This document shows, one piece after another, positions 1 through 64,000 of a stretch of 64,000 nt of DNA (positions are counted from its first letter, which is position 1; each line of letters opens with the position of its first letter). This DNA is from a virus (taxonomy: Duplodnaviria > Heunggongvirae > Uroviricota > Caudoviricetes): positions 1 to 64,000 of the IMG/VR virus record IMGVR_UViG_3300038393_003162. The stretch is one strand, 5' to 3'. Both the position numbers and the translations under genes were made by a program. The notes under the pieces are model-generated. The model made no database searches. It was given only the letters and a program-made list of their open reading frames with translations, and was not told the DNA's origin.

Positions 1-288
1 ATGCGAGTCTACTTGACCAAGGACGTATGCCGCACGGGCAAGATCACCGAGGCGGAAGGGACGGTCTTGACGGGTCATCTCGACCGTATCCAGGTCAATG
101 GCATCTCGTCCCATCGACTCGACCGAGTAGTTCACAAGCCCCATTGGCACGAGACCATGGAAGAAGCCCAGACCGAAGTTCAAGGCAGCTTACAGCGAAT
201 GATCGAAGGTCTGGAGCGGTCGATGTCGCGGGACGCCGAACGGCTCGACAAGGCGAGGCAGTGGTTGGTAAAATTCCAGGAGCAATAG
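1..288 (+). CDS. hypothetical protein
   Basis: 95-aa ORF heading a run of tightly packed plus-strand genes. Confidence 0.6.
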   Translation: MRVYLTKDVCRTGKITEAEGTVLTGHLDRIQVNGISSHRLDRVVHKPHWHETMEEAQTEVQGSLQRMIEGLERSMSRDAERLDKARQWLVKFQEQ

Positions 289-290
289 CG

Positions 291-548
291 ATGGGAATGA
301 TCCGATTCAATACGCTCCCCGGCTTGCCGGGGCTGTGGCGGGCATCTCTGGATAACGCGCCGCACATCGGTGGCACCGGTCACACGCCGGAAGCTGCAGC
401 GGGGTGGATGATCCTCAATAACCCCCAGCAATTCGGGGTCAATCATATCCAATGGGACCAGCCTACTCCCGGCGATCTTGACGGCGTGCCGAGGTATCCC
501 TCGGGATTGCAAGAGGTCGCAGACTTAGCCGAAGAGATCAAAACCTAA
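291..548 (+). CDS. hypothetical protein
   Basis: ATG at 291 after AGGAG, immediately after the previous stop. Confidence 0.55.
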   Translation: MGMIRFNTLPGLPGLWRASLDNAPHIGGTGHTPEAAAGWMILNNPQQFGVNHIQWDQPTPGDLDGVPRYPSGLQEVADLAEEIKT

Positions 549-558
549 GGGAACGACC

Positions 559-999
559 ATGACCATCGACGTTTTTCGCGAAGCCTATGCACGGGGTCGG
601 GAGCAGATTAAGCCGTCGGATGCAAAGATCATCTCGATCCGGACCGAAGCCCGCGAGCGGTACAAGACCGAGCTTGCCGATTTCTTCGCGAAGCTCGCAT
701 CCCGGATCGAGGCGGCGGCTGCCAAGGACGAGACGATCTTGAAAGTCCTGGAAGTCGATCTCAAAGACATCGACATCATCCATAAGGAAAAACCCATTCG
801 CCTCCATGGCTTCCATGCCAAGTTGAAATACGGGAGTCCTGCCGACCTGATCTACTTGGAATTGCGACAGATCGGTCTCGATGCGAAATTAAATTACGCA
901 TGGAAGAAGCGGTTCTTCGGGCTTACCTTGGGACATCCTCTCCGATTCTGGCTCTGGATCGACCTGACCAAACTCTCCAGCATGGAGTCCGTATCATGA
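559..999 (+). CDS. hypothetical protein, paralog family A (1 of 3)
   Basis: EAYARGR...RIEAAA pattern shared with the next two ORFs. Confidence 0.7.
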   Translation: MTIDVFREAYARGREQIKPSDAKIISIRTEARERYKTELADFFAKLASRIEAAAAKDETILKVLEVDLKDIDIIHKEKPIRLHGFHAKLKYGSPADLIYLELRQIGLDAKLNYAWKKRFFGLTLGHPLRFWLWIDLTKLSSMESVS

Positions 1000-1403
1000 T
1001 AACCAAGATGACCTTCGTCGAGGCATTCTCCAGGGGGCAAACTCGCGCGGCGGAAGCCGCCAAGAAGCAGCGTGCCGCGATCTACGAGAAGCACCAGAAG
1101 GAGATCGACGAATTCATCGCCACGCTCCCCGGCAAGATCGAGGAGGCGGTCGCTGCGGGTCAAAGCACCATGCGGGTCATGACCGTCCCCCGTCGCGACC
1201 TAAGCGATGACTTCAACAACCTCAAGCCTCACTCGTTGTCCAGCATCCTGCTGGCATCGTTGAAGGGCTACGGTCTCGATGTCCGACTCCAGACACAGCC
1301 CCGAAATACGTTTTGGGCGAAATTCGTTTTAAACCTCACGAGTCGAATCATCAGAGATACCTATATCTCGATCAACCTGAACGGTCCGATGTACATTCCG
1401 TGA
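996..1403 (+). CDS. hypothetical protein, paralog family A (2 of 3)
   Basis: ATGA overlap with the previous gene; EAFSRGQ...KIEEAV. Confidence 0.7.
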   Translation: MITKMTFVEAFSRGQTRAAEAAKKQRAAIYEKHQKEIDEFIATLPGKIEEAVAAGQSTMRVMTVPRRDLSDDFNNLKPHSLSSILLASLKGYGLDVRLQTQPRNTFWAKFVLNLTSRIIRDTYISINLNGPMYIP

Positions 1404-1452
1404 ATCGGAGTTTTTGGTCTTTCGTCCCTGTCCTTCATTCGAGACCCGTCCA

Positions 1453-1914
1453 ATGAACTTGAACAAGGAATTAGTCCAGGAAGCCATCAAGCGGGGCGAG
1501 AACCGTTTCCGCGCTACTAAACTGTGCAACCAACAGGCGCGTGATGCAAAACGGGAGGAACTGAGGAAGAAGCACGAAGACGACCTCCTTTGGCTTCTTG
1601 CCAACGTGACCAATCGCATCGAGGACGCCGTTGCTCAAGGCGTTTGGAAGCTGAGAGTCGTAGACATCGATTACAACGATCTCAAGGACCATTGGGGAGA
1701 GACCGCCTTCCCCGTTGCCGGATCGCTCGGCGAGGTCATCTGTGACGCCTTGGCGGATGCCGGTCTCACCGTCCTCTGCAAGTACGAAGACGTGGACTCG
1801 TTATCATCCCTTTCCGAATATCTCCGCTTTTACCTCCGCAGGATGTGCTTCCTGAAGCGGAAGGCGTGGATCGAGGTTGTGTTTCGCGAGCTAAAATCGC
1901 CCGTACCAGCCTGA
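1453..1914 (+). CDS. hypothetical protein, paralog family A (3 of 3)
   Basis: EAIKRGE...RIEDAV. Confidence 0.7.
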   Translation: MNLNKELVQEAIKRGENRFRATKLCNQQARDAKREELRKKHEDDLLWLLANVTNRIEDAVAQGVWKLRVVDIDYNDLKDHWGETAFPVAGSLGEVICDALADAGLTVLCKYEDVDSLSSLSEYLRFYLRRMCFLKRKAWIEVVFRELKSPVPA

Positions 1915-1965
1915 GAATCAGTTGCTTCTCGTCCGTTCCTTGGGTCTAGAATCAGGACTTCGCCG

Positions 1966-3123
1966 ATGCCGATGTTCAACCGTCGCGGTCTGTTCAAGTC
2001 GGGGATCTTGGGATTGATCGCCCCGTCGGTGGCGAAAGCCGCCCCGGAAATGGTCGTCGCCGAGACCTCGTTCCTGTCAGTCCCCACGGTCCTGCCGGGC
2101 ATCGGCGAAGTCCAGGTGATCGACCATGTCCAGCAGATCTACTACTTCAAGGATCTTGCCGGAATCCAGAAATGGATGAAGGCTGGTCTCCTTCATCGCG
2201 AGGACGGTCCCGCCAAGATCGACGCAAACGGCAATCGATCTTGGTATCAGGACGACAAGCTCCACCGAATTGACGGACCAGCGATCGAATACACCAACGG
2301 GACCAAGAGTTGGTATCAGGAGGGCATGCTCCATCGCGAGGACGGACCCGCCGTCGAGCATTACGATGGTCGCAAAGAGTGGTATCAGAATGGCAAACTC
2401 CATCGCGAGGATGGACCCGCTATCGAGTATGACAGCGGCGATACGTCTTGGTATCAGAATGGCAAACTTCATCGCGAGGATGGACCCGCTATCGAGTATG
2501 GCAGCGGCGACACGTCTTGGTATCAGAACGGACTACTCCATCGCGAGGATGGACCCGCCGTTGAATGTGGACAATACTATAAGGCTTGGTATCAGAATGG
2601 TAAACTCCATCGTCTCGATGGTCCCGCCAAGATCGAAGGACACTCAGGCAATCCGCAATATAAGCAATACTGGTATCGAAACGGCAAGTGGCATCGCGAG
2701 GATGGTCCCGCCATCGAATGGGCTGATGGTCACAAGGAATGGTGGCTGGACGGCAAGTGGCATCGCGAGGATGGTCCCGCCGTCGAGTATGTTGATGGAA
2801 CCAAGGAATGGCATCAGAATGGCAAACTCCATCGCCTCGACGGTCCCGCCAAAGAATCTAAAAACGGCAAAAGCAAAGGCAATGAATGGTTTATTAACGA
2901 CACGCGACTTGATAAGCCCTATTTCGACCAGGTTGTTAAGCATTTCAAGCCCAGACTCCTTGATCTCAAAATTAACAACGCTATTCTTACCGATCCTCGT
3001 GTCAGGCGACTCGCCCTCGGTCTCACGCTCCGAGCCTTCTGCGAGATTAATAACGTCGACCCGGTGGAGCAGAGGCAGTTGGAGCGGTCGGAACAGCCCT
3101 TACTCGAATCAGCTTCAGCCTGA
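1966..3123 (+). CDS. HREDGPA-repeat protein with Tat-like signal and C-terminal HTH-like segment
   Basis: NRRGLFK followed by a hydrophobic stretch and AKA; about 11 repeats of WYxxGxLHRxDGPAxE; C-terminal RLALGLTLRAFC..QLER. Confidence 0.85.
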   Translation: MPMFNRRGLFKSGILGLIAPSVAKAAPEMVVAETSFLSVPTVLPGIGEVQVIDHVQQIYYFKDLAGIQKWMKAGLLHREDGPAKIDANGNRSWYQDDKLHRIDGPAIEYTNGTKSWYQEGMLHREDGPAVEHYDGRKEWYQNGKLHREDGPAIEYDSGDTSWYQNGKLHREDGPAIEYGSGDTSWYQNGLLHREDGPAVECGQYYKAWYQNGKLHRLDGPAKIEGHSGNPQYKQYWYRNGKWHREDGPAIEWADGHKEWWLDGKWHREDGPAVEYVDGTKEWHQNGKLHRLDGPAKESKNGKSKGNEWFINDTRLDKPYFDQVVKHFKPRLLDLKINNAILTDPRVRRLALGLTLRAFCEINNVDPVEQRQLERSEQPLLESASA

Positions 3124-3134
3124 GGATGTCAGTC

Positions 3135-4127
3135 ATGAACTTCAATCGTCGCGGTCTGTTCAAGTCGGGGATCTTGGGATTGATCGCCCCGTCGGTGGTG
3201 AAGACCGTTCCCAGCGGGGTTGCTTCCGAAACTCCTTTTCTTTCAGCGCCGACGATGCTGAAGGGCGTCGGCGAACTCCAGGTGATCGACCTTGAAAAGC
3301 AGATCATCCGGCTCAAAGACATGGTCGGCACGACCAAATGGATGAAAGACGGTACGTATCATCGCGAGGGCGGTCCTGCCCTCGAAGACGCCAACGGGAA
3401 CAGATGGTGGTATCGGGACGGCAAAATTCATCGGGAAAACGGTCCAGCGATCGAAGGAGCGGATGGTTCGAAGCGGTGGTATCTGAATGGCGAACGCCAT
3501 CGCACCGATGGACCTGCTGTTGAGAAAGCGGATGGCTCGAAGCAGTGGTATCTGAACGGCAAGAAACACCGAATTGATGGTCCCGCTGTGGAAGACCGTA
3601 ACGGAGACCAAGAATGGTGGGTGAATGGAGAACGTCATCGCACCGATGGACCTGCCATCGAGAAGGTTTATGGCGGGAAATATTGGTATCAGAATGGCAA
3701 ACGCCACCGGACTGATGGACCTGCCATCGAGTATGCGACTGGCACCAGGTCATGGTATGTTGACGGGAAACTCCACCGGCTTGACGGTCCTGCCGTTGAG
3801 GACGCCAATGGTGAAAGGAAATGGTTCGTAAACGATCGACTTCATCGGCTCGACGGACCTGCATGTGAATATGCTGATGGGGATGTGGGGTGGTTCATCA
3901 ACGGCAACCGGCTCTCGAAAGCCAAATTCAACAAGATCATCGGTCGCTTCAAGCCCAAGCTCATTGATCTCAAGGTTAACAATGCCATCCTCACGGATCT
4001 ACGTACCCAGCGACTTACCCTTGGTCTCACTTTCCGAGCCTTCTGCAAAATTAATAACGTTAATCCCGTCGAACAGAGGCAGTTGGAGCGGTCGGAACAG
4101 CCCTTACTCGAATCGGCTTCAGCCTGA
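3135..4127 (+). CDS. HREDGPA-repeat protein with Tat-like signal (paralog)
   Basis: same architecture; N- and C-termini near-identical to 1966..3123. Confidence 0.85.
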   Translation: MNFNRRGLFKSGILGLIAPSVVKTVPSGVASETPFLSAPTMLKGVGELQVIDLEKQIIRLKDMVGTTKWMKDGTYHREGGPALEDANGNRWWYRDGKIHRENGPAIEGADGSKRWYLNGERHRTDGPAVEKADGSKQWYLNGKKHRIDGPAVEDRNGDQEWWVNGERHRTDGPAIEKVYGGKYWYQNGKRHRTDGPAIEYATGTRSWYVDGKLHRLDGPAVEDANGERKWFVNDRLHRLDGPACEYADGDVGWFINGNRLSKAKFNKIIGRFKPKLIDLKVNNAILTDLRTQRLTLGLTFRAFCKINNVNPVEQRQLERSEQPLLESASA

Positions 4128-4138
4128 GGACATCGGTC

Positions 4139-5005
4139 ATGAACTTCAATCGTCGTGGTCTGTTCAAGTCGGGGATCGCCGGGCTGTTCACCGGCACGGT
4201 TTCTTCTAAACCGATCAGCCCGGTCGCGTCACCGATCGCAACCCCGACCCTGGTGCCGGGTGTCGGGGTAGTGCAGATCATCGACCCGGTCCAGAAGCTC
4301 GTCTACTTCAAAGACCTTGAGGGAATGTCGAAGTGGATGAAGGACGGGATTTTGCATCGCGAGGATGGTCCTGCAATTGAGGAAGCCGATGGTCGCAAGG
4401 AATGGTATCTGAATGGACAACTCCATCGCGAAGATGGTCCAGCCATCGAATGTGCCAATGGTCGCAAGGAATGGTATCTGAATGGACAACGTCATCGCGA
4501 GGATGGTCCCGCCATCGAGCATTACGATGGAGGCAAGGAATGGTATCAGAACAGCAAGCTTCATCGCGAAGATGGTCCTGCTGTCGAATACGCTGATGGC
4601 ACTAAGGAATGGTATCAGAACGACAATCGGCATCGCATCGATGGTCCAGCCTGCGAATATGCCAATGGTAACAGGAAGTGGTGGGTGAACGGCAAACGAC
4701 ACCGGATCGACGGTCCTGCTGTCGAATACGTTGATGGCACTAAGGAATGGTATCTCGACGGCAGGCAGGTCGGCGAATCCGAATTCCACAGGCTCGTCGC
4801 CAGGTACACCAAGCCTAAGCCCAGGCTCCTCGGAATCCAGGTCGCAGCCCGATCCTTGAGTGATCCCCGAGTTCAAAGACTCGCCCTCGGTCTCACGCTC
4901 CGGACATTTTGCAAGCTCAATGGTCTCGACCCGGTAGAGCGGCGGCAACTCGAACGCTCCACACTCTCCCTCCCGACTCCGATTAATACCAGGGAATTGT
5001 TATGA
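4139..5005 (+). CDS. HREDGPA-repeat protein with Tat-like signal (paralog)
   Basis: same architecture, about 6 repeats. Confidence 0.85.
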   Translation: MNFNRRGLFKSGIAGLFTGTVSSKPISPVASPIATPTLVPGVGVVQIIDPVQKLVYFKDLEGMSKWMKDGILHREDGPAIEEADGRKEWYLNGQLHREDGPAIECANGRKEWYLNGQRHREDGPAIEHYDGGKEWYQNSKLHREDGPAVEYADGTKEWYQNDNRHRIDGPACEYANGNRKWWVNGKRHRIDGPAVEYVDGTKEWYLDGRQVGESEFHRLVARYTKPKPRLLGIQVAARSLSDPRVQRLALGLTLRTFCKLNGLDPVERRQLERSTLSLPTPINTRELL

Positions 5006-5247
5006 CCACCGACTGGACCGAGGACGTCCCCCAGACCGAGGGGCAGTACCCGATCCGGTACAAGTACCGGGGTCAAGGTCCCGTCGAAGCCCTCTGTCGC
5101 GTCATACGGCTAAAGAGCGGGACCGCACTGGTCCTCGCCGACCGCAAGCATCTGTTCACGTACCGCCCCGGCAATCCATACCCACGCGGGGCACACACGC
5201 CGGGATCGAGGATACTCTTCGGTCCCAAAATCCTATCGGAGGAATAG
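5002..5247 (+). CDS. hypothetical protein
   Basis: ATGA overlap; WxxDxPxxxGxY and FGPKI shared with the C-terminal half of the next ORF. Confidence 0.65.
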   Translation: MTTDWTEDVPQTEGQYPIRYKYRGQGPVEALCRVIRLKSGTALVLADRKHLFTYRPGNPYPRGAHTPGSRILFGPKILSEE

Positions 5248-5249
5248 CA

Positions 5250-5723
5250 ATGATCATTACCGCGATCACCGACCAGGGCGAGGAACTCTTGGTCGAGGGT
5301 GCCGACTTCGGAGACCTCGGGGACGCAGCCGGGGGCGACTTCCTCGGCGAACTCTGCGAGCAGCATCCCGGCAAGACCGTGGTCGAATTCCGACTCAAGT
5401 ACACCGACGGCGAGTCGTTCCAGACCGGGGGCGAGCCGAAACAGGAATACTCCCCGTGGTCCAAGGACATACCCACGGAGCAGGGCTGGTACTGGATCGA
5501 GATCGCCATGCCCAACAAGTCCCAACCGTCCGGCAAGTCGGTCACGACCTACCCGTGCCTGGTGACGCCGAATGAGGACGGGACCACTTACATCCAACTC
5601 GTCGAGGGCGCGACTTTCGTCCACCAGCCGAGGATTGGATTGGTCTATCACGCCTCGGGGAAACCGCTTCGCCTGCAGAAGGTCCGCTTCGGTCCTAAAA
5701 TCTCCGACGCGCCTCCCGGTTAA
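5250..5723 (+). CDS. hypothetical protein
   Basis: GGAGG RBS; WSKDIPTEQGWY...FGPKI. Confidence 0.7.
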   Translation: MIITAITDQGEELLVEGADFGDLGDAAGGDFLGELCEQHPGKTVVEFRLKYTDGESFQTGGEPKQEYSPWSKDIPTEQGWYWIEIAMPNKSQPSGKSVTTYPCLVTPNEDGTTYIQLVEGATFVHQPRIGLVYHASGKPLRLQKVRFGPKISDAPPG

Positions 5724-5845
5724 TATCGAGGTTTTACGAACATGCCGGACGACACCCGGCTCCTCTTCAATGCCGGGGAATTCTTCGGGAGGGGAAAATA
5801 TCCCCTCCCACTCCCGATCCGCCCCGAAGAAATAAATATTCACGC

Positions 5846-5874
5846 TTGACACCACGCATCCAAAGAGGTACGAT
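5846..5874 (+). promoter_or_regulatory. sigma70-type promoter
   Basis: TTGACA-17 bp-TACGAT with an AT-rich upstream region; GGAGG RBS and a short ORF follow. Confidence 0.6.
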
Positions 5875-6079
5875 CGATCGAGACGATTTCCATCCTTCCT
5901 TGGAGGTTTACAACCATGACTCGCTCATCCGAGGATCTCACCAGCCGCTCCTCCGACTACGGTCCCCTGACCAGTCTCGCATGGAAGGAAATCTGCCAGC
6001 AAGCTGGGATCGACGGCAAGAACTAGACCAATCCCAGGATCACCGACTTCTTCAAGACACTCCTGAAGAAATGAACGAA

Positions 6080-6470
6080 GGGACCAAATGAATAAACCTC
6101 TCAACGGAAATTTCCGTTGAAAGGTTTTCTTTGTCATGATCGTTGTCGCGACCAGGCAGATGGGACCGAGTTTTAATAGCAAAAAATCAAAGTTATTTCG
6201 GTGTGATTTTGCTGCAAGATGTCGCGTGGGGGATGGGACCAAAGTTCGAGACGGGGTGTGGAACCAAAGACCAGTATGGGGAAATTTTACAAAGATGGGA
6301 CCGGGAATGGAACCAAAGTCCTGTGGCGGGATTTCAAACTAGGTCGGGGATGGGGAAATGTTACAAACTCTGCGGCGGGGGTTGAACTAAGGATGGAGCC
6401 AAAGTCCTGTGGCGGGATTTCAAACTAGGTTTCGGTCCAAGAGAAAGACACTGTGCGGTAGATGTGGAAC
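6080..6470. repeat. non-coding direct-repeat region at a convergent strand switch
   Basis: 38-bp direct repeat at 6307-6344 and 6393-6430; ATGGGGAAATnTTACAAA twice; several GG(A)ACCAAAG-like units. Confidence 0.7.
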
Positions 6471-6626
6471 CCCCGGCGGTTATAACTTATCATCATATAA
6501 AAGTGAATTAATTGTTTGTCCTGTATAAATGATACAATGTTCTTATAATCACTACTACATGTGTTAGGCATAAAGATAGCCGGGGTTGTTAGCCCCGGCT
6601 TATGCTGATCTACTTATACGTAGAGG

Positions 6627-6971
6627 TCAATCTTCCTTGCAGGCTCCCCGTCCCTTGTGCTGGGCGAGCCGTCCGGTTGGGATCTCGCGTCCGCACTTGG
6701 GGCATACGGCAAAGGTGCGATGACGGCTGGACTTGCCGTGATGGTTGCGGCGCTCTTCGGTGGAGTACACCTTGACGGTCCAGGTGCCAGGAACCACCGT
6801 GCCGTCAACCCGGATACGGTCGTGAGGCAAGACAACATCCTTGAATTCCCCCTTGAAGTCGGCAGGCATGTGGGTCGTGCCATACTCCCCTTCAACCTTG
6901 ATGCCAACCAAGCTGAGCAGGAAAGCGATCAACATCGGCTGCCGAACCTTGAAGCGATAGTCACTAGCCAT
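6627..6971 (-). CDS. hypothetical protein with C-terminal CxxC..H..C zinc-finger-like motif
   Basis: CPKCGREIPTGRLAQHKGRGAC; 17-bp motif upstream at 7020; hairpin downstream at 6578-6599. Confidence 0.7.
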   Translation of the reverse strand: MASDYRFKVRQPMLIAFLLSLVGIKVEGEYGTTHMPADFKGEFKDVVLPHDRIRVDGTVVPGTWTVKVYSTEERRNHHGKSSRHRTFAVCPKCGREIPTGRLAQHKGRGACKED

Positions 6972-7154
6972 CTTCGTTACCCCTTGTGTACTTCCTGGCG
7001 AACCCCGCCAGGGTAAGGCTAAGGGTACATCCGGCTAATACAAGTCCTAATCCAAGCATAAACAACAATAAGTATGTTTATTATTCAACGTCTATACGTG
7101 TAAAATGTGCCTGGATACACTCGCATAAGTATCCAGGCACATTTGACAAAATTG

Positions 7155-7583
7155 CTAGGCGTATGCTCGCTTGGCAAGGAAAACGTCAATGCTCTGTTGC
7201 AGGGCGTGGGCGAAGTCATCGGCGGGCATAGGGGTATGGTCCAGCCCGCTAAGATTAAACTCGCACATACCTTGACCGTAGAAATTCAACGCACGTGTCA
7301 CGTCTGGCAACCGGGTCCAGGCGTCGATACGCTTGAAGACGGCTTTGTCTTCCACGCCCATGAACATCATTGCCATGAAGCCGACATTGTTGACGTTGAC
7401 GGTGGACATCATGGCAGCCCACGCCGCAAATTTCATGGGGTCTTTGGTGGTCGAGCAGGTCTTGAGCAGGCGTCCCTTGCGCTTGCCCTTGGAGCAGATT
7501 GCCGAGTGGATCAGGTCGATATCCCTCGGCTCCAGCATGCCCAAGACCAAGCCAAGATCGATCAGCGAATCAAGCCAAAGCAT
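7155..7583 (-). CDS. hypothetical protein
   Basis: motif at 7631, AAGGGG RBS, stop abuts a palindrome. Confidence 0.7.
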   Translation of the reverse strand: MLWLDSLIDLGLVLGMLEPRDIDLIHSAICSKGKRKGRLLKTCSTTKDPMKFAAWAAMMSTVNVNNVGFMAMMFMGVEDKAVFKRIDAWTRLPDVTRALNFYGQGMCEFNLSGLDHTPMPADDFAHALQQSIDVFLAKRAYA

Positions 7584-7706
7584 CACGTTACCCCTTGAGT
7601 TGTCTGCCTGGCACCGTGCCAGGGTAAACCTGAGGGCGTGTCCGGTTATTGAATGACGCAACACCTAAGAACGAGAGCTTGTATGCTCTCGTTCTTAGGC
7701 TCAGAA

Positions 7707-7922
7707 TCAACGAGACACGACGGTCGCCGTTCTGATCGGCTTCTTAAGCCCTCGCTTGAACTTGCCGGTGTACCCTTCGGCGATCAACCACCGCCTTAGA
7801 AGCTTCCGGGCTCCCCTGCGGCAGGGTGTCTCTATCGAGAAACCCTCACACAAATCGACACCAACAGACGACTCGACACTGCCGTTACTGAGGCGGCATT
7901 GTTTGCGATAGAAGGTAAGCAC
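7707..7922 (-). CDS. hypothetical protein
   Basis: motif at 7973; hairpin after the stop. Confidence 0.55.
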   Translation of the reverse strand: MLTFYRKQCRLSNGSVESSVGVDLCEGFSIETPCRRGARKLLRRWLIAEGYTGKFKRGLKKPIRTATVVSR

Positions 7923-8104
7923 GATTCGGTCCTCGGGGTTCGCGGTGTCGAAGTCACTCGCTTCGACACCACAGAGGGTGAATCCGTGTAATATATCCCA
8001 GCCAATAATAAACAGCTACTTGAGTGTTCAAATTTAATTAATTATAGGCGTAAAACGTGCCTGGATATACACTCATAAGTATCCAGGCACGTTTTACAAA
8101 ATTG

Positions 8105-8422
8105 CTAGGCAATCCACTCGCCCTTAACGCCGTGGAATTCCCGTTTGCCCTTGGCTTCAGGGGCGTGGATTTCCGGCCAGTGAACGGTGATCAGTCCCCG
8201 CTGGTTGGGTACGTCGCCAGCGGGGATGACGAGGCAATCCCACGCCGGAGTGTTGTCCGGATGGCTCTTGCACCACTTGCAGTCACACCCGCCGTCGATT
8301 GGTCGCTGAAGCTCCGGGCTCAGCGTGATGTAAACCCTGCCGTCTTCAAGACGCAGGGCATGCATGCTGAGCGAGGACGGCGACAGGCTCTTCGCGATGG
8401 ACTCAGGAGCAACCACGTTCAT
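8105..8422 (-). CDS. hypothetical protein (CxCxxC)
   Basis: motif at 8468, GGAG RBS. Confidence 0.65.
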   Translation of the reverse strand: MNVVAPESIAKSLSPSSLSMHALRLEDGRVYITLSPELQRPIDGGCDCKWCKSHPDNTPAWDCLVIPAGDVPNQRGLITVHWPEIHAPEAKGKREFHGVKGEWIA

Positions 8423-8546
8423 CTCGATCTCTCCGGGGTTATGCCTGGCACCTCGCCAGGACATCGCCAAGGGTACGTCCGGCTATTGGAGGTTTGGGCA
8501 AAGCAAGAGACAGGGGACTGATCCCCTGTCTCTCTGTCCGTCCCGA

Positions 8547-8783
8547 TCAGATGACGAGGCTAACTGGCTCACCGACTTGGGTGCAGACTAGGTCGCCGTC
8601 CTGATTGGGTTCAAAGACGGCAGGCGGGCATTGATAGTGGTCGCGTGCGTAAAGCTCGACCTTGCTCGGGGAATCTTCGTTGCCGTAGATGAGAGCAGCT
8701 TTGTAGTCGGTCGCATTGGGGATCTTGTGGACGTCCTGCAGCCACTTCAGGTCTTCGGTCGTGTCGAGATAAAATACCGACAT
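8547..8783 (-). CDS. hypothetical protein
   Basis: motif at 8822, AGGAG RBS. Confidence 0.7.
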   Translation of the reverse strand: MSVFYLDTTEDLKWLQDVHKIPNATDYKAALIYGNEDSPSKVELYARDHYQCPPAVFEPNQDGDLVCTQVGEPVSLVI

Positions 8784-8845
8784 TTCGATCACTCCTGAGA
8801 GGTTGTTGAACGGAACGTTGTAGAGGGTGTTTCCGGTCTTAGTCT

Positions 8846-9031
8846 TCACCTCCCGATTCCTAGCACGCCGAAAATGAGGAACATTCCTCCACCGATGACG
8901 GCGATCGGCAGCGCCACACTCGCGATTGCAGCGATGATGGCAAGCCCGCAGGTGAGGATGACGAAGACAGGGACACAGAACACTGCCCCGACAATCAACG
9001 CCACCATGATATTCGCAATGAGATCGATCAT
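8846..9031 (-). CDS. small membrane protein (2 TM)
   Basis: 61-aa hydrophobic ORF, AAGGA RBS. Confidence 0.65.
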   Translation of the reverse strand: MIDLIANIMVALIVGAVFCVPVFVILTCGLAIIAAIASVALPIAVIGGGMFLIFGVLGIGR

Positions 9032-9058
9032 TTGATATTCCTTTCTTTCCTGATCTCA

Positions 9059-9087
9059 ATGATACGATTGGTCACGGCAGATGTCAA
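9059..9087 (-). promoter_or_regulatory. sigma70-type promoter
   Basis: TTGACA-17 bp-TATCAT upstream of 8846..9031. Confidence 0.65.
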
Positions 9088-9242
9088 GTGCCGGGGACTT
9101 CGGTATGTCCTCCCTCAAGGGTGTATCCGGTCAATAGCCTCAGCAGGATGACTGATTGCGATTGAGCTTATCTATTCTATAAATGCGTATATGCCTATGT
9201 GTCCACACTCAGTTAGGTGGACACATAGGCATATAGACAAAA

Positions 9243-9425
9243 TTACGAGGCGCGGTCGAAGCGGTCACGCTCTCTCACGTCCCGCAGGGACTCGTGCCGC
9301 CGCAGGCTATGTCGCTCGTAACGGCGGGACTCGCGGTCCTTGCGGTTGGTCGCTTCGGTGACGATCTGGAAGACGTTGTTCTCGGGGTAGTTGAAGACGA
9401 CGTTTTTGCGGAACGTGCGAGCCAT
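9243..9425 (-). CDS. small basic hypothetical protein
   Basis: motif at 9469, GGAG RBS. Confidence 0.65.
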   Translation of the reverse strand: MARTFRKNVVFNYPENNVFQIVTEATNRKDRESRRYERHSLRRHESLRDVRERDRFDRAS

Positions 9426-9596
9426 TGTCCGATTCTCCAGGGAAGGATTTGTCGTCAACTGACGCACTTAAGGGGACATCCGGTTTTAATTCGTCTTAGA
9501 GAACAATAACTCCTGAAGATGTGTTGTTGGTTATAAGCGTTTATGCGTCTACGTATCCATGTTCTCCAGTGAACACGTAGACGCATAAACAAAATA

Positions 9597-9773
9597 CTAG
9601 GCGGGGATGAGTCGGAGTTGATCGAGAGACCGGAGCCGGGCGCGAACTTCGCTCATCTTGACTGGTTTGGGCTGCGGGAAGCGGTCACGCTCCAGCCGGT
9701 CACGCTGGTGCTTGCCGACTTTCTTTCGCTCGGGGACTTGGATCATCGCGCCTTTGGCAATCGTGCGGCTCAT
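9597..9773 (-). CDS. small basic hypothetical protein (58 aa, below the ORF-track cutoff)
   Basis: translated by hand: MSRTIAKGAMIQVPERKKV...LIPA*; AAGGAG RBS; motif at 9813. Confidence 0.6.
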   Translation of the reverse strand: MSRTIAKGAMIQVPERKKVGKHQRDRLERDRFPQPKPVKMSEVRARLRSLDQLRLIPA

Positions 9774-9827
9774 TGGTCTCGCTCCTTAGGGGTGAAGTTG
9801 GGTTTGTGATTCTGAGGGCGTATCCTG

Positions 9828-10016
9828 TTATTGGTAAGCAGGCTCGGGCGAGTAAATCAGTATGAAGACATCGGAGTCATCAGGGGGCATTGCGACGACC
9901 TCATCTATAGACACATTGACATACTTGTAAATGCTGACACAAACCATCGTAACGACAATGGCAACGACAATGCTTTGAACGGCTGCCATGAAAACCGCCT
10001 GGAGGTAATGCCACAC
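9828..10016 (-). CDS. small membrane protein
   Basis: N-terminal TM; stop TAA lies inside the next motif. Confidence 0.6.
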   Translation of the reverse strand: MWHYLQAVFMAAVQSIVVAIVVTMVCVSIYKYVNVSIDEVVAMPPDDSDVFILIYSPEPAYQ

Positions 10017-10132
10017 TGTAATACTCCCTGAAGGTTGTTGATCGATGCTTCGTTGAGGGTATGTCCGGCTTTTAATGAGTTGAGCGAGGCGAAGAGGGGG
10101 ATTTCTCCCCCTCGTTTGCTTTGTTGTTTATA

Positions 10133-10480
10133 TCAGTGGAGCTTGCCGGAGCTCCCCCAGGTGTGGGGCAGGGTCTCGCGATGTCCGTTGCGGTTGATGA
10201 TGCGGGAACGTCGCACGAACCCGGCATAGGGGTTGCCGCAAAGCTCGCAGACGTGTCCGGTCGCGGGGTGTCGGTTCTGTTCGCTCTTGCCGTAGCAGTA
10301 ACGCGCCCGTTCGGCACCACGGCACTTGCGGCACTTGTCGGCAGACGTGTCGAAAGTATAGGTCCTGAAGAAAACGACGCCATTACTGAGCGTCACTTTG
10401 AGGATGACTTTCTCTTTCCAGCTTGCCATCGGATTTTTCTCGTCATAAGCACCTGCTGCCGTGCGATAGATCATGATCAC
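10133..10480 (-). CDS. hypothetical protein with two CxxC motifs
   Basis: CRKC and CELC; motif at 10511. Confidence 0.6.
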   Translation of the reverse strand: MIMIYRTAAGAYDEKNPMASWKEKVILKVTLSNGVVFFRTYTFDTSADKCRKCRGAERARYCYGKSEQNRHPATGHVCELCGNPYAGFVRRSRIINRNGHRETLPHTWGSSGKLH

Positions 10481-11283
10481 TCCAGGAATGGGTTGCGGTT
10501 AATCCGTGGCTAAGGGCGTGTCCGGTTATAGCTAGTATAGATCAGAAAGTAGGGCTGAGGAATTCCCCAGCCCTTTTTGATTGATTGTTTAGAATTATCT
10601 TCGTCGGGGCGAAAGCGGCTTGAGCAACTTGCGAGGTGTCGGGAGCGGTTCGCTTTCCTTTTGGACTGCCTTGAACACGAGGTAAGGCGCGGGGACGACA
10701 ACGACGTTGCTGATTTGGTCGCGAGTCCGAATCGGCATGAAATCAGCGTTCGGACGGTTGAAGATAACGGAGAACACTCTGTCACTCCTTCGGGGTGGGT
10801 TGCGGTTGATCCACCTCGAAGGGTGCGTCCGGCTATTGATCTCCTTTTCGTATTTTTAAGTGAACAGATGTAAAGATTATGATTCTTACATGTGATCATA
10901 AGCGGGCAGTAGTTTATGTATGGATATGCCTGCCCGCTTATGATTAGACAAAATTAACCGTGCGGTCCGGGTCCATCGGAGCAGTTGAGGCAAGGACCGT
11001 CACAGCTGGGGCAACGGCTACCGCCGGTGCAGCACTGGTCGAGCGGTTCGTTACACGTCTCACAGTTGCCGAGTTCTTCGTCTTCGTCGGCGTTACGTCC
11101 GTCAACCAACTTTTCTGTTTCCTTCATCTCAATCTGCTTTGCCATCCTAACACCTCTGTTTGTGTGATCTTTCAATCTTTGTTCTTGACTTCGACATTTC
11201 TAAGGGCGTGTCCGGTTATTGGTCATATGAAACGGACGAAGGGAAGGGGGTTGTTGTCCCCTTCCCTTGCCGTGGTCGTCGGA

Positions 11284-11529
11284 CTAGGCGACGAGCTTCA
11301 GGACGGTCGCCTTGCGGCTGAACTTCTTCATGGAGTGGATGGACGCCGCGCCCTGCGTGGGGAAGCCGGGCTTGAGCAAGTAGATCGAGGTCCCGACCTT
11401 GGCGACGAGGTTCCAGTTGCCCTTGCTGCCGACGAGGTGCAGCTTGCCGTTGGGCAAGAGGTTCTGACGGAGCTTGTTGATCAGGTTTTTGCGGAACTCG
11501 CGGCGGGTGGTCTTGATGGTGCTGCTCAT
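11284..11529 (-). CDS. small basic hypothetical protein
   Basis: motif at 11586; hairpin downstream. Confidence 0.7.
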   Translation of the reverse strand: MSSTIKTTRREFRKNLINKLRQNLLPNGKLHLVGSKGNWNLVAKVGTSIYLLKPGFPTQGAASIHSMKKFSRKATVLKLVA

Positions 11530-11719
11530 CGTTTCGCTTCTTTCCGGGGTTAGGTTGTTGTCGGAGCGACTTGCTTCGACACCTCCAAGGGCGTGTCCGG
11601 TTTTTACCTCTTAAGTGACAAGTAAAAATATGTATTATAGTTTAATCATTCACTTGTGAGTATGTTAATCATGTCTGGATACTTGTGTGTTTGTATCCAG
11701 ACATGATTAACAAAATTGG

Positions 11720-12016
11720 CTAGGACTTAACCGTTCCGACGAAGACGGCGAGTCGCTGGTCGCTCCCGTCACCGATCCAGCCCGCCGAACGCCAGTCGAT
11801 GATACACTCGACCTTGTCGGGGTCAGTCAAGATCCGGTGATCGGCGATTGGTTCGCTGAAGTGGATGAAAGCATACGGCTTGAACGGATCGGTCTTGTTC
11901 TCGCGATGCCAAATCACGAAATCGCGGTCGCCGTTCGTGGCTTTCCCCAGCCCTGTATTCAGAACGTAATCCGGAATGAGGTCAGAATTAGTCTGATTGA
12001 CTTGCCAAAGCGCCAT
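11720..12016 (-). CDS. hypothetical protein
   Basis: motif at 12055, AGGA RBS. Confidence 0.65.
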   Translation of the reverse strand: MALWQVNQTNSDLIPDYVLNTGLGKATNGDRDFVIWHRENKTDPFKPYAFIHFSEPIADHRILTDPDKVECIIDWRSAGWIGDGSDQRLAVFVGTVKS

Positions 12017-12122
12017 GGTTTTATCCTGGAGGGGTGAGTTGTGATCTCCGCTTCTAAGGGCATGTCCGGTTATTGAGGGCAAACGAGACGAGGCAGGGAT
12101 TGCTCCCTGCCTCGTGGTCGTC

Positions 12123-12461
12123 TCAGAGGTCGAACTTGATACCGTCGTGCTTGGCGCGGAGAAGGACGGCAGCCGCGAAGCCGGTCCGGCGAGACAGCAT
12201 CCAGTTGACGATGCCGTATGCTCGGATGACGCCATAGTCCTGTTCGGCGTCGTTGTAGGCGTTGACGACGGTTGCGGCTGCCTCTTGGTCGGCGAGGCTA
12301 ACCGACAACTTGGGACGTATAGCCTGGAGATTCTCCGATTCTCGCAGAATCATTGTACGGACCTTTTCGGTGTCGTCGCAGTCCACTTGCGGGAGAAACT
12401 TGTTGATTTGAGCCGCAGTGATCGGGGATTTGAAGTCGTCGCGAGTGAGTTTCTTGTCCAT
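12123..12461 (-). CDS. hypothetical protein
   Basis: motif at 12509, AAGGA RBS. Confidence 0.65.
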   Translation of the reverse strand: MDKKLTRDDFKSPITAAQINKFLPQVDCDDTEKVRTMILRESENLQAIRPKLSVSLADQEAAATVVNAYNDAEQDYGVIRAYGIVNWMLSRRTGFAAAVLLRAKHDGIKFDL

Positions 12462-12644
12462 GTCTTTTCCTTTGAGTTGGTCTCGGCGACTTGCCAAGCT
12501 TGTGCCTCTAAGGGTACGTCCGGTTATTATCTAACTCAGACAGAAAAACATGTGTTTATGAATTTAGTTGTTCATTTATAACAAGGACGTGACGCTTATG
12601 TATGATAGTATGTGCGTCACGCCCCTCAAGACAAAATAGCCGGG

Positions 12645-12887
12645 TTATACGGGGTTGCCTTCTCCGACGGTGGAGATAACGATTGGTCCGATCCACTTGG
12701 CGGGGTTAACCTTTGCCCACGCTTCACCACACCCCGCGTTGACCTCTCTGATCTTTTCCTGGACTTCGGGATAGCCGTTGGAGATGGTCGACATGTCGAT
12801 CCATCGCCGACCGTCGGTCTCGCGGATTGCCGCCCAATAGCCGTTTTGGACGACGGTCTCTTTCAGTTCCCAATCGTTTTCGGACAT
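12645..12887 (-). CDS. hypothetical protein
   Basis: motif at 12929, GAGGA RBS. Confidence 0.65.
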   Translation of the reverse strand: MSENDWELKETVVQNGYWAAIRETDGRRWIDMSTISNGYPEVQEKIREVNAGCGEAWAKVNPAKWIGPIVISTVGEGNPV

Positions 12888-13000
12888 CTTGATTCCTCTG
12901 AAGTGGTGAGAAGTGTTGCCAACGATATTGAGGGCGTATCCGGCTATTGGTCGTGAGGCGTGAGAAGTCGCCTAGGAGTGTTTCCTAGGCGACTCGTGAG

Positions 13001-13540
13001 TCATCGCACGTAGTTAGGCGGATTGGACGGTTCAACGGCATACTTCTCGATGACTTCCTTCGTCGGACGATAGAGGCTGCAGCCCCGTCCGACCTTGGAC
13101 TTGGGCTTGGCTCCCTGCTCTGCTTTGGCTTTCATGTTCCAAAGCTTTCGATAGGCGAGCGGGGTCGCAGCCTCAATGGCATTGAAGACGAGAGGTTGGG
13201 CGAAGCCTGCCAGACGCATCTCTTCAGCGATTTCTCCGAGCCGATTTAGAGCGTCCTGGACCTGTTGTTCTGTCATCTCGATTGCCCGATAGATCATCTC
13301 AGGCAAGACCGGCGTGTCGAATGAATCAAGATCATCAAACCAATTGCTGAGTTTCTCGCCATGCTTGGCAGCCATCATCTCGGCGACGATACAATCCGCC
13401 ATCTCAAGACGGAATTGCTGCTCCGTCTTGAATTCCTTGTGTGTCCCTTCACTCTCCACATCAGCGAACCGATTTTCATCAGCACGCTGCCCGAAGTAGT
13501 TTCCCCGTTCTTCCAGTCCGTACAGCCCGGCTTCTTTCAT
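13001..13540 (-). CDS. hypothetical protein
   Basis: motif at 13576, AGGGG RBS. Confidence 0.7.
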   Translation of the reverse strand: MKEAGLYGLEERGNYFGQRADENRFADVESEGTHKEFKTEQQFRLEMADCIVAEMMAAKHGEKLSNWFDDLDSFDTPVLPEMIYRAIEMTEQQVQDALNRLGEIAEEMRLAGFAQPLVFNAIEAATPLAYRKLWNMKAKAEQGAKPKSKVGRGCSLYRPTKEVIEKYAVEPSNPPNYVR

Positions 13541-13705
13541 CTGATTGCCCCTGAAGAGTGACGATTGAACGCCTCTAAGGGTACGTCCGGTTATTGCCTC
13601 GTTTAGAAGAAATACATTGAGTAATGTTGATATTGTCGTTAGAGTATACATCAATCATGCCTGAATACTTATGTGCTAGTATTCAGGCATGATTGACAAA
13701 ATAAA

Positions 13706-13942
13706 TCAGTGGCTTTCCCATATCTCCTTAGCCTTTTCGGGCGGTAGGGGAGGGTCGTATTGGCGAGGGATTTCGAAGCCGAGTTTTGCGAACTGCTCGG
13801 TATCGACGAGGTCGCCCTTCTTCTTTTTATTGAGACTGTTCGCAGCGGCTTGCCACATATGCCCCTGCTCGGACATCATGATATGTCCGAAGAGACCGAA
13901 AGAGTTGGTGTTGCTGGAGACCATGAGAACTTTCACGATCAT
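13706..13942 (-). CDS. hypothetical protein
   Basis: motif at 13981. Confidence 0.6.
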   Translation of the reverse strand: MIVKVLMVSSNTNSFGLFGHIMMSEQGHMWQAAANSLNKKKKGDLVDTEQFAKLGFEIPRQYDPPLPPEKAKEIWESH

Positions 13943-14013
13943 GGCATTGTCCTAGGAGTGAGGTACGGTTGATCCTCGTCTAAGGGCGTGTCCGGTTTTA
14001 ATCGTGTTAGGAG

Positions 14014-14041
14014 AAAAAGGGCGGGAGCAATCCCGCCCTTT
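14014..14041 (-). terminator. intrinsic terminator (representative of many in the array)
   Basis: AGGGCGGGA-TTGC-TCCCGCCCT followed by TTTT on the minus strand, directly upstream of motif 13981. Confidence 0.75.
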
Positions 14042-14044
14042 CGA

Positions 14045-14416
14045 TCAATCCCTTTTTAACGGTGTAATCAGATTCTTCAGCTTGAAGACGACGAGGTAAG
14101 GGTCGTCGTGCTTGCCCATATCTTCAATGGGCATGATCTTTTTGAGATTGTAACCTCGTCCGATTCCCCCGGCTCCGTGGTGCCACTGGTCAATGTAAAT
14201 GCCCGACCCAAACGTGTAATCCACGATGATGTACTCATAACCCTGTTTTTCCATCATGGTAATCGCCTCGTCCAATGAGGCGACTTCGGGATAGCCGGGG
14301 GACGCGCCGTGGTGCGGGAAGTAGATCAAATGATCATGAGTATTTTTGCCGTCGTAGGGACGTGCCGTGATGCCGCCCTTGTTAACCTCAATCACGACCT
14401 TGAGCGATTCAGCCAT
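14045..14416 (-). CDS. hypothetical protein
   Basis: motif at 14454, AGGA RBS. Confidence 0.7.
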   Translation of the reverse strand: MAESLKVVIEVNKGGITARPYDGKNTHDHLIYFPHHGASPGYPEVASLDEAITMMEKQGYEYIIVDYTFGSGIYIDQWHHGAGGIGRGYNLKKIMPIEDMGKHDDPYLVVFKLKNLITPLKRD

Positions 14417-14593
14417 GTTCTTGTCCTGAAAGAGTGTGGATTCATCCAGCGTCTAAGGGGACATCCGGCTATTGATCGTGTTCAGAGGAAAAACATTTAG
14501 TGATGCTTATATTGTCGTTAGAGTATACGTCAATCATGCCCGAATACTAACACACAAGTATTCGGGCATGATTGACAAAATTGCGAGCATTAA

Positions 14594-14794
14594 TCACCAC
14601 CTCATGGCAGCATTCCATGCTTTAGGCAATGTGCCACCGCTGGTGAGCCATTCATCAAAATTCAAGCATGCTTCCGCCAAAGCGAGCGAATCTGCCTGTT
14701 TCCATGCTGGACTGGTTGGCGTGCCCTTGCCTTCATTTTGGATACGCCGAGCAGACAAAGTGCGAATCATCTGCAGCAATGCGTTAGGGTCCAT
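14594..14794 (-). CDS. hypothetical phage protein (MDPNA...WLxxGGxLPxAW)
   Basis: degenerate motif at 14836, GAGGA RBS. Confidence 0.65.
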   Translation of the reverse strand: MDPNALLQMIRTLSARRIQNEGKGTPTSPAWKQADSLALAEACLNFDEWLTSGGTLPKAWNAAMRW

Positions 14795-15353
14795 GATTTA
14801 ATCCTCAAGTGTTAAGTAAACAACTTTCCTGTTGCTGAGGATGTATCCTAGTTTAATCCCCGAAACAAGAAAAGGCGGGATTGCTCCCGCCTGATTTTTC
14901 AATCTCCGTTATTCCCACGAAGGGCGTCGGTTAGTGTACGAGTAAGGGCGTCGGTAACGCCTTTCTGCAGTAGCTCGTGAGCGTGAGATTCTAAATAGTC
15001 CCAATATCCCTTGTCGCCGTATCCCTGCTGTTGTGCTTGTCGTGCTGCCAGGCTCTTGTATTCACTCTCGGCAGGCATCTCCATTCCCCTTTCGTTTTGC
15101 TTCCTCTTTGAGCATGAATTGTCTGCACCGCTTAGGGTACGTCCGACTTTAGCACGTCCTAGACCAAATGTAAAGTACAAACTCCGTCGGCTATGCGTGA
15201 ATCAATCCAATAATACGTATGTCTATCGTGCCTGGATACTCGTGATATATCCAGGCACGATAGACAAAATTGCGAGCATATCAACGCCGCTAACCTAACA
15301 GTCCTGAATACCTAATCGTATCCAGGACTGTTAGGTATTGCAAAAATATCCGA

Positions 15354-15755
15354 TCAGTAGTCGTCGCCGTTGTGCTGCTCGGCTTTGGTGTGTCGCTGAT
15401 CGAGCAAGACGGTTGCCGTGTCGAGCGTAGCAAGGTGAGGATTGATCAGCCGATTGAAATCGGTCTGATACCGGGGGTCATAGCTCGCATAGCGAGACGC
15501 TGAACCGTCAGCCGTGGGGACGAGACCGGACGGGGCTGCGGGGTGATCATGCCCCTTGAGGACGAGCAGGAAGGGCTTGGGGTGTCCACCACCCGTGATG
15601 GTGGTCTTACGCTTGCCTTTCTGGTAGAACTCGACGACCTTGTAGCCGGGGCAGGCTTTGTTGTCGGCGATCCGCTCCAGCTTGCCGTAATGCGTGGTGA
15701 TTCCGAACCCACCGGAGATGTACACCGTGACTTTCTCTTTGTCCTTGCTCGCCAT
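15354..15755 (-). CDS. hypothetical protein
   Basis: motif at 15798. Confidence 0.7.
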   Translation of the reverse strand: MASKDKEKVTVYISGGFGITTHYGKLERIADNKACPGYKVVEFYQKGKRKTTITGGGHPKPFLLVLKGHDHPAAPSGLVPTADGSASRYASYDPRYQTDFNRLINPHLATLDTATVLLDQRHTKAEQHNGDDY

Positions 15756-15861
15756 TGTTTCGTTGTCCTAGAGAGGTGAGGTTGATTGATCCTGTTCTCA
15801 GGGCGTGTCCGGTTATTAGTCGCGTTAAAGAAAGAAGGGGGATTTCTCCCCCTTGGTTAAC

Positions 15862-16104
15862 TCAGTCGTAGGTAGCGGTCTTGGGGTAGAGGTTGATGAC
15901 TCTGGCAAAGGCTTCACGTTCCTCCACGCAGACGACCGCATCCTTTTCGCTGGAACCGAAGGGGACACCGACCGATACGACCATGTTAGGATTGGTGGGA
16001 TGGTCGTAAACCGTGACGTCTCGCTGACGCCAGTTGTTTTTGAGTCGCCCGATCACGGGCTTACCCTTGACGGTTTCCAACGTGATGTTTTCGGAGTTTG
16101 CCAT
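15862..16104 (-). CDS. hypothetical protein
   Basis: motif at 16145, AAGGA RBS. Confidence 0.7.
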   Translation of the reverse strand: MANSENITLETVKGKPVIGRLKNNWRQRDVTVYDHPTNPNMVVSVGVPFGSSEKDAVVCVEEREAFARVINLYPKTATYD

Positions 16105-16217
16105 TGTTATGGTCCTTGGGAGGTGAGGTTGATTGATTCGTTACTCAGGGCGTGTCCGGTTATAACTCAGTGCAAGAACAGAAGGGGGAATTTCTTCCCC
16201 CTTGGTCGACTGGTGGT

Positions 16218-16427
16218 TTACTTGGTCTGCTTCGGCGAGGAGAGCTTCATGGCGCTCTTGACGGTGATTTCCCGTCCGGTCTTGAGGTTGGTCGCTCGCC
16301 AGTGAGTCCGTGCCTTGCTATACGTGGTCCCGGAATGCTCGACCTTTTCCAGGATTTTCACCTGAATCTTGCCGCTCGTGTGGTTCATGGTGTACTGCTG
16401 CCCTACCACCACGTCTTTCTTCGTCAT
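16218..16427 (-). CDS. small basic hypothetical protein
   Basis: motif at 16473; W.ATNLKTGREITVKSA. Confidence 0.7.
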   Translation of the reverse strand: MTKKDVVVGQQYTMNHTSGKIQVKILEKVEHSGTTYSKARTHWRATNLKTGREITVKSAMKLSSPKQTK

Positions 16428-16611
16428 GTCTTTGTCCTTGCTAGGTGCCAGAGAAGATGGTTTCAGCGAGACTAAGGGTGCGTCCGTGTTTAACACCAAC
16501 CAAAGAATAAAAACATGAAAGCATTTTAATTATTAAATTTGCTTTTTACTTGTATATGTCAATCATGCCTAGGTGCTTATAATTACACCTAGGCATGATT
16601 GACAAAACAAT

Positions 16612-17103
16612 TCAGAGCTTGCCGTAGATCGGCACATGGGCGATGTAATGGGTCAGAGTCGTGAATGCCGCATGATCCTCCTCAGCCTCTTTCTTGAGCT
16701 TGCCGACGATGCCGAGCAGATTGTCATGGTCTTCTTTGCCGAGCACGATGCCGCCGCGACTGGCGAAGCCGTAGAGGGCGTCAGAATCGTGCCAGGCGTA
16801 GGCGATCCAGATGGCTTGAACGAGTTGGTCGGACTCGTGCGCCGTGGTGATGACGTAGCACTCGCCTTCACGATCGCCGGTCAGGGTCCGGTCCACCCAA
16901 TAGCCACCGAACAACATATGTGGACGTGATCTCCAAGTCCAATCCTTGAAGTATCGCTTTGTGCGGTTGGCGACATCCTCCAGGGTGAACCCGTAGATGA
17001 CCGCCTGCAACCTGTGATCCGGCGTCTCTTTCTTCACGTCCTCCATCGTCATGCGACGAAGGACGAAATGCTTAGACACGGCTTTCGGAACATAGCTCGA
17101 CAT
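16612..17103 (-). CDS. hypothetical protein
   Basis: motif at 17145; stop abuts a palindrome. Confidence 0.65.
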   Translation of the reverse strand: MSSYVPKAVSKHFVLRRMTMEDVKKETPDHRLQAVIYGFTLEDVANRTKRYFKDWTWRSRPHMLFGGYWVDRTLTGDREGECYVITTAHESDQLVQAIWIAYAWHDSDALYGFASRGGIVLGKEDHDNLLGIVGKLKKEAEEDHAAFTTLTHYIAHVPIYGKL

Positions 17104-17399
17104 GTTTCCACTCTCTCAGGGGCAGAAGGTTGATCGTCCGATGCCGAGGGGGTTTCCGGTTATTAGCTCATATCCTTGCGAATGCTGTTTTTCTTCAATC
17201 GCTTGCCGCCGTGTACCGTCCTGGCAACCCAATGCTGTTGTCCGCCCACTACAAACCAAATGATCGTATCATGAGTCTTGCGAATCTCAATGGATTCTCT
17301 CGGAATGCCAAGGTCTTTCGCGATGTCGTCGAGCAAGTCCATTCTATCACCTTGCTTGTTAATGTGGGGCGAGTTGGCTTTCCTCGCCCCTAGGGGTTG

Positions 17400-17708
17400 T
17401 CAGAGCCGCTCGTGTTTGTACGCCTTGAGGTCGTCGAAGAGTCGAATGGCGATGAGATCGACGGCATCACCGATCGCGCGGGTCTTCATCACGCCGGTCT
17501 TATCGTTCCAAGTGGAGTCGGTGAGAGTTGAAACGTAAGTTGTCACGTCCTTAATGCGGTTGACCTCGGTTGCCACGAAGTAGCGAGCGCCTTTGATCAC
17601 GCCGTCGCGATTCTTGTAGGCGAGCGAGAAGATGGTCGTCCCCTTGGGGGCGTACTTCAGGAAGATTGTCTTGTGACGCTCGAACTGTTCTTTGGTTGCG
17701 GTTGGCAT
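17400..17708 (-). CDS. hypothetical protein
   Basis: motif at 17751. Confidence 0.7.
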   Translation of the reverse strand: MPTATKEQFERHKTIFLKYAPKGTTIFSLAYKNRDGVIKGARYFVATEVNRIKDVTTYVSTLTDSTWNDKTGVMKTRAIGDAVDLIAIRLFDDLKAYKHERL

Positions 17709-17765
17709 TGATTCAGGTTCTCTTCGGGATGAGGTTGGTTGATCCGTTGCTGAGGGCGTGTCCGG

Positions 17766-18320
17766 TTATTGTCCGGAAGAATCAAAGTCAAGAATCCCTT
17801 GCTCGTTTTCTCTGTATGTCAGCAGACCGTTTGAAACTCTGGCAGGTTGTGTATACTTATGATGTTTAATCACATCAATCTCCATGATATGGCATACATC
17901 CCAAGACCTGCACTTCAGGAAGTCCGATATCATCGACCGATGACACTTCCACCATACAGCTTCGGAACACATATAGCAAACACTGCTGTCTGTCGCCATC
18001 GTCTCCAACTGTGTGATACCGTTCTCGAAACCGCCTGTCTCCATGTAATCAGCATAACCCCGAAACGATGGATGCCGCCACCGCGTGTTAGGCGAATTCT
18101 TATTCACCTTACGACGACCTCCAAGATCGGTAATATGAACATATTCAATCCCAGATGCGGGGATCGTATTGGACAAATTCTCCTTGTTGAAATGAGGATA
18201 TTTTCTTGATCCCGGAAAAGAACGAACATCCACCAGGATTTGAATATCCTGAGAATGCAACATGTCAATAAGATCGTTCAACGAACGAGTTGAGTGACCA
18301 ATCGTCCAAATCTGAGGCAT
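17766..18320 (-). CDS. DUF488 family protein
   Basis: IWTIGHSTRS, LVDVRSFPGSR, LGGRR, F.GYADYM, MCSEAVWWKCHR are typical DUF488 motifs. Confidence 0.9.
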   Translation of the reverse strand: MPQIWTIGHSTRSLNDLIDMLHSQDIQILVDVRSFPGSRKYPHFNKENLSNTIPASGIEYVHITDLGGRRKVNKNSPNTRWRHPSFRGYADYMETGGFENGITQLETMATDSSVCYMCSEAVWWKCHRSMISDFLKCRSWDVCHIMEIDVIKHHKYTQPARVSNGLLTYRENEQGILDFDSSGQ

Positions 18321-18349
18321 GATTCCGTATCCTAGGGCGTGTCTGGTTG

Positions 18350-18700
18350 TTAACTGATGAACTCGATAAACTCATCCGTGAAAGACCCGTCGTCGTTGAA
18401 GACCGTTTCTTCTCCACCGTCGCCGGTCTTGAAGACGAGAGGATAATTCTCTTTGCTGTTGAGGCACGAGAAAAGAAAGATGTGCTTGTTGTTAGTCTTG
18501 CGAAGATGGAGATTAACGCAGTACAGGTTCCCCGAAGAATCATCACGCTCGATGATGAATCCCGCCTCTGGTGCTATGTGGTCCAGAGCAAGAGGGTATT
18601 TCCCTGGATAGTCGTTGAGGATCAACGCCAACCGCCCCAAACACTTGAGCAGTTTCGACTCGTTAAACAAGTCTCTTGGAATGACACGACGATACGACAT
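18350..18700 (-). CDS. conserved phage hypothetical protein
   Basis: Y.RVIPRDLFNESKLLKCLG; motif at 18739. Confidence 0.7.
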   Translation of the reverse strand: MSYRRVIPRDLFNESKLLKCLGRLALILNDYPGKYPLALDHIAPEAGFIIERDDSSGNLYCVNLHLRKTNNKHIFLFSCLNSKENYPLVFKTGDGGEETVFNDDGSFTDEFIEFIS

Positions 18701-18875
18701 GCTTAACTCTCCTGATGTCTAGGGGATGTCCGCACCTCTAAGGGTACATCCGTCTTTAACACCAACCAACGAATAAAAACATTAGAATATTCAAGTATTT
18801 GAATTTGATTTTTACTGTACGTGTCTATCATGCCTAGATGCTTATAACTACACCTAGGCATGATAGACAAAATAG

Positions 18876-19433
18876 TTACTTCTGGAACTTCTTCCAGGTC
18901 TTCGCGAGTTCAAGGGCGATCTCAACCGGAACGCTGCTGAACTCCAGATTCACCGAATCGCCGTACACCTGGCACTTGTTGATATATCCGAATTCCTTGT
19001 AATCAGTCCTCATGTCGACCTTGACCAGTTCCCCCTTGATCTCGCCGCCAAGAAAGTGAGCGAACTTCTTGAGGTTCTCATCTCGCTTGGTGACAAATTG
19101 GTCGTGCTTGTCACGCTGGATGATCTTCGCCTTGAGTTCCTGTCGGTACTCGGTGAAAAATCGGTTTATAATCTCGCTGGCGATTGCCGTTGCCGTTCGA
19201 TGATCGCCGACCCGGATGGAAGTCTTGATGTCAAACGAAAAGCCATCGATCGCCTTCAGGTCTTCTCCTGATATATCGATCTTCTTTTCTCTCGGCATGT
19301 GAATCAACACGATGCCGAATTGCCTGTCTACACTCCTGTTACCGATGTTGACGATTCGTCCATCATGAGCCTTGACGTAGTAGCTTTCGCCCAAGATCGC
19401 AGCAACTTGCGATCCGAGTATCTTCATGTTCAT
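18876..19433 (-). CDS. hypothetical protein
   Basis: motif at 19475. Confidence 0.7.
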   Translation of the reverse strand: MNMKILGSQVAAILGESYYVKAHDGRIVNIGNRSVDRQFGIVLIHMPREKKIDISGEDLKAIDGFSFDIKTSIRVGDHRTATAIASEIINRFFTEYRQELKAKIIQRDKHDQFVTKRDENLKKFAHFLGGEIKGELVKVDMRTDYKEFGYINKCQVYGDSVNLEFSSVPVEIALELAKTWKKFQK

Positions 19434-19489
19434 TTCCACGGCTAATCTTCTCCAAGAGTTGGTTGATCCGTTGCCTAGGATGTGTCCGG

Positions 19490-19822
19490 TTATTTCTTCT
19501 TTGTCGCATCCAGGCACTCGTGAACAAACGAATTGATCGCTTCGGCGAAACAGGCGTATTCGTGAGGCAACGCCTTAATTGCTGGGTAGCTAACCGGCAT
19601 CGTGTTTGTAATTCCCGCCTTAATGCCGACCCGAATCGCTTCGGCAAGATCGTAGATGCTGCTGATGGGCTTGTTGGAAAGCAAGTCGAGCAATGCCGTC
19701 GAAATGTCCTGTCCGGCTGGAGTCAACTCGGTTTCATCCGGAACGAGTTCGGTCGCGTCAACGTCATCCCGCAGTTTGACCTTGTCGCCAACTTTGAAGT
19801 TGTGTTTGGGCTTCTTGGGCAT
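19490..19822 (-). CDS. hypothetical protein (FKVGDKVK)
   Basis: motif at 19860; stop inside the next motif. Confidence 0.7.
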   Translation of the reverse strand: MPKKPKHNFKVGDKVKLRDDVDATELVPDETELTPAGQDISTALLDLLSNKPISSIYDLAEAIRVGIKAGITNTMPVSYPAIKALPHEYACFAEAINSFVHECLDATKKK

Positions 19823-19874
19823 CTCTCATTCCCCTTTGGGGTGTGACTTGTCCCGTCGTCTAGGGTATGTCCGG

Positions 19875-20234
19875 TTATTGCCGCTTCTTGACCAACCGTC
19901 GTTTATGTGTTCTCATGAAAAACGATTCCCAGATGGCATGATCGGGGTTATCTTCAGGAAACAGGTTGTCTTTCGGATGCTTCGCGTTGCGAGCATGCAA
20001 GTAAATAAGCTGATAGCGTTCTTCAGCCGTGAATTTGTCAGACCGAAATTTCCCTTCCTTGTCAAACACCAGCGAATGAAACTCCGGAGCGTACTCCTGA
20101 ATCCACTGAATCAACGGGGTGTGAAACCGATTGAACCTCTGGCACGCCGTTGTGGCACCTTGCCAAGCGGATTGAGACCGCGCAAAGACCGAACGAATAT
20201 ACTGGATGTTGAACAAATCATCAGCTATCATCAT
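19875..20234 (-). CDS. hypothetical protein
   Basis: own sigma70-like promoter TTGCCA-17-CATGAT at ~20284-20312; stop inside the motif. Confidence 0.6.
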   Translation of the reverse strand: MMIADDLFNIQYIRSVFARSQSAWQGATTACQRFNRFHTPLIQWIQEYAPEFHSLVFDKEGKFRSDKFTAEERYQLIYLHARNAKHPKDNLFPEDNPDHAIWESFFMRTHKRRLVKKRQ

Positions 20235-20388
20235 AGCCTCGCTTTCCGTGTTTGTTGATCGGGATTGCTCTCTCATTCACATCATCATGCCACAGCAAAG
20301 CGGCATTGGCAACCATAGTCATCTGAGCCTCTTGAAATGAAGCCGTAACCGATGGAAGAAAGGGGAGCGAATGCTCCCCCCGAAGAGT

Positions 20389-20925
20389 TTAGTTGTCTTC
20401 GTGCGCTTCCTCGCACTCGTCAGAGCAGAAGTATTTCCGCCCTTCGGGAACGTCCTCGTTACAATGCTGGCAAGTACGCTGGTTCTCCTCGTCAATTGCC
20501 ATCTCGACGCAGTTCTCTGAACAGAAGTCACCAAAATCAGGAAAATCCACGCGATGATAAGTATCCTTCGGGTCCAGGACATCACCACATCGCTCGCACT
20601 TCGGGAGAGCATTCCATCGCTCCTCAGCCCATTCCTTTAGTTCGTCATCCGTTTTTTCAGTCGGCTCAATCTCCATCCCCATTCCGCCCGTCGAACCAAG
20701 CGCGATGTTGATTTCCTCGTCGGGCTCATCCTTACGCCAGGCGTCCCGGATCGCTACTGCCGCCTTGATCGCCTCGCGAGGATCATCATACTCCTTGCCC
20801 TCGCCGAGATTCTTGTAACCGACGCTGAGCATGTCAGCACCCGAGTAGTCGAGTCCGTTCAATTCGACTTCGACAACCCGCTCGCCACTGTAGTAGTAGG
20901 ATTGACGGCTAACGTAGATACCCAC
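20389..20925 (-). CDS. hypothetical protein with two CxxC..FCSxxC zinc-finger-like motifs
   Basis: CERC..FCSENC and CQHC..FCSDEC. Confidence 0.7.
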   Translation of the reverse strand: MGIYVSRQSYYYSGERVVEVELNGLDYSGADMLSVGYKNLGEGKEYDDPREAIKAAVAIRDAWRKDEPDEEINIALGSTGGMGMEIEPTEKTDDELKEWAEERWNALPKCERCGDVLDPKDTYHRVDFPDFGDFCSENCVEMAIDEENQRTCQHCNEDVPEGRKYFCSDECEEAHEDN

Positions 20926-21034
20926 TTGATCAGCCCTCTTAAGTTTGTGTTTTACATCCTCTGTTCAGGGAGTATCCGGTTTTTGGTCTCGGATGTAAAG
21001 AGGGTAGGGGGAATTTCTTCCCCCCTTTCCTCCC

Positions 21035-21574
21035 TCAGATACGATCCGGGTGTTCAACCGCTACCCAATCGCCAAGCACCTTGATATCGGTAATGTTCTC
21101 CACGAGGTAATTCTTGTGAATCACCGGTTTGTCGGTTTCCTGCCTGGTACTCGGCTTGTAGCCGCGAATCCACGGATCGATTTCGTTCGTGTCCTGGACT
21201 TCCCCGTCAATCTCGTACTGGTAGCCGAGAACCGTCTGAATTTTCATCGGCAAGTAAAGCCGACCCCGGTCCTCACGATGGTACGTCAAGATGCTGCCGG
21301 GTTCGTGCTCCGTGTAGAGGTGAGGCAATGCCTCGAAATCCGCCTCGTTTCCTTCCCGCTCGCGTTGACGGTTGACCGAACGAGCATACCAGTAGCCGAC
21401 GACGCCATTGGTCCAAGCCCGCTTCATGACGTTTTGGTCGTAGAACGGGTTTAGCTCCCCGTTGACCTTTTTGTTCATGCTGGGGGACGTGTAGGTCACC
21501 AGAGTGACGACTTTCGCTCCTTTCTTCAGACTCCGAAGCTTGCCTAACAGGTCATCACAGATGATCAGAGCCAT
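21035..21574 (-). CDS. hypothetical phage protein
   Basis: motif at 21605, AGGGG RBS. Confidence 0.7.
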   Translation of the reverse strand: MALIICDDLLGKLRSLKKGAKVVTLVTYTSPSMNKKVNGELNPFYDQNVMKRAWTNGVVGYWYARSVNRQREREGNEADFEALPHLYTEHEPGSILTYHREDRGRLYLPMKIQTVLGYQYEIDGEVQDTNEIDPWIRGYKPSTRQETDKPVIHKNYLVENITDIKVLGDWVAVEHPDRI

Positions 21575-21749
21575 TTCGTTTCCCCTTGGCACTATCGCCA
21601 CCACTTAGGGAGTATCCGGTTATTGACCATCCCAGGAGAATGAAGATAACTAAAGAGATTGACTATAGTTGTATGTGTATATCATGCCTAGGTGCTTATG
21701 ACTACACCTAGGCATGATATACAAAATAGCTCAGACGCTCCGTATGATC

Positions 21750-22298
21750 TCAGAAGTTGGGGATAGGACCACGACGAAGATCATCCCAGCTAGCGGACGC
21801 ATACGGCTCAACTCCGCAAGCCCTGGCAACCGCCCGCACGAAGTAATAAGGGTCTTGATTCCATCCTGCCTCGTCATGCTCCCTGTTGTTGTAGCCGATG
21901 ACCTCTAAGGCTTCGTCAACCAGTTCCATTGCCTTGGCGGGAGCGTCTTCCTTGGAAACAATGTAGTAGCCTGCCCCTTCGATGTATCCGCCCGAATCAG
22001 AGTTGTCAGTGGCATCTAGAACAATTTGCCCGTTGGGCAACTCCGCATAATCGAAGCATCGCATCCAATCACCGCCTTGGTCCCAATCTGATGTGTCTTC
22101 GTCCTCATCGTCGGGACCATACCCCACGGCATATTGAAGCGATCCGTAAGGGCTTGTCAAATCCCTTGCCTGCTTCCGTCCATCATCCTCTCTCACGTCC
22201 TCCCAATCCAAGTAATGTCCGTCAGAATCAACAGGAACCTTGACGCCACCGATCTTCACGAAATTCGTAATGTCCCGATAAAGATAGTCGCTTCCCAT
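21750..22298 (-). CDS. acidic hypothetical protein
   Basis: AGGAG RBS. Confidence 0.7.
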   Translation of the reverse strand: MGSDYLYRDITNFVKIGGVKVPVDSDGHYLDWEDVREDDGRKQARDLTSPYGSLQYAVGYGPDDEDEDTSDWDQGGDWMRCFDYAELPNGQIVLDATDNSDSGGYIEGAGYYIVSKEDAPAKAMELVDEALEVIGYNNREHDEAGWNQDPYYFVRAVARACGVEPYASASWDDLRRGPIPNF

Positions 22299-22959
22299 GA
22301 TCTGCTCTCCTGGTGTGTTAACCGACACCAGACCGAGCCACTTTCTAGTGTGTCCCAAGATCAGAGGGGTCTGCGTTACCGGGCAAGCCGGAATTACGTC
22401 CCATGATCCATTCCCTTGCTTCCCGAACTCAGGTCGGCACATAAGGGAAGCCCGGCATGGTGCCGGGCGGGAAGATCAGCGACTCGAAACGCTTCGAGCC
22501 ATCTCGTCATCCCCCTGAACAGTGAAAGGTTGGTTGATCCGTTGTTGAGGGAGTATCCGGTTATTGACTGTCCTTCTTCAACATGTTCTTATAGACGTTA
22601 GTGAAGTTACGTCCCCATGCCATGATAGAGGCGAAGAGAACGGTGATAACGAGGCTTCCGATCGCCCCTTTCATCATTCCCCACATCTCACAAGCACACA
22701 TCATGTTGTGATAATGCATCAGTCAGTCTCCTTGACGCGACTTTGTAGTAAATATCTTCAACTTCTTCGCAAAGTCATTCGATCTGATCTCGCCTGTAAA
22801 GGCATGTCCCGACCACCACTCCAACAGTCAGCGAAAGGATCATGTACTCCACGAGGTAAAGTAATCCTTTTGATATCAGAATGTAAATCATATATCCTCC
22901 TTGTGTTGACTCCCCTTCCTTGGGGAGTGTCCGGTTATTGTTCTCTTCGCGGTCATGTG

Positions 22960-23547
22960 CTACGGCATATCCACATTGATGCCGCTCGCCTCGATCTCAG
23001 ACAATGTAATGGGTGCCCGCTTGGCTACTGTGAAGCGATAGCAGGCATAATACATCTTGATTTCACCACGTTTCCACCGCTCCCGATCGTCCTTGGTCGC
23101 GGGATCGCCACCGGGGGTCTCGTCCCGGTAGAATTCGATCTCGGTAACGTCTTCGACGTTATGGTCGACAGGAAGCGAGACCTCTTCGATCTCCAATCCG
23201 TAGCCCTTGCCGATCGCCGCGAAGAGATCAGCCAAGGTGGTAGCCGTCAGTTCGATGTTTTCGGCGAAGACCTCTCCGTCGTCATCGCTGCCGATCAATC
23301 CATGCTCGGGATCGTCTAACTGCCGTTCCTTAACGATCTGTGTACAGACGTAGGAGTAGGTCGGCACGTCCATCCCTTCGGGGACAAACTCGTCAGGCAG
23401 GTCATCCGGATCGAGACCAGCCGACTGGAGCAGGTCGCGGGCAGCATTGGCGAGCGTGGTCGCGTTACCATCACCGTCAGGGGCGACGGCATGCCGCCCG
23501 TAAAACAGGGCGAGTACGACGAACTTCAGGGCTTGGTTGATATCCAT
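22960..23547 (-). CDS. acidic hypothetical protein
   Basis: motif at 23590, AAGGA RBS. Confidence 0.7.
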   Translation of the reverse strand: MDINQALKFVVLALFYGRHAVAPDGDGNATTLANAARDLLQSAGLDPDDLPDEFVPEGMDVPTYSYVCTQIVKERQLDDPEHGLIGSDDDGEVFAENIELTATTLADLFAAIGKGYGLEIEEVSLPVDHNVEDVTEIEFYRDETPGGDPATKDDRERWKRGEIKMYYACYRFTVAKRAPITLSEIEASGINVDMP

Positions 23548-23822
23548 CGTTCCTTGTCCTCCCGAGTAGAGGTGAGCGGTTATCCTCATCTAAGGACGTA
23601 TCCGGGTTTAGTTCACTTCTTGATCTTAGTGACCTTCGCCTCGCCGCCTTTCTTGCGAACTTCCTCCACTAAGTCATTTGCCTGTGTCTTGTAGCGGAAT
23701 TTGCGAGGGAAGAAGCCCGCCCTGAAATCATTAATGGTCGGCGTCTTGACCAACTCGACGAGCCACATGATAGTATCACCCTCAGAGGTTGTTATCTCCC
23801 CGTCCTTGGGGAGTATCCGAGT

Positions 23823-24266
23823 TTAGTCCTTGTGAGCCGTGAACGCCATGAATCCATCAACCCACATCGTAATCAACCGAACAATATCGTAATTGTGGTT
23901 CGGTTGTTTCCACCACGCACTCGAACCCGTCAGGTCGCGGCTCTCGATGGGGACCTTATATTCCTCTTCGGTCTCCGTGACTTCCGATACCAAACCCGAA
24001 GGTAACGCCATGACCGACGACGCGAGACGATGAACCTTGCTGCCTCCCTTGACCTCCGTGATACCGTCTAGGCGAATGTAGACACATCCTTTCACGCCAT
24101 GAACGACTTCAGGAAGCAATGGGAATTCCTTCCCAGAGACCGCATCAGCCAACGCCATCCAACGGAATTGTTCCGTGGAGTAACCAGAGTAAGCCGGGGT
24201 TTCCTTGCCGATCTGACTACTGACGATTTGCCCGGCATCGGCTCGAACCTTAACCTTCTTGCCCAT
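23823..24266 (-). CDS. hypothetical protein
   Basis: GGAGG RBS; motif at 24300. Confidence 0.7.
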   Translation of the reverse strand: MGKKVKVRADAGQIVSSQIGKETPAYSGYSTEQFRWMALADAVSGKEFPLLPEVVHGVKGCVYIRLDGITEVKGGSKVHRLASSVMALPSGLVSEVTETEEEYKVPIESRDLTGSSAWWKQPNHNYDIVRLITMWVDGFMAFTAHKD

Positions 24267-24511
24267 GTGTCACCTCCAGAGTTATGTTTCATCCGTGGCT
24301 AAGGGCGTATCCGGTTATTGGTCACATGCCAGAACTATAGCGTCCAGAATTCGGAATGTAAAGCACAATCTTACGCGAGACAAATATGAGTGTACGGATG
24401 TTCCAGACATGGGCGTATAGACAAAATACCTGCAATAAAAAACGGGGAGCGATGAGCAACAAGCCCACCACTCCCCGCCCACCCCACCCCGGAGGAAGTT
24501 TCAACTAAATA

Positions 24512-25114
24512 TCAGCAAGTGTGAGATTGATACATGGGTTTTCCGTTCCAGAGCTTGGCAGCCCCGTGATCCATGCTGATCATTGCTTCGCCCATGAACC
24601 ATTGAACCCGTTTGGTCATGGGTTCGCTGTCTTCCTTGAACTTGTCGCGTCTTGCCACGACGCGCTCCGTCATCCCATGTTCATCATCTTGCTTGACCGT
24701 CTCTTGGCAAATTGCCCTGATGACGATCGACTTCTCCTTAACCTCCACAACTTGGTAAAAGTCGATATTGGTCTGGTCGTATCCCCAACTGTTGTAAATG
24801 ATGTCCCGTTCCTTGAACGGATTCGGCTGATCGGAACCCCGCTTAAGCTTCTCCTCCTGCTTGTGACGATCGGCAAGCCGGTCAAACCAACCGTTAACGG
24901 TCTTCTCTCGAACCTCTTCGCTCGGATAGGAGTTGTGGAAGTCCCACTTGACTTGACGACCACTCTTCCAACCGTAGGCACAGATCATGACCGTACCCTT
25001 GGTCGAAGTCGTCTCGTAAAACCACACCTCAGCCCCAGGAACATCCGTCCGCGTGACTTGACGGGCGGTGTCCTTGCTGGGATAGACTCGCTCCGTTTGC
25101 TTCGGTCTCGCCAC
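24512..25114 (-). CDS. conserved phage hypothetical protein (SWGYDQTNIDFYQV)
   Basis: recognisable phage/plasmid motif; motif at 25151. Confidence 0.7.
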   Translation of the reverse strand: MARPKQTERVYPSKDTARQVTRTDVPGAEVWFYETTSTKGTVMICAYGWKSGRQVKWDFHNSYPSEEVREKTVNGWFDRLADRHKQEEKLKRGSDQPNPFKERDIIYNSWGYDQTNIDFYQVVEVKEKSIVIRAICQETVKQDDEHGMTERVVARRDKFKEDSEPMTKRVQWFMGEAMISMDHGAAKLWNGKPMYQSHTC

Positions 25115-25167
25115 GATCTTGACTCCCTAGGTTGCGTTACCTCACGCCTCTAAGGATGCGTCCGGCT

Positions 25168-25443
25168 TTAGAGAATGTGGAAGACATAGACACGGTCATT
25201 GTGATCGACGAAAAGAATGTCCTGGTCCAGTGAATTGATGTACAGATCGAAATCGATATACTTCAGGAGGTCTTTCTTAACCCCCTCAACCTGCTCAAGA
25301 TAGTATTCCGCATACGCCTGGCGACTCTCGTAATCACCTGAGCATTGTTCCCGGAATCGCTCGACCGTGGCGTGACCCTTGCCGTAGTGTCCGACGTAGG
25401 CAGCCCAGGCTTCCCGCTCTTCTGTGGTGATTTTCTGAGGCAT
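25168..25443 (-). CDS. ArdA-like antirestriction protein (short, C-terminal-domain-like)
   Basis: G.YES...YAEYYLE...LLKYIDFDLY...L...VYVF resembles the ArdA C-terminus; acidic. Confidence 0.6.
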   Translation of the reverse strand: MPQKITTEEREAWAAYVGHYGKGHATVERFREQCSGDYESRQAYAEYYLEQVEGVKKDLLKYIDFDLYINSLDQDILFVDHNDRVYVFHIL

Positions 25444-25611
25444 GGTCGCATTCCTCTGTTGGAGTTGATTTGTCACTAACGTTGAGGGCGCGTCCGGTTT
25501 TAACCTCCTGTCACGTAAAACATCAAGAAGTTCTTTCATGATGGTGCATGTCTATGCCTAGGCATACACATCCAATATATGACGTACATCTAGGCATAGA
25601 CAAAATAATTA

Positions 25612-25812
25612 TTACTTAACGCTCCCTTCGATCTCGTAAATCTTCAGGTGATAGGCGTTAAGGGATTGCTGTTCGGCAAACTTCCTGAGAACGGTTTTAG
25701 CGTCGGGTCCTTTGACGATAACACTGTTATCCTTGCCAAAGATTCGATCCAGAAAGCGAATAGGGGGATTCTGAGCTTTGGCATAATTGAACCGAATTTC
25801 AAACGATCGCAT
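25612..25812 (-). CDS. hypothetical protein
   Basis: 66-aa ORF whose stop abuts a palindrome. Confidence 0.5.
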   Translation of the reverse strand: MRSFEIRFNYAKAQNPPIRFLDRIFGKDNSVIVKGPDAKTVLRKFAEQQSLNAYHLKIYEIEGSVK

Positions 25813-25913
25813 AAACGTATTTGGTCCTTATCCTTGGAGGAAAAAAATACGGTGCCGAGGGTTAGTCGGCACCGTGACAGCCTTACCTATCTTACCAATT
25901 TGTTTTGTGGTAT

Positions 25914-26537
25914 TCAATCGAGTTCTGAAATTTCCTCAGAAGCGGCGAAGACCGCTTCCAGCACCTTTTCGTTGCCGCCAACGTGACGATGCGAGCCGTC
26001 CGGATTGTGAAGTTCGAAGCCCGCCGCGAGTCCGAGGGGCGAGGACGGGACGACGTTCGACTCTTGGGCGACGATATCGGTCACGCCTGCCGTGAGCCAA
26101 GGATGGTATTGTTTCCATCGATACTCACGCAGAACCCCTTCGTACTCCCAGGTCGGCACTCGGTCCTTGAGCGGCTTGTGGTGGGCATACCGCAGGACTT
26201 CCCCGTACAACCCGCGATCCTTGAGCCACTTGACCGCTTCCTCGCGAGTGGCGAAGAACGGATGATAACCGAGGTTGTGCCCGAAGGGGGCGAACTTGGG
26301 ATCATCCGGCTTCTCGATCTCGCCCTGAAGTTCCTTGTTATAGCCGTGGATCGTGTACGAGGCAGTCGTATACATGGTCCCCGACTTGACGAAGATCAGT
26401 GGCAGGTAACAATAGCCGAAATGGTTGTCCTTGGTGCCGTCCCCCACCGTGGTCAACCCCGTTCCATAAAGCGGGGCGTGCCACCGTTGAGGACACTTGT
26501 TCCGATCGGACGGGTCATCGAATCGCATGATGATCAC
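25914..26537 (-). CDS. hypothetical protein
   Basis: motif at 26575. Confidence 0.7.
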   Translation of the reverse strand: MIIMRFDDPSDRNKCPQRWHAPLYGTGLTTVGDGTKDNHFGYCYLPLIFVKSGTMYTTASYTIHGYNKELQGEIEKPDDPKFAPFGHNLGYHPFFATREEAVKWLKDRGLYGEVLRYAHHKPLKDRVPTWEYEGVLREYRWKQYHPWLTAGVTDIVAQESNVVPSSPLGLAAGFELHNPDGSHRHVGGNEKVLEAVFAASEEISELD

Positions 26538-26590
26538 CTTGTGCCAAGGGTGAGAGTGTAGTTCTTCCGTCGCTGAGGGCGTGTCCGGCT

Positions 26591-27220
26591 TTAGAGAATG
26601 TCCTGGTCGAGCTTGGCGTCTTCCTCGTCGGCGTTCTCGTATGAGTCTTTCTCGACAATATGCAGCCAGTGAGCGTCAGAGAACATTTCCCAGACCACGC
26701 GAACAGCAATTGCTGCTGCCTCTACTGGAGTGGTCGCCATGCCCTCCGCTCGGGATTCGACATCATCAGGAGCTTTCGGGTAGTTGCTGATGGTGTGCCA
26801 GGTGTTGACGACCCAGCCCTCACGCTCGTAGAAACCGACAATGCTTTGTGACTCGATTGCTTCAGGATCAATCGTGATGTCGTTTCCGACCTTGATGATC
26901 CCCTCGTCCTCCTCGACCGTCACCGGAAGCCAATGCTCGGAACGTAAAAGCATCTGCATGCCTTGGATGACGAGGTCGCGAATCGTCCCGGCATGCTGCT
27001 TGCCATTCTCACGAACCTTATCAGGGTCCACCGGGCGATAACCGGTGATGTTCTGGTCAAGGAACTCATGTAAACCGCCCTGACCAATCCGAACCATGTG
27101 GACGGTCTTTTTATCCCACCGTTCATAAGACTTATCGTAAGTCGCCGCACTCCAAAACGGCTTCTGATCGTGACCAATCCGCTGCACCTTGACCGCTTCA
27201 CCCTTAACGAATTGACGCAT
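26591..27220 (-). CDS. hypothetical protein
   Basis: motif at 27263, AGGAG RBS; stop at the motif edge. Confidence 0.7.
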   Translation of the reverse strand: MRQFVKGEAVKVQRIGHDQKPFWSAATYDKSYERWDKKTVHMVRIGQGGLHEFLDQNITGYRPVDPDKVRENGKQHAGTIRDLVIQGMQMLLRSEHWLPVTVEEDEGIIKVGNDITIDPEAIESQSIVGFYEREGWVVNTWHTISNYPKAPDDVESRAEGMATTPVEAAAIAVRVVWEMFSDAHWLHIVEKDSYENADEEDAKLDQDIL

Positions 27221-27277
27221 GCTAATGTCTCCTGTATGGGAGTGGCGTTTTACTCCACTCCCATAGGATGTATCCGG

Positions 27278-27634
27278 TTATTGTCCGTCCCGAATCAGCC
27301 GGTCGAGGAGGACGTATTCCTGCGGATCGTCACTCATGAAGACAGCCGAGCCACCATCTTTAAAATCGTGTCGCTTGATGGTGATGGCATTGACATTCTT
27401 CATATGCTGAAGAATGTAGGTTTTTCCATCCTCACCAGTGACGATTGCCGCTTTGCCGCCGTAGGTCCCATAACTCGGCTTACGCCAGATGCCATATTTG
27501 TCGGTTGTCTTCCGACTAACCCGATAGCCGTGGGTCTCGTTGTGTTCCACCTCGAAGACGCACTTGCCCCGATTATTGCCGCCGATCGGGTAGTCGTCAA
27601 TCTCCAACTTCTTAACCGGATTGGAATAGTTCAC
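27278..27634 (-). CDS. hypothetical phage protein
   Basis: GTG start with AAGGA RBS; stop inside the motif. Confidence 0.65.
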   Translation of the reverse strand: MNYSNPVKKLEIDDYPIGGNNRGKCVFEVEHNETHGYRVSRKTTDKYGIWRKPSYGTYGGKAAIVTGEDGKTYILQHMKNVNAITIKRHDFKDGGSAVFMSDDPQEYVLLDRLIRDGQ

Positions 27635-27915
27635 TGTCTTACGTTCCTTAAAGGAGTGTGGTTGATCCGTCGGTGAGGGCGTGTCCGGTTTTAGTCGACC
27701 TTGTCCTTGTTCTGGTCGCACCACTTGTCGAGCGAGCCATTCTCTTCACACGGCAAACAGAAATAATACCGTTTGCCGAGCTTGTCCGGTCGCTTGTCCC
27801 CTACCGAAAGATTCGATTCACTTGACTTGATCTTGCGCTTACAGGTAACGCAAGTGTGCGGCATAACCTTTCGCCCTCCTAGTGATTGTCAGTCCACCAC
27901 TAAGGGCGTGTCCGG

Positions 27916-28365
27916 TTATAGCGAGAGGGCGTGCTGCGACCAAAACGCCTCCGACTCAGCCCGTTGTTCCTTCGGCAAACTCGCATCATGCGGCTCGCGT
28001 GGTGCGTACGGACCTCCATATGCAGTAAACAAAATATGTTTGCCTTTGTACTTGCCGCCGATCACCGTCACGGTACGCATAGGACGAGTCGGTCGATCGA
28101 CCATGCGACTCGGGTATCTCCGTCCTTCCCGAATCTTATAAACAACCTCGGATTCGGGGACAGGTGGACCGCCGGTGCTGGGACCGTGAATGCCGCACTC
28201 AGCCGTCATCCCTTTGGGAAGCTCGATCGTTTCGGCTATGAAGTCCTCGATGCGGTTGGCATACCGTTCCGCGATGAACGCCAAGACTTCAGATGAGACG
28301 TGGTCGATGTGTGAATTCTCAAGATCGATGATCAAAACATGGTCCTTATATGAATAAACACCCAT
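27916..28365 (-). CDS. conserved phage hypothetical protein
   Basis: CGIHGP..GG.PVPESEV.Y..R..R...SR; LFTAYGGP.APREP. Confidence 0.7.
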   Translation of the reverse strand: MGVYSYKDHVLIIDLENSHIDHVSSEVLAFIAERYANRIEDFIAETIELPKGMTAECGIHGPSTGGPPVPESEVVYKIREGRRYPSRMVDRPTRPMRTVTVIGGKYKGKHILFTAYGGPYAPREPHDASLPKEQRAESEAFWSQHALSL

Positions 28366-28369
28366 CCTG

Positions 28370-29143
28370 ATCTAAGACCAAGATGGGCGTTCCCCATTCG
28401 CGAAGCCGATGAATCACACCTGACTACTCGTTTCTTGTTACGGTCCTCGTGGGTGTGAAACGCCCTAGGGCGTGAAATTAAATGATCACGGTCCTCGCGT
28501 CATAACCGGCGTCCTCCGGTCTAGGGTCTGGTTCCCCGTCCGTCAATGAGCTATAGCTCTCGGGAGAGGAACATCAACCGTGTTCAAGGTTCTCCGCAGG
28601 GCATCACAAGCCCAAGACTCAGGGACTCGCTCGGATTGGCACGGGTGACCTCCCGTCGTTAAGGTCGCGGTTGTTTCTTGCGTGCGTCTCTGACAGAGAG
28701 TTGCGCGATTGAAAGACCAAACGGGACCAGTGTGAGAGTTAGTCCCGTTTGGTTTTGTCTCAGAAGGGCGGGGATCGAATCATGGGAAGCGTTCCCAAAG
28801 TAAGTGATACCCTAAAGCCCACTCAAGGTCTACCGCTAGAGCTTGCTAGCGGGCTTTAGGGTTCGCCGCAATGTGGGCGGTCGCGCCGGGCAGGAGATCA
28901 AGCATTCAAAGAAAGGACAAGCATGAAATGTTTAATTGTCCACCCCCTTTCTTCGTTAGAGAATTGGAACCTCTCGCCGATCAACATGGCTAGACCCGAG
29001 GACTAAGAGCCGAAACACTTTCACTCTCTTGGTCCCCACACGAATGAGTGAGTGACAGGTCGACAGCATCGTTTTGTCGTTGCGCGTGTTTGGCGATGAC
29101 TTCGCCCGTCAGCATCACTCGTCCGTCTCGTTTCGGACACCCT
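28370..29143 (-). ncRNA. putative large structured ncRNA (~770 nt)
   Basis: no ORF of 60 aa or more in any frame; starts directly after motif 29144; many stems, e.g. ACCAAACGGGAC/GTCCCGTTTGGT (28716-28753) and CCCTAAAGCCC/GGGCTTTAGGG (28810-28861). Confidence 0.55.
28453..28489 (-). CRISPR. solitary degenerate copy of the array-2 CRISPR repeat
   Basis: GTGTGAAACGCC-CTAGGGCGTGAAATTAAATGATCAC versus array-2 GTGTTAAACGCCTCTAGGGCGTGGAATGAGGATCAC. Confidence 0.7.
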
Positions 29144-29401
29144 TAAGGGTGAATCCGGCTTTAACAATGATAGCTCTGGGCGATGCCCTTGTAAACCCCT
29201 AGCGTCTAAAAACCGGATTCACCCTCGCATTAAAAAACGAAAAAATAAAACCCCTGCACCTCCCGAAATGGAAGGACAGAGGTTTTATTGGGTAAAGGCG
29301 AATTTTGCGTCTCGTCCTATAGTCCGTCCCTGTATGCGTGTCCTTGGTAGACACAAATGGTTAACAAACAACACCTCTGAAAGCTAATCACCTTCAGAGA
29401 G

Positions 29402-29545
29402 CTCCCGAGGGGGGAATTGAACCGCCCGACCTCCAGCTTATAAGGCTGGCGCTCTATCGCATCAAAGGCATTGGTCATACTTCGCCAGGGTGAAGACATA
29501 ACCAATGTCGTTGTTCCCTTAATGCTACCACTGAGCTACTCGGGA
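29402..29545 (-). tRNA. tRNA-Ile(UAU) with a 71-nt insertion in the D-loop
   Basis: acceptor TCCCGAG/CTCGGGA, D stem GCTC/GAGC, anticodon arm CCAGC-CTTATAA-GCTGG, T loop TTCAATT; insert ~29455-29525; no encoded CCA; upstream TTTACA-18-TATAGT promoter. Confidence 0.8.
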
Positions 29546-29706
29546 AAATATTGTCAGACGTGAAACCCGCATCATATAAAGTGACAACGCCTTGGGCTTT
29601 TGCTTTTGGCTACCGATCGCTCGGCTGTCGGGGTTTCAGGTCTCACGCCTGACACTTTATACTATAACGTCGCCATCCCTCCGATGTAAACCTCCTTCTA
29701 ACAAAA

Positions 29707-30711
29707 TTATGCCGCCTGATGAGGAATCCCTAACGTCCCAATGACCTTCCCCACGACCCACTCAGCCGCCGCAGGCACTACCGCATTTCCCAACTGCTCC
29801 AGAGCGTACGTCTTGCGAGGATCGAGGATGTAGCCTTTCGGGAACCCCATCGCTTGACGATACTCATCAAGTGTCAACATTCTCATCCACTTATGATCTT
29901 CCGAGATCAAACTGTATCGATCCTTTTTTGTGACAGTCCCCAGAGGGCGGTTGATGCTCCTGGCTTTCCCGACCGTGCGATTCGAGCCAAAGTAAGGGAG
30001 TAAGAACTTCTCGCCCACGGGGAACACCTTGCGAGACATCCGCTTGACGAATGCCTGTGTTGCCTCGCAATTGTCCCTGACCAGGCTCCACCCCGGTCCC
30101 TTGTCCCGACGCATGATCCTCTTGTAAGGCACATGCTTGACAGAAGGATAGACGAACTCAAGCGGTGCCTTAGCCACGTCAGCACGCAAGAAAACCATGA
30201 ACAATCGTTCTCGGTTCTGAGGCACGCCGAGGTCGGCTGCGTCCAGGATGATCGACGAGAAGTGATAGCCCGGTCCTATGTTCTGAATCAGGTCTATCCA
30301 GGTACGATAGACGCTCCCCTTCAATGCCTTGTCGTCACTCTCATTCCACGCCTGGAACTCAGGCACATTCTCAACGACGGCAGCAAGGGGTCGCTTGCGT
30401 GCGATACACTCATGAACACACCATGCCGTCTGACGACTCTTCGCGTGGTTCCAGTCTTTCGTCTTGCCCTTAGCGCGAGAATGCCCTTGACAACATGGAG
30501 ATGCCAGTAAGATGTCATGATTTGGAACTTTGGTCCAGTCGGCGAGTTGGAGGTCCTGGCACGAGTGAACCGTATCGGGATGGTTCTTCGCATGTGCAGT
30601 CACGGCATCCAGGTTGTGGTTTGCCGCCCAGATGACGCTAACCCCGGCTTTCGTCGCCCCGGTGGTAAACCCCCCAGCACCAGCAAATAAGTCAATTGCT
30701 GACACCTTCAT
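29707..30711 (-). CDS. DNA cytosine-C5 methyltransferase
   Basis: DLFAGAGG, SPCCQGHS, ENV, QNRERLF, LGNAV. Confidence 0.93.
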   Translation of the reverse strand: MKVSAIDLFAGAGGFTTGATKAGVSVIWAANHNLDAVTAHAKNHPDTVHSCQDLQLADWTKVPNHDILLASPCCQGHSRAKGKTKDWNHAKSRQTAWCVHECIARKRPLAAVVENVPEFQAWNESDDKALKGSVYRTWIDLIQNIGPGYHFSSIILDAADLGVPQNRERLFMVFLRADVAKAPLEFVYPSVKHVPYKRIMRRDKGPGWSLVRDNCEATQAFVKRMSRKVFPVGEKFLLPYFGSNRTVGKARSINRPLGTVTKKDRYSLISEDHKWMRMLTLDEYRQAMGFPKGYILDPRKTYALEQLGNAVVPAAAEWVVGKVIGTLGIPHQAA

Positions 30712-30783
30712 CTATAGCTCCATAAAGAAAGGGATGAGTTGTTGTCCTCATCCCTAGAGGGAGTATCCGGTTATTGGACTATC

Positions 30784-31464
30784 CTAGATGGTGATCTCGC
30801 CGAAGTGGTAGCTCTCGACCTCGTCCCGCTTCTCCAGGATAGCTTTCACCCGCTCGACATTATCAACAGGGATGTAGAAAAGCACATCCTGATGATTCGC
30901 CATTTGATATCTGTCATAAGCGGGTTCGCCGATCGCATTGCCGAGAGCGATGGTCTCCTTAACTCCCATATCCTTACTCACAACCACCGTAAGCAAGGAC
31001 ATCGGCTCTTCCTCATCCTCGTCATCGAGGGAATCAGGAAGAATTGCTCTCACTTCCATGACCGCCCCGTCATCATCCTTGACGAGTTGAAGGTCGGTAA
31101 CATTGACATCGGGCAAGCCGCTCCCTGTGAGCGACAAGACCAAGACGGTATCGCCACCAAGGGGAGAATCCTTGATGGCTTGTTGAATCTTGGCGAGTGC
31201 CATATCCAACGTCACAGGCATTTTGATACTCCTATCTTTCCACCTTGATGTTCGGATACTTCTCGGCTTTGTCAACGACGTTAGTTTGAACACTTTGTAA
31301 CGATCCGACACAACCCATGCCGAGATTCCTTGTGATTTCGCCCACTCAGAATCCGCAACCACCTCAAACAGTTTCTTCAGATGTGGGAACGCGACTCCCT
31401 TCTCCGCATCATTGATTGCCGCTTGAAGATCAGAAGGATTGACTTTCTTCATGGGTCTCGACAT
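30784..31464 (-). CDS. hypothetical protein
   Basis: motif at 31515, GAGG RBS. Confidence 0.6.
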   Translation of the reverse strand: MSRPMKKVNPSDLQAAINDAEKGVAFPHLKKLFEVVADSEWAKSQGISAWVVSDRYKVFKLTSLTKPRSIRTSRWKDRSIKMPVTLDMALAKIQQAIKDSPLGGDTVLVLSLTGSGLPDVNVTDLQLVKDDDGAVMEVRAILPDSLDDEDEEEPMSLLTVVVSKDMGVKETIALGNAIGEPAYDRYQMANHQDVLFYIPVDNVERVKAILEKRDEVESYHFGEITI

Positions 31465-31946
31465 CAATAATTCCCTCAAAAACGTCCATAGGGATGAGTG
31501 GGCTTTCCTCATCCCTATGGGCGTTTCCGGTTTTAGTCTAGCCGACGGCTCTCGATGCTTCGATGCTCTCTCTCGATGTCAGACCAGCCCTGACGCACCA
31601 AACAAATGAGGCACATATCGATCATTCGTTGATCTGGTTCTTGATCCCCCCACGGATTCAGAGCCAAGGTCTCCATGCACTCGAAGTGTCCAGAATCAAC
31701 CGTGGTATAACCTACCTCTGTGATCTGGATAGTGTCGAAGATCGTCGCGTCATTAAAGTTGACAAAATTAATCGAGTACCCCACCATCGGCTAAATAGCG
31801 AGATTTGCTTCCCGTTCAGCCAAAACATACTCACCGTTCTTGTCGAACAACATGAACTTAACTCTGTACATTACTGTTCAATCTCCACAAAGAAAGGGAT
31901 GAGTTGGCTTTCCTCATCCCTAGAGGGTGTGTCCGGTTGTTGTCAC

Positions 31947-32702
31947 TCAGAGAGCGTCGAAGTCCTGCCCGCCGTTGTGATCGGGCGGAATGTCACGATG
32001 ACTCGGATCATAAGACTCGTCTTCAGGCGAGATCGGATCGGGATACCTCGATCCCGGTCCCCCTTCGACATCCTTATCAGGAAAGTAGAACTGGTCATAC
32101 GTCATCGAAACCATCTTCTCCACCCACGCTGCCGCGTTTCGCTTCAAGGCAAGCATGATCATGTCATCATGATTGCCGGGAACCGCATCGCCTTTCAGGT
32201 CGAGACGATAAGCCAAATCCCGAAGCGACCGTGTGTTCAGCCTCGCCTTGTTCGCGAGATTCGTGACCAATTCCGCCGTGATTGGTCCATTGAACTTGAT
32301 CTGGAGCCACCGTCCCCACTTGGGATAGCCTCCCTCGATCCAAGCAAACCGCTCCGCTGGGTTGTTGGGTCCGACCCATGTGTGATCATGGATCTCGTCG
32401 GGAGGCGGCTGAATGTTGTTCTCGTGTCCTTCCTTGAGAAACGGATCGTCTCCGCTCTCGTCGCTGTCCAAGTGCTTCTCCGCACAGTCCTCGCACGCGA
32501 CCATGTCGGACATCACATCTTCTTTGACGAAGAAGTTGGGAACCCAATACTGTTCCTCAGCTTCCGACTGCTCTACCTGCTTGTTACAGAAACAGCAGGT
32601 CACGATTGGGTCATTGTCCCACTCATCCAGAATGTTGGCTAGCGCACTCAATTCCCCTGTTACACGATTGAGTGCCGTCATCAGTCGCTCACGCAATTTC
32701 AT
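31947..32702 (-). CDS. hypothetical protein, paralog of 32816..33553
   Basis: CCFC..CEDC; IQPP.DEI.D.TWVGPN.PAER.AWIEG.YPKWG. Confidence 0.75.
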   Translation of the reverse strand: MKLRERLMTALNRVTGELSALANILDEWDNDPIVTCCFCNKQVEQSEAEEQYWVPNFFVKEDVMSDMVACEDCAEKHLDSDESGDDPFLKEGHENNIQPPPDEIHDHTWVGPNNPAERFAWIEGGYPKWGRWLQIKFNGPITAELVTNLANKARLNTRSLRDLAYRLDLKGDAVPGNHDDMIMLALKRNAAAWVEKMVSMTYDQFYFPDKDVEGGPGSRYPDPISPEDESYDPSHRDIPPDHNGGQDFDAL

Positions 32703-32815
32703 GGCTCTTTGGTCTCACTTAGAGGTAAGGTTGTTCCACCACTCAGGGCGTATCCGGTTTTTAGCAAGTAAAAGAAACAGAGGGGGAATATATTCCCCCT
32801 CGTTCCTGTGGTCAC

Positions 32816-33553
32816 TTACTTGCCGACACCGTAGTATTGGTCATAGGTCAGCGACAGAACCGAGTCGAGGTGATCCGACGGGTTCTGTTTCAAGGCACGA
32901 ATGATCATGTCCTCGAAATCGCCCGGAACGTTCTCACCCTTCAAACCGAGACGGTAAGCCAGGTCTTTAAGAGAGACGACGTTCTTTTTCGCCTTCTCCA
33001 TCAGCCCCTTGACCAATTCCTCCGTAATTGGACCGCTGAACTTGATCCGGAGCCACTGTCCCCACTTGGGATAGTTCCCCTCGATCCAGGCAAGCCGCTC
33101 AGCCGGATCGTTAGGTCCAACCCACGTCGAATCGTAGATCTCATCCCGAGGCGGCTGAATCTCGTCCTCGTGTCCTGCCTTCAGGAAAAATCCCGCAGCC
33201 CCGAGATACTGGATGTGTTCACTGGCACAACTCCCGCATGACGCCAAGCCCGCCCTGGTCTCGGGAGCGACGTAGAAATCCGAAAGCCATTCTTCCTGAT
33301 GTGACTCAACCAATGTCGCCGTGCGACAGCAGAAACAGCACGACACGAGCGGCTGCTCTTCCGGAATCCCCTTCTCGATCACTTTGGTCAAGTTGCTGAT
33401 GGCGGGGTCGAAATGTCCCAGCAAGACAACCCCCGACGCGATCACCGTCAAAGGCGACGGCTTGACGTGTTCCGACTCCGACAACCGAGCGATCATTGCC
33501 CTCTTCGCCCGATCCGTCGCCTCTCTGATTTGTTGGTTTCTTGTCTTTTCCAC
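32816..33553 (-). CDS. hypothetical protein, paralog of 31947..32702
   Basis: same conserved block; start approximate. Confidence 0.7.
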   Translation of the reverse strand: MEKTRNQQIREATDRAKRAMIARLSESEHVKPSPLTVIASGVVLLGHFDPAISNLTKVIEKGIPEEQPLVSCCFCCRTATLVESHQEEWLSDFYVAPETRAGLASCGSCASEHIQYLGAAGFFLKAGHEDEIQPPRDEIYDSTWVGPNDPAERLAWIEGNYPKWGQWLRIKFSGPITEELVKGLMEKAKKNVVSLKDLAYRLGLKGENVPGDFEDMIIRALKQNPSDHLDSVLSLTYDQYYGVGK

Positions 33554-33609
33554 GTGCGTTGAACTCCCTAAGGTGAACTTAATCTCACCCCTAAAGGATG
33601 TATCCGGGT

Positions 33610-34062
33610 TTAGGACTGGTCCTTCTCGATCGCGACCAATTCCCGCAACTGAACCCGCATTCCCTCGCACTGCTCTCGAAGAGTCACGGGATCAATTCCC
33701 CCGAGCCGTTTACGATTCCGACTCTCGTTGTCAATCATATAACTAATGATGTTGTATTTAGATCCAGTCCCCATATCCAATTTCGTCAACACCATCCACA
33801 CGCTCGACACGCTCAGACGACCCCCGCCCATCGCATGCTTGGCAGGCGGAACGTAAGCAGGATTCTTGATGATGCCAAGCCACTTCTCAGTCTCTTGTTC
33901 AAGCTCCTGGATAAGTGGATCATCCTTCCCCAACAACAACCCAGCCGCGTTGACCAACGACCCTATCAGAGTCGGATCGGATGAGTCCAGACGTTTCCGG
34001 ATCTCAGCGACGATCTTGGCTTCAAGCTTCTTCACCTTCTCAGGCTTTTGTCCCTTGCTCAT
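33610..34062 (-). CDS. hypothetical protein
   Basis: motif at 34097, GGGGAG RBS; stop at the motif. Confidence 0.7.
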   Translation of the reverse strand: MSKGQKPEKVKKLEAKIVAEIRKRLDSSDPTLIGSLVNAAGLLLGKDDPLIQELEQETEKWLGIIKNPAYVPPAKHAMGGGRLSVSSVWMVLTKLDMGTGSKYNIISYMIDNESRNRKRLGGIDPVTLREQCEGMRVQLRELVAIEKDQS

Positions 34063-34324
34063 CGTATCTCCCCTTGTGTTGACTTTACTTCACCACGCAG
34101 GGCGTATCCGGTTATTGGTCGCTTCAACCCAACACTACCTGTAACCTTGTTCATCTCGTCAAGTTTGCTCTCAACCGTCACGTTTACCTGTATCTCCCAA
34201 CGCGGGCGGGTCGCCTGACACCCACAAGCACATACACACATACACAAAATAAACAATCTCATATCTGTTCCTCCATGAAAAAAGGGGAGTGAGAATGTTC
34301 TCACTCCCCTTGATGTCGATCCGA

Positions 34325-35545
34325 TTACTTGCCGTTGCGAGCCGGGATCGAGGTCTGGTTCGCTCGCACCAACTTGTGAAGCGACTCGAAGTCGGCTTCA
34401 TCGTTGAGCAGTCCGTTCTCCTTCAGGAAGACGAACATGGTTTTCTGCGAGTCCCTCACAAGCTTGTACAAGATACGTTCAAGCTCTTTTTCGCCCGTCT
34501 TCTCGCCCGTGAGGAACTTCTTCGTCAGAGTCGTGCAGAACTCCCGAACCGCAACGAATTCGCCAGGACTGATCATGTTCTCAGCCCACTTGCGAACCAT
34601 CTTGGTCGACACCTGCATCCGGGGGTTGGTGCCGTTCCCCTCGCCCTCTTTCTTACCCTTGCCTTTGCCTTTGCCTTTGCCGCCGCCCTTGCCGGAACCC
34701 GAAGAGCCGTTGGTCTCCCCCTCGTCTCCCTCGTCTCCCGAATCCCCGTTATCTCCCTCGTCGCCATTCTCGTCGAACGGGGAATTGTCGTCTTCGTTGT
34801 CGTCGTCGGTGTCCATGTCCTCGGTCGCATCGGCGAGACGGAACTTGATCAGTTCCAGCGTCACCTTCTTGCCCTCACGGATCATGCCGTAGAACTCCTC
34901 CTGGAGTGACTCCGACAATTCCGTGATCTTAGCACAGACACGCCACGAAAGCTTATTGGGGGCGTTCTTGGCAGGAACCCGAGCGAGTCGCTCCTGAATG
35001 TCGCTCGGGCATTCCAGAAGCTTCGCGTACTGGCTCACCACCGATTGGTCGTAGCCGATGATCTCTGTGGCGATCTGCTTGGACGTCATCCCGCACACGT
35101 CCCGAGCATACTTGATGAGCCCCGCGTAGTCCATCGCGGTCATCGGCTCGCGGTCGAGGTTCTCACCCTTGTTGTACTTCAGCCGGTCAATGTTGTTCCC
35201 TTTCGGGACCAAATTAACCTTTAACTTGAAGTCGGGCTCATGGACGTGGATAACCTTGCCGTCCTCATCCGTATAATCGAACCCGTTGACGATCAGCATC
35301 CCCGCCGCGTGACGATTGAAACCCGCAACCACATCTAGGCTTTTGTCGGGAAGCCGCGTAACGTCGATCGGATCGCGGTTGCCCTCGATCGACATCCGAT
35401 ATGCGAGCTTCGGAACCCACTGATCCTCCGGGTCCACACCCGCCGAAAACCACCGTGAGTGGTTGTTCTTCGGATCAGCCGAAATGTGAAGCGGGGACAC
35501 CATCGTGATCGACTTCACATCGATGACATTCGGGTCTTTCGCCAT
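34325..35545 (-). CDS. ParB/Spo0J-like protein (ParB N-domain plus HTH) with acidic and G/K-rich linker
   Basis: DVVAGFNRHAA, ENLDREPMTAMD, MTSKQIATEIIGYDQSVVSQYAKLL. Confidence 0.75.
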   Translation of the reverse strand: MAKDPNVIDVKSITMVSPLHISADPKNNHSRWFSAGVDPEDQWVPKLAYRMSIEGNRDPIDVTRLPDKSLDVVAGFNRHAAGMLIVNGFDYTDEDGKVIHVHEPDFKLKVNLVPKGNNIDRLKYNKGENLDREPMTAMDYAGLIKYARDVCGMTSKQIATEIIGYDQSVVSQYAKLLECPSDIQERLARVPAKNAPNKLSWRVCAKITELSESLQEEFYGMIREGKKVTLELIKFRLADATEDMDTDDDNEDDNSPFDENGDEGDNGDSGDEGDEGETNGSSGSGKGGGKGKGKGKGKKEGEGNGTNPRMQVSTKMVRKWAENMISPGEFVAVREFCTTLTKKFLTGEKTGEKELERILYKLVRDSQKTMFVFLKENGLLNDEADFESLHKLVRANQTSIPARNGK

Positions 35546-35783
35546 GATCAAACCTCTCTCACTTGAAAATGTGTTCAGAACTCGTTTGTCGCGTCAGTCT
35601 CGTTTCCGACACCCCGAAGGATGTATCCGGGTTTTCTTGACCGATCCGATGGGCTTATTCTAGACTCGCCCATTCCAATCCGTCAACCAATTTCTTCACA
35701 ATCGGTCACATTTTTTCCTGGTAGTGTACACTCGTTCCTAACATTGTACACTACCAGGAAACGTAACCGCATTGACAAAATAC

Positions 35784-36371
35784 CTAGGGCTTGCTTCTCA
35801 ACCCGCCCTCGTACAGTATCCGATGGATCGCACGCCAAACCATGTCGTCCTCGATGTTGCCGCCCCCATCAGCTTCCGCCCACGAGACAATCAACTCCAT
35901 CAACTCGTTTTTCTTCTCCCGGAGTAACCGATTTGCCGCCTCACGGTTACCCTTGCGAAGACGCTTGATGATCTCCTGTCCCGTAAGATAAACAGACGTC
36001 CGAGGATAGCTCTCCGCGTCATACACGTAATCACGACTCAAGTCCAACCGCCCGACCACCGCACCATCCTTGCCATCCTTGAAGAGATCCGACGATGCCG
36101 CCTTGCAGGTCGACTCCACCATCGGCCAGGCGTTCAACTCGATCAGAGGGAACACGTCATCCTTCCAAACCGAAGTCCACGGCAACCTCTCACACATCTT
36201 CAGGAAATCCGCCCGCGACGGTGGACGGCTGAAGTTAAAGACGGACGGGCGGTAATACGCCGGGTTCGTCTCAATGTCAGACGGATAGCCCGCAATCTCC
36301 AGCGGCTGCACCCCCGCCTCGACCGCCCGTGACCAATCACTAACCTTCAACACCCAAATCTCTGTCCTCAT
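35784..36371 (-). CDS. hypothetical protein
   Basis: motif at 36412, AGGGGG RBS. Confidence 0.7.
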   Translation of the reverse strand: MRTEIWVLKVSDWSRAVEAGVQPLEIAGYPSDIETNPAYYRPSVFNFSRPPSRADFLKMCERLPWTSVWKDDVFPLIELNAWPMVESTCKAASSDLFKDGKDGAVVGRLDLSRDYVYDAESYPRTSVYLTGQEIIKRLRKGNREAANRLLREKKNELMELIVSWAEADGGGNIEDDMVWRAIHRILYEGGLRSKP

Positions 36372-36438
36372 CAGATTGTTCCCCCTTATGATTTGGTCAT
36401 CTCTTCATCACTAAGGATGTGTCCGGCTATTACTCAAA

Positions 36439-36744
36439 TCAGAGCGACAATGCCAAGCCCGTCTCTTCGCTGATGATCCGATGAAGATCGCTCACGAACA
36501 CACCAGCAACCGACTTCTCGGAGAGCCTGAAGCCAGGCGCACGACCAATTTTGTAAAACGTCACCGTGTACGGATCGTCTGGCGTCAACTCCACCTTGAT
36601 CTTCTTCCACTGCCGACAACCACGAATGTTGAAGACCAAAGCGTTCGTGTCGGCAATGTAATCCGTCGTCCCCATCATCACAAACGCCTTATGACCAATC
36701 TGATCCTTGATCGTCTGAGCAACCCTGTGCTTAGTCAGCGTCAT
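36439..36744 (-). CDS. conserved phage hypothetical protein
   Basis: AQTIKDQIG..AFVMMG...I.VEL..DD.YTVTF; GAGG RBS. Confidence 0.7.
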   Translation of the reverse strand: MTLTKHRVAQTIKDQIGHKAFVMMGTTDYIADTNALVFNIRGCRQWKKIKVELTPDDPYTVTFYKIGRAPGFRLSEKSVAGVFVSDLHRIISEETGLALSL

Positions 36745-36906
36745 TGGCAACACCTCAGATGAAGAGTGTTCGGTCTTACACCCCAAAGGGTGAATCCGGT
36801 TTTAATCTCGCTCTAAAATTATAAAAAAACCGGATCAGCAAACCATAAAGGTCTACCGATCCGGTTCATTGAATTGATATGATGTGATGCCGGAATGCTC
36901 AGAAGA

Positions 36907-37536
36907 TCAGGCTTGAACCAAGCTGTTCTTCACGTTCCCGCGACCCTTCTTGGGAGCGGGAATCGCTTCGGTCTTGGACGCCTGACCCTTCTTGACGACC
37001 ACGGATACCGGAGCGTCAACCTTGCGTGGTCGTCCAGGTCCCCGCTTCGTGACAGCCACGGACACCGGAGCGTCAACCTTACGAGGACGACCCACCGGAC
37101 GCTTCGCCTCGTCAGACGGTCGCGTGTCGAACACTATCCAGCCGTTGCGTCCCTTCCTCGCGTCCACCTTGTGAGGGAAGTGGAGGTTGACGAGCTCCGG
37201 ATATGCCCGGAAAAACTTCGTGACCGAGGCACGAAGCCGACGCTCGCTGTTGCCGTGCCGCCCGAGAATCAACCCCTGGTCGGAATCCGCCACGTCCTTC
37301 CGAATCCCCACCTGTCCCGTACTGGCATCGAAGCCAAGACGGATCTTATCCCCCCAGGCTAACCCGAACTTCTCCAACGCCACCGCACCGAAGATCAGCA
37401 TGTAACCGGGGCGATCCGGCTTGCCCGTCTTGATGAACTGGACCCACGGTCCGCGCCGACCCTCGCCCGACGGAGCCGACTTGCCATTGGTCTTCGTCGC
37501 ACCCGTCGCTTTCTTCTCGTACAACTCGAAAGCCAT
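36907..37536 (-). CDS. AT-hook-containing DNA-binding protein
   Basis: KRPVGRPRK and KRGPGRPRK within a duplicated GRPRKVDAPVSV unit. Confidence 0.7.
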   Translation of the reverse strand: MAFELYEKKATGATKTNGKSAPSGEGRRGPWVQFIKTGKPDRPGYMLIFGAVALEKFGLAWGDKIRLGFDASTGQVGIRKDVADSDQGLILGRHGNSERRLRASVTKFFRAYPELVNLHFPHKVDARKGRNGWIVFDTRPSDEAKRPVGRPRKVDAPVSVAVTKRGPGRPRKVDAPVSVVVKKGQASKTEAIPAPKKGRGNVKNSLVQA

Positions 37537-37774
37537 CGGAACACCTTCTTTCTGTGATGAACTGGTTGAATGCCCCTCACAACTACGGCAAAGGGCGTGT
37601 CCGGTTTTTGGTCTTGATGACCTTGTTCTTGAAACCTAGCCGACAAATCATCTCTTCGGCTAGACGCGGCTCACAACAAGCAAGTCCTGTGCCCGTCCAC
37701 GATCACGATGACAAAATAATTTCAGGCACCACACCCTCTATACGGACAAGACCCGGATCAGGTTCAGACAATTC

Positions 37775-38146
37775 TCAGAGAATCGTCAAAATTCGATCCG
37801 AGTTGAACCGGAGAAATCTCCCCGACCCGTCATACTCCGCATAGTAGCCACGATGACATGTGGGACAATAAATATGGCATCGCTTCAACTCCCCCTTAAC
37901 CATCGCATGCCATACCGTAGCGTCACGCTCGCACCGGACCTGAACGACTAACAAGTCGCTAACCTCGTAGGTCGCCACCGTCGTTGGATTGCCAGGTGAT
38001 CGCCCCTTGATCGCTTCTCCCTTCCCTAAGTCCTTATCAGACATAGGATAAGGCATGCTGATTGTCTCCAAAATCTCTCCCGTCGATATCTGACGGACCA
38101 GCATGTTCGGTTTCAGTGTCACTGATTCGACACGCTTTTTCATCAC
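37775..38146 (-). CDS. hypothetical protein
   Basis: AGGGGG RBS; TTGACT..TATTAT promoter at ~38181-38210. Confidence 0.6.
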   Translation of the reverse strand: MMKKRVESVTLKPNMLVRQISTGEILETISMPYPMSDKDLGKGEAIKGRSPGNPTTVATYEVSDLLVVQVRCERDATVWHAMVKGELKRCHIYCPTCHRGYYAEYDGSGRFLRFNSDRILTIL

Positions 38147-38399
38147 GCCCCCTTTCAGAAACGACCGTTCTTATGCCTTAATAATAAGCGTTACGTTGCG
38201 GCAGAGTCAACAGAATAATTCAAAGTCGTTAAAGTTTCTATTTCGAACACCTACTACTACAGCAGTAAAATCCTGACATGTTTACCATAAACAACATTTA
38301 TTGTGTTACGATCCCTCAAAAGCCCTCGCTGCCATTCAAGAATTCTCCGTAAATGAGCCGAAAAGCAACGATTTGCTCATTTACGGAGAATTCCCCTGC

Positions 38400-38723
38400 T
38401 CACCCCTTCACAGAAACATGCTCTCCTGTGATCGTATGACCAGAGTGAACAACCGCTTCAAGCGTGTCCACAATGCAGGTCATCCCGTAACAATTCAACT
38501 CGCCCCCACTCGCTACATGAGAAGCAACCTTCAAGAAATCGCCCTGTAGCCGTTCCGCCTCTTCCAGGTCCCCATGAACGACAACTACCGCCTTAGCCAT
38601 CATCTTCAATGCCGTAGCCGTCGGGTCGTCCAACGAACCGAAGACCCGAATAACAATCTGGTAACGACGCTGTTTGTCGTACAGCTTGCCGCTTGCTGTC
38701 CGATCCCGAGCGAACATGTTCAT
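38400..38723 (-). CDS. hypothetical protein
   Basis: motif at 38770, GGAG RBS. Confidence 0.65.
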   Translation of the reverse strand: MNMFARDRTASGKLYDKQRRYQIVIRVFGSLDDPTATALKMMAKAVVVVHGDLEEAERLQGDFLKVASHVASGGELNCYGMTCIVDTLEAVVHSGHTITGEHVSVKG

Positions 38724-38789
38724 TCTGTTAACTCCATCCCTTTGAGCGTGGGAGATACACTTTCCACGCTCAAAGGGTGCGTCCTGTCA

Positions 38790-40202
38790 TTAACCGTTGA
38801 ACGACTCTTCCATCAGCATGCCCGAAACACGAAAGCTGAAGTCCTGTAGGTCGCGTGTACAGTCCCCCGACTTCGTGATCGCATGGCTGAACTCTTCCAG
38901 CACGACCTTGATGAACAGGTAGCCGGTCGACTCCAACGTGTCACGGGACAGCCCCACCGTATCCCGCCGATGATCGTAGTAGCCGCCTACAACCCGTCCA
39001 GCGTCCATCACATCGGCATAGCCTTCCAAGACAGGCATCGCACGCCCCCGAGTCAAGCCCAGCCGCTCCAGACACTTCCACACCCGCTGGCACTTCTCCA
39101 GGTGCTTGGCGGTCAAGTCCACCTTCACCCGACCCAATGCCTCGAAATGATCCAAGACATCGATCGCCGTCTTCACGCCCATAGACGCCAGAGTCTCGTG
39201 AAGCTCCGAAGAGACGACAACAGCCGTATGCCCCTTCATCTCCACCGCATCCACGAAACGGCTCTCCTCGCAGCACACCGCCTGCTCGCCGAATACCTCC
39301 TTCCATGCTTGGAGCCACCGCTGCGACACCTCAACCCCATCCGTATCGTATGAGCGAATCTTCATATAATACGAATCAAGTTCCATCTCGTAGGCGTTCA
39401 GGTCCCCTCCCGGTCTCAGGTTCCGGAGATACTCGACCAAAATCGAAACCGGAGCGTTCCGGATCGCACGACCAATCACCTCGCGAGAATCGCTCTCGCT
39501 GATGATCCGTGCCTCGTTCAGATGGATCTCGTTCAGGTTGTAGTCGAACAGCGACCGACTCCCGAACTCCCCAACCAAAACACCCTTGCGATAGACTCGC
39601 GCCGGTGTCCCGTCGATCCGCTTCGGCATGATCGGCTCGGACGGCTCCCAATCGCGATTGAACATGAGGAAATGCTTGGCGAGCTCGTTGTAGTACGCTT
39701 GGACGGCTGACGTTCCCTCAATGTAGATCCGCGTGACATCCTTCTTCGCCCGAATCTCTTCCTCTTCCACCCACGTAACCTTGGCATTCTTCGTGTCGAT
39801 CCCCTGAATCACGCAACCGTCGATCGCGTTCGACACGAACTCGCGAACCGCCATCCCGACATCGGTCCAGTCGATCGCACCGAACCCCATGTCAAAACCC
39901 AACGGCTTCGACTTCCGCCCAGATCCCGAAATCTGCTTCATGACCACTTCGTTGACGGAAACCCGACGCCCCGCCGCATCCTTCGTTGCTCGTGAGTCCG
40001 TCTCGAACTCGAACCCGTCATTCCCAAGGTAAACCCGGAACTCGACGCCCTTCCTCAAAAGAAGAGCAATCGAGAACTTGAACCCACTCCCGAACTGTCC
40101 AATCAGGCTCTCGTTGCCACGTGCCGCCGACGCTCCAACAATCGTCAACAGTTCCGTGCCAACGACGCCGGGATTCTCGATGAGAAGGTACGTCTTGCTC
40201 AT
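38790..40202 (-). CDS. GHKL (HATPase_c-like) ATPase with permuted motif order and HExxH-like C-terminus
   Basis: IENPG, IGQFGSGFK, then AVREFVSNAID; C-terminal VVLEEFSHA. Confidence 0.7.
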   Translation of the reverse strand: MSKTYLLIENPGVVGTELLTIVGASAARGNESLIGQFGSGFKFSIALLLRKGVEFRVYLGNDGFEFETDSRATKDAAGRRVSVNEVVMKQISGSGRKSKPLGFDMGFGAIDWTDVGMAVREFVSNAIDGCVIQGIDTKNAKVTWVEEEEIRAKKDVTRIYIEGTSAVQAYYNELAKHFLMFNRDWEPSEPIMPKRIDGTPARVYRKGVLVGEFGSRSLFDYNLNEIHLNEARIISESDSREVIGRAIRNAPVSILVEYLRNLRPGGDLNAYEMELDSYYMKIRSYDTDGVEVSQRWLQAWKEVFGEQAVCCEESRFVDAVEMKGHTAVVVSSELHETLASMGVKTAIDVLDHFEALGRVKVDLTAKHLEKCQRVWKCLERLGLTRGRAMPVLEGYADVMDAGRVVGGYYDHRRDTVGLSRDTLESTGYLFIKVVLEEFSHAITKSGDCTRDLQDFSFRVSGMLMEESFNG

Positions 40203-40265
40203 GGGGATCTCGCTTTCCTGGGGTGAGAGAATGTCTATCCGTCGCTACTCAGGGCGAATCCGGTT

Positions 40266-40523
40266 TTAATCACCAAACCACCACATCGCATGATATCGGC
40301 AATAAACCCGGTTCTGAAGACTATCGATCAATCGGTCGTATCCATGGCGTGTGCCATCCGTCTGCAGTGACATGTCCGTATACAAAATATCTCGACTTAA
40401 TGGCATCTCGCAGAATCGACAACATACTTCCCTCTTTAAGAGGATGTCGTCGATCCTTTGAAGCCCATAGCCGTTGACGATCTCTCGCCACTTGGTCTTG
40501 TCTCCTCCCCTGTTCTTCACCAT
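40266..40523 (-). CDS. hypothetical protein (CRFC..CRYH)
   Basis: GGAGG upstream; motif at 40560. Confidence 0.6.
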   Translation of the reverse strand: MVKNRGGDKTKWREIVNGYGLQRIDDILLKREVCCRFCEMPLSRDILYTDMSLQTDGTRHGYDRLIDSLQNRVYCRYHAMWWFGD

Positions 40524-40684
40524 CGCTCATCCGCCCTCCATCTAATGCCTACCTCGCCTCAAAGGGTGAATCCGGTTTTTGCCCGGCATTTTAAAAAATA
40601 AAAATGCGGTTGCGGTCCATTGTGCCACAACGACACACGGACCGCAACCGCATAATAACCGCCTACAGGATTGACAAAATATCT

Positions 40685-40960
40685 TCAGTACGTCCCCATA
40701 ATCACAGCAACAGCCGCCTTGTTCTGCCTCGGGTGGTCGTTCGGATCGATGAAGTACATGTCGAGCAGGTAAATCACCCCGTCTGACAAGAGGTTATAAC
40801 CCCTTTTCTTGAACGCCAGCCTGGTCTCATAGCACCACGCCCTTATACTGTCCGGCGTCACCTTCCCCGTCAGCTTGACCGGAGGCAGCCCGTCCGGTAT
40901 CCTAATGTCCCTAAGCTTCCTCTCTTGCTGCGGCTCCTTCTGCGACCGTTCCTTTGCCAT
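40685..40960 (-). CDS. hypothetical protein
   Basis: AGGAG RBS; motif at 41003. Confidence 0.65.
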   Translation of the reverse strand: MAKERSQKEPQQERKLRDIRIPDGLPPVKLTGKVTPDSIRAWCYETRLAFKKRGYNLLSDGVIYLLDMYFIDPNDHPRQNKAAVAVIMGTY

Positions 40961-41167
40961 GGGTCTCGCTCCTGATCGTGGAAAATTTCGACGCATTTCG
41001 GCAAAGGGTACATCCGGTTTTTGCCTGCGTCAAGACCAATCTGAAATAAACGATTGGTCTCATGTTCAACCAACTAACTAATTACACGATCAAATAACCA
41101 ACTCTTTATACACATGTCCACACACATACACAAAATATAATGTGATCGCAGGCATACACAAAATAAT

Positions 41168-41995
41168 TCAGATACCAGCGATCTTCCTATACTTCTCCAG
41201 GACATCGCTGCGATCCAGGAACGGTCGCTGGGTGAAGTAGGCGAAATGACTGACGAGGGCATTCCCCGCGATCATCACCGGTCTCTTGGTCTCCGTCGGT
41301 CTCGTCACCGTCAACCACTCCTCTTCCTCTGCTTCCACCTTCCCATCAAACGCCTGGAAGTCCTCACCCATGAACGCGAAGCAATTGATGCTGAACCTCT
41401 GGATCGGGTCCAGATGCCAATAAGGAAACGAATACTTATAAACTTCCTTCTTCTCATGATAGTCGAAGAATATCTCATGGACCGTCTTCGCGAACTCGCC
41501 GCTCGCCCACCCCAGAGAATCCAGGCAATGATGCGTCACGATCCCCTTCTCCCTCGTGACCACTCCCATCCTCTGATGGATATGCGTACAAATCGCATTG
41601 TTGACGATATTCGCACAGACCAAAAACGGCTCGCGGTTGCCCAGCCTCGCGTTACAGAGGGCAGGGATCGCCGTGGGATGAACATACACGATATCGTCAT
41701 CGAACCTCACATAGACCGTATTCTTCTTTGTACAATTCTTGAAGAACTGGAAGATCGAATACGCCTGGAAGTCCTCGTTCACCGGCTCGGTCGGATATTC
41801 GAGCTTGATGAACTTGGGATGATCCTTGGCTGTCGCTTCCATCCACTTGATATCATCCTGGTCGGTCGTGTTCACCCACAGACGCCACTCGTCTAGAACG
41901 CCCTTGTTGCTGAGCATGTAGGGCAACAGGACTTCAAGGTAGCGTCGGCGTCCTGCCGGTGTCACTGCCACCACCTTGTGATCGCGATATCCCAT
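41168..41995 (-). CDS. glycosyltransferase-like protein (GT-A fold, DDD motif)
   Basis: VTPAGRRRYL, YVRFDDDIVYV, FSINCF, HFAYFTQ. Confidence 0.65.
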   Translation of the reverse strand: MGYRDHKVVAVTPAGRRRYLEVLLPYMLSNKGVLDEWRLWVNTTDQDDIKWMEATAKDHPKFIKLEYPTEPVNEDFQAYSIFQFFKNCTKKNTVYVRFDDDIVYVHPTAIPALCNARLGNREPFLVCANIVNNAICTHIHQRMGVVTREKGIVTHHCLDSLGWASGEFAKTVHEIFFDYHEKKEVYKYSFPYWHLDPIQRFSINCFAFMGEDFQAFDGKVEAEEEEWLTVTRPTETKRPVMIAGNALVSHFAYFTQRPFLDRSDVLEKYRKIAGI

Positions 41996-41999
41996 GGTC

Positions 42000-42272
42000 T
42001 CAGTCTCGCTCCCCGATCAGTTCCAAAAGCATCTTGGGATCAACCAACTTCAAGTCGTTGATGAACGTCATCGCCCGGTCATAGCCACCGAGAAGCTCGT
42101 AAAGTCTCTCTGCGACCTCCTTGTACTCACAGTCCAGCCAGCACGGCTCCGGTTCCTGGTCCAATGCCTTGTATTTGAACTCATGAAGATGCTCGGAGAT
42201 GGTCTCAATCTCGTTCACTCTCGCCGACAACCCGTTGGGAAATTCCCTGATTTTTTCTTGTTTTTTATCCAT
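42000..42272 (-). CDS. hypothetical acidic protein
   Basis: 90-aa ORF starting 40 nt after a solitary repeat. Confidence 0.55.
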   Translation of the reverse strand: MDKKQEKIREFPNGLSARVNEIETISEHLHEFKYKALDQEPEPCWLDCEYKEVAERLYELLGGYDRAMTFINDLKLVDPKMLLELIGERD

Positions 42273-42311
42273 AAATTTAAATGAGTAATGTATAGATATT
42301 ATTGAGTTGAA

Positions 42312-42347
42312 GTGCTATAAACCTTGAGAATAATCAAGATTCTGCAC
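42312..42347 (-). CRISPR. solitary degenerate copy of the array-1 repeat
   Basis: GTGCTATAAACCTTGAGAATAATCAAGATTCTGCAC, 227 bp beyond the array end. Confidence 0.8.
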
Positions 42348-42574
42348 CTGATTTAATCATGTAAACTCTTCACTCGCCTTAGGAAAAGATTACACATGAT
42401 CATTTTTGGATATGGTAGTATCTAGACGTGAGGATGTAGTGTATTGCATATACTTGAATACGAGCGAGGCACCCCCACCTACCCTAGAACATCACTTAGA
42501 CAATCTTAGCTCGTAGTATGTTGTTGTGTAATCCCCACATACGGTGTACGAAATATTCCTACTTTATGAGCAAT

Positions 42575-43189
42575 GTGCTATGCCTATCGAGAATAATCAA
42601 TAGGCTGCACTCTTGAGCAACCGCTTCAAAGGGTTCTTTGGGATGTGCTATGCCTATTGAGAATAATCAGTAGGCTGCACGCAATAACCCTATCAGGATC
42701 GTCGCCAAGAGACTTCGTGCTATGCCTATTGAGAATAATCAATAGGCTGCACCTGTTTCGAAGACGAGTTTGGTGGATGGGTCGCTTGGTGCTATGCCTA
42801 TTGAGAATAATCAGTAGGCTGCACCCCACCAGTAATGTTGGAGGCACCACCATTCAAAGTGTGCTATGCCTATCGAGAATAATCAATAGGCTGCACTAGA
42901 TCAGGCGGTTCCATAGATCAGAGTTGATCTCGTGCTATGCCTATCGAGAATAATCAATAGGCTGCACCACCTTGAGGGCTTGGAGATCCTCAAACAGAGC
43001 CGTGTGCTATGCCTATCGAGAATAATCAATAGGCTGCACAGGCGTCCTTTGATCCTAAGTTAGCATGGGAATATGTGCTATGCCTATCGAGAATAATCAA
43101 TAGGCTGCACCTGCTGCCGGGCTTATTGTGAGTATGTGAGTAGCGGGCTCCAAGTGCTATGCCTATCGAGAATAATCAATAGGCTGCAC
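42575..43189 (-). CRISPR. CRISPR array 1 (type V): 9 repeats of 36 bp, 8 spacers of 34-43 bp
   Basis: minus-strand repeat GTGCAGCCTATTGATTATTCTCGATAGGCATAGCAC; plus-strand starts 42575, 42645, 42717, 42789, 42861, 42932, 43004, 43075, 43154; leader between the array and the cas gene. Confidence 0.97.
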
Positions 43190-43326
43190 TGGGGTTTTCT
43201 AACCTATTAACCGACAAAGGGTTGCGATTCTACTTTTCAAGCATCTCGTGATGTTGCCTGTTGGGATTTAAAGTATGCCTGTTTACCATGAGATATCATT
43301 GCCCTAAGTCGGTATTGTTTTTGAGT

Positions 43327-46101
43327 TTAAGCCGAATCAAGCATCTCTTGTGGGGTGATATTGCTGGAAGTTGGTGTTTGCCAGAGGGTTAGATGCGATT
43401 TATCGTCATTTGGCTGTTGTTGCTGGGAGGTCCATGATTCCTTAAGTTCCTTTCGCAAGAGTTGATGCTGTTTCCATGGCAACCACTCATCATAGTGTCT
43501 ATAGAACGGGCGTCTATTGGTTCCTTGTGCGTGGCTGGCGTATTCCTTGAGTTTCTTGGCTGTGACTTCCTCTAGTTCTCCTACGAGGTTTTTGCCGAGT
43601 TTGAGGACGAAGGTGTTGTATCCGAGTCTGGTCATAGCGGCTTTGAATCGTTTGCCCTCTTGATCGGGGACATAGAGGGATCGCGGTTCGATGCCATCCT
43701 TGACGACGGTTCTCATCCAGATCGAGTTGGCATCCTGATATCTGGTCCAGAATCTTCGTTGAAGGTTCTGTGCGGCATTGAGGTCTGAGTCGACCGTGGT
43801 CACATTGCCTTCCCTCTGGACGTAGAGGATTTCCTTCTCATTCTCGTCCCTGAATCCGTACTCACCGGTCTGGGCATCGATCTGTGAGGAATCCCTCGGG
43901 TCGATGAGTTGGAGAGCGATCCCGTGGGGCGTGAGGAAGTCCACGAGGTAATTCTTGATTTCCCTTGCCGACCAGACTTCGAGCAACTGGTTTTCCTGTT
44001 TGGTTCGTGCGAGCGAGAACTTGAAGTTTTCGAGGTCTTCGATGAGGACGACGTGTGCCTGTTGATAGAGTGCGTAGTGTGCGATAGCGGCGGCGATCTT
44101 CTTGATTTGGTCCTTCTTGATGTTCCTGAGGGTTCTGAGATGTCTGGAGAAGTGCCTTGGGTCTCTCCGTAGTCCCGGCTGGAGTGGTTCTTGGTCTTTG
44201 TATCTCCATGACTTCATGAGGGAGATGTATTTTTTGTAGACCATGATATACTTGATTGAGTCGGCTGAGACGCCTGTATGCCTGTGGGTATAAGTTCTCA
44301 GGTTCCTGAAATGTCTGGCGATATTGCCGATTGTGCTGTTGAGTTCGTTGAGGAGGTCATAGGGTTGGCTCGTGGGATTGATTCCGGCGAGCTTGAATGC
44401 CTTGTCGTAAGGTTTGAGGTCTTCGTCTTGGTTTTTCTGTAGGTCTTTATAGAGGTAGATGAGTTTCTTAGCGGCGTAGATCTTGTCGTCGAGGTTCTTG
44501 ATTTGGTCTACGAATTCTTGGGAGTGGATGGTCCCGATCTTGATTTCCTCGATCTTGGTGGCTTGCCCGAGGTTGGGTACTTGGTAATCGTCTTTTGTGG
44601 CTGTGTGATTGTCTTTGAGTTGATAGGTTGTGAGGGCGAGTGTCGGATTGATGTTGAGGTCGACGGAGATTGCCTTGAGACCTACCTTGATGTCTGGGAG
44701 ATATTGGTCAGCTTTCTTGTCATTTGCGGCGGTGTTGAAGTAGGTGATGGTATTCTTAAGAGGCTTGAAGTCGAGGGCTTGGTTGCCTTTCTTGTCGGTC
44801 TTGTAGTTCTCATAGAGTGGGTCATTGAATTTGGTCTGGACATTGAGTGGGAGCGAGAGGTAGACTTGCCCGAGGTATCCGTTGGCGAAGTTGGTTGGAT
44901 CGATGGTCCTGAGCAGTTGGTTATTGAATCTGAGATAGGGTTCTTTAAGGATGGCGGTCGTGGGAGTTTGCCTGAGGTTTCCGGTTTTGTATTGGAACTG
45001 GAAGTTCTTAGTTCCCTTGATCGGTTGGATTTCGAGGTCGATGAAGTATCTTGATGGCAGGAGTTCGAGGGTATGGGACTTGAGTTGGGTGATATTCCTA
45101 TGGTCTAGAAGTTCGAGGGTTGCGTAGAGTTTGCTATTGGTTTGCTTGATGGAGAATCCGAGGTAATTTTCCCCGAAGTGAGCGTCTTGGGGGAGATTGT
45201 GCGTGTGGGGGGTTGGGACGCTGGCGTTTTGCTTTGCGTCTTCGTTGAGATATCTGACGGCTTCATCTCTTTCAGTGAAGAGGGCGATGAAGTCGATTTC
45301 CTGGAGGTTGAGCCAGAGGTCTTGATATTGGTCTTGAAGTAGGTTGTAGGGTGTTTGGTTGGGGGCTTGCCCTTTGATGAGTTTCTGCCTGGTTTTTTGC
45401 CATCGTGCGAGGAATTTGGCATTTGCCTTGAACTTGGGGTCTTGTTCGGCTTGCTGCTTCCATTCCTGGTAGAGATTCTCTTGGGTGGGGAATTGATTGG
45501 CGTGGTCGACGATCTTCTGTGTGTCTTCTTTTAGGGCTTGATACTCTTTCTGGGTATTTTCATCGTTGGCTCGCCAGTTGCGGAAGAGTGCGATTGCGGC
45601 GCAATATGCGGACTTGTGTAACTTGAAGGGGAGTTGCTTGGTGTTATTGGTGTTAGTCAGTGGGAAGATATTTTCATCCCAGAGTTTTCTCAATGCCTTG
45701 AGTGGGGGCGAGGCGTTTTCTTTGCCGCCCGATTCGATGAGGCTGCCGTTTTCCTTGAATCTCCTTGCGAGCATTGCCTGGTAATAGAATGGATTTGGGT
45801 CTTTTTGGATACCATCGATGAGTTGGTCGAAGAGTGGGAATGCCTGGTCGGGGTCCATGTGCTTGGCGTAGTTGGTTCTCTTCTGGTCGAGTAGTTCTTG
45901 GGAGACTTGCTCGCCTTTGGTGGTGGTATAAGGCTGGTTGTTAAGGGTCATGAAGAGGTCAAAGAGTTGTGCAACCAGATCATTGTGGCAGATGTGTGTC
46001 GCGGCGATATCCTTCCGGACCTCGTCGGGGATGAATCGGAACCTGAGGTTGGTACTCTTGAGGCACGCGGGCTTGAGGCTGTTGTCTTTATCGTTTGCCA
46101 T
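43327..46101 (-). CDS. cas12: type V CRISPR effector, Cas12b/Cas12h-related, 924 aa
   Basis: RuvC-I AISVDLNIN, RuvC-II VLIEDLENF, ENQLLEVWS, SSQIDAQTG, RuvC-III DSDLNAAQNLQRRFW; adjacent array with a repeat ending in GCAC. Confidence 0.9.
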   Translation of the reverse strand: MANDKDNSLKPACLKSTNLRFRFIPDEVRKDIAATHICHNDLVAQLFDLFMTLNNQPYTTTKGEQVSQELLDQKRTNYAKHMDPDQAFPLFDQLIDGIQKDPNPFYYQAMLARRFKENGSLIESGGKENASPPLKALRKLWDENIFPLTNTNNTKQLPFKLHKSAYCAAIALFRNWRANDENTQKEYQALKEDTQKIVDHANQFPTQENLYQEWKQQAEQDPKFKANAKFLARWQKTRQKLIKGQAPNQTPYNLLQDQYQDLWLNLQEIDFIALFTERDEAVRYLNEDAKQNASVPTPHTHNLPQDAHFGENYLGFSIKQTNSKLYATLELLDHRNITQLKSHTLELLPSRYFIDLEIQPIKGTKNFQFQYKTGNLRQTPTTAILKEPYLRFNNQLLRTIDPTNFANGYLGQVYLSLPLNVQTKFNDPLYENYKTDKKGNQALDFKPLKNTITYFNTAANDKKADQYLPDIKVGLKAISVDLNINPTLALTTYQLKDNHTATKDDYQVPNLGQATKIEEIKIGTIHSQEFVDQIKNLDDKIYAAKKLIYLYKDLQKNQDEDLKPYDKAFKLAGINPTSQPYDLLNELNSTIGNIARHFRNLRTYTHRHTGVSADSIKYIMVYKKYISLMKSWRYKDQEPLQPGLRRDPRHFSRHLRTLRNIKKDQIKKIAAAIAHYALYQQAHVVLIEDLENFKFSLARTKQENQLLEVWSAREIKNYLVDFLTPHGIALQLIDPRDSSQIDAQTGEYGFRDENEKEILYVQREGNVTTVDSDLNAAQNLQRRFWTRYQDANSIWMRTVVKDGIEPRSLYVPDQEGKRFKAAMTRLGYNTFVLKLGKNLVGELEEVTAKKLKEYASHAQGTNRRPFYRHYDEWLPWKQHQLLRKELKESWTSQQQQPNDDKSHLTLWQTPTSSNITPQEMLDSA

Positions 46102-46154
46102 GGTTGGTTGATTTCTGTTATGTGGTTAGTTTTGTGCGACTGATTATACGTTGT

Positions 46155-46189
46155 GTGCTGTAGACCTCAGGTATAATTGAGTCTTGCAT
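46155..46189 (-). CRISPR. second solitary degenerate array-1-type repeat upstream of cas12
   Basis: GTGCTGTAGACCTCAGGTATAATTGAGTCTTGCAT; about 24/36 identical to the 42312 copy, with compensatory stem CTCA/TGAG. Confidence 0.55.
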
Positions 46190-46356
46190 GATTCATGACT
46201 TGGGGAGACATTTATTTCAGCCTCCCCAAGTCATGGTTTAATTCTAGCATAAGTCTTATTTGGTGTCTAGGTCAATTGTTGTTGTTTTAGGGTCTAAAAC
46301 TCGATCAGAGTCTCTTGTCGGCGATCTCGATAGTGTTCGCCGACGAGATTGCGGCT

Positions 46357-46563
46357 TTAGTTGTACAGGATGTATAGGTCTTCGAGCGTCTGCACTCCCA
46401 CCTGGTAGAGCATCTTATAGATTGAGTATTCGAGGAGTTCGTATCCTTCGCTAGGGAGATAGTCCTTGGTGCTATGGAGTATGCCTTGGTATTGGTCGAC
46501 GATTGCCTTGAATGCTGGGATGTTCTTGAGTTGTTCTAATTCATGTTCTTGTGCTTCTGTCAC
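46357..46563 (-). CDS. hypothetical protein
   Basis: GTG start with AAGGA RBS. Confidence 0.5.
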   Translation of the reverse strand: MTEAQEHELEQLKNIPAFKAIVDQYQGILHSTKDYLPSEGYELLEYSIYKMLYQVGVQTLEDLYILYN

Positions 46564-46808
46564 AGGACATATCCTTCCGTAAGTGACTTATTGATTTTTC
46601 TTTGGATTTCCTGACAGTCGTCCTTCACCTGTTTGGTCATGTGGCTGACGACGGCTTGTTCGTAGGCGTTGAACGCGGCATCGATTAGGGCTTCATCGTC
46701 TTTCCTCCATAAACGCCCTCTACGAGACTTCTATCATGGGTACGGGGGATTCGTCGTTTTACCTGTCCGGATCGCGTCACGGGGCTTCTGGGAGCCTTCC
46801 TGGGCATC

Positions 46809-47360
46809 CTAGCCTGGGGCATTGGGTTCGGAGATCATTTCGTTTTTCCTTCTGAAGTTTTGGATATAGGATTTGAGGTTTTGGAGTTGGGTTTGTTGTT
46901 GTTCATTTTGTTGTTTATTTGGGATGAGTAAGTCGTATGAATCCTGTGCGAGTTTTATCATTATTTTCATGTTTGTTGTGTCATTGGCTGTGAATTGTAA
47001 TTGGTGCAGTTGGACTTTGGTTCTATAGTGGATTTGGTTGTCGTTCTTGGTTTCCCAGATATAGAGTCTAGGTTTTAGGGTTGAGGAGGTGGTAATGACG
47101 AAGTGGAGAGAGTGGTCTGTGTGATTTGGATGTTTGGTCTGATAGTGTTTCGCGGGTTCCCAAGAGGTCTTGATATTTTCGTTGATTTTTTTGAGGGAGT
47201 CATTGATGTGTTCTTTTCTGTCGATTTCCACGAGGTGTTTATTTTTCATGGTATAGACGGCGTCGATTGTGGAGATATAGGTTGTATTTTCTTGTTGATT
47301 CTGCTTGATGAAGGCGAGGTCCCAGCGGGCGAGATTCTTGGGGATAGTGGTATACATCAA
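46809..47360 (-). CDS. C-terminal-signature family protein
   Basis: LQNLKSYIQNFRRK; close paralog of the next ORF. Confidence 0.75.
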   Translation of the reverse strand: MMYTTIPKNLARWDLAFIKQNQQENTTYISTIDAVYTMKNKHLVEIDRKEHINDSLKKINENIKTSWEPAKHYQTKHPNHTDHSLHFVITTSSTLKPRLYIWETKNDNQIHYRTKVQLHQLQFTANDTTNMKIMIKLAQDSYDLLIPNKQQNEQQQTQLQNLKSYIQNFRRKNEMISEPNAPG

Positions 47361-47929
47361 TATTTCCTTCTGAAGTCATGGACCTGGGATTTGAGGTTTT
47401 GGAGTTGGGTTTGTTGTTTGAGGTCTTGTGGATTCTGGGTGATTTCGGTCTGTTGTGTTTCTTTGGTCTTGCAGGATTGTGCGGTTCTTCTTTGGACATC
47501 TTTGAGTGCGGCTGGGACATTATCGGAGTAGGTATAGGTTCTGAATGGGCGTTTGAGGTCTTTGTAGGTGAAGTGTTGCGCGTGGTTGTATTGGAACGGG
47601 ACATCGAGTACGTAGAGTTTGAGTGTATGGCTGTGTGGTGTGGCGAAGAAGTGGAGTGAGTGGTCTGGGTGATTTGGGTTTGTGGTCTGATAGTGCCTGA
47701 TAGTTTCCCAGAGGAGTGTGCTTTCTATTTTTTTGTGGTCGATTTGGTCGAAGAGGGTGCAGGCGTAGCTGCCCTTGTCGGCTTTTTCGAGGTGATGGTG
47801 TTGGAGTGTGAAGATGATGGAGTCGTAGGTGATGTAGGTAATTTCTTCGATTTGGATTTTGTAGGCATAATCCCAATTTTGGATTTCGGGTACATTCATT
47901 CGATTATTTTCTCCGGTAGCGTGTATCAT
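47357..47929 (-). CDS. C-terminal-signature family protein
   Basis: LQNLKSQVHDFRRKY. Confidence 0.75.
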   Translation of the reverse strand: MIHATGENNRMNVPEIQNWDYAYKIQIEEITYITYDSIIFTLQHHHLEKADKGSYACTLFDQIDHKKIESTLLWETIRHYQTTNPNHPDHSLHFFATPHSHTLKLYVLDVPFQYNHAQHFTYKDLKRPFRTYTYSDNVPAALKDVQRRTAQSCKTKETQQTEITQNPQDLKQQTQLQNLKSQVHDFRRKY

Positions 47930-47944
47930 GTATTTTGTTCCGAC

Positions 47945-48469
47945 TCATTCGATTTGCATCGAGTTGCTTTGCCTGAAGGTTTGGATTGCCTTGAGGGTTT
48001 CTTGTTTGTATTGGTCTTGATTGTGCTTATGTTTATGCTTGGTTGGTTCGAGGGAATCGAAGGCTTGCTTGAATGCGTAGTAGGCGTTGGGGATCGAGAA
48101 TCTTTCGTAGGTTCCGATGACCTGGGTGGCGGCGAGGTTGTTTGGGTCGAATCGTCTTGAGATGAGTGTGGGGTTATCCCGCTGGGGCTTGTAGAGGAGA
48201 TAGGCGAGGATTTGCCCGTTCTCGATGGTGGGGTGCGGGAGTTCGATTGCCTGGATACTGTCGATGTTATTGGGCGACGGCTTGTAATAGTTGACGAGGT
48301 CGTTATAGGCTTGGTGCCTGTCGTAACTGGCGTGGAGGGTTTTGATTTGGTCGATATTGTTCATAAAGGGATTGACGGTGTAGAGGTATTTGTCGGTGAT
48401 GATGAAGGTGCTGCCGGGGGTGACGATGAAATAGGCTTGGGTCCAGTTGTAGAGTGGTGGGACGGGCAT
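47945..48469 (-). CDS. C-terminal-signature family protein
   Basis: MPVPPLYNW...KQETLKAIQTFRQ. Confidence 0.75.
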   Translation of the reverse strand: MPVPPLYNWTQAYFIVTPGSTFIITDKYLYTVNPFMNNIDQIKTLHASYDRHQAYNDLVNYYKPSPNNIDSIQAIELPHPTIENGQILAYLLYKPQRDNPTLISRRFDPNNLAATQVIGTYERFSIPNAYYAFKQAFDSLEPTKHKHKHNQDQYKQETLKAIQTFRQSNSMQIE

Positions 48470-48479
48470 TGTGTTGGTC

Positions 48480-48974
48480 CTAGTAATTGGTTCGGAAGTG
48501 GTTGATTGCTTTCTTGAGGTCTTGTTTGCGTTGGATCTGGGTGTTTGTGGTGTCATCTTGCGGCGGCTTACCTATGAGGCTGTCGTATATCTTCTGGGCG
48601 GTGGCGACGACTTGGTCCTTTTGGAGTTTGATCTGGATATGGGCTTGTTGTTGGTCGGTCTCGTAGGGTGAGAAGTGATAGAGTGCGAAGTAGCTGGAGA
48701 TATTGATGTCGGGGATGGCGACGAAGAGTCTCGGCTTCGAGGCGAATAGCCTGTGATATTTTGCCGGTTTCCAGTCGAGCTTACCTTCTTTCAGGTCGAT
48801 TTCCTGCTTGATTCGAAGGTACGAGAAGTTATAGACTGTGTTTTGGGTGATGGCACCCGAGAACCGGTCGATGCAGAATACTCTGGTGGTGGTGACGATG
48901 TATCGTTTATCGGGGGTGTAAGCGGTCTGGGCATCGATCCATTGGTCTAGCTCAGGAAAATTTTTGCGTGGCAT
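48480..48974 (-). CDS. C-terminal-signature family protein
   Basis: KQDLKKAINHFRTNY. Confidence 0.75.
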   Translation of the reverse strand: MPRKNFPELDQWIDAQTAYTPDKRYIVTTTRVFCIDRFSGAITQNTVYNFSYLRIKQEIDLKEGKLDWKPAKYHRLFASKPRLFVAIPDINISSYFALYHFSPYETDQQQAHIQIKLQKDQVVATAQKIYDSLIGKPPQDDTTNTQIQRKQDLKKAINHFRTNY

Positions 48975-49026
48975 TTTCGTCGATCCTGTTAGTTGACGAG
49001 TCCGCGTGGGTTTAGTTTATTTGGTC

Positions 49027-49536
49027 TCAGGGGTTTAGGGTCCGGAAATTGTCGATAATATTCCTGAGGGATTTCCTGTTGGTTTCCTTGAATTGGGCGA
49101 CTTCCTCTGGCTCTTGGGCTGGGGGATAGAATTGGTCGAAGAATTCCTGGAGGAGTCTATGGTCGCGAGAGAGTGATCCAGCGGCGAATTCGAACCGGTT
49201 GGTTGGTCCTAGGTGGTTGGGTTTACTCCTCGTGAAGACGCGGACGACGTTCGTGTAGGTTTGCTCATTGTAAGTGAGGAGGAGTTGGAGGTAGTTCTCC
49301 GGTTCGTCGGGGTGAGGGAACCCCAAGTGGCGGAAGTAGAATGTCTTGGTGTTCACGGTTGCGTCCCTGATCGCCTGGAACTTCTGGGTCCTGGATTTGT
49401 GGGGGACTGCCGTGAACACCTGGTCTTTGTTATTAGTGAGTATATATGCATATTCTTCGGTGACGAAATAGGTGTAAAGATCGGTTTGGATGGCTTTGGC
49501 GATGAGCCACTGGCTGAAGGGCGGTATGACGGGCAT
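49027..49536 (-). CDS. C-terminal-signature family protein
   Basis: RKSLRNIIDNFRTLNP. Confidence 0.75.
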   Translation of the reverse strand: MPVIPPFSQWLIAKAIQTDLYTYFVTEEYAYILTNNKDQVFTAVPHKSRTQKFQAIRDATVNTKTFYFRHLGFPHPDEPENYLQLLLTYNEQTYTNVVRVFTRSKPNHLGPTNRFEFAAGSLSRDHRLLQEFFDQFYPPAQEPEEVAQFKETNRKSLRNIIDNFRTLNP

Positions 49537-49545
49537 TTTTAGTCC

Positions 49546-50031
49546 TTAAAAATTGGCTTCCCGGAAGTGTTTTGCTGCGCGGATGACATCCTGCCGGAAC
49601 TGTCGTTGTTGGTCGGTGTTCATTTTAACATTTATGGGTTTTTTGTCAAGGAATCTCCGGAGGATCTCGTTAGCTTTGGGGATGATTTCGGGTCCTTTGA
49701 GGCTGGCGACGATTTTGGCATAAACATCAGGCTTATTCGGGTCGAAGTGGTAGAGGAAGGTTCCCAGGAACGTGGTGGTTGGAATGAGTATGAAATGGAG
49801 TTGGTCGTTTTGGTCATTGATGTAGGCTTCGGTCCAGAGGAGGTTTTGGTGGACGGAGGTCTCGATGGCTTGGATCGTATTCAGCACGTGGTAGATGGGC
49901 TGGTCGTAGATGATCCGATTGGTATTGCGGTTGGTCTGGATGAGTCGATTGTCGGTGACGACGTACCTTGTGTCGATGGTATGAGCGGTTTTGGCTTTGG
50001 TCCATTGGTCGAGTCCGGAAATCTCTGGCAT
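49546..50031 (-). CDS. C-terminal-signature family protein
   Basis: RQDVIRAAKHFREANF. Confidence 0.75.
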   Translation of the reverse strand: MPEISGLDQWTKAKTAHTIDTRYVVTDNRLIQTNRNTNRIIYDQPIYHVLNTIQAIETSVHQNLLWTEAYINDQNDQLHFILIPTTTFLGTFLYHFDPNKPDVYAKIVASLKGPEIIPKANEILRRFLDKKPINVKMNTDQQRQFRQDVIRAAKHFREANF

Positions 50032-50042
50032 CTTTTGGTCCT

Positions 50043-50570
50043 TTAGAAATTGGCTCTTCGGAAGTCGGCGATTGCCTGCTGGATGGTTTTGCGATAGACC
50101 AGCAAGGATTCCTGGTTCTGGATTTCCTTGAGTGATTGCTTGTGTTTGTATATTTCATTGGCTTTGATGGCGGCGACGGTGAGGGTCGCGTGGTTTTCGA
50201 TCTGGACTTGCTTGGTGACGGGATCGATGAGGATGAGTTGCACTTGGTCGGTCGTCACGACGACATATTCCGGGAACTCTGCGTCTTTCTCTGACGGTTT
50301 TGCGGAGCTACCGCAGTCGGCGTAGGCGACGTTGAGGTCGACCGGCAGAGTTTCGTAGGCTTTGATGATCTCCTCGTGGTGGGAGAATCTGCGGGGTTCC
50401 TCGGAAGCGGTCATGCTGTTCGGGTCGATCTTGAGTATCTTCCAAGGGTTCATGGGGTGGTCATTGCTGAAGTAGGTGATGAGGTAGGGGGTACCGGGTG
50501 TCGCATGTTTCACCGGGACGAACACCTTAATCATGGTCCAGCCGATATCATAGATCGATCGTTTGGGCAT
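50043..50570 (-). CDS. C-terminal-signature family protein
   Basis: RKTIQQAIADFRRANF. Confidence 0.75.
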   Translation of the reverse strand: MPKRSIYDIGWTMIKVFVPVKHATPGTPYLITYFSNDHPMNPWKILKIDPNSMTASEEPRRFSHHEEIIKAYETLPVDLNVAYADCGSSAKPSEKDAEFPEYVVVTTDQVQLILIDPVTKQVQIENHATLTVAAIKANEIYKHKQSLKEIQNQESLLVYRKTIQQAIADFRRANF

Positions 50571-50580
50571 TGTATGGGTC

Positions 50581-51087
50581 CTAATAATTAATTCTGAAGT
50601 TATGAATAGCTTGTTGGACGGTATGCTTGTTCTGGAGGAGTCGTCGTTGATTGGTCTCTTGGGGTTTGTCCGATAGTCCGGATACCAGCCGTTCGGCTGT
50701 GACGAATTGGAGTGCGTTCCGGTTGAGGCTGGAATAGTACAGGATGTTCGTTTCGTTCTTGCGATGACGGACATAGGTCATGTGGTATTTGAGCCAAGGG
50801 TTTGTCTGGGTTCGCTCATGGATGAAGAAATAGTGTTGCTCCAGGGTATGCCAGTCGATGTGGCATGAGACCAGGGCATCTTTCTTCCACGAGAGGTTCT
50901 CTGCGGGTTCTCCGAGTATAGTCGTGACCCAAGAAACCGCTTGATCGCGGGTGGCATTCGATCGCGAACGGAATAAATTACACTGCTGGTTGATGACATA
51001 GGAAATGGGCATATTTCCTTGCAGCAGGAAGGCGAATAGACCTCTAGGGTCATCGAGGACTTCGGCATTCATCCATTGGAGGGGCAT
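50581..51087 (-). CDS. C-terminal-signature family protein
   Basis: MPLQW...KHTVQQAIHNFRINY. Confidence 0.75.
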   Translation of the reverse strand: MPLQWMNAEVLDDPRGLFAFLLQGNMPISYVINQQCNLFRSRSNATRDQAVSWVTTILGEPAENLSWKKDALVSCHIDWHTLEQHYFFIHERTQTNPWLKYHMTYVRHRKNETNILYYSSLNRNALQFVTAERLVSGLSDKPQETNQRRLLQNKHTVQQAIHNFRINY

Positions 51088-51098
51088 TGTTTGGTCCT

Positions 51099-51674
51099 TT
51101 AGAAACTGGTCCTGAAATTCTCGATGGCATTCTTGAGGTCTTGTTTGTTCTGGATGAGTTTTTCGGGGTCCGGGTCTGGTTGTTTCGGGACTGATTTCGG
51201 GCGCGGCTTGGGCATGTAGCTTTTCTCCTGTGCCGTGAAGGTGAGTTCCTCGGCGAGTGTGTGAGCGGCGGTCATACTTGGCAGGTACCATTTGTGGATC
51301 TGCCTTGAGTTCTTGCTGCTGGTGTAGACATAGAGCAAGCAATACGGGTTGGCTTCAAACCGTGCTTTCGAAATCTCGCTGGGGAAGGTGTCGGGCGGTG
51401 TCCGGCGAAAGGCATAGAACTGGACATTTTCGAGCGTATTCTCGGTCATGTCGATGGCATGGTTGGCATCATCGGACCACTTGAGTTCGGCGGCAGTGGT
51501 CTCGAATTTCTCGGACACGTAGCTTTCGAGTTGATTCGGCGTCGCGTGGACCTTGGCATCCACGTCGGTCGTGATCGTGTTGATGGTATAAGTATGCGAA
51601 GAGTGTTGGAAGCAAAGGACGTTTTGCTTCGACGGTTTTTCAAACACTCTTATCGGGGACCATTTTAATGGCAT
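51099..51674 (-). CDS. C-terminal-signature family protein
   Basis: MPLKW...KQDLKNAIENFRTSF. Confidence 0.75.
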   Translation of the reverse strand: MPLKWSPIRVFEKPSKQNVLCFQHSSHTYTINTITTDVDAKVHATPNQLESYVSEKFETTAAELKWSDDANHAIDMTENTLENVQFYAFRRTPPDTFPSEISKARFEANPYCLLYVYTSSKNSRQIHKWYLPSMTAAHTLAEELTFTAQEKSYMPKPRPKSVPKQPDPDPEKLIQNKQDLKNAIENFRTSF

Positions 51675-51695
51675 CTTGTGTTCCTTTGATTTGAT

Positions 51696-52817
51696 TCACT
51701 TGATAAGGTCGCGGAAATTCTGGATCGCCTTGAGGGTGGTTTCCTTGTTCTGGACGAGTTGCTGTTGGTCCGGTTCCCGAGGCTCGTCATCCAGTCGCTT
51801 CTTTCGCCTATACGAATACGAAAAATTCTCAATATACGAGGAATATTTCCTGGTCGAAAACTTCCCGAAAGTGGAAAGGTGGTTGAAGTTGAAAGTATAA
51901 CTTTGGTTTTGGTTGAATGTGTCGGCGTCGTGCTTGTCGGCAGCGGTCTTGGCATCCATCAGGAGATTGAATACTTGCGTGGTATTATGGGTTGCCTGGG
52001 TGTCTTCATGTCCGAGCGTGTAGAGGGTGTAAAGATTTTTCTTGTCAGCCGAGCAAACTTCGATGAAATAAAAGATATTCTTCGACAAGTCTGTGTTTCT
52101 GGTACACACGACCGAGTGTTTCGTGTATCCGCCTGGGAGCTTTGCCTTGGCATGAGCCTCGATAGCGGCGATGTAATTAAAGTCAAGACACTCGACCTTG
52201 ACAGTGCAGTCGTTGGGGGTAAAGAAGAAAGCCTTGAGGATCGGGTCATCACCCGACTTCGAAGTCGCGATGAAGCAATGCGGTTCGTCGGGGTTATTGG
52301 GCTTAAGGAGGAATCCCGATCGCCAGACGAGGAGATTCTCGGGATTCTTCTTGGTCGGGGCTTGGTCTTGGATGACTTCCGTGATTTCGGTTTGGTCTGG
52401 CATCGTTTCTTGCCCTTCGTTGGTCGATGCGTTGTTAAGGATGTTGTTGGCTGTTTTGATGACATCATCCTTGGAGTCGCAAATCACTTGGGTCGGAATG
52501 TTCTTGGAGTTAGCATCAAAATGGACGAGAAGGAATTCCTCCGTGGGAGTTCGTTTGTAGAAGAAAATATGCCCCTTACTTTCGGAGAATGCGACTGCAT
52601 ACTTCCACTGGAGAGTGCGACCGGCTCTCGCCTCGGCGTCGTCGGTCGCGGTGGAAATGAGCATGAACGTCTGGCTATAATGATGGTGTTCCTGTTTGCT
52701 GAGGATATGGAGGCGAGGGGTCCAAGTCGAGGTGTTGATGAAATAATAATGGGAATCGGTCTCTGCGACCTTACAGTAGTCCCACGCGAGAACTTGTCCT
52801 TGGTCTGGCATAGTCAT
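51696..52817 (-). CDS. C-terminal-signature family protein (double length)
   Basis: KETTLKAIQNFRDLIK. Confidence 0.75.
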   Translation of the reverse strand: MTMPDQGQVLAWDYCKVAETDSHYYFINTSTWTPRLHILSKQEHHHYSQTFMLISTATDDAEARAGRTLQWKYAVAFSESKGHIFFYKRTPTEEFLLVHFDANSKNIPTQVICDSKDDVIKTANNILNNASTNEGQETMPDQTEITEVIQDQAPTKKNPENLLVWRSGFLLKPNNPDEPHCFIATSKSGDDPILKAFFFTPNDCTVKVECLDFNYIAAIEAHAKAKLPGGYTKHSVVCTRNTDLSKNIFYFIEVCSADKKNLYTLYTLGHEDTQATHNTTQVFNLLMDAKTAADKHDADTFNQNQSYTFNFNHLSTFGKFSTRKYSSYIENFSYSYRRKKRLDDEPREPDQQQLVQNKETTLKAIQNFRDLIK

Positions 52818-52832
52818 GTCCTTATGGTTTGG

Positions 52833-53552
52833 TCAGAATTCATTTTCGTTTTGGAAGTCCCACGGATCGATTTCCCAATCATCGTCTTCGACCACATCGA
52901 CATTTACAGGGGTCGGGGCAGGCGGGGGTGCAGGCTCAGAGTCATCATCCTCATCATCATCACCCATCTGGAAAAGTTTATCCAAGAATGTGTGGTTGAC
53001 GATGCTGGGATCGTCGATTGGGATGGCGGCAGTTTCCTCGTCGATGATCCCGCCGAGCTTTTCGACGAGGTTGCAGAGCTTGACGGCAACGCACTCGATC
53101 GTGTCGAAGGTCCCGAAGGTAGTGAAGTTCTTCGCCTTCCGGAGTTGCCCGAGGAATTCGCTGGTGTCCTGGGGGGTGCTGCACCGATGCTCCAATTCTT
53201 TTCGCATCATCTCCAGCGTCTCGACCAGTTTCTCGACATCGATTTGCTTCGTCTCGGTCACTGCTTCACCCTGCTGGGGGATGTAGCCTTCTTCGTAGGT
53301 GGCTCCGAGGGACATGCCTGGTTCGACCAGATGGTTATGGACCAATTGGGCGACTTCTTTGGCGTCCTCTGGAGACTTGAATGGTCCCCGAGTCCCGTCA
53401 CCCTTGCCGTTATCCAGGACGACGGAGAAGTTCCAGCCCCCGCTCGGATTTTTCTCGACCCTGTACCGGGCATTGGGGTTATCCTGTGCGTGCGCGGTAA
53501 AAACTTTCCCGTATCCCAGCTTGTTCCATTTGAGTTTCTGCGGCTCTGGCAT
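52833..53552 (-). CDS. hypothetical protein (EEGYI subfamily, acidic tail)
   Basis: AAGGAG RBS; MPEPQKLKW; YEEGYI. Confidence 0.75.
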   Translation of the reverse strand: MPEPQKLKWNKLGYGKVFTAHAQDNPNARYRVEKNPSGGWNFSVVLDNGKGDGTRGPFKSPEDAKEVAQLVHNHLVEPGMSLGATYEEGYIPQQGEAVTETKQIDVEKLVETLEMMRKELEHRCSTPQDTSEFLGQLRKAKNFTTFGTFDTIECVAVKLCNLVEKLGGIIDEETAAIPIDDPSIVNHTFLDKLFQMGDDDEDDDSEPAPPPAPTPVNVDVVEDDDWEIDPWDFQNENEF

Positions 53553-53648
53553 CTCGATCTCCTTCTTGGTCAGCCTCTTGACAGGTCTTCAATATACGAT
53601 TTCGCTTAGTGTGGTCCGATGTTGACTTCGTTTCATCCCATTTGTTGG

Positions 53649-54383
53649 TCACATGTAGCCTTGGATTACCGAAAGATAATTGCTGAGTTCGTAAAATTCG
53701 GTCATGAGGTTCGGCTCGATCTCCTTAAGATCGAGTGCCACTTGTTCGTAACTATCGCGATCGGCTCTGAGCGACTTGATTTGCTCGATGAGGTCTCGCT
53801 GGCATCGGATGAATCGTTCGAGCGGGGATTCGTCTCCCTTGGCGACTTCAGTTCCAGCTTCTTCTTCGTAGTTGGCGATGTAGCATTCCCCGTATTCCTT
53901 GGTTTCCTTGGTCTTCTTAGGTTTGGGTTTGGTGAGAATCTGATAGTTGCACTTATCAGCCATGATCTTGACATCCGCCATGGAATCATAAGTCAACGGC
54001 AATTTCCAATATCCCCCTTCCGGCTTATAAATTACGAGCGTTGCCTTATTGTCTGTTACATAAGTATGGACTATGAAGAAATATCCTGCCTGGTTCTGGG
54101 CTTCCGACCGAAGGTTTGTAATCGCGTTCCATTCTAGTTTGCCCACCGACTTGATGTGTTCTTGGTCTATTTTCTCAGCTAAAAGGCGTGCTTCTTTTGG
54201 GTTTTCGCAAAGACGGACCCGCCCTACCCCGTCGTCTCCGGTGTATACAAGTCGGGTGATCAGATTGTTAGGACCGGAACTGACCTCGACAGTGTATTCC
54301 TTCTCGGTGACCGTGCTGGTGCCGTAATGCGTGGTATATTTCCCGCCTTGAGAAACCTTCCATTCGAATGCGACTAAAAACAT
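53649..54383 (-). CDS. hypothetical protein (ECYI subfamily)
   Basis: AAGGA RBS; YGECYI. Confidence 0.7.
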   Translation of the reverse strand: MFLVAFEWKVSQGGKYTTHYGTSTVTEKEYTVEVSSGPNNLITRLVYTGDDGVGRVRLCENPKEARLLAEKIDQEHIKSVGKLEWNAITNLRSEAQNQAGYFFIVHTYVTDNKATLVIYKPEGGYWKLPLTYDSMADVKIMADKCNYQILTKPKPKKTKETKEYGECYIANYEEEAGTEVAKGDESPLERFIRCQRDLIEQIKSLRADRDSYEQVALDLKEIEPNLMTEFYELSNYLSVIQGYM

Positions 54384-54513
54384 GAGGTCATCCTTTCGTT
54401 TTGGTTTCAAAACATCATATCAAAAAACACGCTCCAGGTCAAGCCAGGAGCGTCTCTTGGGTCGGGATGGTGGAACAGGACGTTTTCTTCGGGTCGCTGG
54501 TTCTGGGGGCATT

Positions 54514-55494
54514 CTAGAAGGATTCCCGGAAGGCAGCGATGGCTTTGAGGGTCGATTGTTTGTTTCGATTGAGTAATTCCTGGGAGACCGGCTCTGGGCG
54601 TCGTTCCTCGGTCGGGAGATGCTTTAGATTTTCTTTGGCTTGGGCGTCTTCCTTGGCTTCGTGGACCGACTTAAAATGACTGACGACCGGCTTCGCGCTG
54701 TCGTTGGCGAACATCGTTTGCCGGTATTTGTCCAGGAAAGGATAGATGAGCCAGAAATGGGTCTTCATCGGAGTGACAGAGATTGCGTTGATCATCATGT
54801 GAAGTGGTCGCCAGGACAAATAATCATGACCAACGAACTTCTCGAATGCTTTCTTGGCACCTTCTTCCGTGACATAGGGCGTGACACTGACCTTGGACTT
54901 TCCATCGCGGAAAATGTAGAGAAGACTGATGTTGTTGCTGGGGATGAGGGCGGCATAAGCGAGTTGGTTTTCGTTATGGACGTATGACGATGTGTAGATG
55001 CCTTCGAACCACTTGGGTGAAGTGGTCGTTTTCGATTTGGGGAGAGGCTTGAGGGATTTGAAGTTGTTGGCTGCGGTCCTTGCTTTGGGCAGACTAGTGT
55101 ATTCTCCTCGGTCTCGGGGCGAATCGTAATTGGCGTTGAGGTGGACGAGCTTCCACAGGTGGTCGTTGGCTGTGATCACGAAACAATCGAACGCTTCTTT
55201 GTCGTCGGCGTCTTCCTTGACCGTTTTGGCATATGATCCCGATACCCAATTGAGAGAGATGACTTTGGCGGTCGAGAGGGCGTGGATGGTCGCTCCAAGT
55301 TGATTCTGATGAATGGTGACGACCGGCTTCGAGTATGCCTTGGGGATGACCGCGAGAATCCGGTAATTATGGGTGGTTTCTTCGCCATCCGCGACCGCCT
55401 TGACATAATAGTTGGTCGCATCCTGGGCGATGCGTGCTGGCTTCCAGTCGAGGGCTGTATCTGCGTCTGGCATGGTTCGCATCCTTTGGGGCAT
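54514..55494 (-). CDS. C-terminal-signature family protein (double length)
   Basis: KQSTLKAIAAFRESF. Confidence 0.75.
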   Translation of the reverse strand: MPQRMRTMPDADTALDWKPARIAQDATNYYVKAVADGEETTHNYRILAVIPKAYSKPVVTIHQNQLGATIHALSTAKVISLNWVSGSYAKTVKEDADDKEAFDCFVITANDHLWKLVHLNANYDSPRDRGEYTSLPKARTAANNFKSLKPLPKSKTTTSPKWFEGIYTSSYVHNENQLAYAALIPSNNISLLYIFRDGKSKVSVTPYVTEEGAKKAFEKFVGHDYLSWRPLHMMINAISVTPMKTHFWLIYPFLDKYRQTMFANDSAKPVVSHFKSVHEAKEDAQAKENLKHLPTEERRPEPVSQELLNRNKQSTLKAIAAFRESF

Positions 55495-55545
55495 TAATAA
55501 CGCAAAACTTCATGTTATTAATGCGGATTAGGGTGTCGGTCGGCG

Positions 55546-56148
55546 TTACCAATTGTCTGTGATGATGATCGCTTCTTCTTCGGCGATTTCCGGTGGCGGC
55601 GAGGGCTGCTGATTGATTTTGTGGAATGTCAGAGAAAGGTTATAGAGGATATCGTCGAGGACGATGATTTCCTCCAAGATATCGCACGGGGCATTTGGGT
55701 CATTGGTTCGGAGCATATTTTTGGCTAGTTGTTCGTTCTTCTTTGGCGATCCGCCTACTTTCTTCAATTCGGCAGCGAGGTCTTTGATGGTTTGTGCGAG
55801 TCGGGCGGCTTCCTGGAGGGGTGTTTCTTCGGCGACATCCGTCGTGATATAGCATTCTTCGAAAGGCATGTTGTCCGGCTCCTTCTTTTGGTCACGTCGC
55901 ATTGTATTGAAATATGACAAGTCCCACCGATTGGCATATCTTACGGCTTCGTTCCAGTCGGCATGGAATGTCGCCTGTTCTCCGGAGGCTTTGAGGAATG
56001 TCGTAAGCTGATAATTTTGAGCCATGCCAAGATATTTAATTTTGAAATTTGTAGATTCGTTTCTTTTACTTTGAGAGGTCCATGTGGAGAAGTCATCCAC
56101 TGGATGATGTGCTTTCCATGTGAGATTCAGGTCCTTTTGTTCCGGCAT
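55546..56148 (-). CDS. hypothetical protein (EECYI subfamily)
   Basis: MPEQKDLNLTW; FEECYI. Confidence 0.7.
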   Translation of the reverse strand: MPEQKDLNLTWKAHHPVDDFSTWTSQSKRNESTNFKIKYLGMAQNYQLTTFLKASGEQATFHADWNEAVRYANRWDLSYFNTMRRDQKKEPDNMPFEECYITTDVAEETPLQEAARLAQTIKDLAAELKKVGGSPKKNEQLAKNMLRTNDPNAPCDILEEIIVLDDILYNLSLTFHKINQQPSPPPEIAEEEAIIITDNW

Positions 56149-56268
56149 TGCTTCTTCGCCTTTTTTGATCGGCTAAAAACTGATTGGATGTCAATTACCT
56201 ATTGTAGCACAGGTCTAAATTTAGGTCAATAGGTCATTAATAAGTAATCGAAGTTTAATTTATTCTAG

Positions 56269-56976
56269 GTGATCGCTATTCAGTATTTCGGGGGCAAGGG
56301 AAAGGTCTGTCGGGAATTGGCTGGTTACATCAATTCGCGGCTTGGGGATGGTCAGGCGTATTGGGAGCCATTCTGCGGTGCGTGCTGGGTCATGAGCAAT
56401 GTATGTGGGTCGATGCGTATCGCGAGCGACCTGCATCCGGAGTTGATTGCGATGTGGCGGGCGTTACAGACGGGCTGGGAGCCGCCTGCTGTGGTCACAG
56501 AGTCGGAGTATCAATTGATACGGGCGGGGACGGACATGGCATTGCGTGGCTTCGTGGGTTTCGGCTGTAGTAACAGTGGTAAATGGTTTGGCGGATACGC
56601 TAGGAACAAGACTGGTCGTAATTACGCATCGAACGCCAGGAATTCGTTGAAGAAGAAGATGATGGGCTTAGGGGATGTGCGGTTCGAGTGCGGGGGTTAC
56701 AATGAGGTCGAGGTGCCGAGCGGGTCATTGATCTACTGCGATCCTCCTTATCGGGGGACGGTGGGGTATTCGGTGGGTCGGTTCGACCATGATCGGTTCT
56801 GGGAATGGGTGCGGAAGAGGTCGGTTGAGAATACGGTCTTGGTCTCGGAGTATAGTGCTCCTGAGGATTTCACTTGTGTATGGGAGATTGAGACCAAGAC
56901 CGATATCAAGGATAGGACGGGGGAGAAGTCGAGGCGGGTTGAGCAGTTGTTTGAACACTCTTCGAGTGTGGAATGA
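56269..56976 (+). CDS. DNA adenine methyltransferase (D12/Dam-like)
   Basis: QYFGGKGK, WEPFCG, IYCDPPY, VLVSEY. Confidence 0.9.
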   Translation: MIAIQYFGGKGKVCRELAGYINSRLGDGQAYWEPFCGACWVMSNVCGSMRIASDLHPELIAMWRALQTGWEPPAVVTESEYQLIRAGTDMALRGFVGFGCSNSGKWFGGYARNKTGRNYASNARNSLKKKMMGLGDVRFECGGYNEVEVPSGSLIYCDPPYRGTVGYSVGRFDHDRFWEWVRKRSVENTVLVSEYSAPEDFTCVWEIETKTDIKDRTGEKSRRVEQLFEHSSSVE

Positions 56977-57011
56977 GAGATAGTCTTAGATGGAGAGGGA
57001 CGCGGCGCAAA

Positions 57012-57888
57012 GTGTTAAACGCCTCTAGAGCGTGGAATGAGGATCACCAGAGGCTTTTCAACTCCGATGGCGGTCCGTGTTAAACGCCTCTAGGGCGTGG
57101 AGTGAGGATCACCCTCTTGCCAACACACGATTCCTCCCGGCTTGGTGTGCTAAACGCCTCTAAGGCGTGGAGTGAGGGTTACTTTCATTTGAAATCGAAC
57201 TCAACAGTGTTAAACGCCTTTAGACCGTGGAATGAAAGTCATGCGTGCATAATTCGCCGGACGTCCTGGTTTTCGTCCTGTGTCGAACGCCTCTAGGGCG
57301 TGGAGTGAGGATCAGGTTAACTTATTGGTTGACGTCCTCAACTGACCGCTTGTGTTAAACGCCTCTGAGACGTGGAGTGAAGATCACCACGGCGCGTCCG
57401 ATGTCGTGTCGCGCGGACCGGATGAGTGTTAAACACCTCTAGGGCGTGGAATGAGGATCACTTCTTCGTCTAGCAATATCCTAATAATTTGGTATGTGTT
57501 AAACACCTCTAGGGCGTGGAATGAGGATCACTCCACTATTTCAAGGGCATCTACTCGAAGATGCATGTGTTAAACGCCTCTAGGGCGTGGAATGAGGATC
57601 ACCGTGATTGAGCGTACACGTCGAAGGTATGTTCTCGGTGTTAAACGCCTCTAGGGCGTGGAATGAGGATCACCATCCAAGGACCACCTCCCTGATCTGC
57701 GCCACCGGGCGTGTTAAACGCCTCTAGGGCGTGGAATGAGGATCACCTCGTGCGTGATGCCATACATCCGCCGCACCTCGTGTGTTAAACGCCTCTAGGG
57801 CGTGGAATGAGGATCACCAGATACGCTCCCACAGCCAAGCTGTATTAGGGTCGTGTTAAACGCCTCTAGGGCGTGGAATGAGGATCAC
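57012..57888 (-). CRISPR. CRISPR array 2 (orphan): 13 repeats of 36 bp, 12 spacers
   Basis: plus-strand repeat GTGTTAAACGCCTCTAGGGCGTGGAATGAGGATCAC at 57012, 57077, 57147, 57207, 57280, 57352, 57426, 57496, 57567, 57638, 57711, 57782, 57853; degenerate copies on the left imply the leader is on the right. Confidence 0.97.
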
Positions 57889-58183
57889 TGCCTCATCTTA
57901 AGCTCTTGATGTCCAACCACTTAGACACTTGGTTTTCAAGCATCTTGCTCATCGGCATCAACAAGGCAATAAGATGAAGCATTGGCGTGAGCCATCATAG
58001 CCAGAACGTCTTGTCAAAGAACAACTTACGAAGAATCATGCACCTGGGATTCGGACTTTCAGCCTTAAGTCCTTATTTTGAAAGAGATTTAAGACAATTT
58101 GGCAATCTTACTCTCTGATCCTGGAAAGGTACTTGATTTCCCAGCATTTAGTATACCAAGTCGAACGACTTTTGCCAACTAAA

Positions 58184-58747
58184 TCAACAACAGCTTGCCT
58201 CGAAATATAGTTCCGTCGGAAGTCCGTCCACGAATTTGCCTGCTAGGATGTTCCAGTTTCCCGCATCTCCCCAGATATTATTATATGTAACCAAGTGTTT
58301 GCAGGGATTACCTTCGCTATCAGCGGGGAAGTATTCGCCCTGAATCCACCGAGGTTGACCGAAGAATTGGGTGACTCCGTAATCCCGATATCTCCGAGTC
58401 CCCTTGGTGCCAGCGAAATATTTGGTCTCGGGATCATCGGTCTCGACAAAGACAGCTTCCTTATCCCCTGCTTCCCAATTTTCGCTCCAGGCGTCTTCTT
58501 TGATGGTGAGTCGATATCGTTTGTCCCCCAATGGGATTACGATTTCGCCACTGTTGCGTGTATTGTAGTGCCGAGGTAGGGCGATCTCGGGCAATAGGCG
58601 TTTCTGGTGGAACTCGGGACGGAATTGGTCCCATCCGTGGACATCATACCACTCTTGGTCCTCGGAGGAGAATGTATCAACCATCTCCAAGAGATTAAAA
58701 TCATAGCTTTTTGTCTCGTGTATGTTTCTTAATGGGATTACAAACAT
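58184..58747 (-). CDS. hypothetical protein (possibly YwqG/DUF1963-like C-terminus)
   Basis: FFGQPRWIQGE..P...WGDAG. Confidence 0.55.
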   Translation of the reverse strand: MFVIPLRNIHETKSYDFNLLEMVDTFSSEDQEWYDVHGWDQFRPEFHQKRLLPEIALPRHYNTRNSGEIVIPLGDKRYRLTIKEDAWSENWEAGDKEAVFVETDDPETKYFAGTKGTRRYRDYGVTQFFGQPRWIQGEYFPADSEGNPCKHLVTYNNIWGDAGNWNILAGKFVDGLPTELYFEASCC

Positions 58748-58765
58748 TCCAATTTCCTTAATTAA

Positions 58766-59062
58766 TCATTCTTCCCAGCGATAATATAACATTTGTTTGT
58801 GGTCAGTAAGGACAGTTTCTTGGTCCCCATCGGTTTTGGATGGCTTGTCATGGTTTGACGAAGGTTCGGTTTTCTGGAGGCAACCTTGCCAGATGATTCG
58901 GGTTAGGTAGGTGGTATTGAAGATGGTCCCCAGCAGGACGAAGCCAAATCGAGAGAACGTACCCAGGAGAAGCGTGATTATGGTTAAATAGGACCAATAA
59001 TCGTTGAGTGAGTACGCGAATTTGGCTAGTCGGCGATTCCTTCTCACTTCGGTCTGATTCAT
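58766..59062 (-). CDS. small membrane protein
   Basis: AAGGA RBS; hydrophobic core. Confidence 0.5.
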   Translation of the reverse strand: MNQTEVRRNRRLAKFAYSLNDYWSYLTIITLLLGTFSRFGFVLLGTIFNTTYLTRIIWQGCLQKTEPSSNHDKPSKTDGDQETVLTDHKQMLYYRWEE

Positions 59063-59320
59063 CGCGACGTCCTTGTTTCAAAGGGACTCCGAATCGCTAC
59101 TGAGAACGATTCGGAGTCCCTTTTGGTCGACCATGCGGGCGAAGATGGAACTAGCTGCTGTACATAGGAAGAAGAGAACCTTGAATATACCAAAACTTAG
59201 TTCCATCGGCATATTCAACAGCAGGACCATCCTCGCGGTGAAGCTTACCATCTATATACCAAAACTTAGTTCCATCGGCACATTCGATGGCGGGACCATC
59301 CTCGCGATGGAGTTGCCTAT

Positions 59321-61150
59321 TCAGCCACCACCTCTTGGTGCCATTGGCATCTGTAGGCAAACCGGCTGCTCCTTCTCGGGCGACTTGGGCTTGATGACAT
59401 CGGCTTCTGTGACTTGCTTGTTGTTCAGCCACCATTCCTTGCGACCATTGACATATTCGATGGCGGGACCATCCTCGCGATGGAATTGTCCGTTCAGATA
59501 CCAAGCTTTGTAACCATTAGCATATTCAACAGCAGGACCATCCTCGCGGTGAAGCTTACCATCTATATACCACCTCTTGGTGCCATCGGCACATTCGATG
59601 GCAGGTCCATCAGTCCGGTGGCGTTTGCCATTCTGATACCAATATTTCCCGCCATAAACCTTCTCGATGGCAGGTCCATCGGTGCGATGACGTTCTCCAT
59701 TCACCCACCATTCTTGGTCTCCGTTACGGTCTTCCACAGCGGGACCATCTTCGCGATGGAGTTGTCCGTTCAGATACCATTGCTTGAAACCATGGGCATA
59801 TTCGATGGCAGGACCATCTTCGCGATGGAGTTGTCCGTTCAGATACCATTCCTTGCCTCCATCGTAATGCTCGATGGCGGGACCATCCTCGCGATGACGT
59901 TGTCCATTCAGATACCACCTCTTGGTGCCATCGGCATCTGTTTCGCAGACGGGCTGCTCCTTCTCGGGCGACTTGGGCTTGATGACATCGGCTTCTGTGA
60001 CTTGCTTGCCGTTCAACCGCCATTCCTTGTGACCACCAGCCCATTCGATAGCGGGACCATCCTCGCGATGGAGTTGTCCGTTCCGATACCATTTCTTGTG
60101 ACCACCAACCCATTCAACGGCAGGACCATCTTCTCTATGGCGTTGTCCGTTCAGATACCAGCATTTATCGCCATTGACATGTTCGATGGCTGGACCATCC
60201 TCGCGATGGAGTTGTCCGTTCTGATGCCATTCCTTGCGACCATTGGCACATTCGATGGCTGGACCATCTTCTCTATGAAGTTGTCCATTCAGATACCACC
60301 TCTTGGTGCCAATGGCATCTGTTTCGCAGACCGGCTGTTCCGTGGGAGATGATGGAGCAACCTTCAGGTACTTCTGATACTTGGTCGCAATCTTCTGCCA
60401 CATATCCATATTCAGATGAAGCGAGGGGATCATAAACCCATTCAAATCATCCTCGCTCATCACTTTTTCGACTGATTCTTTCATCTCATCGAAAATGAAA
60501 TCGATGACCTGCGATACCTCCTTGAGCGATTTCAAATGTTTCATCAGGATCGAGAGCCGAGCCGCTGACGAGGTCCCGATCGTGGTCTCGTCCTGAGCGG
60601 TCATGTTCTCCAGGGCGATTCGCACCGCTTCCCGAGAGACCGATTTCTGGACCTTGTTCTCTGGCTTCGCTTCCGTCAGATTCTTAATCTGGTCGCGGTA
60701 AACGTTGGTCTGAAACACATTCATGAGTTGCGTGAACTCGAAGAATTTCTTGACCAACTCTGCATCCGACTTGTGTAAGTCGTAGAACTCGTGGACCTGC
60801 GGCGAGGATGCCCCGTGTTCCATAGCGAGCAGGGCGAACTGGAACGGGATATCCTCCTTCGTCGTTGCGATCTTCTTGATCAACGAGGGGTCGACATCGA
60901 CCGATTCCTTGTCGCCCTCGTAAGGAATCACATCGGAAACATATAAACCAAACTTATCCTCAAACCCAAACACCTTGAAACTAATGAAGTTCCAGGCGGA
61001 AATGGTGTCCACCTTGACGACATCCCCGGCTCGCAAAGTGAACAATGTGCTCGGGTGTGAACCGGGTTTGGCATACGAATGCTCTTTCCAGGCGACATCG
61101 GGTCGAACTTGGACCTTGTCGCCAACCTTGATCTGCTTCGACGAAGCCAT
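59321..61150 (-). CDS. HREDGPA-repeat protein with unrelated N-terminal domains; frameshifted near the 3' end
   Basis: about 10 repeats in two blocks, each opened by QPVCETDA; repeats continue in another frame to 59151. Confidence 0.8.
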   Translation of the reverse strand: MASSKQIKVGDKVQVRPDVAWKEHSYAKPGSHPSTLFTLRAGDVVKVDTISAWNFISFKVFGFEDKFGLYVSDVIPYEGDKESVDVDPSLIKKIATTKEDIPFQFALLAMEHGASSPQVHEFYDLHKSDAELVKKFFEFTQLMNVFQTNVYRDQIKNLTEAKPENKVQKSVSREAVRIALENMTAQDETTIGTSSAARLSILMKHLKSLKEVSQVIDFIFDEMKESVEKVMSEDDLNGFMIPSLHLNMDMWQKIATKYQKYLKVAPSSPTEQPVCETDAIGTKRWYLNGQLHREDGPAIECANGRKEWHQNGQLHREDGPAIEHVNGDKCWYLNGQRHREDGPAVEWVGGHKKWYRNGQLHREDGPAIEWAGGHKEWRLNGKQVTEADVIKPKSPEKEQPVCETDADGTKRWYLNGQRHREDGPAIEHYDGGKEWYLNGQLHREDGPAIEYAHGFKQWYLNGQLHREDGPAVEDRNGDQEWWVNGERHRTDGPAIEKVYGGKYWYQNGKRHRTDGPAIECADGTKRWYIDGKLHREDGPAVEYANGYKAWYLNGQFHREDGPAIEYVNGRKEWWLNNKQVTEADVIKPKSPEKEQPVCLQMPMAPRGGG

Positions 61151-61237
61151 GGCAATGTTCCTTGTTCTGGTCGCAAGAACGACCTGTATTTCGTGGAATG
61201 TCAGTTCTAATCAACAGTCGAACAGATGGTGGTGATG

Positions 61238-61924
61238 TTATTGTTTAGGAGCAAGTTCAACCTGAACGAGATCGCCATTCAGCCACCATTCTTTGGTGCC
61301 GTTTTCGCGTTCTATGGCTGGACCATCTACTCGATGGTATCTGTCATTTAGGCTCCACGCTTTATAGCCGTCGGCGTGTACGACGGCTGGTCCATCTTCG
61401 CGATGACGCCTGCCATTCAACCACCATTCTTTGCTGCCATCGGCATGCTCAATGGCAGGTCCATCTTCGCGATGCTTTTTGCCATCCTGATACCAATATT
61501 TGGCTCCGCTGGGACATTCGATGGCGGGTCCGTCTGCTCGATGAAACTCATCAGCTTGATACCATTCTTTGATACCATCAGCCCGTTCGATGGCTGGACC
61601 GTCTTCTCGGTGGAGCTTGCCGTTTTGATACCATCTCCTCGTACCATCTGGCTCGATGATTGCCGGTCCATCGTCACGGTGAAGCTCACCATCCTTCAGC
61701 CACTTCATCTTGCCCTTGAGGGTCTTGATGTAGATGATCTGTTGGATCATATCGATGACCTGGATCTCGCCGACTCCCTTGAGAGTCATCAATGGCGTTG
61801 AGAGCAAGGGAGCCATGGGAACCACCGAGGCACCAGCAATCGCCACAACCGGAGTGGTCGCGACTGCACCGCCCGCGATAGTCGCCTTCAGCATCTCCCG
61901 ACGATTGAGATTGGAATCAGTCAT
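61238..61924 (-). CDS. HREDGPA-repeat protein with Tat-like signal
   Basis: LNRREMLK followed by a hydrophobic stretch; GVGEIQVID block shared with the 2-5 kb paralogs; 6 repeats. Confidence 0.85.
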   Translation of the reverse strand: MTDSNLNRREMLKATIAGGAVATTPVVAIAGASVVPMAPLLSTPLMTLKGVGEIQVIDMIQQIIYIKTLKGKMKWLKDGELHRDDGPAIIEPDGTRRWYQNGKLHREDGPAIERADGIKEWYQADEFHRADGPAIECPSGAKYWYQDGKKHREDGPAIEHADGSKEWWLNGRRHREDGPAVVHADGYKAWSLNDRYHRVDGPAIERENGTKEWWLNGDLVQVELAPKQ

Positions 61925-61929
61925 TGAAC

Positions 61930-62133
61930 TTATCCTTCTTCAACGGCATCATACCGATCGAAAGTCATCCGCATGAGGACATCGACGAGGAGCAAGGGCA
62001 GCCACCACAGGACCAACGCGACGTTGAAGTAGCCGCCCAAGATCACCGACCAATCTTCCAGCCACTTAGCGCCCTCGAAGATGCCGTGGCAGGCAACACC
62101 AATCAGCAGGTAGATGACGACCACAGAGATCAT
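61930..62133 (-). CDS. small membrane protein
   Basis: MISVVVIYLLIG... after AGGA; start approximate. Confidence 0.5.
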   Translation of the reverse strand: MISVVVIYLLIGVACHGIFEGAKWLEDWSVILGGYFNVALVLWWLPLLLVDVLMRMTFDRYDAVEEG

Positions 62134-62599
62134 TCCTGATGCCCTCGACACGCGAAGAATTCGACGCAACCCAAGTAACAGAAGAGTCCGGCGTAGTAGA
62201 CAAGAACGAAAGCTAACAAGGTAGGCTTTAGCATCTGAAAATCCTTTCTCAGTATAGACCGTCGCCTTTATGGGTAATTCTAGGTCTACGCCACGAATTT
62301 CCAAATCAAGGTAGAGTCTTAAGCTGTCCTAGCAGTGTGTTTCGTATTACCCACCAGGTCGTGAGGTTACACGTTGCCTGGATTTAAATTATCACACATC
62401 TAGAATGCTGGTCCGACGTAAACCAGTGGGCACAGCTATCTGCAAGAATATGCTTGCATTATTCAGAAGCACGCTTAAAGACCACATCGACAAAGCGTCA
62501 GCAATAATTTATTTAATTGTCTATTACGAGAATTTTTATGGTGGTCGTTTTTCGCTTACTGAGTTAGACCTACAAACTCCATAAAGAAGTCTGAGGAGG

Positions 62600-62628
62600 A
62601 ATTTACCATATTAAGCAATTGATGTCAA
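62600..62628 (-). promoter_or_regulatory. sigma70-type promoter
   Basis: TTGACA-17 bp-TAAATT with extended TG. Confidence 0.6.
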
Positions 62629-62655
62629 GGTAACATTGAGTCTTTTATAGTGATA

Positions 62656-62725
62656 GTAAGTCCTGTTTAGGCAGGCAATTGGTTGGATAGGAAGCCCCGA
62701 CCCTAAAGGGTCGGGGCTAGTTCAC
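62656..62725 (+). mobile_element. IS200/IS605-family right-end (TnpB omegaRNA 3'-end-like) remnant
   Basis: GTAAGTCC...AGGCA...GGAAGCCCCGACCCTAAAGGGTCGGGGCTAGTTCAC; no tnpA or tnpB ORF adjacent. Confidence 0.6.
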
Positions 62726-62748
62726 AAGGCAGGAATTTCAGACTCAGG

Positions 62749-63627
62749 TCATCGGACCGGGACTGCCGTCTCGCGTGTCGCAATTGCCGCGTAGCACCGC
62801 TTGAGTCGATCGGCTTCGATCCGCATGTACTCGTTCCAGTCCGTCTCGGGTTCCCAAGCCTGCTGGAACGACGGGATGTGACCTGGCTGGTAGTGGCTCG
62901 AAATGTCCTTGAGCCGATGGAACAGCCTTCGCTGCTCATTGATGTCCGTCTGGTCGGGACGGTCTTCCGGGTCTAAAGAAGTCTCGAACAGGTATTGGAT
63001 GTGCCTCAAGGACCCCATCCAGACTGCCAACTGCTGGTGTTGGAGTTCGCGAGGCATATCCTTGTAGCAGGGGAAGACGCGGTCGATCTCAGCCGACAGG
63101 TAGCGAAGCCTTCCTCTCAGCCCCAGCGCCAGTTCCACGTCCTGGTCGCTCTCCTCGGTCAGCAATTCCGAATCGAGGTCCAGCCGTCTGGCTTGCTCCA
63201 CCAGAGCCTCGTAGGCGACCCTCGAAGCCTTGTCTTCCTTCCTCGCCTCAGCCAGCGCCTTGCTGATCTCGTCGTACCGCGCCCGTGTCGCCTCTTCCTT
63301 GGCGTCCACTTCCATTTTGGAACTCACCACCAAGGCTTCGGCTTGCTCCCGTTCCTTCGCGGAGAGATCCTTGCGGAACTTCGCCAAATCCTTGACCATC
63401 CGTTCCAGGTTGGTTCGATCCTTATCGCACTCCTCGATCTGCGACTTGAGGACGCTCGCCTCTTGGTCGAAGCAGGTCTTGGCTTTTCGGAGGTTTGAAA
63501 TCGCCCTGGCGCGTCGGTCCTTGGCATCGGCAAGATCCTGTTCGATCTTGCCGCCCTTGGTCTTGGCTTCTGCCTTGCGGACGAGTTGAGCCAACTTGGA
63601 CATGGAGTTGAGTTGATCGAGAGACAT
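62749..63627 (-). CDS. coiled-coil hypothetical protein
   Basis: E/K/A/R-rich helical ORF; AGGA RBS. Confidence 0.7.
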   Translation of the reverse strand: MSLDQLNSMSKLAQLVRKAEAKTKGGKIEQDLADAKDRRARAISNLRKAKTCFDQEASVLKSQIEECDKDRTNLERMVKDLAKFRKDLSAKEREQAEALVVSSKMEVDAKEEATRARYDEISKALAEARKEDKASRVAYEALVEQARRLDLDSELLTEESDQDVELALGLRGRLRYLSAEIDRVFPCYKDMPRELQHQQLAVWMGSLRHIQYLFETSLDPEDRPDQTDINEQRRLFHRLKDISSHYQPGHIPSFQQAWEPETDWNEYMRIEADRLKRCYAAIATRETAVPVR

Positions 63628-64000
63628 TCCTAGCTGTCCTTTTGCTATTTTGTGCCGTCGCGGCACGAAGTTAAGCAGAGCAGAAGTTAGAACGACAACT
63701 AATAAAAGAAACCCGTTGAAAAACCTTCAAATGTTTTCAACGGGTTTCTGAGAGGGCATCAGACTCTTCGGACATCGAGCAAGGGGTGATCCGGAAAGGT
63801 CAGATCACTTCTTGCTCTTTTCCTTCGCGTCAGGATCGAATTCGTGGGGCGCGGCGGTGGTTTTTGTCTCAGGACCGGCATGGGGGAAGTCGCCGTCCCT
63901 CGTTTCAGGAGTCGCCACCTTCTTCTCGGGGATGTCCATATTCTGAGCCGCCGCCATGACGACGTGTTTCGCATCGGCGCTGAGGTTGTTGCGTTCGCCG

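Follow-up and report, generated by a model that had tools for sequence, protein, structure and literature searches.

Two CRISPR arrays with unrelated repeats, one of them adjoining a type V effector, lie in one huge-phage record behind leaders that carry the same motifs in the same phase, which raises the question of which integrase supplies their spacers. We analyzed a window of 64,000 nucleotides (positions 1 to 64,000 of IMG/VR record IMGVR_UViG_3300038393_003162) together with the rest of the record, which has 253,022 bases, comes from a very large soil phage and is 43% complete, 57% of the genome being missing. Our results point to the host: its type I-B MYXAN Cas4/1-Cas2 probably updates both phage arrays in trans.

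The two arrays and the Cas12 effector

The arrays and their neighbors are as follows:

42312..42347, minus strand: lone degenerate copy of repeat 1 (27/36), 227 bp beyond the trailer end, without a leader
42575..43189, minus strand: array 1 (type V), nine repeats of 36 bp with GTG...CAC ends
43327..46101, minus strand: compact Cas12 effector of 924 aa, RuvC residues D481/E688/D773 present
56948..56983, minus strand: eroded terminal copy of repeat 2 (20/36), sharing bases with the end of a DNA methyltransferase gene
57012..57888, minus strand: array 2, 13 repeats of 36 bp with GTG...CAC ends (probable I-B MYXAN family) and 12 spacers

The eight spacers of array 1 measure 34-36 nt, plus one of 43, and its repeat shows strong self-pairing. 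The effector adjoins this array and has a split RuvC domain with D, E and D, which identifies it as a Cas12; D481 and E688 are invariant across 37 sequences, and D773 lies inside the conserved third motif. Judged by its sequence, this protein belongs to the Cas12b-derived, Cas1-less group, its nearest solved relatives being Cas12X2 and CasJ19, and its identity to any database relative is at most about 31%. Assignment to subtype V-H was rejected, as the Cas12h model matches at 74.5 bits over residues 451-780 only (1508 bits for the viral Cas12h locus L361) and a tree sets the protein in a clade separate from Cas12h. Assignment to V-B was likewise rejected: there is no cas1, the protein has 924 aa versus 1100 or more, and the leader motif is not GCGAGCG. 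No tracrRNA anti-repeat was detected at 13/18 or better within 41.5-47.5 kb. Loci of Cas12 relatives were found neither in IMG/VR (queries P0001, A2 and P0003) nor in plasmid and phage collections; a further query (A3) returned 35 distant TnpB/Cas12f-like loci from IMG/VR, which we took as negative controls, and seven weak matches in 401 planctomycete genomes were rejected as TnpB-like or Cas12b-sized.

Array 2 has a degenerate left end and five perfect repeats at its leader end. In frame and hairpin, its repeat matches the MYXAN repeat GTGnTnAACGCC-loop-GGCRT...CAC (36 bp, 3' hairpin, 8-nt handle); the hairpin loop has 5 nt, compared with 4 nt in reference MYXAN arrays, and may be poorly suited to a host Cas6. 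We found no cas6, cas3, cas8, cas7, cas5, cas4/1 or cas2 adjoining array 2 or anywhere in the 253-kb record, and we therefore regard array 2 as an orphan array rather than a system. Nor does this 43% of the genome contain detectable cas1, cas2, cas4, cas6 or IHF/HU genes.

Shared elements of the two leaders

The leaders and their elements, the latter listed without strand, are:

43190..43350, minus strand: leader 1, MYXAN type, which at its distal side runs into the stop codon and final codons of Cas12
43200..43224: TAA...CAA-N4-TTG element, proximal, of leader 1 (+11..+35), where an IHF-like bending protein might bind
43234..43246: first copy of the leader 1 motif (13-mer, TCA at +48), in the form specific to MYXAN
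43335..43345: second copy of the leader 1 motif (TCA at +148), lying within the end of the Cas12 coding sequence
57889..58050, minus strand: leader 2, MYXAN type
57899..57923: leader 2 proximal TAA...CAA-N4-TTA element, +11..+35
57933..57945: first copy of the leader 2 motif (13-mer, TCA at +48)
58034..58044: second copy of the leader 2 motif (TCA at +148)

An earlier note on this DNA had described repeats of 36 bp with GTG...CAC ends in both arrays and leaders that both start with TG, carry CAA-N4-TTR at +26 (CAAAGGGTTG at 43215 in leader 1, CAACCACTTA at 57914 in leader 2) and share the identical 13-mer TTTTCAAGCATCT at +45 (43234 and 57933), all of which was borne out. It had missed two further common elements, TAA at +11 and the second motif copy, which reads AATCA[AT]GCA[TC]C in both leaders (at 43335 and 58034). 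A search of both strands of the whole record placed the 13-mer at just these two sites, and an in-phase identical run of 13 never arose in 199,535 pairs of windows of 150 bp taken at random (the longest was 12, seen twice). Overall, 74 of the first 160 bases are identical between the leaders and are concentrated in the motifs, which fits selection on the motifs rather than a recent copy. A sigma-70 promoter scan revealed no clear candidate in leader 2 and only a weak one, on the opposite strand, in leader 1.

With respect to IHF, the best match of leader 2 to the consensus WATCAANNNNTTR is on the minus strand at +11, with one mismatch, while leader 1 has two-mismatch matches only. At +26, the phage leaders match the IHF consensus poorly, and strict CAA-N4-TTR is found in only four of 32 MYXAN reference leaders. 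PF00216 proteins are encoded by five of five MYXAN genomes; among eight proteins scanned, only a myxobacterial IHF-alpha scored above a cut-off, the planctomycete ones being IHF-beta-like and below it.

The phage leaders match type I-B MYXAN leaders

The reference partner was type I-B MYXAN (I-B2), which has a Cas4/1 fusion and Cas2. The reference set comprised 32 leaders, and models were built from 30, near-duplicates (L332, L350) being excluded. We dropped G374 and G369, whose arrays lie at the end of a contig, and L307, in which the leader-side repeat is degenerate, and left out four of 30 loci without an array of the family pattern, one of which (L330) was later used as held-out.

We determined that TCA[ACT]G stands at +47..+50 in 31 of the 32 MYXAN leaders (in all 32 with one added variant), as against 2.6% of random windows; TCA at +48 in both phage leaders falls within this range. 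A second motif copy lies 89-91, 99-101, 110-111 or 120-121 bp farther out in 26 of the 32, and the 100 bp that separate the copies in both phage leaders compare with 99-101 bp in 12 reference leaders. Under a 50-column model of the 30 leaders, the phage leaders scored 34.9 and 24.7 bits, the two highest values for the roughly 506,000 positions in the record, where the next-best site reached 13.3 bits; trailer ends had negative scores, and held-out MYXAN leaders scored 32.2, 22.2 and 19.3 bits. The proximal YAA...TTR element (+11..+35) alone gave 18.9 and 7.2 bits, with fractions of genome sites as high of 0.0 and 0.0006. One locus that looked similar by eye (L375, a 578-aa RuvC-like protein plus an array) was rejected at a score of -1.6.

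The earlier note had suggested looking for these motifs in bacterial arrays with the array 2 repeat. Arrays of this repeat family do carry the same motifs in the same phase, but a host array with the exact repeat was not found: none of the matches listed from GTDB, JGI metagenomes and IMG/VR was an array with the exact repeat 2 core. A tandem-core pattern yielded 77 GTDB loci, none of them an array of the repeat 2 family; the repeat 2 pattern hit 108 JGI loci, with a single match each in the 80 of 108 listed. Phage and plasmid collections provided no useful relatives of repeat 2, and a further repeat 2 mini-array was present on a separate contig in one sequencing run (X6).

Leaders of other subtypes

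The spacing of leader elements is common to MYXAN, V-B, I-G and I-C, and the motif sequence is subtype-specific. The 16 V-B leaders, from 18 loci (L461 was dropped for lack of an array and L464 because its leader was not placed), have the same geometry with the motif GCGAGCG. Leave-one-out classification between MYXAN and V-B was correct for 30 of 30 and 16 of 16 leaders, respectively. Leader 1, which precedes the Cas12 array, scored 18.1 bits as MYXAN and 2.2 as V-B, and leader 2 scored 17.6 and 2.3; nine I-C and 16 I-G leaders reached at most 7.2 bits on the full MYXAN model. The suggestion that the type V array adopted a type I-style leader is thus upheld in that the motif of the Cas12 leader is MYXAN, not V-B, and we favor adoption over inheritance because V-B leaders have a different motif.

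In L361, an unrelated viral Cas12h locus, the motif stands at +49 and +148; the leader of this locus classifies as MYXAN, with a modest 13.1 bits on the 50-column model; as in leader 1, its distal copy lies within the Cas12 coding sequence, and its three partial records revealed no Cas1. We found no third type V case with a MYXAN leader, and a leader-first scan of 45 of the 64 parts of IMG/VR (120 loci) returned just this Cas12h virus.

Host and spacers

Two phage genes, encoding ClpX and GluRS, have their best matches in Planctomycetota (32 and 24 genomes compared, respectively), which makes a planctomycete the likely host. Of 401 genomes sampled from one planctomycete class, 35 have MYXAN cas1; in a second class, Cas12b was detected in 27 of 301 genomes.

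A single protospacer was identified, a diverged match (36 of 40 bases) to the array 1 spacer at 42825-42860, flanked by CTT rather than ATG where the PAM is expected. Contigs of seven runs contained no new leader-end spacers, and no phage spacer was self-targeting. Comparisons of 700 reference-array spacers with the phage, of the phage spacers with all loci and of array 2 with four candidate hosts produced short chance matches only.

Which integrase writes the arrays

We propose that MYXAN Cas4/1-Cas2 would add spacers to both arrays, in each case at the first repeat. An IHF-like host protein may bend the leader at its proximal and distal elements, and the two motif copies, whole helical turns apart, would dock the integrase. 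This enzyme would recognize the leader together with the GTG/CAC ends of the repeat and ignore the repeat interior, which would thus be free to fold for its own effector, namely Cas12 in array 1 and host Cas6/Cascade-Cas3 in array 2. Selection of spacers by MYXAN Cas4 would bring with it an ATG PAM, the PAM reported for I-B (PMC9881144) and for Leptospira (PMC8482600); this would select for effectors with purine-rich PAMs, as reported for Cas-delta-1 (RYR, best ATG; PMC12721324) and Cas12h1 (RTR/DHR; PMC11830025), which are relatives of the phage Cas12 and not that protein itself.

On the sequenced 43% of the genome, the integrase for both arrays is likely host-encoded, likely by a planctomycete. 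The missing 57% could encode the same MYXAN-type integrase, with or without a MYXAN Cascade, and the loop variant of repeat 2, absent from every host array searched, and the mini-array of run X6 are in keeping with this. We nevertheless consider a phage-encoded enzyme unlikely: a search of the 253 kb with seven MYXAN Cas proteins gave no match (best E 0.15), an array usually has its cas genes beside it, as at locus L291, and nearly all huge-phage systems lack cas1, cas2 and cas4, according to PMC7162821. It is quite unlikely, too, that the leaders are relics or transcriptional elements, a host leader having been captured with array 2 and copied before the Cas12 array, with acquisition being independent of it. 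The seven runs without new spacers (contigs only) agree with that account, and the promoter scan leaves room for another role of the motifs; however, so low an identity concentrated in the motifs, the distal copy kept inside the Cas12 coding sequence of both the phage and L361, and a helical phasing relative to the repeat that suits integration (10.1101/2023.05.26.542337) argue against it.

We regard it as very improbable that the Cas12 leader was inherited from a V-B ancestor equipped with Cas4/1-Cas2 and now depends on a V-B or I-G integrase of the host. Cas12h-like effectors are Cas12b derivatives that have lost the adaptation module (PMC10691335), V-B and I-G leaders have the same geometry, and the second planctomycete class does encode Cas12b; yet the classification separates each of the 16 V-B leaders from MYXAN and groups the leaders of the phage and of Cas12h with it, and the V-B and I-G Cas4/1 proteins share only about 25-32% identity with their MYXAN counterpart. 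Chance sharing of the motifs is refuted by the random window pairs and by the external model, under which the phage leaders are the top two sites. Host MYXAN Cas4/1-Cas2 acting in trans therefore remains our preferred reading. As a tentative extension, Cas12h, Cas-delta, CasJ19/Cas12X and the phage Cas12 might form a guild of satellites, most of them viral, that depend on the I-B MYXAN integrase of the host and in which the V-B motif was swapped for the MYXAN one, only the GTG/CAC repeat ends were kept and the PAM moved from T-rich to ATG-compatible to fit MYXAN Cas4; the 9-bp motif at +48 would then be a barcode that tells, for any Cas1-less array in the Cas4 clade, which integrase is the donor.

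Relation to known systems

Cas12h and Cas-delta serve in genome editing and, unlike other Cas12s, read purine-rich PAMs. The locus described here names a candidate spacer-acquisition partner for such Cas1-less loci, and a host enzyme writing both arrays would explain the immune memory of Cas1-less Cas12 systems. It also supplies natural controls: one leader type stands before two repeats that are unrelated, and the leaders of V-B, I-G and I-C combine this geometry with another motif. If the proposal is true, the integrase reads the leader and the repeat ends, not the repeat body, and one borrowed enzyme lets the phage feed its own nuclease and the host Cascade; the motif may, furthermore, allow the host system and PAM of orphan arrays to be predicted.

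Type VI-B arrays reportedly use II-C acquisition machinery. The available part of PMC8092290 describes type VI arrays that share the acquisition machinery of another system, and that of PMC8482600 describes type III arrays using I-B acquisition in trans, distinct arrays thus being served by one machinery as proposed here; in these accounts, the effectors target RNA and are chromosomal, and the evidence is not a leader signal. Acquisition in trans is itself known, but our literature search found no report of a type V/I-B2 pairing. Type IV-A3, as presented in 10.1101/2023.06.23.546257, is similar in being mobile and Cas1-less and in having a host-like leader; its arrays are fed in trans by host I-E Cas1-Cas2 and its effector PAM matches the donor integrase, as was shown experimentally there. 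Its repeats resemble those of the host too, whereas the interior of the array 1 repeat is unlike MYXAN, and the phage case involves a class 2 type V effector, I-B MYXAN Cas4/1-Cas2 as the candidate donor, a huge phage and two arrays.

The IHF-folded I-F, I-C and I-E leaders (10.1101/2023.05.26.542337) likewise hold, in the 100-200 bp next to the repeat, proximal and distal bending sites and two motifs specific to the subtype; the phage motifs differ in being direct repeats of MYXAN sequence, and the IHF sites are candidates only. Cas12h (PMC11830025), Cas-delta (PMC12721324) and CasJ19/Cas12X (PDB 8zqc, 8wru) resemble the phage Cas12 in size (about 870-960 aa), and the 36-bp GTGC...GCAC repeats of this group (Cas-delta Table S1) resemble those of array 1. 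No adaptation module is reported for Cas12h and Cas-delta, as for the phage Cas12, and the Cas-delta paper suggests dependence on a co-existing system without naming one (PMC12721324). Finally, huge-phage arrays with host-like repeats (PMC7162821) are orphan, host-type and predicted to use host Cas proteins, like array 2, which differs from them in having a full leader, 12 spacers and a leader type in common with a type V array.

Leader motifs common to both arrays

42575..43189, minus strand: array 1
43190..43350: leader 1
43327..46101, minus strand: Cas12 effector of array 1, 924 aa, RuvC residues D481/E688/D773
57012..57888, minus strand: array 2
57889..58050: leader 2

Both leaders carry, at the positions described in the earlier note, all the motifs reported there, including an identical 13-mer at +45 from the leader-proximal repeat end. 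The shared motifs are real and well above chance: the whole record holds no copy of the 13-mer beyond these two, and none of 199,535 random window pairs contained an identical run as long. In addition, both leaders have a TAA at +11, and in both the motif recurs at +148; neither feature is in the earlier note. In leader 1 the +148 copy falls within the last Cas12 codons. Given that array 2 degenerates leftwards, that five perfect repeats lie at the right-hand end of both arrays, and that cas2 of a bacterial reference locus is faced by the same repeat side as this end, the right-hand ends are the leader ends.

The array 2 repeat belongs to the type I-B MYXAN (I-B2) family, with a 5-nt rather than a 4-nt loop as in bacterial arrays. 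No array matching its exact core was found in GTDB, in IMG/VR or among the 80 listed of 108 JGI metagenome loci. Viral MYXAN-type repeats in IMG/VR (L303-L322) are mostly mini-arrays of 2–4 repeats in which, unlike array 2, the leader motif is not evident. In metagenome run X6, a separate contig (depth 5.4; matched window 57152-57739) has another short repeat-2 array with different spacers, and derives either from an unseen part of the same phage, from a relative or from the host.

Comparison with MYXAN leaders

Of 401 genomes sampled from one planctomycete class, 35 have MYXAN cas1. We assembled 32 MYXAN leaders: 26 (from 30 returned loci), two further planctomycete, three myxobacterial and one from an IMG/VR contig with cas4/1-cas2. 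The earlier note had proposed looking for the motifs in bacterial arrays with the array 2 repeat, and in arrays of its family they are present: TCA[ACT]G lies at +47..+50 in 31 of 32 leaders (32 when one variant was added after inspection), as against 2.6% of random windows. The exact 13-mer occurs in none of the 32, and TTTTCAAG in nine. The second copy lies 99–101 bp away in 12 leaders, 89–91 in nine, 110–111 in two, 120–121 in three and elsewhere in six; thus, the copies are mostly whole helical turns apart.

A 50-column model trained on 30 of these leaders ranked leaders 1 and 2 (34.9 and 24.7 bits) first and second among about 506,000 positions, the next scoring 13.3. Leave-one-out scores ranged from -9.8 to 34.8 (above 8 in 27 of 30), three held-out MYXAN leaders scored 32.2, 22.2 and 19.3 bits, and scores were below zero for trailer ends, for solo repeats and for 10 control arrays located next to genes that are TnpB/Cas12f-like or Cas12b-sized.

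Because type V-B systems also have a Cas4/1 fusion, and Cas12h-like proteins descend from Cas12b (excerpts of PMC10691335), we tested inheritance of the leader from V-B. The 16 V-B leaders obtained from 18 loci have the same geometry, but carry GCGAGCG at +47/48, with another copy in most cases some 90 bp further out. In leave-one-out tests, 16/16 V-B and 30/30 MYXAN leaders were assigned correctly, and both phage leaders group with MYXAN (18.1 versus 2.2 for V-B in leader 1; 17.6 versus 2.3 in leader 2). Nine I-C and 16 I-G leaders likewise share the geometry, with mostly CGCG/GCGAG cores and at most 7.2 bits by the full model. The phase is therefore general, while the motif sequence names the subtype. 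These results support the suggestion that the type V array has adopted a type I-style leader and is served by the same, probably host-encoded, machinery as array 2, and name MYXAN as the partner.

Cas12 and further type V loci

The nearest solved relatives of the phage Cas12 are Cas12X2 (E 4e-44) and CasJ19 (4.5e-27), then Cas12b; Cas12h1 is distant (E 0.0016), and the best database relatives share about 27–31% identity. A FastTree tree of 42 proteins, with long-branch warnings, placed it among compact 770–970-aa proteins. It is separate there from both Cas12h and Cas12b, and we do not assign it to V-H or V-B. A long inverted repeat (window 46196-46236) lies directly upstream of the gene, adjoining a minus-strand promoter-like site.

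An IMG/VR scan for three tandem GTGC...CAC 36-mers returned 46 loci, including one family (L361) that is genuinely Cas12h (1508 bits to the model, 640 bits to Cas12h1, 27 repeats). The leader of this locus opens with TG and carries motif copies at +49 and +148, the second of them within cas12h; this leader scores 13.1 by the full model, and 8.9 for MYXAN versus -0.9 for V-B. Cas1 was not found in three partial records of this family (7–13% complete). No third type V case with a MYXAN-type leader emerged from IMG/VR, where a leader-first scan covered 45 of 64 parts, or from the 401 planctomycete genomes.

Arrays at L416:1572-2041 (a 3-kb contig) and L468:9260-10143 lie next to small genes that are RuvC-like, and neither locus has a match to a MYXAN-like Cas4/1. 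The former has a V-B/I-G-type motif at +48 and again 90 bp further; the latter has, near +48 and +150, a GCGAACC motif resembling that of a subset of I-C leaders. Their leader sequences suggest other donor-recipient pairs. A 54.5-kb phage (88% complete; L375:6001-9140) encodes a 578-aa RuvC-like protein and a 20-repeat GTG...CAC array, without Cas1; by model score its leader is not MYXAN.

The record and its gene content

The 253,022-base record, which begins with the window (64 kb), is 43% complete by CheckV, and near-identical DNA is present in soil and rhizosphere metagenomes. It contains 34 distinct tRNA calls, two aminoacyl-tRNA synthetases, IF3, a ClpX-like ATPase and DnaJ, a gene set usual for huge phages. 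One call (L003:17149-17222) has a CTA anticodon and is a possible amber suppressor. No capsid gene was found among the scanned proteins (144 against Pfam, 30 against PHROGs), so the label 'phage' follows the classification of the record. The ClpX-like protein best matches a Planctomycetota genome (475 bits; next phylum 433; 32 genomes compared), and GluRS best matches the planctomycete G821 (559 bits; best non-planctomycete 340; 24 genomes). Several genes at window 1966-5005 and 59321-61924 consist of 69-bp (23-aa) HREDGPAIE-type repeats.

Phage-encoded cas1/cas2 elsewhere in the genome was the competing explanation for acquisition raised earlier; neither is present in the sequenced record, more than half of the phage being unseen. 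Cas4, MYXAN Cas6 and IHF/HU are likewise absent from this 43%, and seven MYXAN Cas proteins used as tblastn queries produced no match better than E 0.15.

Three solitary repeat-2-like units lie outside the window (G000:C1:107365-107400, 120085-120120 and 143574-143609; 30, 25 and 26 of 36 positions). They keep the hairpin and 8-nt handle, have lost the 5' part and lack a leader, and are candidate RNA anti-CRISPRs or regulatory guides against a host I-B2 Cascade (compare excerpts of PMC10651486 and PMC10120712). The unit at 107365-107400 follows a variant of an intergenic motif repeated across window 7000-41100 (minus-strand consensus TAACCGGACAC(A/G)CCCTTAG). Of the 65 matches to this motif across the record, 62 are on the minus strand, and most of the 65 lie upstream of small genes; the motif probably serves the phage as a promoter or a binding site for a regulator. 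The unusual hairpin arm of repeat 2 is similar to the motif core, which may be coincidence.

Proposed mechanism and comparison with known systems

In I-F leaders, folding by IHF involves two sites and two motifs and docks Cas1-2/3 (10.1101/2023.05.26.542337 and PMC13748974, in excerpt). By analogy, the +11..+35 element and a distal one would be folded by a DNA-bending protein, so that both motif copies are presented to MYXAN Cas4/1-Cas2; array 1 would then load the phage Cas12 and array 2 the host Cascade-Cas3. That this protein is IHF is plausible and not more, because strict CAA-N4-TTR is scarce in the reference leaders (4/32; YAA at +10..14 in 21/32, TTR at +32..36 in 17/32) and the planctomycete candidates are IHF-beta-like, scoring under the cut-off.

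An array 1 spacer matches a contig in six of seven runs (36/40 bases; depth 28–51). Next to the match, CTT occupies the side where a PAM is expected, which does not support an ATG PAM, evidence that is weak because the target has diverged. No leader-end spacer gain was seen in contigs of the seven runs; contigs lose rare variants. The proposed link through PAMs draws on published work. The type I systems with ATG PAMs cited next are presumably of the MYXAN type. ATG is the PAM reported for I-B (PMC9881144) and, in excerpts, for Leptospira (PMC8482600). Excerpted sources give RTR/DHR for Cas12h1 (PMC11830025) and RYR, ATG best, for Cas-delta-1, whose repeats likewise begin GTGCT and finish GCAC or GCACT (PMC12721324).

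The literature searches brought up no paper that ties the leader of a type V array to adaptation by MYXAN systems and none giving the motif, though a 2021 bacterial leader-motif survey or bioRxiv supplements may already describe the latter. Host-like repeats in phage arrays are known (PMC7162821, in excerpt). Acquisition in trans has been inferred for type III with I-B (PMC8482600) and demonstrated for IV-A3 with I-E (10.1101/2023.06.23.546257).
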